41,267 nt of DNA from Gammaproteobacteria bacterium (lineage in GTDB: Bacteria; Pseudomonadota; Gammaproteobacteria; Ga0077536), in NCBI GenBank assembly GCA_040904625.1, contig JBBDTC010000001.1, positions 32 to 41,298 on the forward strand. Direction: 5' to 3'. The notes under the pieces were generated by a model. It did not search any database. It saw only the letters and a program-made list of their open reading frames with translations, and was not told the origin of the DNA. Below, piece after piece: positions 1-41,267 of the stretch. The translations under genes were made by a program, and so were the position numbers. Within the stretch, counting starts at the first letter, position 1; each line of letters starts with the position of its first letter.

Positions 1-985
1 TCATGGGGCGCGCTCGGCTGCGGGCTCCCGGGAATACGTAACGGCGGCCAGTACCCGTTCGATCTCGATTGGTGAACGGCTCGAGGTCGCGCAGGATAGC
101 GATCGCTTGGCGGGACAGCGGCACTAGGTGTTCGGTTTTCATCTTCATACGTGCCGCCGGGATCCGCCACATGCCTTCTTCCAAGTCGAATTCAGGCCAC
201 TCGGCTTGTCGGAGCTCGCCAGGACGGACGAAGACGAGTGGGGCGAGGCGCAGGGCTGCCCTGGTGATGGGCTCGCCCTGGTAGCCGTCGATCGCTCGCA
301 GCAGGGCGCCGACAGCCTTGGGATCGGTCACGGCTGCGTGGTGGCGAGTCTTCGGTGTTGCGATGGCGCCGCGCAAGTCAGCCGCGGGATCGCGGACCGC
401 GCGACCGGTCGCGATAGCGTAGCGGAACACTTTGCTCAACGACTGCCGCACTCTTTGCGCGAGTTCCAGGGCTCCGCGACTCTCGATGCGACGAAGGATG
501 CGCAGGAGTTCTGGAGCTTCAATCTCATGAATGGGGCGGCTACCCAGTACGGGGAACACGTCGTTGACCAGGCGAGCGAGGTGCCCGGCCGCGGTCGATT
601 TGGTCCATTCGATCGAACGTTTGGCGTGCCACTCACGCGCGATCGCCTCGAGCGAATTGGAACGAGCGGCAGCGGAAGCTGCACGCGTCATCTTTCGATG
701 GGTGGTCGGGTCGATGTCTTGCGCAATGAGCCGCCTTGCGGTGTCGCGCATATCGCGTGCGCCGTCGATCCACTCACCAGTCTTCTTGTCCTTACGGCCG
801 GCAAGCGGCAGATCGGGATATCGGCCGAGTGCGAGGGTCGAGTCCTTGCCGTTGAATCGATAACGGAAACGCCAGAGTTTTGAGCCGGCAGGCGTGACGA
901 GCAGATAGAGCCCGCCGGCGTCAGAGAGCTTGCGCGGCCGTGAGCTTGCCTTCGCATTGCGGATCGCAGTGTCAGTGAGCGGCAT
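1..985 (-). CDS. P4-like tyrosine integrase, runs off the left edge of the window
   Basis: Not in the ORF track. Manual translation from the ATG at 985 gives MPLTDTAIRNAK...DAGGLYLLVTPAGSKLWRFRYRFNGK (arm-binding domain) ...FVRPGELRQAEW...MKMKTEHLVPLSRQA (catalytic R and K region). Lies just beyond the 3' end of a tRNA. Confidence 0.93.
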   Translation of the reverse strand, partial: MPLTDTAIRNAKASSRPRKLSDAGGLYLLVTPAGSKLWRFRYRFNGKDSTLALGRYPDLPLAGRKDKKTGEWIDGARDMRDTARRLIAQDIDPTTHRKMTRAASAAARSNSLEAIAREWHAKRSIEWTKSTAAGHLARLVNDVFPVLGSRPIHEIEAPELLRILRRIESRGALELAQRVRQSLSKVFRYAIATGRAVRDPAADLRGAIATPKTRHHAAVTDPKAVGALLRAIDGYQGEPITRAALRLAPLVFVRPGELRQAEWPEFDLEEGMWRIPAARMKMKTEHLVPLSRQAIAILRDLEPFTNRDRTGTGRRYVFPGARSRARPM

Positions 986-989
986 ATCT

Positions 990-1046
990 GGGGTACGCAT
1001 CGGGAGTCACATCGAACGTACCCCGGATCGTACCCCTATATACCCC
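990..1046. repeat. Putative integrase arm-type binding sites
   Basis: GGGGTAC (990-996) is inverted relative to the direct repeats GTACCCC (1018-1024), GTACCCC (1030-1036) and ATACCCC (1040-1046), between the int start and the tRNA 3' end. Confidence 0.55.
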
Positions 1047-1152
1047 AGGCTGCCAGCGGGTGTCCGCGGACGCCAACGGGCGAAAAGTAACTATAAATCC
1101 TGCTCTTAAAACGGTTTTCGCGGATGTCGGCGGATGCTGGCGGAGGTTGAAC

Positions 1153-1228
1153 TGGTGCCCTGAGCAGGAGTCGAACCTGCGACCTACCGCTTAGGAGGCG
1201 GTTGCTCTATCCGCTGAGCTACCAGGGC
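1153..1228 (-). tRNA. tRNA-Arg(CCT)
   Basis: Reverse complement GCCCTGGTAGCTCAGCGGATAGAGCAACCGCCTCCTAAGCGGTAGGTCGCAGGTTCGACTCCTGCTCAGGGCACCA; 76 nt, anticodon arm ACCGC-CT-CCT-AA-GCGGT, GGTTCGA T-loop, CCA end. Confidence 0.97.
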
Positions 1229-1243
1229 ATGGCGCGTAGTCTA

Positions 1244-1295
1244 GCAGCCCGTCGGACTCACGCCGCAATTACCGCGGCGGCGGAATAGCAGCCGA
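1244..1295. repeat. Degenerate end fragment of MITE family B
   Basis: GCAGCCCGTCGGACTCACGCCGCAATTACCGCGGCGGCGGAATAGC aligns without gaps to the reverse complement of the right end of 14727-14888 (GCAGCCTGTCGGACTCAGGCCGCATCTACTGCGGCGGTGGGATAGC). Confidence 0.7.
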
Positions 1296-1813
1296 GTGAT
1301 ATCACGGATGATGCCTGCGGCGGGCAGCGCTCTGCGCGACTGCCTCGGTGGCGATTGTGCACTGGCGCACCTACTTATCAGGCGACTTACGCTAGGCTTT
1401 CTCGGTAGAGAGCGGACAATAGCGGAACCCGGCAGCACTCGCGAGCCGTGTCCGATTCTGGTGACCTGCTGGATGAGCGGGCACTACGACGACGGATCTT
1501 TCCATACGCTGCCGTATGACGCCAGCGACGGCGACGGCGGCGACGGCCAGACTCGGAGCAGCTCTGCGCACGCATTGACCGCCGTCAGTTTGTCGGCGCA
1601 GCCGTAGGCTCACACTGGAGCATGGTCTGTCGAGTCCGAAAAGCGGCTCGAGTGTGGCGAACTGTGGCAGAGCGGTGAACGATTGCTACATCCGTGCCGA
1701 GTACCGGTTTCTGCGCTGGGCTCGGCGCATGTTTGCCCTTACCGGCACCGTTTACTTCGTGGCGTTCGCCCTACGGCAGCGTCGAGCAATGGGACTTGAG
1801 CATGGGCCAACGG

Positions 1814-4192
1814 ATGTCAAAAGCGAAAATCCCGACAGGCATGGGTACGCCGATGCTGCATGAGCTATTCGAACGCCGCTACCAGGATCGCGTGTTGGAA
1901 GCTGCGGTGAACACCTTGCCCGACGCGGAGCGCGCCGCGCTGATGCGCCAGATCGACAATCTGGCGCGCCAACTCGATACGCTCATCGAAGCGACGCGCA
2001 AAGTGCGTGAGCCGCTGTCTTTCGATCTCTTGCTGACGCGTCTGATGGCGTTGATCACGTCCGCCTTTGCCGCCGAGCGCAGTTCGCTGTTTCTGCTCGA
2101 TGCGGAAACCGATGAATTGTTCTCGCGCGTCGCGCAGGGCGATCTGGTGGAAGAACTGCGCTTCCCGACTCATAGCGGCATTGCCGGTGCGGTCTTCACC
2201 AGTGGCTCGCCGGCGATCATTCATGACGCCTATGCGGATGAGCGTTTCAACCGTGCGGTCGATGCCGAGACCGGCTATCGCACGCGCAACATCCTTTGTG
2301 TGCCGCTGCGTGCGCGCAACGGCGACATCATTGGTGTTACCGAAGTGCTCAACAAGCGGGACGGTGATTTCACGGGCATGGACAGCGCGCTGCTGCAGGC
2401 CTTCACGACGCATACGGCGACGGTCATCGAGACCGCGCGCCTGACCGAGCGGGCGCGCGACTCGCAGCGTGAAGAGGCGCGTATTCTGGAAGTCACGCAG
2501 GCGGTATCGTCCGAACTCAATATCGACAAGCTGCTGCATAAAATCATCAGTATCGCGACTGACCTCCTCGATGCCGAACGCAGCACCCTGTTCCTGCACG
2601 ATACTTTCACCGACGAACTTTGGTCGCGTGTGGCGGAAGGCCTCGACGAACGGGAGATTCGCATCCCCTCACATGTCGGCATCGCCGGAGAAGTATTTAC
2701 GACGCGGCTATCGGTCAACATTTCCGATGCCTATGCCGACGCCCGCTTCAATCCCGAAGTCGACCGCAAGACCGGCTTCCGCACCCGCTCTATCCTGTGC
2801 GTTCCAGTGATGAACAAGCACGGCCTGGCGATCGGCGTGGTACAGGTCCTCAACCGTCGCGGCGGTCCGTTCCGCGCCCGCGATCAGCAACGGCTGGAGA
2901 TGCTTGCGGCGCAGAGCGCGATCGCTCTCGACAATGCGCGCCTGTTTCGCGAAGTGCTCGATGAACGCAACTACAGCGAGAACGTCCTGCGTTCGCTGTC
3001 CGACGGTGTGATCACCCTCGATACGGGTTACAACGTCGTCAAGCTCAACGAGCCTGCATCGCGTCTGCTACGCGTGAAATCCGAGGAAATCCTCGGTGCA
3101 CCGGCCTACAAGGTCTTTGGCCAGGCCAACAGTTGGATCCTCGACTCAGTACGCAAGGTGCTGGAGCAGCAGGTGTCAGAATCGGTGCTGGATGCGAGTC
3201 TGATCCGTCGCGACCTCGAAGCCGTCTCGGTCAACTTCACCGCGACACCGCTGGTCGATAGTGACGAGCACGTGCTGGGATGCACGGTCATCATGGAGGA
3301 TATCACCGAGGACAAGCGCGTACGCGCAACCATGGCTCGCTATATGACGGCCAAGGTTGCCGAGCAGGTGCTGGCAGAGGGGGAATCGGTGCTCGGCGGG
3401 CGCTCGCAGCCGGCCACGGTGCTGTTTTCCGATATCCACGGTTTTACGACTATCGCAGAACAGCTCGGCGCGCAGGCGACGGTATCGCTATTGAACGAGT
3501 ATTTTACCGAGATGGTCGAAGTCGTATTCGAATACAACGGTATCCTCGACAAGTACATCGGTGACGCCATCATGGCTGTGTTCGGCACGCCCTTCCCGGG
3601 TACGGAAGATGCCGATAATGCCGTGCGCGTCGCCATCCGCATGCAGCAACTGCTCGCGACGTTCAACGCGCGGCGGCGCGCCGCCGGCCAGCCCCGCTTC
3701 GAGACGCGCATCGGGATCAGCACCGGCGACGTCGTGGCGGGCAACATCGGTTCGGCGCGGCGCATGGATTACACCGTCATCGGGGATGGCGTGAACACCG
3801 CAGCGCGCCTCGAGTCGGCCAACAAGCAGCTCGGTACGCGAATACTCATCAGCGACAGCACCCGAGAAGCGTTGCTCGGCTCTTATCGGATGCGCGAGCT
3901 CGACGCGATCCGCATCCAAGGCCGTGCCGGGCCGCTCGCCGTGTTCGAGGTGCGGGGATTCAACGACGAGCAGACGACGCCAGCGGAGCAGCGCTTGCTG
4001 CAGGCCTTCGCGGAAGGTCTGCGGCACTATCGCTCGCGTTCGTGGGGCAGGGCGATCGGCTGGTTCGAGCGTGCCCTGGAAATCGATGCCGGCGATCGCC
4101 CGAGCTGGCAGTTACGCGGTCGGGCGCTGCATTATCGCGATCACGAGCCGCCTGCTGACTGGGACGGGGTGTGGAGTCTGCCGTTGAAATAG
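1814..4192 (+). CDS. Class III adenylate cyclase, GAF-GAF-PAS-cyclase plus TPR-like tail (start uncertain: 1802/1814/1841/1853)
   Basis: Two GAF repeats (ERSSLFL..DELFSRVA; TGYRTRNILCVP / TGFRTRSILCVP), a PAS domain (SLSDGVITLD), and cyclase motifs VLFSDIHGFT, DKYIGDAIMAVFG and DYTVIGDGVNTAARLES. Confidence 0.9.
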   Translation: MSKAKIPTGMGTPMLHELFERRYQDRVLEAAVNTLPDAERAALMRQIDNLARQLDTLIEATRKVREPLSFDLLLTRLMALITSAFAAERSSLFLLDAETDELFSRVAQGDLVEELRFPTHSGIAGAVFTSGSPAIIHDAYADERFNRAVDAETGYRTRNILCVPLRARNGDIIGVTEVLNKRDGDFTGMDSALLQAFTTHTATVIETARLTERARDSQREEARILEVTQAVSSELNIDKLLHKIISIATDLLDAERSTLFLHDTFTDELWSRVAEGLDEREIRIPSHVGIAGEVFTTRLSVNISDAYADARFNPEVDRKTGFRTRSILCVPVMNKHGLAIGVVQVLNRRGGPFRARDQQRLEMLAAQSAIALDNARLFREVLDERNYSENVLRSLSDGVITLDTGYNVVKLNEPASRLLRVKSEEILGAPAYKVFGQANSWILDSVRKVLEQQVSESVLDASLIRRDLEAVSVNFTATPLVDSDEHVLGCTVIMEDITEDKRVRATMARYMTAKVAEQVLAEGESVLGGRSQPATVLFSDIHGFTTIAEQLGAQATVSLLNEYFTEMVEVVFEYNGILDKYIGDAIMAVFGTPFPGTEDADNAVRVAIRMQQLLATFNARRRAAGQPRFETRIGISTGDVVAGNIGSARRMDYTVIGDGVNTAARLESANKQLGTRILISDSTREALLGSYRMRELDAIRIQGRAGPLAVFEVRGFNDEQTTPAEQRLLQAFAEGLRHYRSRSWGRAIGWFERALEIDAGDRPSWQLRGRALHYRDHEPPADWDGVWSLPLK

Positions 4193-4201
4193 TCCGGGTT
4201 A

Positions 4202-4358
4202 GGGTCCGTCCCAGAATAACTCGGCTGTATGGGGCGTTGAGGCGCCCGGCTGGCAAGGCGCGAGAAGGGCGAATAGTGGTTCTATTCAACTGACGAGCAA
4301 CGCTGCCAGACGGGATGGATCGGCGTTCCAGATAGTTCAGTTATTTTGCGGCGGGCCC
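4202..4358. mobile_element. MITE family A, copy 1 (157 bp)
   Basis: Imperfect TIRs GGGTCCGTCCCAGAATAACT / AGTTATTTTGCGGCGGGCCC; flanked by a TTA direct repeat (4199-4201, 4359-4361); closely similar inverted copy at 21108-21264. Confidence 0.9.
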
Positions 4359-6041
4359 TTAGTCGCCGGCGGCGCGGATCTTGGCCCAGGTGTCGCGTAG
4401 CGTCGCGGTTCGGTTGAACACGGGGAGCGCGGGCCGGTCGTCGACGCGGTCACGGCAGAAATAGCCGAGGCGCTCGAATTGAAACGTGGTCGCACCAAGT
4501 TCGGCGAGCGCCGGCTCGCCGCGAGCGTGCTCCAGGATCTGCAGTGATTCGGGATTCAGATGGTCGCGGAAATTTTCTGCGCCTGCGGGGTTGGGGACAT
4601 CGAACAGACGATCGAACAAGCGCACTTCGAGAGCAATGGCACTCTGCGCCGGTACCCAATGGATGATGCCTTTGATTTTGCGCCCGTCGCCGGTTTGTCC
4701 GCCTGCCGTCGCTGGATCGTAAGTACAACGCAGCTCGACGATGTCGCCATCTGCATTATGGACGACCTCCTCGCAGCGTATGACGTAGGCATAGCGTAGG
4801 CGCACTTCGCGCCCAGGCGCCAGGCGATGAAACTTCTTCGAGGGCTCGGCCATGAAGTCGTCGCGTTCAATCAGGATTTCCCGCTCGAACGGGATGCGGC
4901 GAGTGCCGTAGTCGGGATCCTTGGGATGATTGGGTGCCTCCAGCCATTCGCGGTGGTCGGGCGGCAGGTTTTCGATGACTACCTTCAAGGGATTGAGCAC
5001 CGCCATGGCGCGGGGTGCACTGCGGTCGAGTTCGTCTCGAACACAGCCCTCGAGCACACCGAAATCGATCACCGTCTGCTTTTTCGTGACCCCGATACGC
5101 TCGCAGAATTCGCGGATAGCCGCCGGCGGATAGCCGCGCCGGCGCATGCCGCGCAGTGTGGGCATCCTCGGATCGTCCCAGTCGCTGACGCGTCTTTCCT
5201 GAACGAGCGCGAGCAGCTTGCGCTTGCTGGTCAGCGTGAAATCGAGTTCGAGGCGCGCGAATTCGATTTGCCGCGGATGACAGGGAACGTCGAGATTGTC
5301 GAGGACCCAGTCGTAGAGCGCTCGATGATCTTCGAATTCCAGCGTGCACAGCGAATGCGTGATGCCCTCGAGGGCATCGCAGATGCAGTGCGTGTAATCG
5401 TACATGGGGTAGATGGCCCACCGATCGCCAGTGCGGTGATGCGGTGCTTTGCGAATGCGATAAAGCGTGGGATCGCGCAGGTTGATATTCGGCGAGGCCA
5501 TATCGATGCGTGCACGCAACACGTGTTGCCCCTCAGCGAACTCGCCGTTGCGCATGCGGCGGAACAAATCGAGATTGGTTTCGACGTCCCGCTCACGATA
5601 CGGGCTGTCGGTACCGGGCGCTTTGAGCGTGCCGCGCAGTTCGCGAATCTCGTCAGCGGACAGGCTGTCGACATAGGCCTTGCCGGCGCGAATCAGATCG
5701 CAGGCAAAATCGTACAGTTGATCGAAATAATCCGAAGCGTGGTAGGCGCGGCCGCCCCAGTCGAAACCGAGCCACGCCACGTCCTCTTCGATGGCGCGGG
5801 TGTAGCGCTCGTCCTCGGTCTCGGGGTTGGTGTCGTCGAAGCGCAGGTTACAGCATCCGCCATACTCCAGCGCAGTGCCGAAATTGAGGCAGATGGACTT
5901 GGCGTGGCCGATGTGGAGAAAGCCGTTGGGTTCTGGCGGGAAGCGGGTCACGACCCGCCCGTCGAAGTTGCCCTGTTCACGATCGGCTTCGATGAAGTGG
6001 CGAATGAAGTTCGCCGTCGCTGGAGTGGGTTTGGATTCCAT
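4359..6041 (-). CDS. glnS: Glutamine--tRNA ligase
   Basis: TRFPPEPNGFLHIGHAKS (HIGH motif), LRFDDTNP, YPMYDY, LTSKRKL, FQFERLGYF. Start placed at ATG 6041 (MESKPTPATANFIRH), downstream of a TATAAT. Confidence 0.97.
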   Translation of the reverse strand: MESKPTPATANFIRHFIEADREQGNFDGRVVTRFPPEPNGFLHIGHAKSICLNFGTALEYGGCCNLRFDDTNPETEDERYTRAIEEDVAWLGFDWGGRAYHASDYFDQLYDFACDLIRAGKAYVDSLSADEIRELRGTLKAPGTDSPYRERDVETNLDLFRRMRNGEFAEGQHVLRARIDMASPNINLRDPTLYRIRKAPHHRTGDRWAIYPMYDYTHCICDALEGITHSLCTLEFEDHRALYDWVLDNLDVPCHPRQIEFARLELDFTLTSKRKLLALVQERRVSDWDDPRMPTLRGMRRRGYPPAAIREFCERIGVTKKQTVIDFGVLEGCVRDELDRSAPRAMAVLNPLKVVIENLPPDHREWLEAPNHPKDPDYGTRRIPFEREILIERDDFMAEPSKKFHRLAPGREVRLRYAYVIRCEEVVHNADGDIVELRCTYDPATAGGQTGDGRKIKGIIHWVPAQSAIALEVRLFDRLFDVPNPAGAENFRDHLNPESLQILEHARGEPALAELGATTFQFERLGYFCRDRVDDRPALPVFNRTATLRDTWAKIRAAGD

Positions 6042-6086
6042 CGAAGTGGTAAAACGCTTGTTCCGCGCCGTCGAATCGGGGCCGCG

Positions 6087-6094
6087 ATTATAAT
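6087..6094. promoter_or_regulatory. Palindromic ATTATAAT; likely -10 element of glnS
   Basis: Reads TATAAT on both strands; on the minus strand it is followed by a GC-rich discriminator. No good -35 at 17 bp. Confidence 0.45.
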
Positions 6095-6318
6095 GATTTG
6101 CAGCGAGAGTTGTGCACAATTCCCGGATTGGCTGCGGTCGGTGATGCGGGCGATGGCGAATGCGCCGTTGACGATGCATCATGGGCGACGGTCAGCAGCA
6201 GGGCCAGAGCCGGTGTTACAATTGGTGCAAGCCATCCTCCACGCCCGAGGCTGCGCGTCGAGGAGGGCTGTTGCGCCGCGGCAGCGTCGACGGCACGAGG
6301 CCGGCGAGGGCGTGTTCA

Positions 6319-6440
6319 GGCATGCCCGGAGGCAAGACGCGCGGTCTTCGAGGAGCGCAGTTTATGCTTTATAAATGAGCACCGGAGAAGACCACGCAAC
6401 GCCGCCAGCGGGCAGCGCAGCCACTTTTCCAGAGCTTTCT
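6319..6440. mobile_element. MITE family C, partial copy (left TIR not recognisable)
   Basis: Shares GGAGCGCAGTTTATGC..AATGAGCACCG and GCCAGCGGGC.GCGCAGCCACTTTT.CAGAGCTT with 36551-36763. Confidence 0.8.
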
Positions 6441-6461
6441 TAGCGGTATCCCTTAATCGAA

Positions 6462-9400
6462 ATGAGTGCAGGTCAGGGCCAATCCGGCGGCGCCGAACAG
6501 CGGCGCTACGCCCGCGTGCCGATCAATCTAGACGGCTATATCGCGATCGGGAATGGCGCGCCGGTGCCGTGCACGGTGCGGGACTTCTGCTACGGCGGCA
6601 TGTTCATCAGCGCCGACGCCGCGACCTATGCGAGTGCGGCGCCCGAGATGCCCGCGACCCTTTACTTCGCCCTCATGGTCGGCGGCGTCAAACAGGATTA
6701 CCAGATCCAGCTGATTATTGCGCGGGCGATCGCCACCGGTATCGGTGTCGCGTTCCGCGATGCCGATGACCAGGCGCTGCAGCTGCTCGGTCAGCTCGCG
6801 GCGCCGACGGGTATGCCGGAAACAGATTCGTCGCGTGCGGCCGCCACCCTTGCCGAACCCGCCGCGGCCGAGGCATTCGCAAGGGTAAAGAAGCCATTAC
6901 AAGCGCTGGCCGTCGAACATGTTTCACGGATTGCCAAGCGTTTTATCCAGAAAGCCGATGATGCGCTTTTTCTCGCTGCGCGGGATGCCGATAACAACGT
7001 CGCCCAGAATCGCTTGCTGGATGGCCAGCGTGAAATGCGCGGGCGTCACAAGCGGATTCTCGACGAAGTCGTCCCGAAGATCGAACATGGTGTAGCGATA
7101 CTGGGCAATCCGCTCGAATCAGCGCCCAAGGATCCGTCGTCGATCGGCCTGTCTGACCTGTCTCTGGTCGAAAAGGACGAATTCGAAGAGTTTCTCGCGA
7201 TCTCCGAGCTGGTCTCCGAACTCGAGCCCGAGTTCAGTGAGGCACTGTTCCAACTCGGCCGCCGCATTTCCCACCTTGCCAACCGCGACGTAGGTGCGAG
7301 TAACAATCCTATCGGCCCGAGTGTGTTGTGCAATGCCGTCGCCGAGTCACTCAAAGGCCTGCAGTCCGATCGCTGGGTCACGGTAATCGTCTATCGCGTA
7401 TTGCGCGAAGTGATGTCGAACGAGCTGGGTGCGTTCTACCAGGCGGCGAATGCCCTGCTCATCGAGCATGGTGTGCTGCCCGTGATCGAAAAGGACAAAC
7501 CGCAGCTCAAGCGGCCGCCATCGGAGGACAAGGATTTCGACGCCCCGGTGGCGGATGATCTGGCCGATACCGCAGCACAATTTTCGCCGCCGCAGGAAGA
7601 GAACCTCGCCGAATCGATGCCGGGGCCGGAAAGCTATCAGGGGCGCGGCGCAGCTGGCGCACCCACGGCCCCACCGCCAGCGGACGGTCAGTCGCGGTTT
7701 GAGCCGCCCCCGGGACCGCAGAACGCCGCGCCGTCAGAACGGAGCGCGGCCGCCGGCGGAGCCCCGCCGGGACCAGGAGGTCATGTACGCGCGGCGGCGC
7801 CGTCGATGCCCGTCCATCGGGGCGTCCAGGCGGCCCCACCGTCGCTACCGGTCCACGGCGGCGTGCAGGCGGCTCCGCCCACGTTACCCGCTCGAGGCGG
7901 CGTCCGGGCTGCCCCTCCCACGCTGCCAGGGCAGGGCGGCGTGCAGGCGGCGGCACCGACCTTGCCAGGCGGGGCCGGGGAACAACCCGCCGCGGATCTC
8001 GCTGCCAGCGGTGACTGGGCGGCCGTCTCCGGCGGCTGGACGGGCGCCCCCATCCGCCATGCCATGCCGACGCTCGAACGCGCCTATTCGACCGCCCAGG
8101 CGCAGTTGTCCCTGCGCCGGCAACTCGCCCCGGCGGCGCCTGTCGCGGCAGGCGAAGCGACGCCGGCCGCGTATTCGATGACGCAGATCGTGTCCGGATT
8201 GGCGGCACTGCAACGCGAGTTCGCCGATGGTAGGGGTGAACGCCTGGGCGTCGAGGCTCTCGAGGAACGTATCACCCGTGCGTTGATGGGAGAGGGTGAG
8301 CCGCGGCTCGGCCTCGACCGGCAGGCGACCGATGCGCTTGAAGTGGTGGCCGGTCTGTTCGGCGCTCTGCTCGAGGACGCACTGGTCGCAAAAAGTGCCA
8401 AGGACCATCTCACCCGGTTGCAGCCCGTCGTTCATCGCGCAGCGCTGATCGATGAAGGCTTTTTCGAGCGAGCCGATCATCCCGTGCGTCTGGTGGTCGA
8501 TCGGATCGCTCGCCTGCGCGACGGCAAGAGCGAGGGGCAGCAGCAGCGTCACGCGCGGGTGGGCGAACTGGTCAGCGAAGCCAATCGCGAATTTCGCGAG
8601 GATGTCGGTCTGTTCGACGATGTTCTCGATGAACTCGACCAGATCCTCGATGAGCAGGAGAGCGAGTATCAGACCAGAGTGCACGACGTCGTGCATGCGT
8701 GTGAGGAGCAGCAGCGCGTGCTCGAGGCACGCCGCGGACAGTCCCTGGAGACGACCGATGGCAATGCTGAACGTTCCGACCTGCCAGAGGAATGGAACAA
8801 GTGGCTGGAGCGCTCGCGCAAGCTGGAAGTGGGAGCGCGCATGCTGATGAATGCGACCAGTGCCAACCCGGTCGCGGCCACATTGGTCTGGAAGGAGGCG
8901 CGCGGCAATCTGTTCGTGTTCGCCGACGATCAGGGCAGCAAGGCGAGCACGCTGACTCAGCAACAGGTCGCGATGTATCTCCGTCGCGGTATTCTGCGGC
9001 CACTCGATGATCAGGCCGGCAGCGCGTTGGAACGGGCGATGTTCGGGGTCGTGGATCGCTTCCATCGCCAGGTCGAAGACCAGGCTACGCGGGATCCGCT
9101 GACAGGCTTCCTGCAGCGTCGATTCTTCGTCGAGGAAATCGATGCCGTCCTGTCGGACGTCGAGCCGGAGAGCACACGTCACGTCGCGGTATGCCTGATC
9201 GACATCGATAATCTGCGCGAGATCAACGACGACCACGGCGATGCGGTTGGTGATGCATTGCTCGCCGCCTTCGCGGCGGAATTGAGCCAGCTCATCCGCG
9301 ACAAAGGTGTCGTCTTCGGGCGGCTGGGCGGCGCGACCCTCGGCGTGTACTGGCCGGCGGGCGGCATTCAGGGCTCCTACAAGCGTTTGCAGGCAGCCGT

Positions 9401-10439
9401 CGAGTCGCTGCGGGCGGTATCGGTTTCTTGTGAGGCGCCGTCCACCGCCGAGACGGCTACCGCTGCGGCCCCCGATCCCAATGCCACGGTGGAGCAGGTC
9501 CGCGACCCCGACGAGGCGACCGTCGCTGGTCGGGTCGGCGCGAATTTCGTCATTGGCTTGAGCGGCAGCGAAGATGGTCTGATCCAGGCGGAAGGCCTGC
9601 TCCAGGCCGCGCGCGAAGCGTGCGAAACAGCGCGCGAGATGGGCGACGGCTCGATTTACGTCGCCGGCGCCGAGAACGTCGATCGACGGCGACTCGAACA
9701 ACTCGTGGCCTACGTCGAGCAGACGCTCGAGCACAATTGCCTGGTACTCGCCGGTCAGCACGTCAGCAGTCTGGCCGATGGCGCGCTGCGCCCCGCGCTG
9801 CACATCGCGGTAAGTGCGACCGATCGCAACGGCAAGCTCATTCCTCCGCACGTTTTTGCGCCGGCCCTGGCGCGCGCGAGTAATGCTCACGATATCGACC
9901 TGTGGGTGTTTCGGCAGACGCTGAAGTGGTTGCAGGACAATGAGAGTGCGTTGGAGGAGTACGCGCTTGTCATCATCCCGCTGTCGGCGGCATCGGTACG
10001 CAACGATGAATTGCCCAATCTCATCATGACCGAATTCATGGAAACGCCCGTACCGCCTGGCCGCATCTGTTTCGGCCTGGCCGATCATGATGTCGTCGAT
10101 AACGTCATCGGCGTCGGTGACCTGATCGGCACGCTCAAGGAGTTTGGCTGCCGCTTCGTGCTCGATGAGTTCGGCAGCGGGCATGCCAATTACGACTACA
10201 TCAAGACCATAGCGATCGATTACGTCACCATCCGCAGCGGATTCGTGGCCGATGCGAGCCGCAGTCCCAAGGATTTCGCGATGGCGAAATCGATCAACGA
10301 ACTGGTTCATTTCATGGGCAAGAAGACCGTTGCCAAGCAGACGCCGGGCGTCGATCTCGGCGACACCATGCGTGAGATAGGGATCGATTTCCTGCACGAT
10401 CAAACCGAGCGCGTACGGCTCGTCGGTGCCGGGGCATGA
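6462..10439 (+). CDS. PilZ + DUF1631-like helical region + degenerate GGDEF + degenerate EAL protein
   Basis: N-terminal EQRRYAR and DFCYGG (PilZ-like). ATRDPLTGF, DIDNLREIND..GDAVGDALL with GGATL in place of GGDEF. C-terminal LDEFGSG..YDYIK EAL fold with no ExL motif. The DUF1631 assignment is from recalled architecture. Confidence 0.8.
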   Translation: MSAGQGQSGGAEQRRYARVPINLDGYIAIGNGAPVPCTVRDFCYGGMFISADAATYASAAPEMPATLYFALMVGGVKQDYQIQLIIARAIATGIGVAFRDADDQALQLLGQLAAPTGMPETDSSRAAATLAEPAAAEAFARVKKPLQALAVEHVSRIAKRFIQKADDALFLAARDADNNVAQNRLLDGQREMRGRHKRILDEVVPKIEHGVAILGNPLESAPKDPSSIGLSDLSLVEKDEFEEFLAISELVSELEPEFSEALFQLGRRISHLANRDVGASNNPIGPSVLCNAVAESLKGLQSDRWVTVIVYRVLREVMSNELGAFYQAANALLIEHGVLPVIEKDKPQLKRPPSEDKDFDAPVADDLADTAAQFSPPQEENLAESMPGPESYQGRGAAGAPTAPPPADGQSRFEPPPGPQNAAPSERSAAAGGAPPGPGGHVRAAAPSMPVHRGVQAAPPSLPVHGGVQAAPPTLPARGGVRAAPPTLPGQGGVQAAAPTLPGGAGEQPAADLAASGDWAAVSGGWTGAPIRHAMPTLERAYSTAQAQLSLRRQLAPAAPVAAGEATPAAYSMTQIVSGLAALQREFADGRGERLGVEALEERITRALMGEGEPRLGLDRQATDALEVVAGLFGALLEDALVAKSAKDHLTRLQPVVHRAALIDEGFFERADHPVRLVVDRIARLRDGKSEGQQQRHARVGELVSEANREFREDVGLFDDVLDELDQILDEQESEYQTRVHDVVHACEEQQRVLEARRGQSLETTDGNAERSDLPEEWNKWLERSRKLEVGARMLMNATSANPVAATLVWKEARGNLFVFADDQGSKASTLTQQQVAMYLRRGILRPLDDQAGSALERAMFGVVDRFHRQVEDQATRDPLTGFLQRRFFVEEIDAVLSDVEPESTRHVAVCLIDIDNLREINDDHGDAVGDALLAAFAAELSQLIRDKGVVFGRLGGATLGVYWPAGGIQGSYKRLQAAVESLRAVSVSCEAPSTAETATAAAPDPNATVEQVRDPDEATVAGRVGANFVIGLSGSEDGLIQAEGLLQAAREACETAREMGDGSIYVAGAENVDRRRLEQLVAYVEQTLEHNCLVLAGQHVSSLADGALRPALHIAVSATDRNGKLIPPHVFAPALARASNAHDIDLWVFRQTLKWLQDNESALEEYALVIIPLSAASVRNDELPNLIMTEFMETPVPPGRICFGLADHDVVDNVIGVGDLIGTLKEFGCRFVLDEFGSGHANYDYIKTIAIDYVTIRSGFVADASRSPKDFAMAKSINELVHFMGKKTVAKQTPGVDLGDTMREIGIDFLHDQTERVRLVGAGA
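7785..7979 (+). repeat. Five tandem 39-bp (13-aa) coding repeats
   Basis: VRAAAPSMPVHRG / VQAAPPSLPVHGG / VQAAPPTLPARGG / VRAAPPTLPGQGG / VQAAAPTLPGGAG. Confidence 0.9.
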
Positions 10440-11734
10440 GCCTGAGAGACACCAAGCCGGACAAGATCGGTAAATACGAAGTCATCGACGTTCTCGGCAA
10501 AGGCTCGATGGGGGTGGTCTACAAGGGGCATGATGCCTACGTCGATCGTTTCGTCGCGATCAAGGTCGCGACGAACGCCGATGCGGATGAAGAATCCGGC
10601 AGTATGGCCAAACGCATGTTCGTCAACGAGGCGCGTTCTGCCGGGCGTCTCGACCATCCCAATATCCTCAAGGTCTACGAGGCCGGCGAGGAACAGGGAC
10701 TCCCTTACATGGTGATGGAGTTCATTGCCGGCGGTGACACGCTGCGAAGCTACTGCATGCCGGAGACGCTGCTCCCGGTCAAACGCGTCTGTGAACTCAT
10801 CCGGCAGGCCGCGGATGCCCTCGACTATGCCCATTCCATGGGCGTGCTGCACCGGGATATCAAGCCGGCCAACATCATGCTGACCGAGAACGGGATGGCC
10901 AAGCTCGGTGATTTCGGCATCGCCCGCCGTATGGGTGTCGACCAGACGCAGATCGTCGGCTGGTTCGGCTCGCCGCTGTATATGTCGCCGGAGCAGGCCC
11001 AGGACATGGAGCTCACGCCACCGTCGGATCTCTTCTCGCTAGGCTCGGTGTTCTACGAAATGCTGGCGGGCACGCCGCCTTTTGCCGCCAAGGGCCTGTC
11101 CAGTCTGATCCAGAAAGTGGTGAACGACGAACCGACGCCGTTGACCGAGCTTCGCGCTGAGGTGAGCGAGCCGGTATGGCGTGTCGTACGGAAAATGCTG
11201 GCAAAGGATCTCGCGGCCCGCTACAAGACCGGCCACGACATCGTCACCGATCTCGACAAGCTCATCGAGCAGATCGAGCGCTCACCGCTCATGCTGAGCG
11301 ACGAGCAGAAAATGGCCCGGATGAAGGAATTGGCCTTCTTCAAATCGTTTTCCAACAACGAACTCAAGGAAGTCTCGCGCGTGACGGACTGGCGCGAGTA
11401 TGCCGCCGGCGAGACGATCTTCGCCGAAGGGTCGCGCGAGCGGGCCTTCTATGTCGTCGTCGATGGGGCTGTGGCGGTCAGCATCAATGGCACGCGCATT
11501 CGGGATCTGGAGTCCGGGGAGTGCTTTGGAGAGATGGAATATCTGTCTGACGTCGGGCGCACGGCGAGCGTGCAGGCCAATCGTGACGTCACCATCGTGC
11601 GGATCGAAGGAGATTTCAAGCAATGGGCCTCGCTGCCGACGCAGGTACGCCTCAATCGCGTCTTCCAGGAGATACTGGTCGAGCGCCTGCAGGCTACCAG
11701 CAAGGAATTGGCGCGCGTCCTTGGCAGCAGGTAG
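10436..11734 (+). CDS. Hanks-type Ser/Thr protein kinase with C-terminal cyclic-nucleotide-binding domain
   Basis: GKGSMG, VAIK, HRDIKPAN, DFG, YMSPEQ; C-terminal FYVVVDGAV..GECFGEM..RTASV. ATGA overlap with the upstream gene. Confidence 0.93.
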   Translation: MSLRDTKPDKIGKYEVIDVLGKGSMGVVYKGHDAYVDRFVAIKVATNADADEESGSMAKRMFVNEARSAGRLDHPNILKVYEAGEEQGLPYMVMEFIAGGDTLRSYCMPETLLPVKRVCELIRQAADALDYAHSMGVLHRDIKPANIMLTENGMAKLGDFGIARRMGVDQTQIVGWFGSPLYMSPEQAQDMELTPPSDLFSLGSVFYEMLAGTPPFAAKGLSSLIQKVVNDEPTPLTELRAEVSEPVWRVVRKMLAKDLAARYKTGHDIVTDLDKLIEQIERSPLMLSDEQKMARMKELAFFKSFSNNELKEVSRVTDWREYAAGETIFAEGSRERAFYVVVDGAVAVSINGTRIRDLESGECFGEMEYLSDVGRTASVQANRDVTIVRIEGDFKQWASLPTQVRLNRVFQEILVERLQATSKELARVLGSR

Positions 11735-11758
11735 CACGGACCTGCGGCAGGCCTCTCA

Positions 11759-12130
11759 TCAAGTGGAGAAGCGCAACCAGGCGTAAGCCGCCCAGATCAC
11801 GGCGAGCAGGACAAGGGCCAGGAATACCGCGGCGGAACCGAGGTCCTTGGCCCGTCCTGAGAGTTCGTGATGCTCCGGGCCGATGCGATCGGCGAGTGCC
11901 TCGATGGCCGAGTTGAACAATTCACTGATGAGCACGAACAGCAGTGAGGCGATCAGAATGGCGTAATCGAGCGGACTGCGTCCGACCCAGAACACGCAGG
12001 GAAACAACACGCCCACCAGCAGGACTTCCTGACGGAATGCCGCCTCATGGTGCCAGCCGGCGCGCAGTCCCTGCATGGAATAGCCGAAAGCCTTGATGAT
12101 GCGGTCGAGGCCGCGCGCCTTGTTCGCCAT
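11759..12130 (-). CDS. dgkA: Diacylglycerol kinase (DgkA family)
   Basis: AFGYSMQGL..HEAAFRQE..ELFNSAIE..HELSGRAKDLGSAAV; three hydrophobic helices. Confidence 0.95.
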   Translation of the reverse strand: MANKARGLDRIIKAFGYSMQGLRAGWHHEAAFRQEVLLVGVLFPCVFWVGRSPLDYAILIASLLFVLISELFNSAIEALADRIGPEHHELSGRAKDLGSAAVFLALVLLAVIWAAYAWLRFST

Positions 12131-12162
12131 GCGATCGGGGTGCTGCTGCGGCTGCGGGTGAT

Positions 12163-13191
12163 TCAGAGCCTGGCGATGACCGCGTCGGCGAACGCGCGGG
12201 TGCCGAGCGTCCCCCCGAGATCGCCTGTGCGCGTGGCCGGCTCGGCCAGGGTGGCGATGATTGCCGCGCGCATGCGGCCGCCGGCCTCGATCTGGCCACA
12301 GTGTTCGAGCATCATCGCTGCTGACAGCATGAGGGCGGTCGGATTGGCTTTGTCCTGTCCTGCGATGTCCGGGGCCGAGCCATGCACGGCTTCGAAGATG
12401 GCGGCATCGCGGCCGATGTTCGCGCTCGGCGCCAGACCCAGGCCGCCGATGAGGCCGGCAACTTCGTCGGAGAGAATGTCGCCGAACATGTTGGTGGTGA
12501 GGATGATGTCGAACTGTGCGGGGTTGAGCACGAGCTGCATGGCACAGTTGTCGACGATGCGGTCCTCGAGCACGACTTGGTCCGCATAAGCCAGGGCGAC
12601 GTCCTGGACGGTTTCCAGAAACAGACCGGTGAGCGACTTGAGGATGTTGGCCTTGTGCACCACGGTGACTTTGCGGCGCCCGTGTTTGACGGCGTAATCA
12701 AAGGCGAACAGAGCGATGTTGCGGCAGGTCTCGCGGGTGAGAATGCCGGTCGCTTCGGCCACGGCATGGGGGTCGTCGCCGATGGCGATGAAATGTTCGA
12801 CACCGACGTAGAAACCGCCGATGTTCTCCCGGATCAGGACCAGGTCGACGTCGGGAAACTTACCGTCGGGCAGCAGCGATCGGCCGGGCCGGACATTGGC
12901 GTAGAGCTTGAAGGCTTCACGCAAACGCACGTTGACCGAGCGATAGCCCGAACCGACCGGGGTCGCCAGGGGCCCCTTGAGGGCGAGGCGGGTCTGACGG
13001 ATGTCGTCGAGTACGGCAGCGGGCAGCGGGTCATCGCCCTGGTCGGCGGCGGTTGCGCCGGCGGTGAACTCATGCCACTCGAACGGTACCTCGAGAGCGT
13101 CGATTACGGCCAGCGTGGCGGCAGTGATCTCCTGCCCGATACCGTCGCCGGGGAGAAGTGTGCAGGGGATGGGGGTAGAGGGCGTGCTCAT
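12163..13191 (-). CDS. Isocitrate/isopropylmalate dehydrogenase family, probably NAD-dependent isocitrate dehydrogenase
   Basis: LPGDGIG, KGPLATP, SVNVRLR, VHKANIL, NMFGDILSD, FEAVHGSAPDIAG. Start placed at ATG 13191. Confidence 0.85.
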   Translation of the reverse strand: MSTPSTPIPCTLLPGDGIGQEITAATLAVIDALEVPFEWHEFTAGATAADQGDDPLPAAVLDDIRQTRLALKGPLATPVGSGYRSVNVRLREAFKLYANVRPGRSLLPDGKFPDVDLVLIRENIGGFYVGVEHFIAIGDDPHAVAEATGILTRETCRNIALFAFDYAVKHGRRKVTVVHKANILKSLTGLFLETVQDVALAYADQVVLEDRIVDNCAMQLVLNPAQFDIILTTNMFGDILSDEVAGLIGGLGLAPSANIGRDAAIFEAVHGSAPDIAGQDKANPTALMLSAAMMLEHCGQIEAGGRMRAAIIATLAEPATRTGDLGGTLGTRAFADAVIARL

Positions 13192-13396
13192 CGTCGGTCT
13201 GGGCCTTTTTATGGATTTGTCGGCGGCGCGCAGGCGCTGCGGGGCCGCCGGCATGGACGGCCGCATGACGAACCCGCGGGGAGTCTCGCGAGACGCCGCG
13301 AAAGTGGCGCAGTATAGCCGTACTCAGGGCGGGTCGGCAGATCCGATACGGCTGTCCGGGACGACGAGGTTTGCGAGGGTTGATACGACCCGCTAT

Positions 13397-13428
13397 CTGT
13401 ATATACTGACAGCTGTTCATTTATACAG
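13397..13428. promoter_or_regulatory. Two abutting LexA (SOS) boxes overlapping the lexA promoter
   Basis: CTGT-atatactg-ACAG (13397-13412) immediately followed by CTGT-tcatttat-ACAG (13413-13428); TATACT -10 inside box 1 and TTGATA at 13380-13385. Confidence 0.92.
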
Positions 13429-13431
13429 ATC

Positions 13432-14055
13432 ATGCTCATGGTTACCGGTCTGACCAAACGACAAGCTGAAATCCTTGCCTTGATCCGCGCCACCATCCGG
13501 CGCACCGGTATGCCTCCGACGCGCAGCGAAATCGCACAGGCCTTCGGTTTCCGTTCCGCCAACGCGGCCGAGGAACACCTGCGGGCGCTGGCCCGCAAAG
13601 GGGCCATCGAACTCCTGCCCGGTGCCTCACGCGGCATCCGTTTAGCCGACGACGAGGCTTTGCACACGCCGGGCTTGCCCGTCATCGGGCGGGTCGCGGC
13701 CGGTCAACCGCTGCTCGCTGTCGAACACATCGAAGAGTATCAACGCGTCGATCCGGGTGTGTTCCGGCCACGGGCCGATTATCTGCTGCGTGTGGCCGGC
13801 ATGAGCATGCGGGGTGCCGGGATCCTGGATGGCGATCTACTGGCCGTGCATGCGACGCGGGTGGCCAGCAATGGTCAGATCGTCGTCGCCCGGCTCGATG
13901 ACGAGGTGACCGTCAAGCGGTTCCGGCAGCGCGGCAACCGGGTACAGCTGTTGCCGGAGAATCCGGCTTTCGATCCTCTGGAAATCCTGCCCGGCAGCCA
14001 TGAACTCGTCATTGAGGGACTTGGCGTCGGCGTCCTGCGCACGCACGCGGCATGA
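13432..14055 (+). CDS. lexA: SOS repressor LexA
   Basis: [32 protein letters not shown] cleavage site, GMSM serine, VTVKR lysine. Confidence 0.97.
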
Positions 14056-14744
14056 GTCTCGACGAGTTGATGCGGCATGCCCGGATCTGGCGCGGTGGAG
14101 AGCTGCCGCCGGGCACCACGCAGGCGACCGGTTTCGCCGCTCTCGACGCGATCCTGCCCGGGCAGGGCTGGCCACAGACCGGCCTGACGGAAATCCACGC
14201 GGCGGCAACCGGTATCGGGGCCTTGCAGTTGGTGCTGCCGGCCCTGGCGGCGCTGAGCCGGCAGGGCCACTGGATCGTTTGGATCAATCCGCCCTACCAG
14301 CCCCACGCACCGGCACTCAGCGCGCAAGGCCTCGATCTGGCTCGCCTGCTGGTCGTCGATCTGCCGGCGCAGCCGGGGGCGGCCCGGGATGAGATGCTGT
14401 GGGTCTATGAGCAGGCTTTGCGCTTCACCGCCTGCGGCGCTGCCTTGGCCTGGTTCGGCCACGTCCCGTCACTGCATCTGCGTCGTCTGCAGCTCGCCGC
14501 GGAGGCGGGGAGAACCTGGGGCGTAGCCTTTCGCCCTGTCGATACGCTCGAACAGGCTTCGCCGGCGCTGCTGCGGCTTACCCTGGAGGCTGTGGCCAAC
14601 GAGATCGAGACTGGCCGCCCCGCACCGATCGAAATCACGCTGCTCAAGGCGCGAGGGGGGCGCGCTGGCCGACGTTGTCGCTTGAAGCTCGATGCAGCGC
14701 CGCAACCGGGCGACGACAGGCTGCCAGCAGCCTGTCGGACTTAG
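14052..14744 (+). CDS. imuA: Translesion synthesis accessory protein ImuA
   Basis: [34 protein letters not shown]; lies between lexA and imuB. Confidence 0.9.
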
Positions 14745-14888
14745 GGCATCGTGACGAGGCGAGTGGGAGAGCGAGGTCAGATTGGCGCGCATTGGAGGCG
14801 AATAGTGGGGCTATTTAACGAGAATGCGCGCCGATATGGACCGCTATCCCACCGCCGCAGTAGATGCGGCCTGAGTCCGACAGGCTGC
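14727..14888. mobile_element. MITE family B (162 bp)
   Basis: TIRs GCAGCCTGTCGGACTTAGG / CCTGAGTCCGACAGGCTGC, flanked by a CA direct repeat; internal palindromic arms (GGCGCGCATT / AATGCGCGCC). Confidence 0.85.
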
Positions 14889-14904
14889 CAGGGAGTATGA
14901 ATTC

Positions 14905-16485
14905 ATGGCGACGTTGATCAGGCCACCATCTTCGCGGGGACGCCCCGCCGCGCCGCTGCGCGATGTCAGCAGCCCGCAGGCAGCGGTAGCAGCACGCTGC
15001 GGGCCGCGCCAGGATGGCGGTCGACTCTGGCTGCACCTGCACCTGCCGCAGCTGCCTCTGGAGGTGCTCACCCGTGGGGTCGATACCGCGCGGGCCTGTG
15101 TCCTGGTCGATGGCGGGAATCCCCGCGGCCGGATTCTGCTCACCAATCCGCGCGCCGCGGCGTGCGGTATTCGCGCCGGTATGCCGCTGGCCGCTGCGCA
15201 TGCCCTGGGCGAGCTGATCGTCATCGAGCGCGATATGCACGCCGAACAGCAGGCGCTGCAACAGCTTTGCCTGTGGGCGGTACAGTTCACCGCCATAGTC
15301 AGCGCCGTCCCGCCGGACGGCCTGGTGCTCGAGATCAAGGGCAGTCTTCGCCTGTTCGGCGGCTTGCAGGGTTTATTGCTACGCCTGCGTCAGGGCATGC
15401 GTGAGCTCGGCTATCGGGCTGATTATGCCGTGGCCCCGACGCCGCTGGCGGCAGCGGCTTTGGCCCGTAGCGAGCCGCGCACGGTCTTGCAGGAGCTGCA
15501 CCAGCTCGTGCCTGGACTCGCCCGCTTGCCGCTGGCCGCCTTACGCCTCGAACCGGCCATGTCCCAGGCGCTCGAACAGCTCGGTGTCCGCCAGATCGGC
15601 GATTGCCGGCGCTTGCCGCGGGCGGGCCTGGCCAGGCGTCTGTCGCCCACGCTGGTGCAAATGCTCGATCGTCTTTTCGGGCAGGTCGTGGATTTGCGCC
15701 CGGCCTTCGAACTGCCGCGCCGCTTCGATGGCGAAATCGATCTGCCTTGGGAAGTGACCAGTACCCGGGGCCTGATGCGTGCCGTGGAGCCTCTTTTACA
15801 CGAACTGCACGGCTATCTCGTTGCCAACGCGGCCACGACCCGCCAGTTGCGTTGGCGTTTGATCGATCGTCAGGGGGGCCGTGAGGATTTCCAGGTCAAT
15901 TTCTCTCGCGCCGGGAGTGATCGCCGGCAGATGCTCCTGTTGATGCGGGAAACGCTCGCCCGCAAGCGCCTGGCGATGCCGGTTCGTGCCATCAGCCTGC
16001 GGGTCGATGATCTGATTTTCGGTGTCGCATCCCCGCCCCGGGATTTATTCGCCCAACGAGCATCAGAGCATGACGAGGCCTATGCCGGTTTCATCGATCG
16101 CCTGCGTGCGCGCTGTGGTGAACAGGCATTGCGCAGTCTGCGTGTGCAGGGTGGCCATCGTCCCGAATACGCTTCCGGTTGGCAGCGTCCGGTACTGACC
16201 GATGGGCGTCGAGGTCGTGTGCCGACGCCCGCCACTTGCCTCACCCGTCACCCACTGTGGCTCCTCGAGCGGCCCCTCAGACTCGACGTTCGCGGTGATC
16301 GCCCCGTCTTCGACGGGCCGCTGCGCCTGGATCCGGAGCGTGAGCGCATTCAGAGCGGCTGGTGGGATGAATCGGGCATCAAACGCGATTACTTCGTTGC
16401 CACCACCGGTCGCGGAGGACGCCTGTGGATCTATCGTGAATTGGAGGGTGGGCGACGCTGGTATTTACACGGCGTCTTCGATTGA
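14905..16485 (+). CDS. imuB: Y-family polymerase-like ImuB
   Basis: LWLHLHLPQLPLE, GIRAGMPLAAA, LEIKGSLRLFGG, PERERIQSGWWD..RDYF..WYLHGVFD. The true start may be further downstream. Confidence 0.9.
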   Translation: MATLIRPPSSRGRPAAPLRDVSSPQAAVAARCGPRQDGGRLWLHLHLPQLPLEVLTRGVDTARACVLVDGGNPRGRILLTNPRAAACGIRAGMPLAAAHALGELIVIERDMHAEQQALQQLCLWAVQFTAIVSAVPPDGLVLEIKGSLRLFGGLQGLLLRLRQGMRELGYRADYAVAPTPLAAAALARSEPRTVLQELHQLVPGLARLPLAALRLEPAMSQALEQLGVRQIGDCRRLPRAGLARRLSPTLVQMLDRLFGQVVDLRPAFELPRRFDGEIDLPWEVTSTRGLMRAVEPLLHELHGYLVANAATTRQLRWRLIDRQGGREDFQVNFSRAGSDRRQMLLLMRETLARKRLAMPVRAISLRVDDLIFGVASPPRDLFAQRASEHDEAYAGFIDRLRARCGEQALRSLRVQGGHRPEYASGWQRPVLTDGRRGRVPTPATCLTRHPLWLLERPLRLDVRGDRPVFDGPLRLDPERERIQSGWWDESGIKRDYFVATTGRGGRLWIYRELEGGRRWYLHGVFD

Positions 16486-16503
16486 AAAGCACGGATTTGC
16501 GCT

Positions 16504-16518
16504 TTCTGGGACGGACCC
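16504..16518. repeat. Isolated family A terminal inverted repeat
   Basis: TTCTGGGACGGACCC is the exact reverse complement of 4202-4216 and is followed by TAA. Confidence 0.8.
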
Positions 16519-16521
16519 TAA

Positions 16522-16699
16522 GGGTCCGTCGCGTTGTCGTTCGTGCGGTAACACCTTCGCCGGCTACGTCAGAGGCCTTCATTTTCGTCAGCGTTGATGG
16601 CCGTCGTCGTGCCTTGGATCATGACGGCGGCTGCTCAAAACCCGCCTCGGGATGAAAAACTTATTGCATATCTCGTCGCGGACGACCAAAATCCGCCCC
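16522..16699. mobile_element. Degenerate MITE-like palindromic element (178 bp)
   Basis: Starts GGGTCCGTC like family A; TAA on both flanks (16519-16521, 16700-16702); nested arms TTTTCGTC/GATGAAAA and GCCGTCGT/ATGACGGC. Confidence 0.5.
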
Positions 16700-16925
16700 T
16701 AACTCGCACACCTCGGCTCGATCGCGCGGTCAAACCAACAATCACGACCCGCCCAACGCGCATCCCGAGGAAACTCTGTCGGAACCGGACAGTGCACGGC
16801 CCACATAACTGAATTTGACTCATAAATGTTACGAACCGGTTATAATCGCGCCCGCTGTATCAGGGGGGGCAAACCGCGCCTGCCGCGGTTGTTGATTCAG
16901 TCAAGACAAGGTTACTCAATTGACG

Positions 16926-18674
16926 ATGAAAGCGACGAAAATCAATAATCTGTTGCCATTGCGCAATGCTGACTTCGATACGCTGGTCGAAGCCTTGGAA
17001 TACGCTGCCGAGGGTGATACCGGCTATAACTTCTACGACGGCAAGGGCGAACTGTTCGCGGTCCTGAGCTATGCAGATCTGCGCATCAAGGCACAGGCCC
17101 TGGGACGACGCCTGCTCGGGCTCGGCTGCAAGCGCGGCGCCCGCGTCGCCATCGTGGCTGAATCAGAACCGCTGTTCCATCTCTTTTTCTTCGCCTGCCA
17201 GTACGCCGGGTATATTCCTGTCGCTTTACCCGCGGGATTCCAGATCGGCGCGCGCAAGGCCTATGTCGAACAGCTCGAGCGCATGCTCGACAGTTGCGGG
17301 GCCGATCTCGCCGTTGCCCCCGAATCGCATGTGGCTTTCCTGCGCCAGGCCGTCGAACGGCTCGATCTGGTCAAGGCCGGCACGCCGGAGGAATTCGACG
17401 CCTTGCCGGAGCGCGATTGCGTGCTCGAACCGCTGCGCGCCGACGAAGTCGCTTATTTGCAGTATACGTCCGGCAGCACGCGCTTCCCGCGCGGTGTGGA
17501 GATCTCACAGCGAACCGTGATGACCAATTTGCGTGACATCGCCGTCCACGGGCTCAAAATCACGCGCGACGATCGCATGGTGGCGTGGCTACCCCTCTAC
17601 CACGATATGGGTCTGGTCGGTTTCGTGCTGCTGCCGCTGGGCAGCCAGCTTTCGGCCGATTACTTGAGCCCGCGCACCTTTGCCATGCGCCCGCGTTTGT
17701 GGTTGAAGATCATTTCCCAGAACCGCGGCACGATCTCTTCCAGCCCGCCGTTCGGCTATGCCCTGTGTGCCAAACGGCTGCGCTTGACCGATCAGGATCG
17801 CTACGACCTGAGTTCCTGGCGGGTGGCCTGTGTCGGCGCCGAACGAATCCACCCCGAACCGCTGCGCCAATTCGCCCATGTGCTCGCACCGGCCAAATTC
17901 AATCCCGACGCTTTCGTGGCCTGCTACGGCATGGCCGAATGCGCGCTGGCCATCAGCTTTGCCGAGCTCGGCACCGGCATCAGTGCGGTCAAGGTCGATA
18001 AGGAGCGTATGGCAACGACCGGCCAGGTCGAGTTGCTCGATACGAGTGCCAGTCGCGCGGAGGACAGCCTGATTTTCGTCGATTGCGGCAAGATACTGCC
18101 GAGCTTCGAGCTCGCAATCCGTGACGACAAGGGTAACGATCTGCCCGACTACCAATGCGGGCGTATCTGTCTGCGCGGCGCGAGCGTGATGAGCGGTTAT
18201 TTCCAGAATCCGACCGCCACTGCTGAAGTCCTTTCCGACGATGGCTGGCTCGATACCGGCGACATCGGCTACCGCTTCGGCGATCATGTGGTCGTCACTG
18301 CCCGTCGCAAGGACGTCATCATCGTCAACGGACGTAACATCTGGCCGCATGATCTCGAGTTCCTGGCGGAAAGCCTGCCGGGGGTACGCTTCGGTAATGT
18401 CTCCGCGTTCTCCTTCGCCGACGACAATGGGGCCGATCAGGTGGTTATGGTGGTCGAGTCGCGCGAAGTCAATCCGGCCAAGGCGCGCACCCTGATCGAC
18501 GATCTGCGCGCGCTCATCACCGCACATTTCGGCATTGCCTGCCATATCGATCTGGTGCCGCCGCGAACCCTGCCGCGAACTTCGTCCGGCAAGTTGTCGC
18601 GTTCCAAGGCCAAACAGGATTTTCTCGCACGTACGGCAGGCGTCGGCGGCAACCTCGCTGGCGCGCATGGGTGA
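16926..18674 (+). CDS. Fatty acyl-AMP ligase / acyl-ACP synthetase of the sphingolipid cluster
   Basis: YLQYTSGSTRFPRG, WLPLYHDMGLVG, CYGMAE, WLDTGDIG, LPRTSSGKLSR. Confidence 0.9.
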   Translation: MKATKINNLLPLRNADFDTLVEALEYAAEGDTGYNFYDGKGELFAVLSYADLRIKAQALGRRLLGLGCKRGARVAIVAESEPLFHLFFFACQYAGYIPVALPAGFQIGARKAYVEQLERMLDSCGADLAVAPESHVAFLRQAVERLDLVKAGTPEEFDALPERDCVLEPLRADEVAYLQYTSGSTRFPRGVEISQRTVMTNLRDIAVHGLKITRDDRMVAWLPLYHDMGLVGFVLLPLGSQLSADYLSPRTFAMRPRLWLKIISQNRGTISSSPPFGYALCAKRLRLTDQDRYDLSSWRVACVGAERIHPEPLRQFAHVLAPAKFNPDAFVACYGMAECALAISFAELGTGISAVKVDKERMATTGQVELLDTSASRAEDSLIFVDCGKILPSFELAIRDDKGNDLPDYQCGRICLRGASVMSGYFQNPTATAEVLSDDGWLDTGDIGYRFGDHVVVTARRKDVIIVNGRNIWPHDLEFLAESLPGVRFGNVSAFSFADDNGADQVVMVVESREVNPAKARTLIDDLRALITAHFGIACHIDLVPPRTLPRTSSGKLSRSKAKQDFLARTAGVGGNLAGAHG

Positions 18675-19641
18675 AACCGGGCGGGGCAGACCACATATCG
18701 TCCTGACCGGAGCGACGGGATTCATCGGCCGACACCTGCAGCGCACGCTGTGCGACAACGGCTACGACATCTCCGCTCTCGTTCGTCCAGGATCGGCCAA
18801 TACGGCCCACGTCCTGCCGGATGTGCGCGTCCGTCGCGGCGCCCTCGATGCCCCGGCCTTCCTCGATGAGGTCCTGAGCGGCGCTGATTTCGTCGTTTAT
18901 GCCGCTGGCGCGGTGCGCGGCCGCTGTGTCGACGACTTCTGGCCGGCGAATGTCGCCGGTGTTGCCAGCGTGGCCGCCGCCGCGGCACGAGTGATGACCC
19001 ATCCCCGCATCATCCTGATTTCCTCTCTGGCTGCCAGCAAGGCGCAGTTATCCGACTATGCCGCGAGCAAGAGAGCGGGTGAAGATGCACTGCGCGCTTG
19101 TGCCGGCATCGAGTGGACGATACTACGGCCACCAGCGGTCTATGGACCGGGCGATCGGGAGATGCGCCCGTTGTTTACCGCCATCAGACGTGGTCTCGCC
19201 GTCATCGTCGGCCCGCAAGGCCAGCGCCTGTCACTGCTCCATGCGGCAGACCTGGCGCGCGCCGTGGCTGCGATCATCGATGGTTTCGAGCACTGTGTGG
19301 GCGCCTGCTACGAACTCGATGACGGACATCCGCAGGGTTACGGCTGGGCGGATATCATCGCCCAGGCCAACAACGGCAGCCGTACCTTATCCGTGCGCAT
19401 ACCGCGTGCTGTTCTGGATCGACTGGCGCGCTGGAATGTCGCACTGCCGCACCGGCGGCGGCACTTGCCCATGCTGTCGCCGGGCAAGGTCCGCGAACTT
19501 TCCGAGCCCAGTTGGCTTTGCAATAATCAAGCGCTCACTGCGGCGACCGGATGGTTGCCGCGAATCCGTCTTCGTGAGGGCGTCGCGGAGCTGTTTGCCT
19601 CGCCACCGTCCGCAAGCCCGTCCGGCTGGAGCTCCCAGTGA
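18667..19641 (+). CDS. cerR: NAD-dependent epimerase/SDR family, putative ceramide reductase
   Basis: TGATGFIG, ISSLAA, YAASK, LRPPAVYGPGD; lies between the acyl ligase and ACP/spt as in the Caulobacter cluster. Confidence 0.75.
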   Translation: MGETGRGRPHIVLTGATGFIGRHLQRTLCDNGYDISALVRPGSANTAHVLPDVRVRRGALDAPAFLDEVLSGADFVVYAAGAVRGRCVDDFWPANVAGVASVAAAAARVMTHPRIILISSLAASKAQLSDYAASKRAGEDALRACAGIEWTILRPPAVYGPGDREMRPLFTAIRRGLAVIVGPQGQRLSLLHAADLARAVAAIIDGFEHCVGACYELDDGHPQGYGWADIIAQANNGSRTLSVRIPRAVLDRLARWNVALPHRRRHLPMLSPGKVRELSEPSWLCNNQALTAATGWLPRIRLREGVAELFASPPSASPSGWSSQ

Positions 19642-19886
19642 AACTCGATCATAGCGCCATAGTCGAAGAACTGATCCGGCTGCTCGAGGCAGCGTTGGGT
19701 CGGCGTCAGGCGATGTCTGCCGATACCGCCCTGATTGCCGATCTCGGGCTCGAATCCATCCAGGTCATCGAATACCTGTGCGAGGTCGAAGACCGTTTCG
19801 ATCTCGCGATTGACGAAGACACCCTGGCCGATGTCCAGACTGTCGGTGACTTGGCCGCGGTCGTGCAGCGGCTGCTGAACGGTTGA
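19638..19886 (+). CDS. Acyl carrier protein dedicated to sphingolipid synthesis
   Basis: 82 aa, acidic, DLGLESIQVIE phosphopantetheine serine motif, TVGDL; directly upstream of spt. Confidence 0.9.
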   Translation: MKLDHSAIVEELIRLLEAALGRRQAMSADTALIADLGLESIQVIEYLCEVEDRFDLAIDEDTLADVQTVGDLAAVVQRLLNG

Positions 19887-21095
19887 ATGTCCATGCGCTT
19901 GTTCGAAAAATTCAAAGCCGCCGAGACCACCCGGGCACTGCTCGAGGCGTTGCCGGTCAATCCGACCGGGGTCGTCATCGAAGAGGTATTGAGTGCAACT
20001 GAAGCAGTTGTGGGCGGGCGTCATACGATCATGGCCGGAACCAACAACTACCTCGGTCTGACGTTCGATGCGGCGGCGATTGCGGCAGGTCAGCAGGCGC
20101 TGGCCAAAGCGGGTACCGGAACGACCGGCTCGCGTATGGCCAACGGCACTTATCGTGCCCATCTCGAACTCGAAGCGGAACTCGCAGCGTTCTACGAGCT
20201 GCCTCATGCCATGGTGTTCTCGACCGGCTATGCAGCCAATCTCGGGACTCTGGTCGCCTTGCTCGGGGAAGGCGATGCGGTGCTGCTCGATGCCGAGGCC
20301 CATGCAAGTTTGTTCGACGGTTGCCGCATGAGCGGCGCCGATATCTTCCGCTTCAAACACAATGATCCCGACGGCCTGGCCAATCGCCTGCGGCGTCTGG
20401 GAGAGCGCGCGCAGAATGCGCTGATCGTGGTCGAGGGTCTGTACAGTATTCGGGGTGATTGCGCGCCGCTGCGCGAGTACGCCGCGGTCAAGGCCGAGTA
20501 CGGTGGTTATCTGTTCGTCGACGAGGCCCATTCGCTCGGCGTCTATGGCGATCGTGGGCGCGGCCTGGTTGAATCCGAAGGCATACTTGCAGAGACCGAT
20601 TTCGTTGTCGGTACGTTCAGCAAGAGTCTTGGCTCGATCGGTGGGTTTTGTGTCAGCCGTCATCCGGAACTGGCTCTTTTCCGCTATGCCAGCCGACCTT
20701 ACATCTTTACGGCATCGCCCTGCCCGTCAGTGATCGCGACCACCCGCGAAGCATTGCGCCGCATCGCCGAACAGCCGCAGCTTCGAGATCAGCTGTGGCG
20801 AAATGCGCGCTGCCTGTATACCGCGCTCGCCGGACTGGGGCTGCGACTGGGGCCGCATGTCAGCCCGGTCATCGGTATTTCATTTGCCGAGCGCGATGTT
20901 GCCTTGCGCTGCTGGCAGGGACTGCTCGAAGCAGGGGTCTATACCAATCTCATCCTTCCTCCGGCGGCGCCTGATGGCGGCAGCCTCATCCGCGTGAGTG
21001 TCACGGCTGCGCATACCGAGGCACAAATCGAGCGCATCATCAGCAGCTTCGAAAACGTCGTGCGGCAGCACGCGGCCGGCGGCTGTACAGTCTGA
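19887..21095 (+). CDS. spt: Serine palmitoyltransferase (alpha-oxoamine synthase)
   Basis: AGTNNYLGL, TTGSRMANGT, HASL, DEAHS, GTFSKSLG (PLP lysine); acp/cerR/bcerS context favours Spt over BioF. Confidence 0.85.
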   Translation: MSMRLFEKFKAAETTRALLEALPVNPTGVVIEEVLSATEAVVGGRHTIMAGTNNYLGLTFDAAAIAAGQQALAKAGTGTTGSRMANGTYRAHLELEAELAAFYELPHAMVFSTGYAANLGTLVALLGEGDAVLLDAEAHASLFDGCRMSGADIFRFKHNDPDGLANRLRRLGERAQNALIVVEGLYSIRGDCAPLREYAAVKAEYGGYLFVDEAHSLGVYGDRGRGLVESEGILAETDFVVGTFSKSLGSIGGFCVSRHPELALFRYASRPYIFTASPCPSVIATTREALRRIAEQPQLRDQLWRNARCLYTALAGLGLRLGPHVSPVIGISFAERDVALRCWQGLLEAGVYTNLILPPAAPDGGSLIRVSVTAAHTEAQIERIISSFENVVRQHAAGGCTV

Positions 21096-21107
21096 CTGCG
21101 GGACTCA

Positions 21108-21264
21108 GGGCCCGTCCCAGGATAACTCGGTTGTCTGGAACGCCGATCGATCCCGTCTGGCGGCGTTGCTCGTCAGTTGAATAGAACCACTATTCGCCCT
21201 CCTCGCGCCTTGCCAGCCGGGCGCCCCAACGCCCCAGACAACCGAGTCATTCTGGGACGGGCCC
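21108..21264. mobile_element. MITE family A, copy 2 (157 bp, inverted relative to copy 1)
   Basis: Long TIRs GGGCCCGTCCCAGGATAACTCGGTTGTCTGG / CCAGACAACCGAGTCATTCTGGGACGGGCCC; TCA direct repeat at 21105-21107 and 21265-21267. Confidence 0.92.
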
Positions 21265-22185
21265 TCAGCGAAACCCGCCGCGACGATAGAGTCGCCACAG
21301 CAATGGCCAGGCGAAGATCAGCGGGTGTCGTCGTTGCAGATCGGTCGCCTCCATATGAAGGCCGCTGTGGCGTTCGACCTTCCATAAGACGTAATCCAAT
21401 GGGTCATTGAAGGTGAAGGCAGCTTTGCCCAGGCGCAACACGGCAAGCAGCTTGCCGGCAATGCGGCGCCCGCTCCAAGCCAAGGCAGCGCGGCGCCGTG
21501 CAAACCCGGAGCGGGTATTGCGCCAGCCTCCCTCGTCACAGGCAATGAGTCCGAATTCTCCGGCGAGGCGTGCTGTCATCGCCTCGAGATGCTCGTGGTA
21601 GCAGGCGGTCAGTTCGGCGGCGCGTGAGGTGTCTTCACTACGCAATTCGCTGCCATAGGTCAGGGCGAATCCCCGGCGCCATAGCTCGGTGGTCGTGAAA
21701 CAGTCAGGCAGCATATCGAGGGTGGCGCTGAGCATACGCCGGCAGGCGTCGATACCCGCCTGCTGAACACGCTCGTGAACGGCTTCGTCACGTGCGTACA
21801 CGATGTCGAAGGGCTGCGCGAATCGTGACCAGAAATAGGTGTGAAAATCCGTGCCTATGGCGTGCTCGAATTGCTTCAGCGTGACCGTGGCGTATTTGGC
21901 CGCACACGCTGTAGCGTCGGCGCGGAGCACTAAATGATAGACATTCGGCGGCAGCAGACGGTTGGCCGCCGCCGCCGTGCGTGATTCCAGCGCTGAATAG
22001 TCATCCAGCAGGACATAGAAATCGAGCACGGTGTCGCGTTTGCCGCGCAGGTACGAACCATAGAGCACGATCGCCGCGACGCTTTCGCCGTAGCGCTCCT
22101 GGAAGGCGTTCGCATAGTGCGGCGGAGTGGGTGCAGACGACTGATCGCGGACGTCATGTAATGATGAGGGCGGCTTTTCGGTCAC
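21265..22185 (-). CDS. Nucleotidyltransferase-fold protein, Tam41/Mmp37-like
   Basis: LYGSYLRG..VLDFYV (Pol-beta NTase-like GS..D motif), AKYATVT and YFWSRFAQP resemble Tam41 motifs as recalled. GTG start at 22185 with GGAG upstream. Confidence 0.6.
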   Translation of the reverse strand: MTEKPPSSLHDVRDQSSAPTPPHYANAFQERYGESVAAIVLYGSYLRGKRDTVLDFYVLLDDYSALESRTAAAANRLLPPNVYHLVLRADATACAAKYATVTLKQFEHAIGTDFHTYFWSRFAQPFDIVYARDEAVHERVQQAGIDACRRMLSATLDMLPDCFTTTELWRRGFALTYGSELRSEDTSRAAELTACYHEHLEAMTARLAGEFGLIACDEGGWRNTRSGFARRRAALAWSGRRIAGKLLAVLRLGKAAFTFNDPLDYVLWKVERHSGLHMEATDLQRRHPLIFAWPLLWRLYRRGGFR

Positions 22186-22189
22186 GAAC

Positions 22190-23257
22190 TCAACTCCGCG
22201 TCGCCAGATACCGCACGCCATACAGCGCACTCGCCAGGACCACCAGGGCAGGGAGCAGGGCGGTCGGCCCTGGTGCCAGTTCGAACAGCAACGACAATTG
22301 CCCGGCTACCTGTTCGAAAAGGTAGAAGCCGACGCCTATGGCAGCACCGAGCACGACGCGAAGCCCGGTCGAACGTACGCGTACCGAGTTCAATACCAAT
22401 GGCAGCCCCAGCAGCAGCATGCCGGCGAGGGTAAATGGCACGCTGATCTGATGCCAGAATCGGGCCGAGTGCTCGCGAACGTCGAGACCTGACCCGCGGT
22501 TCTCACGCAGGTAGCGATAGAGGTCGAGCGGAGACAATGCGTGCAGCGGTGCTATCAGCGTGGAGATTTGTTCGGGCGAGAGAAAGCTCTCCCACGCCAG
22601 CTGTGGGAGCTGGCGAACAAGTACCTGATCGTGCTCGATGACCTTCTCCTCGACATCGTGCAGCAACCATTCTCGCGAACTGACGACGTCCGCTTTGGCG
22701 GCGCGAACGAGACGAACCAGGCGCGCCTCGGCATCGAGTTCGTAGAGTTCGATATCGCGTGGGATCCGGCCGAACTCCACACTGCCGACGCGAATGATGC
22801 GCCGCTCGTGCCGACTCCAGAATTCCGCGTCACCGAGGGCGGTGCGTTCCAGTGTGCGTGAGCGATACTCCTGCGCTTTGCGCTCTGCGGCGGGTATGAG
22901 GGCGTACTGGAACAGCACCACCGCCGCGATCAGCGCGGCCGCGATGCCGAGCAGGATGCGTGCGATGCGCCAGGTCGAGAAGCCCGCGGCACGGATGGCT
23001 GTCAATTCCTGGTGATTGGCCAACATGCCCAGACCCAGCATGGACCCGAGCAGTGCGGTCACGGGGAGCAAATCGACGATGCGTCGTGGGGTTGTGAGCA
23101 GGACGACGGCAACTGCATCGGCCCCGGTGTAGGAACCGCTGCCGACGTCTTCCAGCGCTTCGGTGAAGGCCATGAAGCTGAACAGTGTGAGCAGGATCAG
23201 CAGAACCGCGCCGGCGGCAAGGCAGAAATGGAAGCCGATGTAGCGCGCGAGAAGCAT
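22190..23257 (-). CDS. lptG: LptG-family permease
   Basis: LLARYI, LPVTALLGSMLGLGMLANHQELTAIRAAGFS; three N-terminal and three C-terminal TM segments around a periplasmic domain. Confidence 0.88.
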   Translation of the reverse strand: MLLARYIGFHFCLAAGAVLLILLTLFSFMAFTEALEDVGSGSYTGADAVAVVLLTTPRRIVDLLPVTALLGSMLGLGMLANHQELTAIRAAGFSTWRIARILLGIAAALIAAVVLFQYALIPAAERKAQEYRSRTLERTALGDAEFWSRHERRIIRVGSVEFGRIPRDIELYELDAEARLVRLVRAAKADVVSSREWLLHDVEEKVIEHDQVLVRQLPQLAWESFLSPEQISTLIAPLHALSPLDLYRYLRENRGSGLDVREHSARFWHQISVPFTLAGMLLLGLPLVLNSVRVRSTGLRVVLGAAIGVGFYLFEQVAGQLSLLFELAPGPTALLPALVVLASALYGVRYLATRS

Positions 23258-23260
23258 GTT

Positions 23261-24313
23261 TCAGAAACTCAACCGACGACGCGCGCCGAAAGCGACGACA
23301 AGAGCAAGGGCGAGCAGGCCTGGTGCCCACCACAAGGTCGCGACGGTTTCCTGTTCGACCCAGGTGCGCGCGACACCCAGGAAGTTGTAATAAATCGCAT
23401 AGATGCCGATTGCGAGAGGCAGCCGCGCAAAGCGGCTCTGCCGTGGCCGGTGATCGATCAGCATCAAAGCGGCCAGCGCGAGCAGCACTGTGGACACGGG
23501 CGTCGATAGCCGCCATTGGAGTTCTGCGCGATCATCAGGATCCTGGGAGTGGAGCAAAGCTCCGGTAGCCGCGGACTTGGTGCGATACTCCTCGTCAGTG
23601 CCAGTTTGTACGCGCAACGCCAGTGTCAGTTCGTCGAAGCGCCCGAGCACGTCCGGGGGCTGTTCGGAAGCCCTGAAGATGTTTGCGTCATGGAGCACCA
23701 GCCGATGCCGCGATGGTGTGACATGGCCGTGCAGATAACCGCGCGGTGCCGAGATGACTTCCAGGCCATCGGCCGTGCGGGTGCGAATGAATATGCCCTG
23801 CAAGGTCTGGCCGTTGTCGCGGATATCCTCGATATAAACGCTGCGGTTCTCCTCTTCGTAGATGTAGAACCGCTGTGGCTTGATCCGATCGAGCTCCGAT
23901 GCCGTTTCGGCGTGATCTTTCAAGGCAAACATGGCCTCGTACGTTTCTGGCCTGACGCCGATCGAGAGTATGGCGACAACAACGGCGAGTCCGATGGCGA
24001 GCATGATGAGAGGGCGGTAGAGGCGGCCCAGCGACAGGCCGCAGGCGCGCATTGCGGTTGTCTCACCATGTAAATTGAGCTTTCCGCACGCGACGATGAC
24101 ACCGAAAAAGAACGCCAGCGGCAGCAGAACCTCGAGTGCGATGATCGCTTTGTATACGGTCAGGCGCGCGACTTCGGGAGCGTTGAGCAAACCGCCTGCG
24201 GCGTCGGCGAGGAAGCGCGTCAGGCTATAGGCAAAGAAAATCACCGTCAGTATGATGGCCACCGTGGCAAAGCTCACACAGGTTTCCCGAACAAGGTAGC
24301 GATCGAGCAGCAC
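23261..24313 (-). CDS. lptF: LptF-family permease
   Basis: LLDRYLVRE, LLPLAFFFG..ETTAMRACGLS, AELQWRLSTP; tandem with lptG. Confidence 0.88.
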   Translation of the reverse strand: MLLDRYLVRETCVSFATVAIILTVIFFAYSLTRFLADAAGGLLNAPEVARLTVYKAIIALEVLLPLAFFFGVIVACGKLNLHGETTAMRACGLSLGRLYRPLIMLAIGLAVVVAILSIGVRPETYEAMFALKDHAETASELDRIKPQRFYIYEEENRSVYIEDIRDNGQTLQGIFIRTRTADGLEVISAPRGYLHGHVTPSRHRLVLHDANIFRASEQPPDVLGRFDELTLALRVQTGTDEEYRTKSAATGALLHSQDPDDRAELQWRLSTPVSTVLLALAALMLIDHRPRQSRFARLPLAIGIYAIYYNFLGVARTWVEQETVATLWWAPGLLALALVVAFGARRRLSF

Positions 24314-24428
24314 GGTGGGGGAACTCGGGCGGGAGAAAATGGCGATCAGCGATCAAAGCAGGCACTATGATGCGCACCGCTGCCGGCGAGCGCAACCGCT
24401 CGTGCATTTGCTGCTCGGTCTGATACTG

Positions 24429-24914
24429 GTGAAACACCGATTTTGCTGCGTTTCCTTGGGCCTGTTCTTGCCGATGATGGCCATTGCGGATGAACTGCCG
24501 CCGCTGCTGCCGCTGGACGATGTCGTTTTCATCAGCGCGCAGCAAGGACACCAGGGAATCGACCGAGACGAGTTCGAGGCCCGAGGCGCGTTACGAATGC
24601 GCGGAGCTCAATGGGCGATCTACGCGGATCACGCCAAGGTATACGGGCCCTTGCGCGACCCGGAATCGATCCGTGTTGCCGGCACGCCCGCTCGCATCGT
24701 CTATCATCGCAGCGGGGACGACGAACCGCTCGAGGGACATAGCGACATGCTGGAATTCGATCCGCGCCGGGATATCGTTCGGCTCGAGCGCGGCGCGAAG
24801 ATCGTCAAAGGGCGGCAATCAATCACCAGCGAAACCATCAAATACCTGCTCGAGCGAGATACCTTCACGGCGGGCTCCAGCGGGCGGGTCAAGGTCGTGA
24901 CGAAACCTCGCTGA
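24429..24914 (+). CDS. LptA/OstA-like periplasmic beta-jellyroll protein
   Basis: GTG start gives a signal peptide (MKHRFCCVSLGLFLPMMAIA); IYADHAKV, VAGTPARI, LERGAKIVKGRQSITSETIKY, GRVKVV match the LptA pattern; divergent from lptF. Confidence 0.72.
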   Translation: MKHRFCCVSLGLFLPMMAIADELPPLLPLDDVVFISAQQGHQGIDRDEFEARGALRMRGAQWAIYADHAKVYGPLRDPESIRVAGTPARIVYHRSGDDEPLEGHSDMLEFDPRRDIVRLERGAKIVKGRQSITSETIKYLLERDTFTAGSSGRVKVVTKPR

Positions 24915-24927
24915 ATCCGCCAGAACG

Positions 24928-25701
24928 CTACTCAGTGCTGGCGGTACGACGCCGGGCCAGGCGCCGGTTCCACTCGGCCAGATTGTGCAGCGGATCCTTG
25001 ACGTAGTGGCTGGCCTTCATCAGTCGCAGGATCCCTGCATTGACCCAGCGTCCCGTCCGGTCCATTGGCCGATCGATATCGATGAACAGTACTGCACGGT
25101 GCTCCGTCGTGTCATTGGCGACTTCGTGCTCGTAAGTATCATCGAAGAGCACGCAGGCGCCTTCGCGCCAATGGTAGATTTCCTTGTCGACACGAATCCA
25201 GCAGCGTTCGCGCGCAGCAGGTACGCGCAGGCCGAGATGGCAACGCACCAACGCTCGCGTCGGACCGCGGTGTGCGGGTATGTGATAACCAGGAGACAGG
25301 ATCGAGAACCAGGCATTGAGTAGCCCGGGTAGGGCGGCGAGCGCAGCGGCAGTCTGCGGGCATGCCGAACAATTCGGTTCCACGGGTTGGCCAAAGATGA
25401 AAAGCGCATACGTTTTCCACTGGTCCCCTTTCGAGATGCGGGCCTGGTCAGGCGATATCTGATGGAAGGCCGGAATGTCCTCGGGATGCGTCCACACCTG
25501 GTCGAACTCGGCGCGGATGCCCGGCCATGCCGCTTCCAGGCGCGGCACCCAGTCGAATGTCGAATTGGGCAGAAAAGGGGTTGTCGGGATCGAGGAATGA
25601 CGCGCCTGGAACTCCGTCAGCCGACGCAGGAAGCGTTTGCCAGCGCGATGCGCGGTGGTGCGGCGCCAACGCCGCCAGCGCGAAGGGGTGTCATTGTTCA
25701 C
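24928..25701 (-). CDS. Aspartyl/asparaginyl beta-hydroxylase family Fe(II)/2OG dioxygenase
   Basis: WFSILSPGYHIPAHRGP, CHLGL, WREG..FDDTYEHEVAND, RAVLFIDIDRP. GTG start overlaps the upstream stop. Confidence 0.88.
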   Translation of the reverse strand: MNNDTPSRWRRWRRTTAHRAGKRFLRRLTEFQARHSSIPTTPFLPNSTFDWVPRLEAAWPGIRAEFDQVWTHPEDIPAFHQISPDQARISKGDQWKTYALFIFGQPVEPNCSACPQTAAALAALPGLLNAWFSILSPGYHIPAHRGPTRALVRCHLGLRVPAARERCWIRVDKEIYHWREGACVLFDDTYEHEVANDTTEHRAVLFIDIDRPMDRTGRWVNAGILRLMKASHYVKDPLHNLAEWNRRLARRRTASTE

Positions 25702-26482
25702 AGAGTATCCTTTCGGCGAGAGCGAGATCGGCGCCGGAGTCGACGTCGACAGCCGCACGCGGATTGTCGATCACGACCCAGCTGATGTCAGCCCCGGTGC
25801 GTCGCGAGAGTTCGAGGAAGGCGTCGGCACGATCGAGCCTGCCGCTCAAATAGCGCAGCAGCGCGCCGCTCCCCAACTGCCGGGCGATACGCCACGGGCG
25901 CTTGCGGTTCGCTTCGACGCCTTGCCAGAATTCCAGGGCTGCAAGCGCCTGCGGGCTGCGCAGCAAGTAGAGGTTGGCGCCACAACAGGCGCCGTCGTGG
26001 AAGCGCAGCAGGGTCCGCCGTGATTCCGGCCATGCCGCTCGTATAAGGGCGTAGGGGACGATGCCGACGATCAGATCAGCCTGCAGGCTCAGCGCCTCAG
26101 TGCAGAAATGATCGATGAGTTCCGATGTCAACAGCGCGTGATCGCCTGCCGTCAATAAGAATGGATAACGGTCGAGGTGTCGTGCGGCATCGAGCGCGCT
26201 CGCCGAAGGTCCTGCTGCCGGCTCCCGCCAGGCGAAATCGCCTGCATCGAGCAAGCGGCTGATGACGGCCGAGCCATCGACGACCTCGTGCGCAGGGCCG
26301 ACCAGCAAACCGCCGTCGATGCAGCGACTCGAACGCAGTGCGCCGATGACATGTTCGAGGCAGGTTTGCCCGGCAAGCTCCACGAGGACGCCGGCCGCTA
26401 CGCCACGAGAACGGGCCAGTGCGCTGCCGCCCGGGCGCTCGCCGGCGAGTACGATTGCCGGCATGGTTCGGTCCGCACTCAT
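25691..26482 (-). CDS. MobA-like nucleotidyltransferase (CpgD-like)
   Basis: AIVLAG, LLTAGDHALL, CGANL, RKRPWR, AVDVDS; sphingolipid cluster context. Confidence 0.75.
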   Translation of the reverse strand: MSADRTMPAIVLAGERPGGSALARSRGVAAGVLVELAGQTCLEHVIGALRSSRCIDGGLLVGPAHEVVDGSAVISRLLDAGDFAWREPAAGPSASALDAARHLDRYPFLLTAGDHALLTSELIDHFCTEALSLQADLIVGIVPYALIRAAWPESRRTLLRFHDGACCGANLYLLRSPQALAALEFWQGVEANRKRPWRIARQLGSGALLRYLSGRLDRADAFLELSRRTGADISWVVIDNPRAAVDVDSGADLALAERILCEQ

Positions 26483-26503
26483 CGTTTGCACCGGGCGGAT
26501 CGT

Positions 26504-27649
26504 TCAGGTGAGTGCTTTCTCATATACTCTGTAGCGCTTCGATTCCCGTCCGCCGAGCGTGGCGATGATGTTCTTCATCGCTTCGTTGCTCTCGAGTATC
26601 CATGACATCTCGACTTCTTCCAGTCCCATCCTCAGCCCGGGCTCACGCAGCGCTTCGACGACCGACAAAGCCAGTCCCGGACCATAGCGGGTGCGATGGA
26701 GGCGTTGCCGCACGCCCATCAGCGGGATCCGCGCCGTGCGGGGATAGCCGAACTTGAGTCGTTTAATCAGTTTCAACCAACCGAATGGCAGCAGCCGGCC
26801 ATCGAGATCGGCGATGACTTCGTTGACGTTCGGCAGCAGTACGATAAAAGCGACCGGCTCTCCTTTCATCTCCGCAATCTGGATGAAATCGGGCGGGATG
26901 ATCATCAGCATCTCGTGGCCGATGGTGCGAAATTCGTCTTTCGTAAATGGGACGAAGCCCCAGTTACCGGCCCAGGCATCATTGAATATATCGCGCAGAA
27001 TCTCGAGATCGCGGTCTTTTTGCCGTGGCTCGATCGGACGAATGATGACCTCGCGTTTGAGCCGAGCGTAGAGCGAAGCCATTACCTGCGGCGGTGAGAA
27101 ATCCGCCCGAATCAGATAGGCGAGCATATCCGCAGCTTTGGCGTAGCCGTGCTGCTCGAGGCTACGTCCGTAATAGGGGTGGGCATGGGTCATCATGAAA
27201 AAGGGCGGCGTATCGAAGCCGTCGACGAGAAGGCCGACTTCCTGATTGATGTTCAACCCGAACGGGCCGCGCGCCCGCTGCATGCCGCGCTCAATCAGCC
27301 AACGCTCGGCGACCTCGAGCAGCGCGCCGCAGGTGCGCTCATCGTCAGGAGCGTCGAAATAACCGAAGAAGCCGGTCGCATCATCGTAGCGATCGAGATG
27401 GAGCCGATCGATCTGCGCGGTAATACGTCCGACTGCCTTGTGGCCGCGGTAGGCCACCCAGCCCTGCCAGTCGAGATGGGCGAACACGGGCTGTTTCGGG
27501 GATAGCGCTTCTTTGCGCTCGAACAGCAGCGGTGGGATCCAGTGCGGATCGTCGCGAAAAAGTGCCCATGGCACGCGCACGAAATCCTTGAGCGTGCGGC
27601 GGTCCGTGACTGGGCGGAGGTGGAGGTCAGCGCCTCGCATATCGTTCAT
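26504..27649 (-). CDS. bcerS: GNAT-fold N-acyltransferase, putative bacterial ceramide synthase
   Basis: WIPPL, GRITAQID, GFFGYFD, RGPF..NQEVGLLVDGF, IFNDAWAGNWGFVP, EMSWILESN, KRYRVYEK; co-located with spt. Confidence 0.8.
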   Translation of the reverse strand: MNDMRGADLHLRPVTDRRTLKDFVRVPWALFRDDPHWIPPLLFERKEALSPKQPVFAHLDWQGWVAYRGHKAVGRITAQIDRLHLDRYDDATGFFGYFDAPDDERTCGALLEVAERWLIERGMQRARGPFGLNINQEVGLLVDGFDTPPFFMMTHAHPYYGRSLEQHGYAKAADMLAYLIRADFSPPQVMASLYARLKREVIIRPIEPRQKDRDLEILRDIFNDAWAGNWGFVPFTKDEFRTIGHEMLMIIPPDFIQIAEMKGEPVAFIVLLPNVNEVIADLDGRLLPFGWLKLIKRLKFGYPRTARIPLMGVRQRLHRTRYGPGLALSVVEALREPGLRMGLEEVEMSWILESNEAMKNIIATLGGRESKRYRVYEKALT

Positions 27650-27804
27650 AGAATCAGGTCCGAACGGCCCTGGCGGCCTGGCGAGGCGGCATGGTAGCCA
27701 ATGCGCGAGTGGGTGGGAACCGCCATGCGCGGCACCGCCCGAAGCCCGTCGGCCTGCGCCCTGGCTGCTTTATACTACGGGCCTCAATCAACGAGGGGCG
27801 CACG

Positions 27805-28251
27805 ATGAAACCTAAAGTCCAGCAAGAGTATGTTCAGATCCAGGATCTCGAATGGCAGCCGTTCCCGGAGGCGTTCTCGGCTGGTGGGATTCGCTGGAAA
27901 CTGCTCCACGTCTCGCCCGAATTGGGCGCGTGGACGGCCATTTTCGATTGTCCGGCCGGATCTTCATTTGCCAGTCATATCCATGTCGGGCCAGGCGAAT
28001 ACCTGCTGACCAAGGGCAAGATGGAAGTGCGCGGCGGTGCGGACGAGGGGGGTGCGACGGCCTACGAACTCGGCTACGGATACGAATCGTGCAATGCCCG
28101 GCACGACAAGACCCATTTCCCGATCGAGAGCGAATTCTACATGACCTTTCTGGGGCCTCTGCAGTTCATCAACGCCGATGGCAGCCCCCGTGCCGTAGTC
28201 GGCTGGGAGCAGGCACAGGAACTGTGGGCTGCGCAGACCGGGACGGCCTGA
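27805..28251 (+). CDS. dke1: Acetylacetone-cleaving cupin dioxygenase (Dke1 type)
   Basis: PFPEAFS.GGI.W.LLH.SPE...WTAIF.CPAGSSFASHIH.GPGEY.LTKGKMEVRGG and FYMTFLGPL closely match Acinetobacter johnsonii Dke1 as recalled; 3-His site (HIH plus ARHDKT). Confidence 0.85.
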   Translation: MKPKVQQEYVQIQDLEWQPFPEAFSAGGIRWKLLHVSPELGAWTAIFDCPAGSSFASHIHVGPGEYLLTKGKMEVRGGADEGGATAYELGYGYESCNARHDKTHFPIESEFYMTFLGPLQFINADGSPRAVVGWEQAQELWAAQTGTA

Positions 28252-28545
28252 AGCAATACGACAGGATGGCCGACGCAAACGGCTGTGTCCCGCGACGCGG
28301 CACGCGGACTTGCAATACGAGATGACTCTGCCGCAATTGCCTTTGCGCTCGTGTACGGGACATGGCTGCGCAGCCGCTTTTGCAAGCTTCCTTTACATTC
28401 GGCTACCCCTGAGCGGCCGCTGCAGCGTTGCGTTTTCTGGGGCAGCCTCATTATTCCTGGCGAAACGCGCGTGCTGGCCCCCACTCAGAAGCACCCTCGG
28501 TGCTGACAAGAGAATGAAAAGCGCAAGTCTCCCAAGAACATTACG

Positions 28546-30087
28546 TTACTCAATATTCAATCTCTTTAGTTGACGAACGAAGTTGCCGCGATCAATTCCG
28601 AACGATCTTGCTGTAGCAGCTTTATTGCCCTTGTGATGATTCAACCGGGATCGAATCAGTTGGCGTTTATAGTCATCGATGGCCTCATTCAGAGGAATGT
28701 CAATAGGTGGGGCGGCATGCTTGGCTAATAGCGGTGAACATCCATTCGAAAGTGCTTCCAGTCCAAAGTGGGTTACATCCAACTCGACAATCTTGCTCGT
28801 ATCCTGGCCGTCGCTTACGGCACGAATTACCGCTCTTGACAAGGTGTGTTCAAGTTCCCGTATATTTCCCGGCCATTTCGATTTGACCAGCCATCGTTTG
28901 GCCGCATTGCTCAGCCGGACACCTCTAACCCCCATGCGCCTGTGGTCTCTTTCTAGAATGTAGCCGGCGAGAGGCAGAATATCGTCAGGGCGGTCCCTAA
29001 GAGGAGGGAGAACCAGGGGGTAGACACTGAGGCGATGGTATAAATCGGGTCGGAAGCGCCCCTCGGCAATCGCTTTCTTCAAGTCTCTGTTGGTGGCGGC
29101 AATCAAGCGAACATCTACCCGGTGGTGCTTGTCGCTGCCAATGCGTTGAATCTCGCCATTTTGCAAGGCACGTAGCAGTTTGGACTGCACAGTAATGGGT
29201 AGCTCACCTACTTCATCAAGGAATAGCGTACCTTCGTTAGCTAGTTCAAATTTGCCTGCGCGGTTCTCTGTAGCTCCGGAGAAAGCCCCCTTTATATGGC
29301 CGAAAAGCTCACTTTCAGCCAAAGACTCGGGCAGGGCAGCACAATTCACGTACACCATCGGTTCTTGAGCTCTGCCGGAATGGCGGTGTACATAGTTTGC
29401 AATCAACTCCTTTCCTACACCTGTTTCTCCAAGAACCAGAACTGTCAGATCCGAAGCAGCCACGGTTTTGGCTTCTTTCATAAGCTGAACCATTTCGCGG
29501 CTTTCACTGATAATGTCCGTTGAAACGGCATGTGCCGTTTGACTTAGTATAATTTTCTGTTGTCTTGCAAGTTGTTCTTCAAGCCGATGAATCCAGGTCG
29601 CGGCTCTGACTGTGGCTGATGCGACACCAAGAAAAGCTTCAAAAATATCCAAGTCAAAATCATCAAAAGCGTTCGGGTTTAGGGCATCTAGGGTGACGAC
29701 TCCCCAAGGCGTGTCGTCTATGTATAACGTGGCTCCCATGCAGTCATGCACGTAGAGGTGATCCCTGGCGTTTTCAATGAGACCGTCATAAGGGTCGGGC
29801 AACTCGGATTCTGCCGCAAACCTTACGGGCTTACGGCTATCGACTATCTGAGCGAGTCGAGGGTGATTCTGGATTACAAATCGCCTGCCCATGGTGTCGG
29901 AACTCAACCCCTGGGTGGCACGGGGTATTAACAGGCGGCCCTCTTTTTCAAGCAGAGCGATTGCATCACAGGGGAAATTCCTGCGTATAACCTCCAGAAG
30001 CCGTTGGAATCTGATTTCTCTCGGCATGAATTGCGACAGATCGGCAACCACAGTGGCCATATCAAAAAAAACTGTATGCGATGTCAT
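28546..30087 (-). CDS. norR: NO-responsive sigma54 activator NorR
   Basis: GAF domain with HPRL, LPDPYDGLI, VHDCMG, TLDAL; AAA+ domain GETGVGKE, ESELFGH, GAFSGA, LFLDE, WPGNIREL; C-terminal HTH. Confidence 0.93.
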   Translation of the reverse strand: MTSHTVFFDMATVVADLSQFMPREIRFQRLLEVIRRNFPCDAIALLEKEGRLLIPRATQGLSSDTMGRRFVIQNHPRLAQIVDSRKPVRFAAESELPDPYDGLIENARDHLYVHDCMGATLYIDDTPWGVVTLDALNPNAFDDFDLDIFEAFLGVASATVRAATWIHRLEEQLARQQKIILSQTAHAVSTDIISESREMVQLMKEAKTVAASDLTVLVLGETGVGKELIANYVHRHSGRAQEPMVYVNCAALPESLAESELFGHIKGAFSGATENRAGKFELANEGTLFLDEVGELPITVQSKLLRALQNGEIQRIGSDKHHRVDVRLIAATNRDLKKAIAEGRFRPDLYHRLSVYPLVLPPLRDRPDDILPLAGYILERDHRRMGVRGVRLSNAAKRWLVKSKWPGNIRELEHTLSRAVIRAVSDGQDTSKIVELDVTHFGLEALSNGCSPLLAKHAAPPIDIPLNEAIDDYKRQLIRSRLNHHKGNKAATARSFGIDRGNFVRQLKRLNIE

Positions 30088-30137
30088 AATGTCTCATGTG
30101 TGTCAAAAAGACATGAAATAAATCATGTCATATTGTC
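30083..30137. promoter_or_regulatory. Three NorR enhancer sites (GT-N7-AC type)
   Basis: GTCATAATGTC (30083-30093), GTCAAAAAGAC (30102-30112, perfect) and GTCATATTGTC (30127-30137). Confidence 0.8.
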
Positions 30138-30179
30138 ATTGTATGATTGCAACTAAATGAAATGCAAAGAAAATAATCC

Positions 30180-30194
30180 TGGCATGATTTTAGC
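30180..30194 (+). promoter_or_regulatory. Sigma54 -24/-12 promoter of the nirK operon
   Basis: TGGCATGATTTTAGC has exact GG-N10-GC spacing, lies downstream of the NorR sites and an AT-rich spacer, and ends 36 bp before the nirK ATG. Confidence 0.8.
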
Positions 30195-30230
30195 GATGTT
30201 TACGGAAGAACATACAAAAGGGCATCAACA

Positions 30231-31169
30231 ATGAAGGCGTTTTTCAAACACATTCTCCTCGCCACTGCAGTCCTCGCCTCTCCAGTAATTTTCGCGGAAG
30301 CCATCAAAGTGGACATGACCGTCAAAGAAGTGGATGTGGTGGTGGACAATGCCGGCACCACGCAACGCATGTGGACGTATAACGGCACTATCCCCGGTCC
30401 GCTGGTGCGGGTGAAAGAAGGAGATGTGGTGGACTTCACGCTGTTTAACGATCCGGACAACGAACAAAGTCATTCCATGGATTTTCACGCCGCCCGGGCA
30501 GACGTCCTCGACGAGTTCGAATCCATCAAGCCGGGAAAAACCAAACAATTCACCTTTGAAGCTGAATACCCAGGGGTATTCATTTACCACTGTGGCTCCG
30601 ACTCCATGGCAGAGCACATCGGCCGCGGCATGTACGGTGTGATCATCGTCGATCCCAAGGAGGGCTACAGTGAAAGTTTTCCGGAGCCTGACCGGGAGTA
30701 TGTGCTCATACAGGGCGACTTGTTCGAAGCGGGCACCTCCGCTGACGACATGAAAATGGGCAACGGTTGGAAAGGGGTTCTCGTCAACGGCAGGCAATTC
30801 CACTACGACCCGGTCCATGATCCCAATGCCAGCCAGACCCTGGAAAGTAAGCCTGGTGAGCGGGTGCGCATCCATTTCGTCAATGCCATGATCAATAGTT
30901 CCGCCGCCTTTCACCCCATCGCCGGTATCTGGGAACAGGTGTGGGATAACGGCAACCCGAAAAATATCGCCTGGGGACTGCAAACCGTTGAGGTCCCGCC
31001 CTCCCATGGCCTAACCCTTGACCTCATCAGTCCCGCCGACCGTGCCACCAATAACGCTCTGGTGGATCACCGTATGAAGCACGCTTTGAACGGCGCCATC
31101 ACAGTACTGATGAACCATGCCGATGCCGATAAAGACAAGGGCCGCGGCGACCAGCTTATCCTGCGCTGA
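30231..31169 (+). CDS. nirK: Copper nitrite reductase, Nitrosomonas europaea type
   Basis: Signal peptide; HSMDFH, YHCG..HIGRGM, FHPIAGIW, LVDH (T1/T2 Cu ligands, catalytic Asp and His). YDPVHD, KPGERVRI and C-terminal GRGDQLILR resemble N. europaea NirK as recalled. Confidence 0.9.
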   Translation: MKAFFKHILLATAVLASPVIFAEAIKVDMTVKEVDVVVDNAGTTQRMWTYNGTIPGPLVRVKEGDVVDFTLFNDPDNEQSHSMDFHAARADVLDEFESIKPGKTKQFTFEAEYPGVFIYHCGSDSMAEHIGRGMYGVIIVDPKEGYSESFPEPDREYVLIQGDLFEAGTSADDMKMGNGWKGVLVNGRQFHYDPVHDPNASQTLESKPGERVRIHFVNAMINSSAAFHPIAGIWEQVWDNGNPKNIAWGLQTVEVPPSHGLTLDLISPADRATNNALVDHRMKHALNGAITVLMNHADADKDKGRGDQLILR

Positions 31170-31177
31170 GCGGGGGA

Positions 31178-31879
31178 ATGGACATGCAACGAATGAACTT
31201 GGCAGTCCTGCTGGTCGTTGCGGGGACGCTCCACTTCGGCGACGCAGTGGCTGGCGGCAAGGAGCTAGTAGAGGCCAACTGCACAGCGTGCCATACCCTT
31301 GAACGTCCCGACTACGACATGCTGGGACATGCGGAGCGCATCTCCCGCAAAGGCCCTCCTCTGTACTTCGCCGGCAATAAGTTCCAAGCCGCCTGGCTTG
31401 AAAGTTGGCTGAAGAATCCGGTGCGCATCCGCCCTGCCGGAGTATTCCCGCCCGCCGCGGTGAAAAGCACCGGCGGCGGTGATGTGATAGACCCTGACGC
31501 ATTGCAGGACCATCCCGTCCTCCCCGCACAGGAAGCACAGCAGGCTACCGAATATCTGATGAGTCTGCGCCCCAACGACGACCTGATCGCCGCAGTCAAT
31601 TACGAATCCGGCACTATCGCCAAACGCATGGGCGAGCTCAATTTCACCAAGTTCAATGGTTGCGATGCTTGTCACAGCGATGGTCCTGGCTACGGCGGCT
31701 TGTCCGGTCCGGAACTACACACGGCCTGGCAACGCCTGCAGCCGAAATTCATCGCCTCATTCATCGCCAACCCGGTGGCCTGGGATCCTCATAGCCTGAT
31801 GCCGAGGACTGGTCTCAATGACAGTGCCGTGGAGCGACTCGCCAATTACTTGAAACTGATCGGGGAGGAGCAGCCATGA
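31178..31879 (+). CDS. ncgB: Diheme c-type cytochrome (NcgB-like)
   Basis: Signal peptide, CTACH and CDACH, distal LMP. Confidence 0.78.
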   Translation: MDMQRMNLAVLLVVAGTLHFGDAVAGGKELVEANCTACHTLERPDYDMLGHAERISRKGPPLYFAGNKFQAAWLESWLKNPVRIRPAGVFPPAAVKSTGGGDVIDPDALQDHPVLPAQEAQQATEYLMSLRPNDDLIAAVNYESGTIAKRMGELNFTKFNGCDACHSDGPGYGGLSGPELHTAWQRLQPKFIASFIANPVAWDPHSLMPRTGLNDSAVERLANYLKLIGEEQP

Positions 31880-32244
31880 AAATTCCAGCAAATTTCTTTG
31901 CCATTCTGCTACTGGTGAGCGTCCTTTCTGCCCATGCAGAAGATGCCGCTCATGGGGACGTTCTTTACAAAATTTATTGCACTCAATGCCACGGGGTGGA
32001 GGGCAATGGCGACGGCATCAACGTCCCCGCAATGTCAGTTCAGCCCCGCAACCACCGTGATAGGGGGGAAATGTCGGCTCGCACCGATGCCGACTTGTTC
32101 AAGGCGGTAAAGGAAGGGGGTAAAAGCATCAACAAATCTGTACTTATGCCACCCTGGAGCGCCACCCTGAGCGACCATGACATCAACGCACTGGTTCGCT
32201 ACATGCGGCAACTGTGCTGCCAGTCTGGAGACGGATTACCATGA
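31876..32244 (+). CDS. ncgC: Monoheme c-type cytochrome (NcgC-like)
   Basis: Signal peptide, CTQCH, LMPPW; ATGA overlaps on both sides. Confidence 0.78.
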   Translation: MKIPANFFAILLLVSVLSAHAEDAAHGDVLYKIYCTQCHGVEGNGDGINVPAMSVQPRNHRDRGEMSARTDADLFKAVKEGGKSINKSVLMPPWSATLSDHDINALVRYMRQLCCQSGDGLP

Positions 32245-33293
32245 TCAAGCAAGCATTAATTGTTGTTATGGGTGTGCTTTTTGCAGCGCTGCAGGCAGTT
32301 GCTGCGCCACACAAGTTTGAGTTGACTATTGATGAGGTAGATCTGGAAGTGGCGCCGGGTTTCAGCGCCAAAGTATGGGCGTTTAATGGCCAGGTGCCAG
32401 GCCCCCTCATTCATGTAAGGGAAGGGGATGCACTGGAGGTAACGGTCCACAATAACAGCACTCTCAACCACACCATCCATTGGCATGGTGTCTACCAGAC
32501 GAACACCTGGCCCCAGGACGGAGTGCCTGATGTTACCCAGTTGGGAATCGAGCCGGGAGAAAGCTTCACCTATAAGTTCGTCGTGAACAAACCCGGCACC
32601 CTTTGGTATCATTGCCACGTCAACGTTTCTGAACACGTCGGTCTGCGGGGCATGTGGGGACCGCTGATCGTCGATCCCAAGGAACCCATAGCGCTGGAAA
32701 AGGACGTCACCAAGGACGCCATCCTGATGTTTTCCGGTTGGAATTCAGAGGTGGCACAGGAATATGGAACAGGCGGCAAGCCAGGCGAGGTCATCAACTA
32801 CTTTTCCATCAACGGCAAGTCTTTTCCTATGACTCAGCCATTGCAAGTAGAAAAGGGCGATGTCGTGCGACTACGGCTGATCGGCGCCAGCATTCCCACG
32901 GCTTTCCATACTCACGGTCATGACATGCTGATTACCCATAAGGATGGCTTGCCACTGAAAAACCCCATCGAGGCGGATGTGGTACCTCTGCAACCGGGGG
33001 AGCGCTACGACGTAATGATGGAAATGAACAACCCCGGACTATGGATGACCCACGACCACATCGAACATCACACGACCAATAATGGCAAGGATCACGGTGG
33101 ATCGATGTTGGTTATCGAATATAAGGATGTGGAAAAACCGGAGTGGTATATGTGGAAGGATCTGGACGCGGAAACGGATTTCTATATGGTGGAATCCATG
33201 GCTAAACCCCATGGGATGCACAATATTGACGCTTTCAAAGGATTTGAGCCCGCTTCAGAGCGGCGCCGTCGGTCTGTGAGTCACGAGCACTGA
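32241..33293 (+). CDS. ncgA: Two-domain multicopper oxidase (NcgA/Pan1-like)
   Basis: HTIHWHG, WYHCH..EHVGLRGM (T1 Cu in domain 1), FHTHGH, THDHIEHH; signal peptide. Confidence 0.82.
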   Translation: MIKQALIVVMGVLFAALQAVAAPHKFELTIDEVDLEVAPGFSAKVWAFNGQVPGPLIHVREGDALEVTVHNNSTLNHTIHWHGVYQTNTWPQDGVPDVTQLGIEPGESFTYKFVVNKPGTLWYHCHVNVSEHVGLRGMWGPLIVDPKEPIALEKDVTKDAILMFSGWNSEVAQEYGTGGKPGEVINYFSINGKSFPMTQPLQVEKGDVVRLRLIGASIPTAFHTHGHDMLITHKDGLPLKNPIEADVVPLQPGERYDVMMEMNNPGLWMTHDHIEHHTTNNGKDHGGSMLVIEYKDVEKPEWYMWKDLDAETDFYMVESMAKPHGMHNIDAFKGFEPASERRRRSVSHEH

Positions 33294-33449
33294 GTGCGAT
33301 CGGCGGGCCCTAAGTAATCGCTGCTGCGTCGGAGCAGTATGCAGGCGGGCAGATTGCCGCCTATCGTTTGGCCTCGTTGCCGGCGAAGTGTGTACCAGCA
33401 CGTGACCCAATGCTGAAAATCAGCGAGAATGGCGTCCGTTTCACGAGCC

Positions 33450-33536
<87 letters not shown>

Positions 33537-33548
33537 AAGAAGGTGCGC

Positions 33549-33577
33549 AATCTAACCATTCCATTTGAGTGAGTCAA
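33549..33577 (-). promoter_or_regulatory. Sigma70 promoter of tRNA-Leu
   Basis: TTGACT (33577-33572), 17 bp spacer, TAGATT (33554-33549). Confidence 0.7.
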
Positions 33578-35784
33578 TGCGTCAAAGAAGGCCCCGTAAT
33601 GCGCCCGCCCAGGGCGGCGAATTCGAACATGTAGACGATCTGCCCAGTCGGGTCGCGATTGCGCAGGCGCTGGCGGAGATCGCGGAGCCGGGCGATCTGG
33701 TCCAACTCGCGGACCACCTCGAGGTCACCGGTGAGGCCGCCAACGCCGCCCTCGAACGACGCGTTCGGGCGATGGCGCGCGACGGCCAGCTTGTCGAAAC
33801 GCGCCGCGGGCGCTTCGGTCTGGCCGAACACATGGAAGTCATCCCCGGGCGTGTGCTCGCCCACCGCGACGGCTACGCATTCGTGCGCCCCGAACGGGGC
33901 GGTGACGATATCTACCTGGCGCCTCGTGAAGCACAGCGCACTCTGCACGGCGACAAAGTACTGGTGCGGGTGGCCGGTCTGGACCGGCGCGGCCGGCCCT
34001 ACGGCCATCTGGTAGAAGTTCTCGAACGTGCGCACCAGCGCATCGTCGGTCGCTATTTCAGCGATCGCGGTTTCGGATTCGTCGTGCCCGATAATCGCCA
34101 TCTGCATCAGGATTTGTTGATTCCGGCTGATGCGGCGGGTGACGCGCATGACGGCCAGATCGTCGTTGCCGTCATCGAGCAGCAACCCGAGCGCCATGCA
34201 CAGCCGGTCGGACGCGTGGTCGAGATCCTCGGCGAGCACATGGCGCCCGGGATGGAGATCGAGATCGCTATCCGCAGCTACGACCTGCCGTGCGAATGGC
34301 CGGCGGAAGCGACGCGGGCCGCGGCGCAGATTCCCGCGGCCCCGACCGCCGACGAGATTACGCGACGGCGCGACTTGCGTGACCTGCCGTTGGTGACCAT
34401 CGATGGAGCCGATGCCCGTGATTTCGATGATGCGCTGTTCGCACGCAAGACAGCGCATGGTTTTACCTTGCATGTTGCAATTGCGGATGTTGCGCATTAC
34501 GTGCATCCAGGCGCCGCGCTCGACGAAGAAGCCCTGCGCCGCGGGACCTCGGTGTATTTTCCGGATCGGGTGATTCCGATGTTGCCGGAAACACTCTCCA
34601 ATGGCATCTGTTCGTTGGTGCCGGACGCCGAGCGACTTGCGCTGGTGTGTGAGATGAACATAGATGACTCCGGCGAAGTACGCCGGTCGCGTTTCTATGA
34701 TGCGGCGATCCGCTCGCATGCGCGTCTCATTTATACCGATGTGCAGCGTTGGCGCGATGGCGAGCTGCCGAGCTTGCGCGGCGTCGACCGGCCGGTCGCG
34801 GAGAGTCTGACCACTTTGTACGAGCTGTTCGCGGCGCTGCGGTCGGCTCGCGAGAAGCGCGGAGCCCTTGACATCGACAACGCCGAGCCGCGTTTCCATT
34901 TCGACGAGCGCGGCAAGATCGCCAGCGTCGAAGCGACGCGACGGGTCGATGCACACAAACTGGTCGAGGAATGCATGATAGCGGCCAACGTCGCGGCCGC
35001 TCGCTACCTCCTGCGCCGCAAACAGCCGGCGCTCTACCGCGTGCATGATGCCCCGGCAACCGATAAGGTCGAGGATCTCGAAAAGTTCCTGCGCGAACTG
35101 GGTTTGCAAGCCAGGTTCGGCGGTGATGTCGACGTCAAGACATTCGCCGCGGCTCTGGACGCCGCTCGTGAACGTCCCGACCGCCGCCTCATCGAGACCG
35201 TCCTCCTGCGCAGCCTCAAACTCGCCGTCTACAGCCCGCACAACAGCGGACATTTCGGTCTGGCACTGGATGCCTACACGCATTTCACTTCACCGATACG
35301 CCGCTATCCCGATCTCGTCGTCCATCGTGCGCTCAAGGCAACGCTCGACGGTGGTGAGGCCATAGAAGATGGTGTACTTGCCGAATTCGCTGAGCACTGC
35401 TCGATGTGCGAGCGGCGGGCCGATGAGGCGACGCGGGATGCGGTGGCGTGGCTCAAGTGCGAGTTCATGCAGGACAAAGTCGGCGAAGAATTCCCCGGAA
35501 TCATCGCCGGCGTTGCCGAGTTCGGGATTTTCGTCGAGCTCGACGACATCTTTGTCGAGGGACTGGTGCATGTCACCGAGCTGCCGGGAGACTATTATCA
35601 ATACGATGCCGTACAGCATGTTCTGCGCGGCCGGGCACGCGGTCTGGAGTACCACATCGGCAAAGCGGTGACGGTTCGCGTGGCCCGTGTCGATCTCGAA
35701 CAGCGCAAGATCGATTTCATGCTCGTTGTCCCGGCACCGAAGACGAGCGAGAAAAAGACCAAACGCAAGCGGCGACGACGCTGA
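33577..35784 (+). CDS. rnr: Ribonuclease R
   Basis: HRDGYAF cold-shock domain, TIDGADARDFDDA, HFTSPIRRYPDL, S1 domain, basic tail. Confidence 0.96.
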   Translation: MRQRRPRNAPAQGGEFEHVDDLPSRVAIAQALAEIAEPGDLVQLADHLEVTGEAANAALERRVRAMARDGQLVETRRGRFGLAEHMEVIPGRVLAHRDGYAFVRPERGGDDIYLAPREAQRTLHGDKVLVRVAGLDRRGRPYGHLVEVLERAHQRIVGRYFSDRGFGFVVPDNRHLHQDLLIPADAAGDAHDGQIVVAVIEQQPERHAQPVGRVVEILGEHMAPGMEIEIAIRSYDLPCEWPAEATRAAAQIPAAPTADEITRRRDLRDLPLVTIDGADARDFDDALFARKTAHGFTLHVAIADVAHYVHPGAALDEEALRRGTSVYFPDRVIPMLPETLSNGICSLVPDAERLALVCEMNIDDSGEVRRSRFYDAAIRSHARLIYTDVQRWRDGELPSLRGVDRPVAESLTTLYELFAALRSAREKRGALDIDNAEPRFHFDERGKIASVEATRRVDAHKLVEECMIAANVAAARYLLRRKQPALYRVHDAPATDKVEDLEKFLRELGLQARFGGDVDVKTFAAALDAARERPDRRLIETVLLRSLKLAVYSPHNSGHFGLALDAYTHFTSPIRRYPDLVVHRALKATLDGGEAIEDGVLAEFAEHCSMCERRADEATRDAVAWLKCEFMQDKVGEEFPGIIAGVAEFGIFVELDDIFVEGLVHVTELPGDYYQYDAVQHVLRGRARGLEYHIGKAVTVRVARVDLEQRKIDFMLVVPAPKTSEKKTKRKRRRR

Positions 35785-36569
35785 TGCCGGAGCGCGATCT
35801 CGTCGTGGGCGGCATCCATGCTGTCCGTACCGCGCTCGAGTTGGCTCCCCAGGACGCACTCGAACTATGGCTGAGGCCGGAGCGCGATTCGCAGGTGCTC
35901 GAATCGATCGCGGCGCTGGCGCAGACGCTGGGCTTGACCGTGCATCCGGCCGAACTGCGCACGCTCGATCGATTATGCGGTGACAGCCATCACCAGGGCG
36001 TGGTGTTACGGCGCCGCGTACCGGCTAATCTGCCCCTGCATGCTTTGCTGCAACGGTTTGCCGGTAATGCCGCCGTGCCCTTGTTGCTGGTTCTGGACGG
36101 CGTGCAGGATCCGCGCAATTTCGGCGCCTGTCTGCGTGCCGCCGACGGCGCGGGTGTCGATGCCGTTGTCTACCCCCGCGACAAGAGCGCGCCGCTGTCG
36201 AGCGTCGTTGCCAAAGCGGCCAGTGGCGCCATCGACAGCGTTGCCCTGGTCACGGTGACCAATCTGGCCAGCGCTTTGACGGCACTCGCCGAGGCCGGGA
36301 TCTGGAACATCGGTACTGCGCACGACGCGCCGACCGATCTCTATGGCGCGGACTTCAGTCCTCCCGCCGCGCTCGTGCTCGGTGGCGAAGGGCGCGGTAT
36401 GCGGCGATTGACCCGCATGCGCTGTGACACCCTGGTACGAATACCCATGCATGGGCGGGTCCAGAATCTGAATGTGGCGACGGCGGCCGCGATCGGATTG
36501 TTCGAGGCCCGCCGCCAGCGCAGCGCCGGCAGCCACGGCAGCGCCGCAAAGGAAGCTCTGCAAAAGTGA
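35784..36569 (+). CDS. rlmB: 23S rRNA Gm2251 methyltransferase
   Basis: GIHAV, HQGV, LDGVQDPRNFGACLR, GGEGRGMR, NLNV; TGATG overlap with rnr. Confidence 0.95.
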   Translation: MPERDLVVGGIHAVRTALELAPQDALELWLRPERDSQVLESIAALAQTLGLTVHPAELRTLDRLCGDSHHQGVVLRRRVPANLPLHALLQRFAGNAAVPLLLVLDGVQDPRNFGACLRAADGAGVDAVVYPRDKSAPLSSVVAKAASGAIDSVALVTVTNLASALTALAEAGIWNIGTAHDAPTDLYGADFSPPAALVLGGEGRGMRRLTRMRCDTLVRIPMHGRVQNLNVATAAAIGLFEARRQRSAGSHGSAAKEALQK

Positions 36570-36763
36570 GCGAGCATGCCCCAGGCTAAGGCGCGCGGGC
36601 TCCGCGGAGCGCAGTTTATGCGTGATACAAAATCGCCGGGAGCGATTTTGAACAGCTCTGCTGGCCCGCAGGGCGCAGCGCAGGATGCCCGGAGTCAATG
36701 AGCACCGCAGGAGGCAGCGCTTCTGAAGCCAGCGGGCGGCGCAGCCACTTTTGCAGAGCTTCC
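36551..36763. mobile_element. MITE family C, full copy with nested insert
   Basis: Perfect 18-bp TIR GGAAGCTCTGCAAAAGTG / CACTTTTGCAGAGCTTCC; CAAA direct repeat at 36547-36550 and 36764-36767. Confidence 0.9.
36628..36696. repeat. 69-bp structured insert inside MITE C
   Basis: Absent from the copy at 6.3 kb; starts with the hairpin CAAAATCGC-CGGGA-GCGATTTTG, then GCCC-GCA-GGGC; removing it restores ATAAATGAGC. Confidence 0.75.
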
Positions 36764-36773
36764 CAAAATAACT

Positions 36774-36802
36774 TTGCACTGACGGCGTCATCCGCCTAGA
36801 AT
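36774..36802 (+). promoter_or_regulatory. Sigma70 promoter of the rpsF operon
   Basis: TTGCAC, 17 bp spacer, TAGAAT, then a GC-rich discriminator. Confidence 0.8.
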
Positions 36803-36824
36803 ACGCGGCCCCCACGCGGGGTTT

Positions 36825-36883
36825 CTCCTTGCTTCACCGCCAGATTTCTGAGATCGGGAAGCTTCAATCCACAGGGAGCCTAG
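36825..36883 (+). promoter_or_regulatory. rpsF leader (S6:S18 autoregulatory RNA)
   Basis: CTCCTTGCTTC...GAAGC-TTCAATCCAC-AGGGAG: the stem sequesters the SD and has a CC-containing internal loop, like the E. coli rpsF leader as recalled. Confidence 0.7.
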
Positions 36884-37402
36884 ATGAGACACTACGAAGT
36901 CGTGTTTCTGGTCCATCCTGACCAGAGCGAGCAGGTCGGCGCCATGATCGAACGCTATCGTTCGATGATCACGGGCACCGGCGGCCACATCCACCGTCTG
37001 GAAGATTGGGGTCGGCGTCAGCTCGCCTATCCGATCAACAAGATTCACAAAGCGCACTACGTGTTGATGAACATCGAGTGCGATGCGCCGACCTTGAACG
37101 AGTTGACCAGCGCATTCCGCTTCAATGATGCCGTGCTGAGGAACCTCGTCATCAACCGCCCCGGAGCCGACGTCGAACCGTCGCCGATCGCGCAGGCCAA
37201 GGACGAACAGTCCGAGCGCGACGAAGAGCGCAATCGCCGTCAGCAACGCGAACGCGAACGCGAACGCGAGCGCGAACGTGAAGCCAGCGATCGCGCCGAC
37301 CAGGCTGACAGTGACGACGACAGTGGCGACGACACTGGCGGGAAGGACATCACTGACGACGACGGTGAGCGCAACACACGGGACTCGAGCGTCGACGCTT
37401 GA
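36884..37402 (+). CDS. rpsF: 30S ribosomal protein S6
   Basis: [39 protein letters not shown]; long charged tail. Confidence 0.98.
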
Positions 37403-37423
37403 CGCCCAGCAGGAGATTGACAC

Positions 37424-37648
37424 ATGGCCAAGTTTTTTCGGCGGCGGCGCTATTGCAAGTTCACGGCGGAAGGCGTCAAGGAGATCGATTACAAGGATCT
37501 GGCGACGCTGAAAGCCTATATCACCGAGAACGGCAAAATTGTGCCGAGCCGCATATCAGGCACGAATGTCCGTTACCAGCGCCAACTCGCAACCGCGGTA
37601 AAGCGTGCTCGATTCCTGGCTCTGCTACCGTACTGTGACGCACACTGA
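37424..37648 (+). CDS. rpsR: 30S ribosomal protein S18
   Basis: [36 protein letters not shown]. Confidence 0.98.
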
Positions 37649-37670
37649 GGTTTGAGCAGAGGGCCTGGCC

Positions 37671-38588
37671 GTGCGTTTCATCGCGCGGTTCGCGATGCGC
37701 GGGCCGTTTTATGCTGCGGCGGCGGCCGCTGCAACGATGCTCGCGGCCCTTTCGATCGGTCTGTTCGTCATCCTCAGCGGCGCAATCGTCGGCCTGGTGA
37801 CCCTGCGCCACGGTTCGCGTAAGGGTATTGAAGTCCTGGTTCTGGCCAGCGCCGCGGCGGTAGCGGTACGGCTGGTGACGGGCGGCGACGCACTGGCGAT
37901 GCTGGTGTTGTGCCTGGTCGTATGGCTGCCGGCCTGGTTGATGGCGATCAACCTCGGTCGTACCAGGCGCCAGGCCTTGCCGCTGATGATGATAGGCATA
38001 CTGGTCGGCGCCTATGCAGCGGCCATCCGCCTGGCGGTCGGTGATGTCGCCGCATTCTGGGCCCAGCGCCTGGATGTGCTATTCGATGCGCTGGCCGCTG
38101 ATGGCGGCCCCCGGCTCGCCCCCGAACAGGTAACCATGGTCGCCGCACAGATCCATCTGTGGACGTTGGTCGCGATGTTCGTGATGCTGGCGGCGACGAT
38201 TCTGCTGGCTCGCTGGTGGCAGGCGGCCTTGTTCAATCCGGGTGGATTCGGTGCGGAGTTCCGCGAGTTGAGCCTGCCGCGGTCGGTGTTCCCGGTGGCT
38301 CTGGCGGTGAGCCTGGTTTTTGCGGCCGATCAGTTTACCGGTGCCGGCTTGCCCATCGCCGGTGACGGTTTCGTCATCGTGGTGGTATTGTTCGCGTTCC
38401 AGGGTTTGGCGGTAATCCATTACCGTGCGCGCGCGGTGGCTCTGGCCCGCGGCTGGCTGGCTGGCCTGTACGTAATGCTCATGCTGACACCGCAGATCGT
38501 CGGCCCCATACTGGCGACGACGGGTATCGCCGACGGTTTCGCCGATTTCCGCCGCCTCACGCCGCGGCGGCGCGGGGGCGACGAATGA
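37671..38588 (+). CDS. DUF2232/YybS-like membrane protein
   Basis: Multiple TM helices, LARWWQAALFNPGGFGAEF; usual position between rpsR and rplI. Confidence 0.8.
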   Translation: MRFIARFAMRGPFYAAAAAAATMLAALSIGLFVILSGAIVGLVTLRHGSRKGIEVLVLASAAAVAVRLVTGGDALAMLVLCLVVWLPAWLMAINLGRTRRQALPLMMIGILVGAYAAAIRLAVGDVAAFWAQRLDVLFDALAADGGPRLAPEQVTMVAAQIHLWTLVAMFVMLAATILLARWWQAALFNPGGFGAEFRELSLPRSVFPVALAVSLVFAADQFTGAGLPIAGDGFVIVVVLFAFQGLAVIHYRARAVALARGWLAGLYVMLMLTPQIVGPILATTGIADGFADFRRLTPRRRGGDE

Positions 38589-38632
38589 GTGCGCGGTCCA
38601 AAGATTCGAGATGCTAACGAGGATAAGGAATT

Positions 38633-39097
38633 ATGGAAGTCATACTGCTGGAGAAGATTCATCGGCTGGGCGCTCTCGGCGATCGCGTTCAGGTTCGTGC
38701 GGGCTATGGTCGCAACTACCTCATTCCGCAGCGTAAGGCGGTGCCGGCGACGGCAGACAATGTCGCCCGCTTCGAGGAACAGCGGGCCGAGCTCGAACGC
38801 GCCCAGGCCGATCAGTTCGAAGCGGCCACGGCACGGGCCAAGGCGCTCGCCGACCTCACCGTGACCATCACCGCCAAGGCCGGGACGGAGGGCAAACTTT
38901 TCGGCTCGGTCGGCACGGCAGATATCGCCGCCGCTATCGAGGGCACCGGGATTGCCGTGGAGAAGCGTGAAGTCCGTTTGCCCAATGGTTCCCTGCGCGA
39001 AGTCGGCGACCACGCGGTGGAAGTCCATCTGCATGCTGACGTCAATGCGGAGATCACCGTGCGCATCGTCGCGGAGACCGGTCTGAACACGGCCTGA
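38633..39097 (+). CDS. rplI: 50S ribosomal protein L9
   Basis: [24 protein letters not shown]. Confidence 0.98.
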
Positions 39098-39154
39098 GGA
39101 CATGAGCACGCGGTATCTCTTGGCGGCTCGAGCCAACCTCGCACAGCGGCGAGC

Positions 39155-40549
39155 ATGGCTGTAGACAGCCCGGCGCGAGCGGTCGTCGATGCGGCGACCG
39201 AGGCGCTCAAGGTGCCGCCGCATTCGATCGAGGCCGAGCAGGCGGTGCTGGGCGGACTCATGCTGGACAACGAGGCGCTGGTCCAGGTAGCCGAGCGCAT
39301 CAGCGTCGAGGACTTCTACCGCCGCGACCACGGTGCCGTCTATCAAGCCGTCCAGCTGCTTGCCAACGATAACAAACCGTTCGATGTCGTCACGGTCGCC
39401 GAGTGGCTCGACAACAATGAGCAGCTCGACGATGTCGGCGGTATGGCCTATCTCGCCCAGCTGGCCGGCAATACGCCGAGCGCAGCGAATATCGCCGCTT
39501 ATGCGGATATCGTCCGCCAGCGATCGATCCTGCGCGAACTGATCAGGGCGGGTACGCAGATAGTCGAAAGCGCCTTCCGCACGGAGGGCCGCAGTCCCGA
39601 CGAACTGCTCGATATCGCCGAGAGCCTGGTCTTCCAGATCGCCGAGCGGGAGTCGCATGGTCGGCGCGGCTTCCGCCCGATCAAGGATCTCCTGGTCGAT
39701 GCCCTCGACCGCATCGACTACCTGTTCCAGCAAGACAATCCCATCACCGGCGTGGCCACTGGATTCGTCGATCTGGATCGCAAGACTGCAGGCCTGCAGA
39801 AATCCGACCTGGTCATCATTGCCGGCCGCCCTTCGATGGGCAAGACAGCTTTCGCACTGAATATCGCCCAGAACGCGGCGATCAAGGATCAGCTGCCGGT
39901 AGCGATCTTCAGTATGGAGATGCCGAGCGAACAGCTGGCCATGCGTATGTTGTCGTCGCTCGGCCGCATCGATCAGCATAAGGTGCGGACCGGCAAGCTG
40001 GCCGACGATGACTGGCCGCGGCTGACCAGTTCGGTCGGGATCCTGTCCGAGGTTCAGCTCTTCATCGACGATACGCCCGCATTGACGCCGGGCGATCTGC
40101 GGGCGCGCTGTCGCCGGCTGGCCCGCGAACATGGACTGGGTTTGATCGTCGTCGACTATCTTCAGCTCATGCAGGTGCCGGGCACGAAGGAGAATCGCAC
40201 GACCGAAATCTCCGAGATCTCGCGTTCACTGAAAGCCCTGGCCAAGGAGCTGCAGTGCCCGGTGATAGCGCTGTCGCAGCTCAACCGCAGCCTGGAGCAG
40301 CGCACCGACAAGCGTCCGGTGATGTCCGATCTGCGGGAATCCGGCGCCATCGAACAGGATGCCGACGTCATCATGTTCATCTACCGTGACGAAGTCTATG
40401 ACGAGGAGAGCACGGACAAGGGGATTGCCGAAATCATCATCGGCAAGCAGCGTAACGGCCCGATTGGTGTGTGCAAGCTGCGTTTCTTTGGTGAATTCAC
40501 CTTGTTCGAAAATCTCGCTCATGAATCCTTTGGTGGCGAGCGCGAATGA
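39155..40549 (+). CDS. dnaB: Replicative DNA helicase
   Basis: PPHSIEAEQAVLG, AGRPSMGKT, DYLQLM, SDLRESGAIEQDAD, KQRNGP; no intein. Confidence 0.98.
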   Translation: MAVDSPARAVVDAATEALKVPPHSIEAEQAVLGGLMLDNEALVQVAERISVEDFYRRDHGAVYQAVQLLANDNKPFDVVTVAEWLDNNEQLDDVGGMAYLAQLAGNTPSAANIAAYADIVRQRSILRELIRAGTQIVESAFRTEGRSPDELLDIAESLVFQIAERESHGRRGFRPIKDLLVDALDRIDYLFQQDNPITGVATGFVDLDRKTAGLQKSDLVIIAGRPSMGKTAFALNIAQNAAIKDQLPVAIFSMEMPSEQLAMRMLSSLGRIDQHKVRTGKLADDDWPRLTSSVGILSEVQLFIDDTPALTPGDLRARCRRLAREHGLGLIVVDYLQLMQVPGTKENRTTEISEISRSLKALAKELQCPVIALSQLNRSLEQRTDKRPVMSDLRESGAIEQDADVIMFIYRDEVYDEESTDKGIAEIIIGKQRNGPIGVCKLRFFGEFTLFENLAHESFGGERE

Positions 40550-41267
40550 CCCGCCCGGCGCGGGCGATAATCGATCCTCAGGCAGCCCGGCATAATCTGG
40601 CGCGTGTAAAGCGCCTCGTACCCCATGCGCGCGTGCTCGCGGTGGTCAAGGCCGACGCCTACGGCCATGGGATTGCTCGCATGGCGCGGATCCTTGCCGC
40701 AGCCGATGCGTTCGCTGTGGCTTCGCTGGAAGAGGCTGTCGAGCTCAAGGACAGCGGCGTTACGCAGCCGGTGGTGCTGCTCGAAGGGCCGTTCGATGCA
40801 GCCGAGCTCTCGACTATCGTCGAACTCGGGCTCGAAGTGGTCGTGCATACCGAGGAACAGGTGGCCATGCTCGTGGCCGCGCGCTGTAGGCTGCCGGTGT
40901 GGCTCAAGCTCGATTCCGGCATGCACCGCCTGGGCTTTTCACCGGAACGCTTCCCTCAGGCGCTGGCCGCACTGCGCGGCTGTGCGGCACCGCTGCGGTT
41001 CATGACTCACTTCGCCAACGCCCACCGGCGCGACGATCCGAGTATTCAGCGGCAACTCGCCGTATTCGAGCAAACCATCGGCGCGCTGCCCGGCGAGCGC
41101 AGCGTGGCCAATTCGGGCGCTATTGCCGGGCTCTCCGGGCGGCAGGGCGATTGGGTGCGGCCGGGTCTGATGCTGTACGGCGTCTCCCCCCTCGACGGCG
41201 AAACGGCAGCCAGCCTCGATCTGCGCCCGGTGATGACCCTGCGCTCACGTCTCATCGCCGTGCGCCG
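40546..41267 (+). CDS. alr: Alanine racemase, runs off the right edge of the window
   Basis: Manual translation: MTRPARAIID..AVVKADAYGHG..KLDSGMHRLG..MTHFANA..WVRPGLMLYG; ATGA overlap with dnaB. Confidence 0.95.
   Translation, partial: MTRPARAIIDPQAARHNLARVKRLVPHARVLAVVKADAYGHGIARMARILAAADAFAVASLEEAVELKDSGVTQPVVLLEGPFDAAELSTIVELGLEVVVHTEEQVAMLVAARCRLPVWLKLDSGMHRLGFSPERFPQALAALRGCAAPLRFMTHFANAHRRDDPSIQRQLAVFEQTIGALPGERSVANSGAIAGLSGRQGDWVRPGLMLYGVSPLDGETAASLDLRPVMTLRSRLIAVR

Follow-up and report, generated by a model that had tools for sequence, protein, structure and literature searches.

The stretch of DNA analysed here (the window, 41,267 nucleotides) raises the question of whether an uncultured family of Gammaproteobacteria, itself a producer of LPS, encodes a route for making, modifying and exporting sphingolipids. 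From the comparative evidence set out below, the region is probably a working sphingolipid locus, for which synthesis, tailoring and export steps can be proposed. An earlier sequence-only reading had suggested outer-membrane sphingolipids with a different tailoring set, and this stands in part: the ceramide core, the extra LptF/G pair and the native character of the locus are upheld, but the tailoring as it was framed is not.

Gene content and relation to known loci

All eleven genes named by that reading are present between positions 16920 and 27649 of the window, where it had placed them and as intact ORFs:

16920..18674, plus strand: aasR-like fatty acyl-AMP ligase (acyl-ACP synthetase); PF00501 E 3.4e-55; NF006624 736.2 bits, cut-off 600
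18667..19641, plus strand: cerR-like NAD-dependent SDR, candidate ceramide/3-keto reductase; PF01370 Epimerase E 3.1e-24
19638..19886, plus strand: acpR-like dedicated acyl carrier protein; PF00550 E 1e-10
19887..21095, plus strand: spt, serine palmitoyltransferase; NF047599 576.7 bits, cut-off 500
21265..22230, minus strand: CpgC (CC_1161/CCNA_01219)-like nucleotidyltransferase, 321 aa, Tam41-fold; homology and Foldseek
22190..23257, minus strand: cluster-linked LptG paralogue; PF03739 E 8.6e-63; TIGR04408 303.5 bits
23261..24313, minus strand: cluster-linked LptF paralogue; PF03739 E 3.1e-62; TIGR04407 279.5 bits
24315..24914, plus strand: LptA-fold paralogue; PF03968 E 2.3e-5; 25-26 bits, cut-off 20.4
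24928..25758, minus strand: Asp/Asn-beta-hydroxylase-family lipid hydroxylase (OlsC/LpxO-like); PF05118 E 2.5e-50
25691..26491, minus strand: CC_1153-like MobA/CofC-type nucleotidyltransferase; PF12804 E 1.8e-9
26504..27649, minus strand: bcerS, bacterial ceramide synthase homologue, 381 aa; homology to Caulobacter spp. gene

The plus-strand genes aasR-cerR-acpR-spt are convergent with the minus-strand genes bcerS, the CC_1153-type gene, the hydroxylase, lptF, lptG and the CpgC homologue. This is the layout first described, except that the lptA-like gene (24315-24914) is encoded on the plus strand, in antisense to the hydroxylase gene and lptF on either side of it, and that the last 'NTase' (21265-22230), whose nucleotidyltransferase matches are weak, proves to be homologous to Caulobacter CpgC (CC_1161) and to have a Tam41-like fold. 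Across a public comparison set of 80 loci, bCerS homologues have the same genes around them, and the arrangement is therefore not a matter of chance.

The ceramide core of five genes, together with the extra LptF/G, is homologous and syntenic with the Caulobacter locus. The ligase is 43-47% identical to the head-of-operon ligase of those Caulobacter-type loci that hold the ligase whole. The SDR ORF opens at 18535, its likely start being the ATG at 18667 which overlaps the ligase stop by 8 nt; it carries the motifs GATGFIG and YAASK, read from the sequence, and has 32-38% identity over 73-93% of its length to the Caulobacter-locus gene between aasR and acpR. The ACP, with its serine within DLGLESIQ, is 34-40% identical to the ACP of the Caulobacter locus. 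bCerS (26504-27649) has no match in Pfam or NCBIfam, and over residues 3-380 it is 44-46% identical to the gene that in Caulobacter spp. separates lptG2 from the CC_1153 homologue. As a lead only, GNAT (PF00583) is found in 36-54% of the members of the ESM-Atlas clusters nearest to bCerS. The Caulobacter pathway for the same core genes is reported as genetically proven (PMC11324152; PMC9393093). By homology with it, AasR would charge the dedicated ACP with a fatty acid, Spt would condense the acyl-ACP with serine, bCerS would add the N-acyl chain and CerR would reduce the 3-keto group.

As the Caulobacter crescentus locus (CC_1152-CC_1168 / CCNA_01212-01226) is described by Olea-Ozuna 2024 (PMC11324152), Zik 2022 (PMC9393093) and the Uchendu 2026 preprint, it has in common with the window the aasR-cerR-acpR-spt operon, bcerS followed by a CC_1153-type nucleotidyltransferase, a CpgC homologue beside spt on the opposite strand, and a second LptF/G pair with no locus ATPase (a Pfam/ORF search of the cluster ORFs here likewise gave no ATPase gene). 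In contrast, the window is without the Caulobacter CpgB, and its cluster without CpgA, CC_1152, CC_1158, HIT, the Polysacc_synt flippase and LptC2, whereas the LpxO/OlsC-like hydroxylase and the LptA-fold gene occur in the window and not in the Caulobacter locus. The ancestry of the two LptF/G pairs also appears to be separate.

Gammaproteobacterial loci of this sort have been published before: those of Azotobacter vinelandii and Pseudomonas luteola (PMC11324152) and that of E. coli UTI89 (bioRxiv 10.64898/2026.04.12.717747, Fig 2B legend). When complete E. coli genomes were searched with spt by blastn, no match was returned. Indeed, Caulobacter-type loci with LptF2/G2 have been published for alpha-, beta- and gammaproteobacteria. 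The published gammaproteobacterial loci are presented, like the window, as contiguous ceramide, head-group and LptF/G clusters without LptC2; by description they share 13 or more of the 17 genes of Caulobacter and are possible alphaproteobacterial transfers (PMC11324152). The locus is, in other words, a variant of a published kind, with an LptA paralogue, a seemingly separate LptF/G pair, an in-operon hydroxylase and no CpgB found.

The claim of native base composition is borne out, with a GC content of 0.61-0.64 in the cluster against 0.64 in the genome. Housekeeping genes neighbour the cluster and bCerS homologues occur in all five congeners and in 17 of 24 other family genomes; the locus thus looks native.

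Extra LptF/G, the LptA paralogue and a proposed export route

The genome contains four LptF_LptG genes, the two outside the cluster adjoining pepA and metH, and the canonical lptC-lptA, lptD and lpxC also lie outside the cluster. In joint F+G, G and F trees, the cluster-linked gammaproteobacterial LptF/G form a clade with gammaproteobacterial housekeeping copies (97-99% SH-aLRT), and the Caulobacter-type F2/G2 form another starred clade; these are 'quick' IQ-TREE searches with only four gamma- and five alphaproteobacterial housekeeping copies. A single clade of all cluster-linked copies is rejected by AU tests (p 2.5e-5 for G, 9.9e-4 for F) in which the groups were named after the first tree was seen. 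The sequences thereby suggest that the LptF/G duplication here arose separately from that of Caulobacter, although gene conversion, or a constraint imposed on both pairs through LptB, could leave the same picture.

The lptA-like gene, with a likely start at 24339 or 24429, is the third PF03968 gene of the genome, besides the canonical lptA and lptD. Its predicted structure has pLDDT >90 over residues 64-188, and the best Foldseek match is E. coli LptA (2r1a; E 7e-9, TM 0.85 on target, rmsd 2.5), along with LptH (4uu4); LptC scores lower (E 3e-6). Across E. coli LptA and P. aeruginosa LptH, a beta-jellyroll of ~130 residues superposes (TM 0.83-0.87 on target, rmsd 2.1-3.4 Å) at only 16-23% identity, the protein differing from both in being a third copy inside a sphingolipid locus. 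On this modelled structure, the locus encodes a true LptA-fold paralogue. The N-terminal part of the model is of low confidence, but it contains a hydrophobic stretch, and all 16 aligned homologues have Ala at the putative -1 position, such that the protein is putatively secreted. The preprint bioRxiv 10.64898/2026.04.12.717747, by contrast, states that it met with no LptA duplicate among sphingolipid loci. As a counterpart of LptC2 by descent the paralogue was rejected, BLASTP against Caulobacter LptC2 giving no similarity (E 1.4).

It may be asked whether the second LptF/G, the LptA paralogue and the hydroxylase serve LPS instead, for example in the export of a modified lipid A, and are mere neighbours of the ceramide genes. 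LpxC is present, and the genome accordingly makes lipid A; the cluster LptF and LptG are closer to gammaproteobacterial housekeeping LptF/G than to Caulobacter LptF2/G2, both pass their NCBIfam equivalog cut-offs, and the family of the hydroxylase includes LpxO. Such a role is nevertheless improbable. The LptA paralogue, found in 17 of the 80 loci, occurs in 15 of 17 bCerS-positive family genomes and in none of the seven bCerS-negative ones, and in all 15 it lies on the same contig as bCerS, 1.6-3.3 kb away. Moreover, the Lpt genes sit inside the bcerS...cpgC direction of transcription and not at its edge, a complete housekeeping Lpt set is present elsewhere in the genome, and the locus-linked Caulobacter pair is tied genetically to sphingolipids, LptF2/G2 being reported to bind LptB and to be needed for export of anionic sphingolipids (bioRxiv 10.64898/2026.04.12.717747).

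For sphingolipid export, then, the second LptF/G pair, presumably drawing its power from the shared LptB, would pull the lipid out of the inner membrane and pass it to the locus-encoded LptA paralogue for crossing the periplasm. This scheme is inferred from genomic context, from co-occurrence and fold, and from the LptF2/G2 experiments in Caulobacter.

Predicted head-group and acyl-chain tailoring

As for the different tailoring set, the two NTases do not amount to one, since both turn out to be homologues of Caulobacter head-group genes, CC_1153 and CpgC/CC_1161. The first matches the Caulobacter gene directly 3' of bcerS at 37% identity over 255 residues and keeps this position in most of the 80 loci. 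The second shows 33% identity over 301 residues to the gene adjoining spt in Caulobacter, and 38 loci have a homologue covering at least 80% of it. Its predicted model (pLDDT 89.8) finds the Tam41 CDP-diacylglycerol synthases 6ig4 and 7ecd as best Foldseek matches (E 7e-8 to 6e-7, TM 0.47-0.60, ~275-285 columns), at only 12-15% identity and with a Pfam Tam41 score of 12.9 bits, far under the cut-off of 24; Y54-G55 and D67 do not vary among the 35 sequences compared. Olea-Ozuna 2024 (PMC11324152) had already pointed to a domain of the CDP-DAG-synthase type in CC_1161, and the substrate here would be ceramide phosphate.

What does set the locus apart is the LpxO/OlsC-like hydroxylase within its operon, its LptA paralogue, the ceramide kinase that was not found and the apparently separate LptF/G ancestry. 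The hydroxylase is of the same Pfam family (PF05118) as the ornithine-lipid 2-hydroxylase OlsC and the lipid A 2-hydroxylase LpxO, but it falls under both model cut-offs (OlsC 207.7 bits against 450; LpxO 124.3 against 500) and is therefore neither equivalog. Its genomic context is likewise bCerS, not genes for ornithine lipids or lipid A: with coverage of at least 80%, it lies within 10 kb of bCerS in 22 of the 80 loci, including beta- and gammaproteobacterial ones. From its family, this dioxygenase most likely 2-hydroxylates an acyl chain.

With regard to the kinase, tblastn gave no CpgB in the genome, a PF00781 search returned only two sub-threshold NAD-kinase-like frames, and a CpgB profile of 19 sequences had no match in the genome. 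This profile matches three of 31 family genomes, the window's own counted (two strongly, in one genus, and one weakly, at 22.6 bits, in another), and a Caulobacter CpgB query found nothing in any of four related gammaproteobacterial genomes. Homologues of CC_1158 and CC_1152 were likewise not found in the genome. Since the assembly is a draft of 352 contigs and 93.4% complete, all three are to be read as not found and not as proven absent.

The window cluster also lacks three head-group genes of its closest relatives, namely the CC_1152-like nucleotidyltransferase, a metallophosphoesterase and an in-cluster CpgA. Each of the 11 loci from close relatives in which both positions are covered (L001-L004, L007, L009-L013, L015) has all three, as does Elongatibacter L016. 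The missing CC_1152-like segment (~0.7 kb, with HIT in some loci) would lie between the hydroxylase and the lptA paralogue, and the missing ~2.1 kb (metallophosphoesterase and CpgA) between lptG and cpgC; no metallophosphoesterase homologue was found in the genome. The head-group pathway could therefore be reduced or decaying, such that the locus makes only a neutral or hydroxylated ceramide, or nothing, with CpgC and the CC_1153-like gene as leftovers. This is unlikely, however, as all eleven ORFs are intact with invariant residues kept, the junctions are clean gene-to-gene abutments free of pseudogene debris, and a CpgA-like gene survives on another contig (C189), with 54% identity to the copy inside the L001 cluster and 42% to CpgA of Caulobacter. 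In a functioning pathway, and judging by family, a phospho-head group may be added by the CpgC homologue, the CC_1153-like protein and this unlinked CpgA-like CDP-alcohol phosphotransferase. A Caulobacter-type ceramide kinase would not be used, with a different kinase or direct CDP-alcohol transfer supplying the first phosphate.

Specificity of the aminotransferase

The assignment of the aminotransferase as Spt, and not BioF or Kbl, is supported by its passing the Spt equivalog cut-off while failing the models for bioF (322.6 bits, cut-off 426), Kbl (284.5, cut-off 460), ALAS and the CqsA type (NCBIfam). Spt belongs to one family with BioF, Kbl, CqsA and the cysteate acyltransferases, in which sequence cannot fix specificity with certainty, and a cysteate-C-fatty acyltransferase is among the PDB matches (152 bits); yet it is very improbable that the enzyme makes not a sphingoid base but, for instance, a precursor of sulfonolipids, a ketone signal or a product of the biotin or threonine pathway, and that this is no sphingolipid locus, given that the closest solved structures are those of Spt (2x8u/2jg2, 398/392 bits, against 212 for Kbl and at most that for other family members), that a separate BioF/Kbl-like gene (31% identity) is present on contig C299, and that bCerS, CerR, AcpR and AasR homologues flank Spt as in the proven Caulobacter locus. 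The FSKS lysine and the HAS histidine align with those of the solved relatives, and the betaproteobacterial Spt model (576.7 bits) scores above the alphaproteobacterial one (437 bits).

Gene content and ancestry of the locus

Eleven intact genes occupy window positions 16920-27649, as established from an ORF listing and family scans, and they are those named in the sequence-only reading. The lptA-like gene is among them; that reading had left unstated its plus-strand position, antisense between the hydroxylase gene and lptF.

Genes of the predicted sphingolipid locus (window coordinates, strand, assignment, supporting match)
16920-18674, plus: fatty acyl-AMP ligase (aasR); NF006624, 736 bits, cut-off 600
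ORF from 18535, likely ATG at 18667, plus: NAD-dependent SDR (cerR); GATGFIG and YAASK motifs
19638-19886, plus: acyl carrier protein (acpR); serine within DLGLESIQ
19887-21095, plus: serine palmitoyltransferase (spt); NF047599
21265-22230, minus: CpgC-like 321-aa protein; only faint nucleotidyltransferase/Tam41 matches
22190-23257, minus: LptG; PF03739
23261-24313, minus: LptF; PF03739
24315-24914, plus: LptA-like ORF; PF03968
24928-25758, minus: Asp/Asn-beta-hydroxylase-family protein; PF05118
25691-26491, minus: MobA-like nucleotidyltransferase (CC_1153-like)
26504-27649, minus: 381-aa protein (bcerS homologue); no Pfam or NCBIfam match

Scans of 16400-28400 returned five promoters (3.0 ± 1.7 in shuffles) and eight terminators (8.2 ± 3.2 in shuffles), which is no excess in either case, and because the counts equal those of the shuffles no operon boundaries have been drawn from them.

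The assignment of the aminotransferase as Spt stands. The protein scores 576.7 bits against the NCBIfam Spt equivalog (NF047599, cut-off 500) and lies under the cut-offs of the BioF, Kbl, ALAS and CqsA-type models, and a search of solved structures is headed by Sphingomonas Spt (2x8u, 398 bits; 2jg2, 392 bits), with Kbl at no more than 212 bits and BioF at no more than 178. Moreover, the PLP lysine and the active-site histidine of the Spt structures both align in the window protein. A grouping with BioF or Kbl, which would have spoken against ceramide synthesis, was looked at with these models and structures and did not come out so; a separate BioF/Kbl-like gene is found on another contig of the genome.

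Relatives of the 381-aa protein were sought with this protein as query in one genome per species, which gave 159, of which the best 80 loci were kept. Over residues 3-380 it is 44-46% identical to a gene of many Caulobacter genomes, the comparison being with the gene of Caulobacter spp. that takes the place of CC_1154, flanked by lptG2 and the CC_1153 homologue. On a complete Caulobacter chromosome (loci L065 and L092) the annotated order begins with LptC-family, unknown, Polysacc_synt, ligase, SDR, ACP and Spt genes, and continues on the opposite strand with a 309-aa protein, DAGK_cat and CDP-OH_P_transf, followed by metallophosphoesterase, HIT, LptF, LptG, the 381-aa homologue and a MobA-like nucleotidyltransferase, an order that matches CC_1168 to CC_1153 as published by Olea-Ozuna et al. 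(2024, PMC11324152). By family matches and motifs, aasR-cerR-acpR-spt stand in identical order, as one operon, in the Caulobacter loci and in the window. The MobA-like protein is 37% identical to CC_1153, and the 321-aa protein 33% identical to CpgC over 301 residues, each gene having the same position as in Caulobacter. From gene order and identities, therefore, we take the 381-aa protein as the counterpart of bCerS (CC_1154), the MobA-like protein as that of CC_1153 and the 321-aa protein as that of CpgC (CC_1161/CCNA_01219). This is a genuine, native, predicted sphingolipid synthesis and export locus, and a variant of the published kind.

That the locus is native, as its base composition had first indicated, is supported on several counts. 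Its GC content is 0.61-0.64 (genome 0.64), glnS, lexA-imuA-imuB, rnr, rlmB, dnaB and alr are among its neighbours, and bCerS homologues are present in all five other genomes of the genus; recent horizontal acquisition is rejected on this combination of GC, housekeeping neighbours and presence in congeners. Of the family's 24 other genomes, 17 have a bCerS homologue. None was found in 16 other families of the class, each represented by one genome, and an even sampling of the class gave 23 positives among 400 other genomes. Among the best 80 of the 159 relatives, the closest loci belong to MAGs labelled Gammaproteobacteria, the nearest named isolate being Elongatibacter sediminis (L016, 57%).

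A ceramide cluster in a gammaproteobacterium is no news in itself. Olea-Ozuna et al. describe the ceramide genes as conserved in alpha-, beta- and gammaproteobacteria, and report that they lie together in one contiguous cluster both in A. vinelandii and in P. luteola (PMC11324152). A literature search joining bacterial ceramide synthase, Gammaproteobacteria and sphingolipid found no paper, and complete E. coli genomes gave no match to spt in a blastn search.

Hydroxylase and head-group genes

The PF05118 protein scores 207.7 bits against the OlsC model (cut-off 450) and 124.3 bits against the LpxO model (cut-off 500), such that it is neither equivalog and is placed at the level of the Pfam family only; within the lipid 2-hydroxylases it forms a branch of its own. 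The hydroxylase lies within 10 kb of bCerS, at a coverage of at least 80%, in 22 loci among the best 80 of 159, beta- and gammaproteobacterial ones included. Its substrate we infer from context. Literature searches for LpxO or OlsC with sphingolipid gave no paper on a sphingolipid-locus hydroxylase, as judged by title, and found none joining LpxO, ceramide and Spt.

For the CpgC-like protein, a model based on an alignment of 35 homologues reached a pLDDT of 89.8, and in Foldseek it comes closest to the Tam41 CDP-diacylglycerol synthases (E 7e-8 to 6e-7, TM 0.47-0.60), in agreement with a remark on the CpgC domain by Olea-Ozuna et al. (PMC11324152). The sequence-only reading had taken the locus to have a different tailoring set from that of Caulobacter; its two ‘NTases’ are, by identity (33% and 37%), position and model, Caulobacter-type head-group genes.

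What does appear to be missing is the ceramide kinase CpgB (DAGK_cat/LCB5). In the draft genome, which is 93.4% complete, none was found by tblastn with the Caulobacter protein or with a 19-sequence profile, and PF00781 matched just two NAD-kinase-like frames below its cut-off. Across the family the same profile finds CpgB in three of 31 genomes, counting the source genome, at 287-289 bits in two of one genus and 22.6 bits in one of another. The single Caulobacter query found it in none of four related gammaproteobacterial genomes, and there is no CpgB in 18 close-relative loci, in the Elongatibacter locus L016 or in locus L029. Most alphaproteobacterial loci hold it.

The clusters of these same relatives (the 18 close-relative loci, L016 and L029) do have genes for a CC_1152-like nucleotidyltransferase, often accompanied by HIT, for a metallophosphoesterase and for a CDP-alcohol phosphotransferase resembling CpgA. 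All three are absent from those positions in the window, where lptG abuts cpgC and the hydroxylase gene abuts the LptA gene. A CpgA-like gene does occur outside the cluster, on contig C189, between a GMC oxidoreductase gene and an Lcl_C-domain gene, and is 54% identical to the copy in locus L001. A CC_1152 query gave only matches of 24-31% identity, on contig C352, and no CC_1158 homologue was found in the 93.4% complete draft. With CpgB absent, yet homologues of CpgC, CpgA and CC_1153 kept, the genome offers a natural experiment on how a phospho-head-group is built.

The first phosphate could be provided in two ways. One would be a DgkA-type kinase, E. coli DgkA being known to accept ceramide as a substrate in vitro. 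The other would be a direct transfer onto ceramide, from a CDP-alcohol, by the CpgA-like enzyme, of the kind carried out by the insect ceramide phosphoethanolamine synthase.

A DgkA-type diacylglycerol kinase gene (PF01219, 114.8 bits) is present at window 11759-12130, minus strand, some 5 kb upstream of the cluster; Caulobacter vibrioides, a member of the control set, has no PF01219 match. This kinase could take over the role of the ceramide kinase that was not found, or its presence may be a coincidence.

The Lpt paralogues

The most useful lead from the locus is the combination of an LptA paralogue with a separately derived LptF/LptG pair. The genome has four LptF_LptG (PF03739) genes, two in the cluster, one beside pepA and one beside metH, and lptC-lptA, lptD and lpxC are found elsewhere; the cluster pair is therefore extra, in an organism that makes LPS. 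According to the preprint of Uchendu (2026, bioRxiv 10.64898/2026.04.12.717747), the locus-linked LptF2/G2 of Caulobacter become necessary once the cell produces anionic sphingolipid, and they bind its one LptB; such pairs occur in many alpha- and gammaproteobacterial loci.

The ancestry of the pair was followed in three trees, one joint and two separate, each of the latter rooted on the other paralogue, and all from ‘quick’ searches. All three agree in placing the cluster-linked copies of the window's family, Elongatibacter, Immundisolibacter and some MAGs in a clade with gammaproteobacterial housekeeping copies (97-99% SH-aLRT). The Caulobacter-type F2/G2 copies make up a separate, starred clade, which for G2 is without two alpha-type cluster rows, and the alphaproteobacterial housekeeping copies a third. 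A single clade of all cluster-linked copies is rejected by AU test for LptG (p 2.5e-5, 19 rows against 14) and for LptF (p 9.9e-4, 21 against 14), where the groups were chosen once a first tree had been seen, housekeeping copies are few and gene conversion is a possible alternative. Common descent of the cluster pair with Caulobacter LptF2/G2 was thus not found in these quick trees and AU tests of limited sampling, and the separate ancestry suggests that the LPS exporter was co-opted for sphingolipids more than once.

Several loci depart from the usual arrangement of these genes. The gammaproteobacterium Hydrocarboniphaga (L061, genome G438) has an alphaproteobacterial-type cluster with CpgB and a Caulobacter-type LptF2/G2 pair besides its own gamma-type housekeeping LptF/G; this pair falls in the Caulobacter-type F2/G2 clade, and the cluster thus looks like a transfer from an alphaproteobacterium. 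Genomes G437 (L019) and G442 (L052) yielded no LptF_LptG genes besides the two of the sphingolipid locus, as the same preprint reports for Sphingomonas wittichii. The housekeeping lptG-like and lptF-like genes are unlinked both in the source genome (contigs C116 and C77) and in a congener (G001, contigs C11 and C10), one beside pepA and one beside metH, as against the usual lptFG pair. Finally, in two Caulobacteraceae MAG loci (L058, 17951-20260; L062, 876-3185) LptF2 and LptG2 form one 770-aa ORF, which could be a fusion or an assembly frameshift.

The LptA-like ORF is the third PF03968 gene of the genome, and lies above the cut-off of that family (25-26.3 bits against 20.4). Its model has a pLDDT above 90 over residues 64-188, and the top Foldseek matches are E. 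coli LptA (2r1a; E 7e-9, TM 0.85 on the target, rmsd 2.5 Å, 23% identity) and P. aeruginosa LptH, with LptC lower (E 3e-6). An N-terminal hydrophobic stretch with an Ala at the putative -1 position precedes the conserved domain in all 16 aligned homologues (judged by eye; start at 24339 or 24429), which suggests that the protein is exported. That it might be the counterpart of Caulobacter LptC2 is ruled out by the lack of BLASTP similarity between the two (E 1.4), by its belonging to PF03968 rather than PF06835, and by the Foldseek ranking of LptA over LptC; LptC2 itself is seemingly restricted to Caulobacter, according to the preprint.

In a profile search of the best 80 loci of 159, the paralogue was found in 17, all of which carry a window-type LptF/G pair or lie on a contig that ends before it, and was not found in the Immundisolibacter-type loci, in loci L030 and L073, or in the alphaproteobacterial loci. 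Of the 24 other family genomes, 17 have bCerS, and 15 of these also have the paralogue; none of the seven lacking bCerS does. This co-occurrence is to be read as a pattern and not as a statistic, the relatives being non-independent. In all 15 the paralogue is on the same contig as bCerS, at a distance of 1.6-3.3 kb. A word-indexed protein search returned five proteins only and is little guide to its range. The ‘TGA inside’ flags on its matches in four congeners probably reflect the normal stop codon of the gene, lying where each match ends; in locus L002, the one examined by hand, the match extends three bases beyond its ORF, and that ORF was used error-free.

The preprint states that no LptA, LptD or LptE duplicate was found in the sphingolipid locus of any organism, and because of that statement we take the LptA paralogue to be unreported. 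A reading which we offer tentatively, and which as a whole is possible but somewhat doubtful, is that a single gamma lineage, comprising this family, Elongatibacter and some MAGs, arrived independently at a sphingolipid branch of the Lpt machinery by duplicating its own LptF/G and LptA, such that the LptA paralogue would be a periplasmic carrier or bridge for sphingolipids. The same reading would have this lineage make a headed sphingolipid with no need of the known ceramide kinase, by way of CDP-alcohol chemistry or of a DgkA-type kinase. If so, the paralogue would fill a step left open by the Caulobacter work, and dedicated sphingolipid exporters would have arisen from the LPS exporter at least twice. 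The preprint gives the periplasmic crossing of sphingolipids in Gram-negative bacteria as unknown. A conserved, locus-encoded LptA paralogue is a concrete candidate for this step, with a cultured carrier in Elongatibacter sediminis (L016).

Genes flanking the locus

A ChrR-type Cupin_7 gene (window 27691-28251, plus strand) is divergent from bcerS across a gap of 41 bp. It stands beside bCerS in 14 loci among the best 80 of 159, at 75-88% identity, which is above that of the cluster genes themselves. On the other side, window 13432-16485 (plus strand) holds lexA, an ORF of 230 aa at the place of imuA, and an imuB-like gene (PF00817). This group ends 435 bp short of the ligase gene, and in the window it is not followed by dnaE2. 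Further out, window 28000-33000 has a GC content of 0.51-0.56 and contains a sigma-54 activator gene (GAF-AAA+), two multicopper-oxidase genes and a dihaem cytochrome c gene, and may be a separately acquired segment. At window 2-1000, on the minus strand, a gene for a phage-type integrase continues beyond the left end of the window.

Follow-up and report, generated by a model that had tools for sequence, protein, structure and literature searches.

A norR-nirK-ncgBCA island in a sediment gammaproteobacterium and its possible role in periplasmic NO oxidation

Genes of the island

The window analysed here, the whole stretch of 41,267 nt, contains a norR gene (28546..30087, minus strand) divergent from four plus-strand genes, nirK (30231..31169), ncgB (31178..31879), ncgC (31876..32244) and ncgA (32241..33293). 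All five lie where a first-pass annotation had placed them, and its description of four tightly packed exported proteins divergent from norR is borne out: signal-peptide-like N-termini are found on all four operon products, and the gaps between the genes are +8, -4 and -4 nt, given an ncgA start at the ATG at 32241. For ncgA that annotation listed a GTG at 32214, which is probably placed 27 nt too far upstream; the ATG, which forms an ATGA overlap with ncgC, is the likelier start.

The nirK product, which bears a signal peptide, is a copper nitrite reductase of the Nitrosomonas type. Residues 25-312 match PDB 4kns, which we take to be Nitrosomonas europaea NirK, with 349 bits, and many other NirK chains are matched with 90-178 bits; 4kns, the nearest relative with a solved structure, is a nitrite reductase. 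On the curated NirK model TIGR02376 the island protein scores 170 bits, under the cut-off of 296 and thus outside the class as so defined. By similarity to a solved NirK and by its conserved His/Cys/Met and Asp/His columns, putatively those of the copper sites, it belongs with NirK: H81, D84, H86, H120, C121, H129, M134, H228 and H280 show no variation in alignment A1. A divergent N. europaea NirK class outside the classical NirK classes is described in PMC4770552.

NcgB has CxxCH motifs at residues 35 and 162, a signal-like N-terminus and Pfam matches to Cytochrom_C and Cytochrome_CBB3, which make it a periplasmic dihaem cytochrome c, and NcgC, whose gene overlaps ncgB by 4 nt, is a periplasmic monohaem cytochrome c with a single CxxCH at residue 35 and Pfam support. 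Among two-domain multicopper oxidases, NcgA matches PDB 2zwn (438 bits) and 3g5w (389 bits), the latter presumably a N. europaea protein. With Pfam domains Cu-oxidase_3 and Cu-oxidase_2 and HxH motifs HWH 89, HCH 133, HTH 232 and HDH 280, it is predicted to have the full ligand set for a trinuclear O2-reducing site and a type-1 copper, as a two-domain oxidase should. With the 4kns and 2zwn matches and CxxCH counts of two and one, the earlier identification of a Nitrosomonas-type NirK, two cytochromes and a two-domain multicopper oxidase stands.

The divergent gene encodes a predicted NO-sensing sigma-54 activator of GAF - AAA+ - HTH architecture. Its product matches the NorR equivalog NF003451 over residues 10-512 with 684 bits (cut-off 476), has the Pfam domains GAF, Sigma54_activat and AAA_lid_14, and carries a GAFSGA loop at 267 and a Walker A motif at 220. 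R77, D98, D101, C116 and D134 show zero or one exception each across 45 aligned NorR rows, in agreement with the annotation, which had called the GAF iron-ligand motifs intact. In E. coli NorR the residues holding the non-haem iron are presumably R75, D96, D99, C113 and D131; the +2/+3 offsets in numbering are consistent with these positions, and the conserved GAF residues are putative iron ligands. The full-length equivalog match and architecture, together with the enhancer boxes, promoter and rpoN gene described below, place the protein in the NorR class.

The norR-nirK control region

Consensus sequences were taken from an alignment of 45 norR-nirK intergenic regions (the window and 44 related loci). 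Three plus-strand NorR boxes precede nirK. Box 1 (30082..30094; TGTCATAATGTCT; consensus tGTCAT....ACA) overlaps the norR start codon and is imperfect, with TC for the relatives' AC; box 2 (30101..30113; TGTCAAAAAGACA; consensus TGTc.t....ACA) is a perfect GT-N7-AC site; and box 3 (30126..30138; TGTCATATTGTCA; consensus TGT.......ACA) is again imperfect, with TC for AC. A sigma-54 (-24/-12) promoter, TGGCATGATTTTAGC (30180..30194, plus strand), lies 36 nt before the nirK ATG and aligns with TGGCacG..t.TTG in 44 relatives; its -12 element is TAGC instead of TTGC or TTGA, so that the window departs from consensus in two of the three boxes and in the -12 element. Between boxes and promoter, conserved alignment columns define an A/T-rich element, Tgaaa..cAA (30158..30167, plus strand), which may be an IHF bending site, an assignment that we assume from the E. 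coli norV promoter.

The loose pattern TGGCAYN5WWGC has a single match in the window, about what chance would give (0.9 expected); the weight of evidence for the promoter comes from where it lies and from how well it is conserved in relatives. The positions of the three GT-N7-AC boxes and the -24/-12 promoter are kept across the window and the 44 loci. An enhancer profile made from the 44 related loci, with the window left out, found one match in the window's own genome (E 2.2e-7), at the norR-nirK site, and no second NorR enhancer site in the assembly. The host also encodes rpoN (497 bits). The predicted control of the nirK-ncgBCA operon by NorR and sigma-54, already read from this region in the first pass, is supported by these observations.

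Insertion site, host genome and distribution

The block occupies an island of ~5.2 kb (28253..33449, ends approximate, no strand assigned) with a GC content of 53.5%, below that of both flanks (61.9% and 63.5%) and of the genome as a whole (64.2%). In three genomes of the same genus (L132-L134) a cupin gene is followed by rnr with only 260-320 nt between them, an island-free site, and similarity of the window to these genomes ends at ~28241-28252 and restarts at ~33433-33450. The whole norR-nirK-ncgBCA block is missing in all five congeners examined, and the island's Nitrosomonas-type NirK occurs in none of the five and in 4 of 80 other family genomes. A tRNA-Leu(CAG) gene (33450..33536, minus strand; ARAGORN) abuts the island with its 3' end, of which no second copy was found within the 41-kb window. 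Judged from sequence comparison, the block is a horizontally acquired, recent insertion beside tRNA-Leu.

As the host genome is 93.4% complete (352 contigs), the absence of nor and denitrification genes is probable, not proven. No NorB was found in the assembled contigs, whose haem-copper oxidases are aa3 and cbb3 only, and tblastn of the host genome with cNorB and qNorB queries returned nothing at E<=1e-3. The assembly likewise yielded no Hmp, NorV, Hcp, globin or truncated globin, no NirS and no NosZ, and none of its eight molybdoenzymes reached the cut-offs for NarG, NapA or Nas. The remark that the window has no norB, norVW or hmp thus extends to all assembled contigs, and a complete denitrification pathway, with nitrate, NO and N2O reductases alongside Nir, was not found at this completeness. 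Besides the island there is probably no known NO-removing enzyme in this assembly; a cbb3 oxidase may reduce some NO. A norQ/norD-like orphan pair lies right where contig C248 starts, and a 216-codon frame upstream of its norQ-like gene shows no NorB similarity and belongs to no family. Among the five congeners, three (95-100% complete) have only aa3/cbb3-type matches and two have a qNor-like protein of 774-782 aa.

We surveyed the 80 closest cluster-bearing species genomes. The nirK-first order nirK-ncgB-ncgC(-ncgA) is found in the window and at all 80 related loci; ncgA is present at 76, the remaining four being interrupted by a contig end, so that an O2-dependent enzyme accompanies the operon wherever the locus is complete. 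A divergent norR is present at 45 of the 80 loci and an Rrf2/NsrR-like gene instead at 16, and the norR-divergent layout is not confined to this genome. NorB is encoded by 55 of the 80 carriers and cd1 NirS-family genes by 34. Fourteen of the 45 NorR-linked carriers, among them three Pseudohongiella-type species, are without NorB; Hmp is missing in 13 of these 14 and NorV in all of them. NnrS adjoins the cluster at eight loci and qNorB at four, and Haliea sp. E1-2-M8, the closest cultured carrier, has nirS and norCB. Given NorB in 55 carriers, NirS in 34 and qNorB beside the cluster at four loci, the module sits inside ordinary denitrification in many hosts.

NO removal and its alternatives

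The ncgABC-nirK clusters of Nitrosomonas europaea and Nitrobacter comprise the same four protein families as the island and are also under an NO- or nitrite-responsive regulator. As the annotation had pointed out, both gene order and regulator differ: N. europaea has ncgA-B-C-nirK and the repressor NsrR (PMC4940428), whereas the island has nirK-ncgB-ncgC-ncgA, a sigma-54 promoter and, as regulator, the activator NorR. A nitrifier nirK cluster, defined by ncgA-B-C-nirK with adjacent nsrR, is not what the order in the window and the 80 related loci shows, and the island host differs further in being a heterotroph-like sediment bacterium with a recently inserted block. Compared with the known ncg-nirK cluster, both the regulation and the gene order of the island are new. 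The N. europaea cluster is linked to nitrite tolerance, and NOx consumption is also reported for such clusters. According to PMC5080386, Nitrobacter has nirK-ncgABC and is without genes for N2O production, yet consumes NO, more so when ncgABC is induced; an NO-consuming role of nirK/ncgABC was already proposed there for Nitrobacter.

With the NorR-sigma54 regulons (E. coli norVW; Ralstonia norAB; Pseudomonas and Vibrio hmp) the island shares a divergent norR, three GT-N7-AC boxes, an element at the IHF position, a -24/-12 promoter and the conserved GAF residues. The targets of those regulons are NO reductases or dioxygenases of the cytoplasm or membrane, whereas here NorR would control periplasmic copper proteins and cytochromes, with a nitrite reductase at their head. 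The known NorR targets given in the available part of PMC1274295 (norA/norB, norVW, hmp, hcp, dnrN and nnrS) are NO-removing or NO-related, and nirK is not listed among them. An NO-responsive factor over a nitrite reductase gene is also found in the DNR/NnrR-nirS/nirK systems of denitrifiers and in Neisseria NsrR-aniA; in these systems nor is co-regulated and FNR-type oxygen control is added, whereas no nor, nar, nap or nos was found in this genome and no FNR-type factor is encoded beside the operon. The annotation had seen a paradox in an NO sensor inducing an NO producer, a view that does not survive: DNR, NnrR and NsrR, which respond to NO or nitrite, routinely control nirK and nirS (PMC1274295). 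Denitrifiers as a rule place their nir genes under such control, so induction by NO is not in itself a sign of NO removal. Nor is a NirK without Nor unusual: ~29% of 249 NirK genomes are without nor (PMC4770552, Table 1). The cluster does not go with a lack of Nor either, as 55 of our 80 carriers have NorB.

What the locus does suggest, from the predicted NO sensor and the lack of any other known NO-handling enzyme in the assembly, is that the block plausibly removes NO. We give a little under an even chance to the specific reading that nirK-ncgBCA removes periplasmic NO by O2-dependent oxidation to nitrite, induced via NorR. NO would bind the iron of the NorR GAF domain and switch on the operon irrespective of oxygen level, and under oxic or micro-oxic conditions the four proteins would oxidise periplasmic NO to nitrite, with the c-type cytochromes relaying electrons to the trinuclear copper of NcgA, where O2 would be reduced (net reaction 4 NO + O2 + 2 H2O -> 4 NO2- + 4 H+). 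The entry point for NO could be NirK working in reverse or a copper site of NcgA directly, and a sediment host would meet NO given off by nitrifiers and denitrifiers living nearby. In favour of this reading are the NorR control, the NO-related nature of the other NorR targets, the Rrf2/NsrR-like gene or NnrS beside other copies of the cluster, the lack of a denitrification context in this genome, the carriers without NorB, Hmp and NorV, the NirS of 34 carriers, the constant presence of NcgA and the NO consumption of Nitrobacter. Against it count the nitrite reductase activity of the 4kns protein, the NO-responsive control of nir genes in denitrifiers, the NorB of 55 carriers, the frequency of NirK without Nor, the departures from consensus in the control region, the fragmented assembly with its norQ/norD-like pair and the cbb3 oxidase. 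A further objection is energetic: at ~ +0.37 V, the E0' of the NO2-/NO couple exceeds the potentials usual for type-1 copper and cytochrome c, which would make the first step, from NO to nitrite, uphill. Ceruloplasmin is reportedly termed an 'NO oxidase / nitrite synthase', and both it and the nitrifier NO oxidoreductase, as proposed NO oxidases, would convert NO to nitrite at a copper centre with O2 as final acceptor, as proposed for the island; the island would serve heterotroph detoxification as opposed to nitrifier energy conservation. NirK and nitrosocyanin are candidates for the NO oxidoreductase of nitrifiers (PMC6478695, PMC6967387).

NO-triggered forward NirK activity, from nitrite to NO, is the foremost alternative, which we consider rather unlikely. 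Fed by NcgB and NcgC, NirK would carry out a nitrite-detoxifying or truncated respiratory step of the kind originally suggested for N. europaea; NO would leave by diffusion or be taken up by neighbouring cells or cbb3, and NcgA would merely scavenge O2 or balance electrons. The 4kns match, which puts NirK in a nitrite reductase family, the presence of NorB in 55 of 80 carriers, the frequency of NirK without Nor (PMC4770552), the activation of nirK and nirS by NO- or nitrite-responsive regulators (PMC1274295) and the link to nitrite tolerance in N. europaea all agree with such a role. However, neither a known NO consumer nor a nitrate reductase was found in this genome, and since NorR senses NO rather than nitrite or low O2, a toxic product would induce its own production. 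That 34 of the 80 carriers also have NirS-family genes argues against NirK being no more than the respiratory nitrite reductase of these hosts, and nirK is not among the NorR targets named in the available part of PMC1274295.

We regard it as improbable that NcgA with NcgB and NcgC forms an unrecognised periplasmic NO reductase (NO to N2O), making with NirK a two-step module from nitrite to N2O. The four genes do occur together at 76 of the 80 loci, the other four lying at contig ends, and nirK is harmful in N. europaea ncgABC mutants (PMC5080386), which fits NcgABC removing the NirK product; NcgA, however, has the ligands of an O2-reducing multicopper oxidase with no recognisable NO-reductase-type centre, and a genuine NorB is encoded alongside the cluster in the genomes of many carriers. 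Least probable of all is ordinary denitrification with nor, and perhaps nar or nap, co-regulated by NorR in the unassembled 7%, since, for all that the 352-contig, 93.4% complete assembly, the norQ/norD-like pair at a contig start, the qNor-like protein in two of five congeners and the nirS and norCB of Haliea sp. E1-2-M8 speak for it, the frame upstream of the norQ-like gene is not NorB-like, three congeners that are 95-100% complete have no NorB-like matches, the assembly holds no second NorR enhancer site, and this reading would need the assembly to have missed every one of Nar, Nap, NirS, Nos, Hmp, NorV and Hcp together.

Returning to O2-dependent NO oxidation, we put forward tentatively, and with less confidence than the enzymatic role itself, that the norR-nirK-ncgBCA block acts as a mobile and self-contained NO oxidase system of the periplasm, in which an NO sensor and a copper/cytochrome chain would turn NO into nitrite with O2. 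If this is true, the four-protein core would account for the NO-oxidising activity long sought in Nitrosomonas and Nitrobacter, and heterotrophs would possess a third kind of bacterial NO defence besides NO reductases and flavohaemoglobin. The main value of the variant is that it occurs in cultivable heterotrophs.

Gene content and acquisition of the block

The five genes that the first-pass annotation had read from norR to ncgA are confirmed at those coordinates by ORF listing and family scans. norR (28546-30087, minus strand) reaches 684 bits with the NorR equivalog NF003451 (cut-off 476) and has GAF, sigma-54-interaction and lid domains. Its residues R77, D98, D101, C116 and D134, which we take to be the counterparts at offsets of +2/+3 of the iron-site residues of E. 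coli NorR, are either invariant or show one exception among 45 NorR sequences. On the opposite strand, nirK (30231-31169) matches PDB 4kns with 349 bits, an entry titled 'Multicopper oxidase type 1' and presumably the NirK of Nitrosomonas europaea, as against 90-178 bits for many classical NirK chains; with TIGR02376, the model for classical NirK, it reaches 170 bits where the cut-off is 296. Two CxxCH motifs are found in ncgB (31178-31879) and one in ncgC (31876-32244), and ncgA (32241-33293) matches the two-domain multicopper oxidases 2zwn (438 bits) and 3g5w (389 bits) and retains four HxH motifs, HCH among them. All four operon proteins have signal-peptide-like N-termini, and the intergenic gaps are +8, -4 and -4 nt, given an ATG start for ncgA at 32241.

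Acquisition of the block by horizontal transfer is well supported. The GC content of 28253-33449 is 53.5%, where the flanks have 62-64% and the genome as a whole 64.2%, and this type of NirK occurs in none of five genomes of the same genus. In three of these congeners, the cupin gene (ending at 28251 in the window) is followed after 260-320 nt by rnr; similarity between them and the window is lost at about 28241-28252 and returns at about 33433-33450, with the second breakpoint at the 3' end of tRNA-Leu(CAG) (33450-33536). There was no integrase gene among the ORFs of 28253-33449, no convincing direct or inverted repeat at the ends of the island, and no duplicate of the tRNA-Leu 3' end in the window. 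We also considered, from the best matches of NirK, that the host might be a relative of the Halieaceae, and rejected this: no member of the host's own family has a NirK of 86% identity, and among 80 other genomes of that family just 4 carry the type at all, so the likeness to Halieaceae is that of the island and not of the host.

Elsewhere in the window, lexA, imuA and a 526-aa ORF with no NCBIfam match at E<=1e-10 (13432-16485) look like a LexA-controlled mutagenesis cassette, and genes for a fatty acyl-AMP ligase and a serine palmitoyltransferase (16920-21095; NF047599, 577 bits, over the cut-off) suggest sphingolipid synthesis. The five sequencing runs listed for the stretch are of sediment-metagenome DNA from two studies.

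The norR-nirK control region

norR and nirK are separated by 143 nt. A loose -24/-12 pattern matches the window once, at 30180-30194 on the nirK strand, where 0.9 matches are expected by chance; since this is chance level, the weight rests on comparison with related loci. When the spacers of the window and of 44 related loci with a divergent norR were aligned, three TGT-N7-ACA blocks were seen to be conserved, of which the first overlaps the start codon of norR, with the second and third following at about 19-21 and 25-26 nt, together with an A/T-rich Tgaaa..cAA element and TGGCacG..t.TTG. This layout of three boxes, A/T-rich element and promoter is, we take it, that of the norR-norVW region in E. 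coli. Of the window's own boxes, only box 2 fits GT-N7-AC perfectly; boxes 1 and 3 have TC instead of AC, and the -12 element is TAGC.

A DNA profile of the enhancer, built from the 44 other loci with the window excluded and run on the whole 3.97-Mb assembly, gave one match, the norR-nirK spacer (E 2.2e-7). A regular-expression scan for two boxes plus a promoter produced five candidates in the genome, all GC-rich and lacking profile support, which we read as chance. NorR/sigma-54 control of nirK-ncgBCA, as proposed from the first look, is thus well supported: boxes and promoter are conserved across 45 spacers, the profile match is unique in the bacterium's own genome, and rpoN is present there. 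The operon is therefore most likely induced by NO.

Nitrogen-oxide enzymes in the host and among carriers

The lack of an NO reductase noted for the window extends to the host assembly (352 contigs, 93.4% complete), where tblastn with the cNorB of Haliea sp. E1-2-M8 and the qNorB of Sediminihaliea, both checked against solved Nor structures, detected no NorB at E<=1e-3; all haem-copper oxidases there belong to the aa3 or cbb3 type. Searches of the same assembly for Hmp, NorV, globin, truncated globin, Hcp and NosZ found none, NirS gave nothing beyond a 29-bit match, and none of the eight molybdoenzymes reached the cut-offs for NarG, NapA or Nas. Two NnrS genes are present. That the operon is the only recognisable NO-touching enzyme set in this genome is well supported. 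Among the congeners, a qNor-like protein of 774-782 aa is found in two of five and is missing from the other three (95-100% complete), so a genome without NorB is nothing out of the ordinary for this genus.

With each species represented by one genome, a scan yielded 388 stretches encoding a relative of the window's NirK, and we analysed the best 80, with gene content determined by tblastn with the window's proteins and the remaining neighbours by clustering and Pfam scans. The order nirK-ncgB-ncgC is kept in all 80 of these best loci, and ncgA is seen in 76, a contig end cutting the other four. A divergent norR is present in 45 of the 80 and an adjoining Rrf2/NsrR-like gene in 16. In a third regulatory layout, seen in four (L021, L052, L053 and L085), nirK is preceded by a NorR-like gene of 44-51% identity that runs in the same direction, and two of these (L052, L053) have a 144-aa protein without a family in between. 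No regulator of these kinds is found at 15 loci, five of which have upstream DNA too short to judge.

On a NirK tree made by a quick method with SH-aLRT support only, the NorR/Rrf2 label requires 3 changes vs 14.3 in shuffles, a clustering that kinship alone may yield; the window joins two Haliea genomes with support of 83. By record title, the carriers are Gamma-, Beta- and Alphaproteobacteria, Campylobacteraceae and one Verrucomicrobiaceae-labelled MAG, and the module has evidently been transferred between lineages.

Within the same best 80 loci, genes near the cluster include NnrS (8 loci), a TonB-dependent receptor (6), Fe/Mn superoxide dismutase within 7 kb (5: L038, L042, L063, L068 and L079) and qNorB no more than a few kb downstream of ncgA (4: L026, L034, L062 and L084). 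Immediately after ncgA, 6 of the 80 loci (L015, L018, L027, L034, L074 and L085; for example L034:10158-11261) encode a conserved 367-aa protein with no Pfam family, which may belong to the module as well; in Sediminihaliea albiluteola, qNorB lies convergent beyond the gene for this protein (L034:11400-12750). Just past norR, a Pseudohongiella MAG has another NirK-like gene, only distantly related (31% identity), together with one for NnrS (L083:2658-3479). The NirK of highest identity to that of the window (86%), in MAG101 (L014), has no norR or Rrf2 gene that we could find upstream, and Hmp is over the cut-off in that genome.

The arrangement singled out by the first-pass annotation thus recurs, in 45 of the best 80 loci; the missing NO reductase is not general. 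PF00115, tried on 40 carriers, did not tell NorB apart from oxidases; all 80 carriers were therefore searched with a cNorB protein, and NorB (cNor or qNor, E<=1e-12) was found in 55 of them. Proteins of the cd1 NirS family (E<=1e-40) occur in 34, and 21 have neither. Among the 45 NorR-linked carriers, 20 have NirS and 14 lack NorB; NorV is also absent from all 14 and Hmp over the cut-off from 13, in which the module is the sole recognisable NO-related enzyme set. Because the carriers are mostly MAGs whose completeness is not known, single absences are weak evidence; the joint absence of NorB, Hmp and NorV in three separate Pseudohongiella-type species is harder to dismiss. In Table 1 of a published survey, nor is absent from about 29% of 249 NirK genomes (PMC4770552), so that lack of Nor is not unusual per se.

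Function and relation to the nitrifier clusters

An NO sensor that induces an NO producer had been called paradoxical, which is overstated: as far as the available text of PMC1274295 goes, the NO-responsive DNR/NnrR and NsrR regulate nirK and nirS in many denitrifiers. nirK does not figure in the NorR regulon that this part of the same source sets out, and it is the pairing of NorR, a dedicated detoxification sensor, with a NirK-led operon that is unusual, as is its occurrence in genomes without Nor, Hmp or nitrate reductase. With no sink at hand, an NO sensor whose sole target generates more NO would be harmful, and the O2-reducing oxidase that is always part of the operon points to operation in the presence of O2. 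These two considerations lead us to favour, tentatively, a module that would oxidise NO to nitrite and pass the electrons to O2, the NO-taking step being performed either by NirK in reverse or by NcgA directly.

Forward nitrite reduction, for which the regulation of denitrifier nirK by NO offers a precedent and which the same expected harm disfavours, appears rather unlikely. Reduction of NO by the Ncg proteins themselves, in an operon that always includes an O2-reducing oxidase, seems improbable. A hidden nor gene is more improbable still: a norQ/cbbQ-like AAA+ gene and a norD-like VWA gene do form an orphan, chaperone-like pair at the very start of one of the host's contigs (C248; L119:877-3897), and the 216-codon frame upstream of them matches neither Pfam nor NCBIfam and does not resemble NorB.

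The four-gene core that may thus oxidise NO is the one found in N. europaea and Nitrobacter as the nirK cluster, the role of which is not fully elucidated according to the accessible part of PMC6967387. Regulator and gene order do differ from the nitrifier version, as had been noticed: a table in PMC4940428 gives ncgABC-nirK with NsrR for N. europaea, whereas the window has nirK-ncgB-ncgC-ncgA with NorR. A nirK-ncg cluster has also been noted in Zetaproteobacteria (PMC3603346, in the portion available), and the sections of PMC6478695 at hand still call the NO-oxidising enzyme of nitrifiers unknown and discuss NirK as a candidate. The full-text literature that we searched, with subscription papers and regulon databases out of reach, held no description of a NorR-controlled nirK-ncg operon. 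We therefore rate the window's operon a regulatory and gene-order variant, in which regulator and order are new, the core is known and the idea about its function is already under discussion.

Tied to a dedicated NO sensor, in at least 45 species-level genomes, the four-gene core gains from its NorR wiring an independent argument for an NO-directed function. The question shifts to faster-growing, cultivable carriers such as Haliea sp. E1-2-M8, Sediminihaliea albiluteola, Denitromonas halophila and Cognatazoarcus halotolerans, and the value of the variant is that it is found in cultivable heterotrophs, where the idea of NO oxidation is testable. If the module does oxidise NO, counts of nirK in marine and sediment samples would in part represent NO sinks and not denitrifiers.
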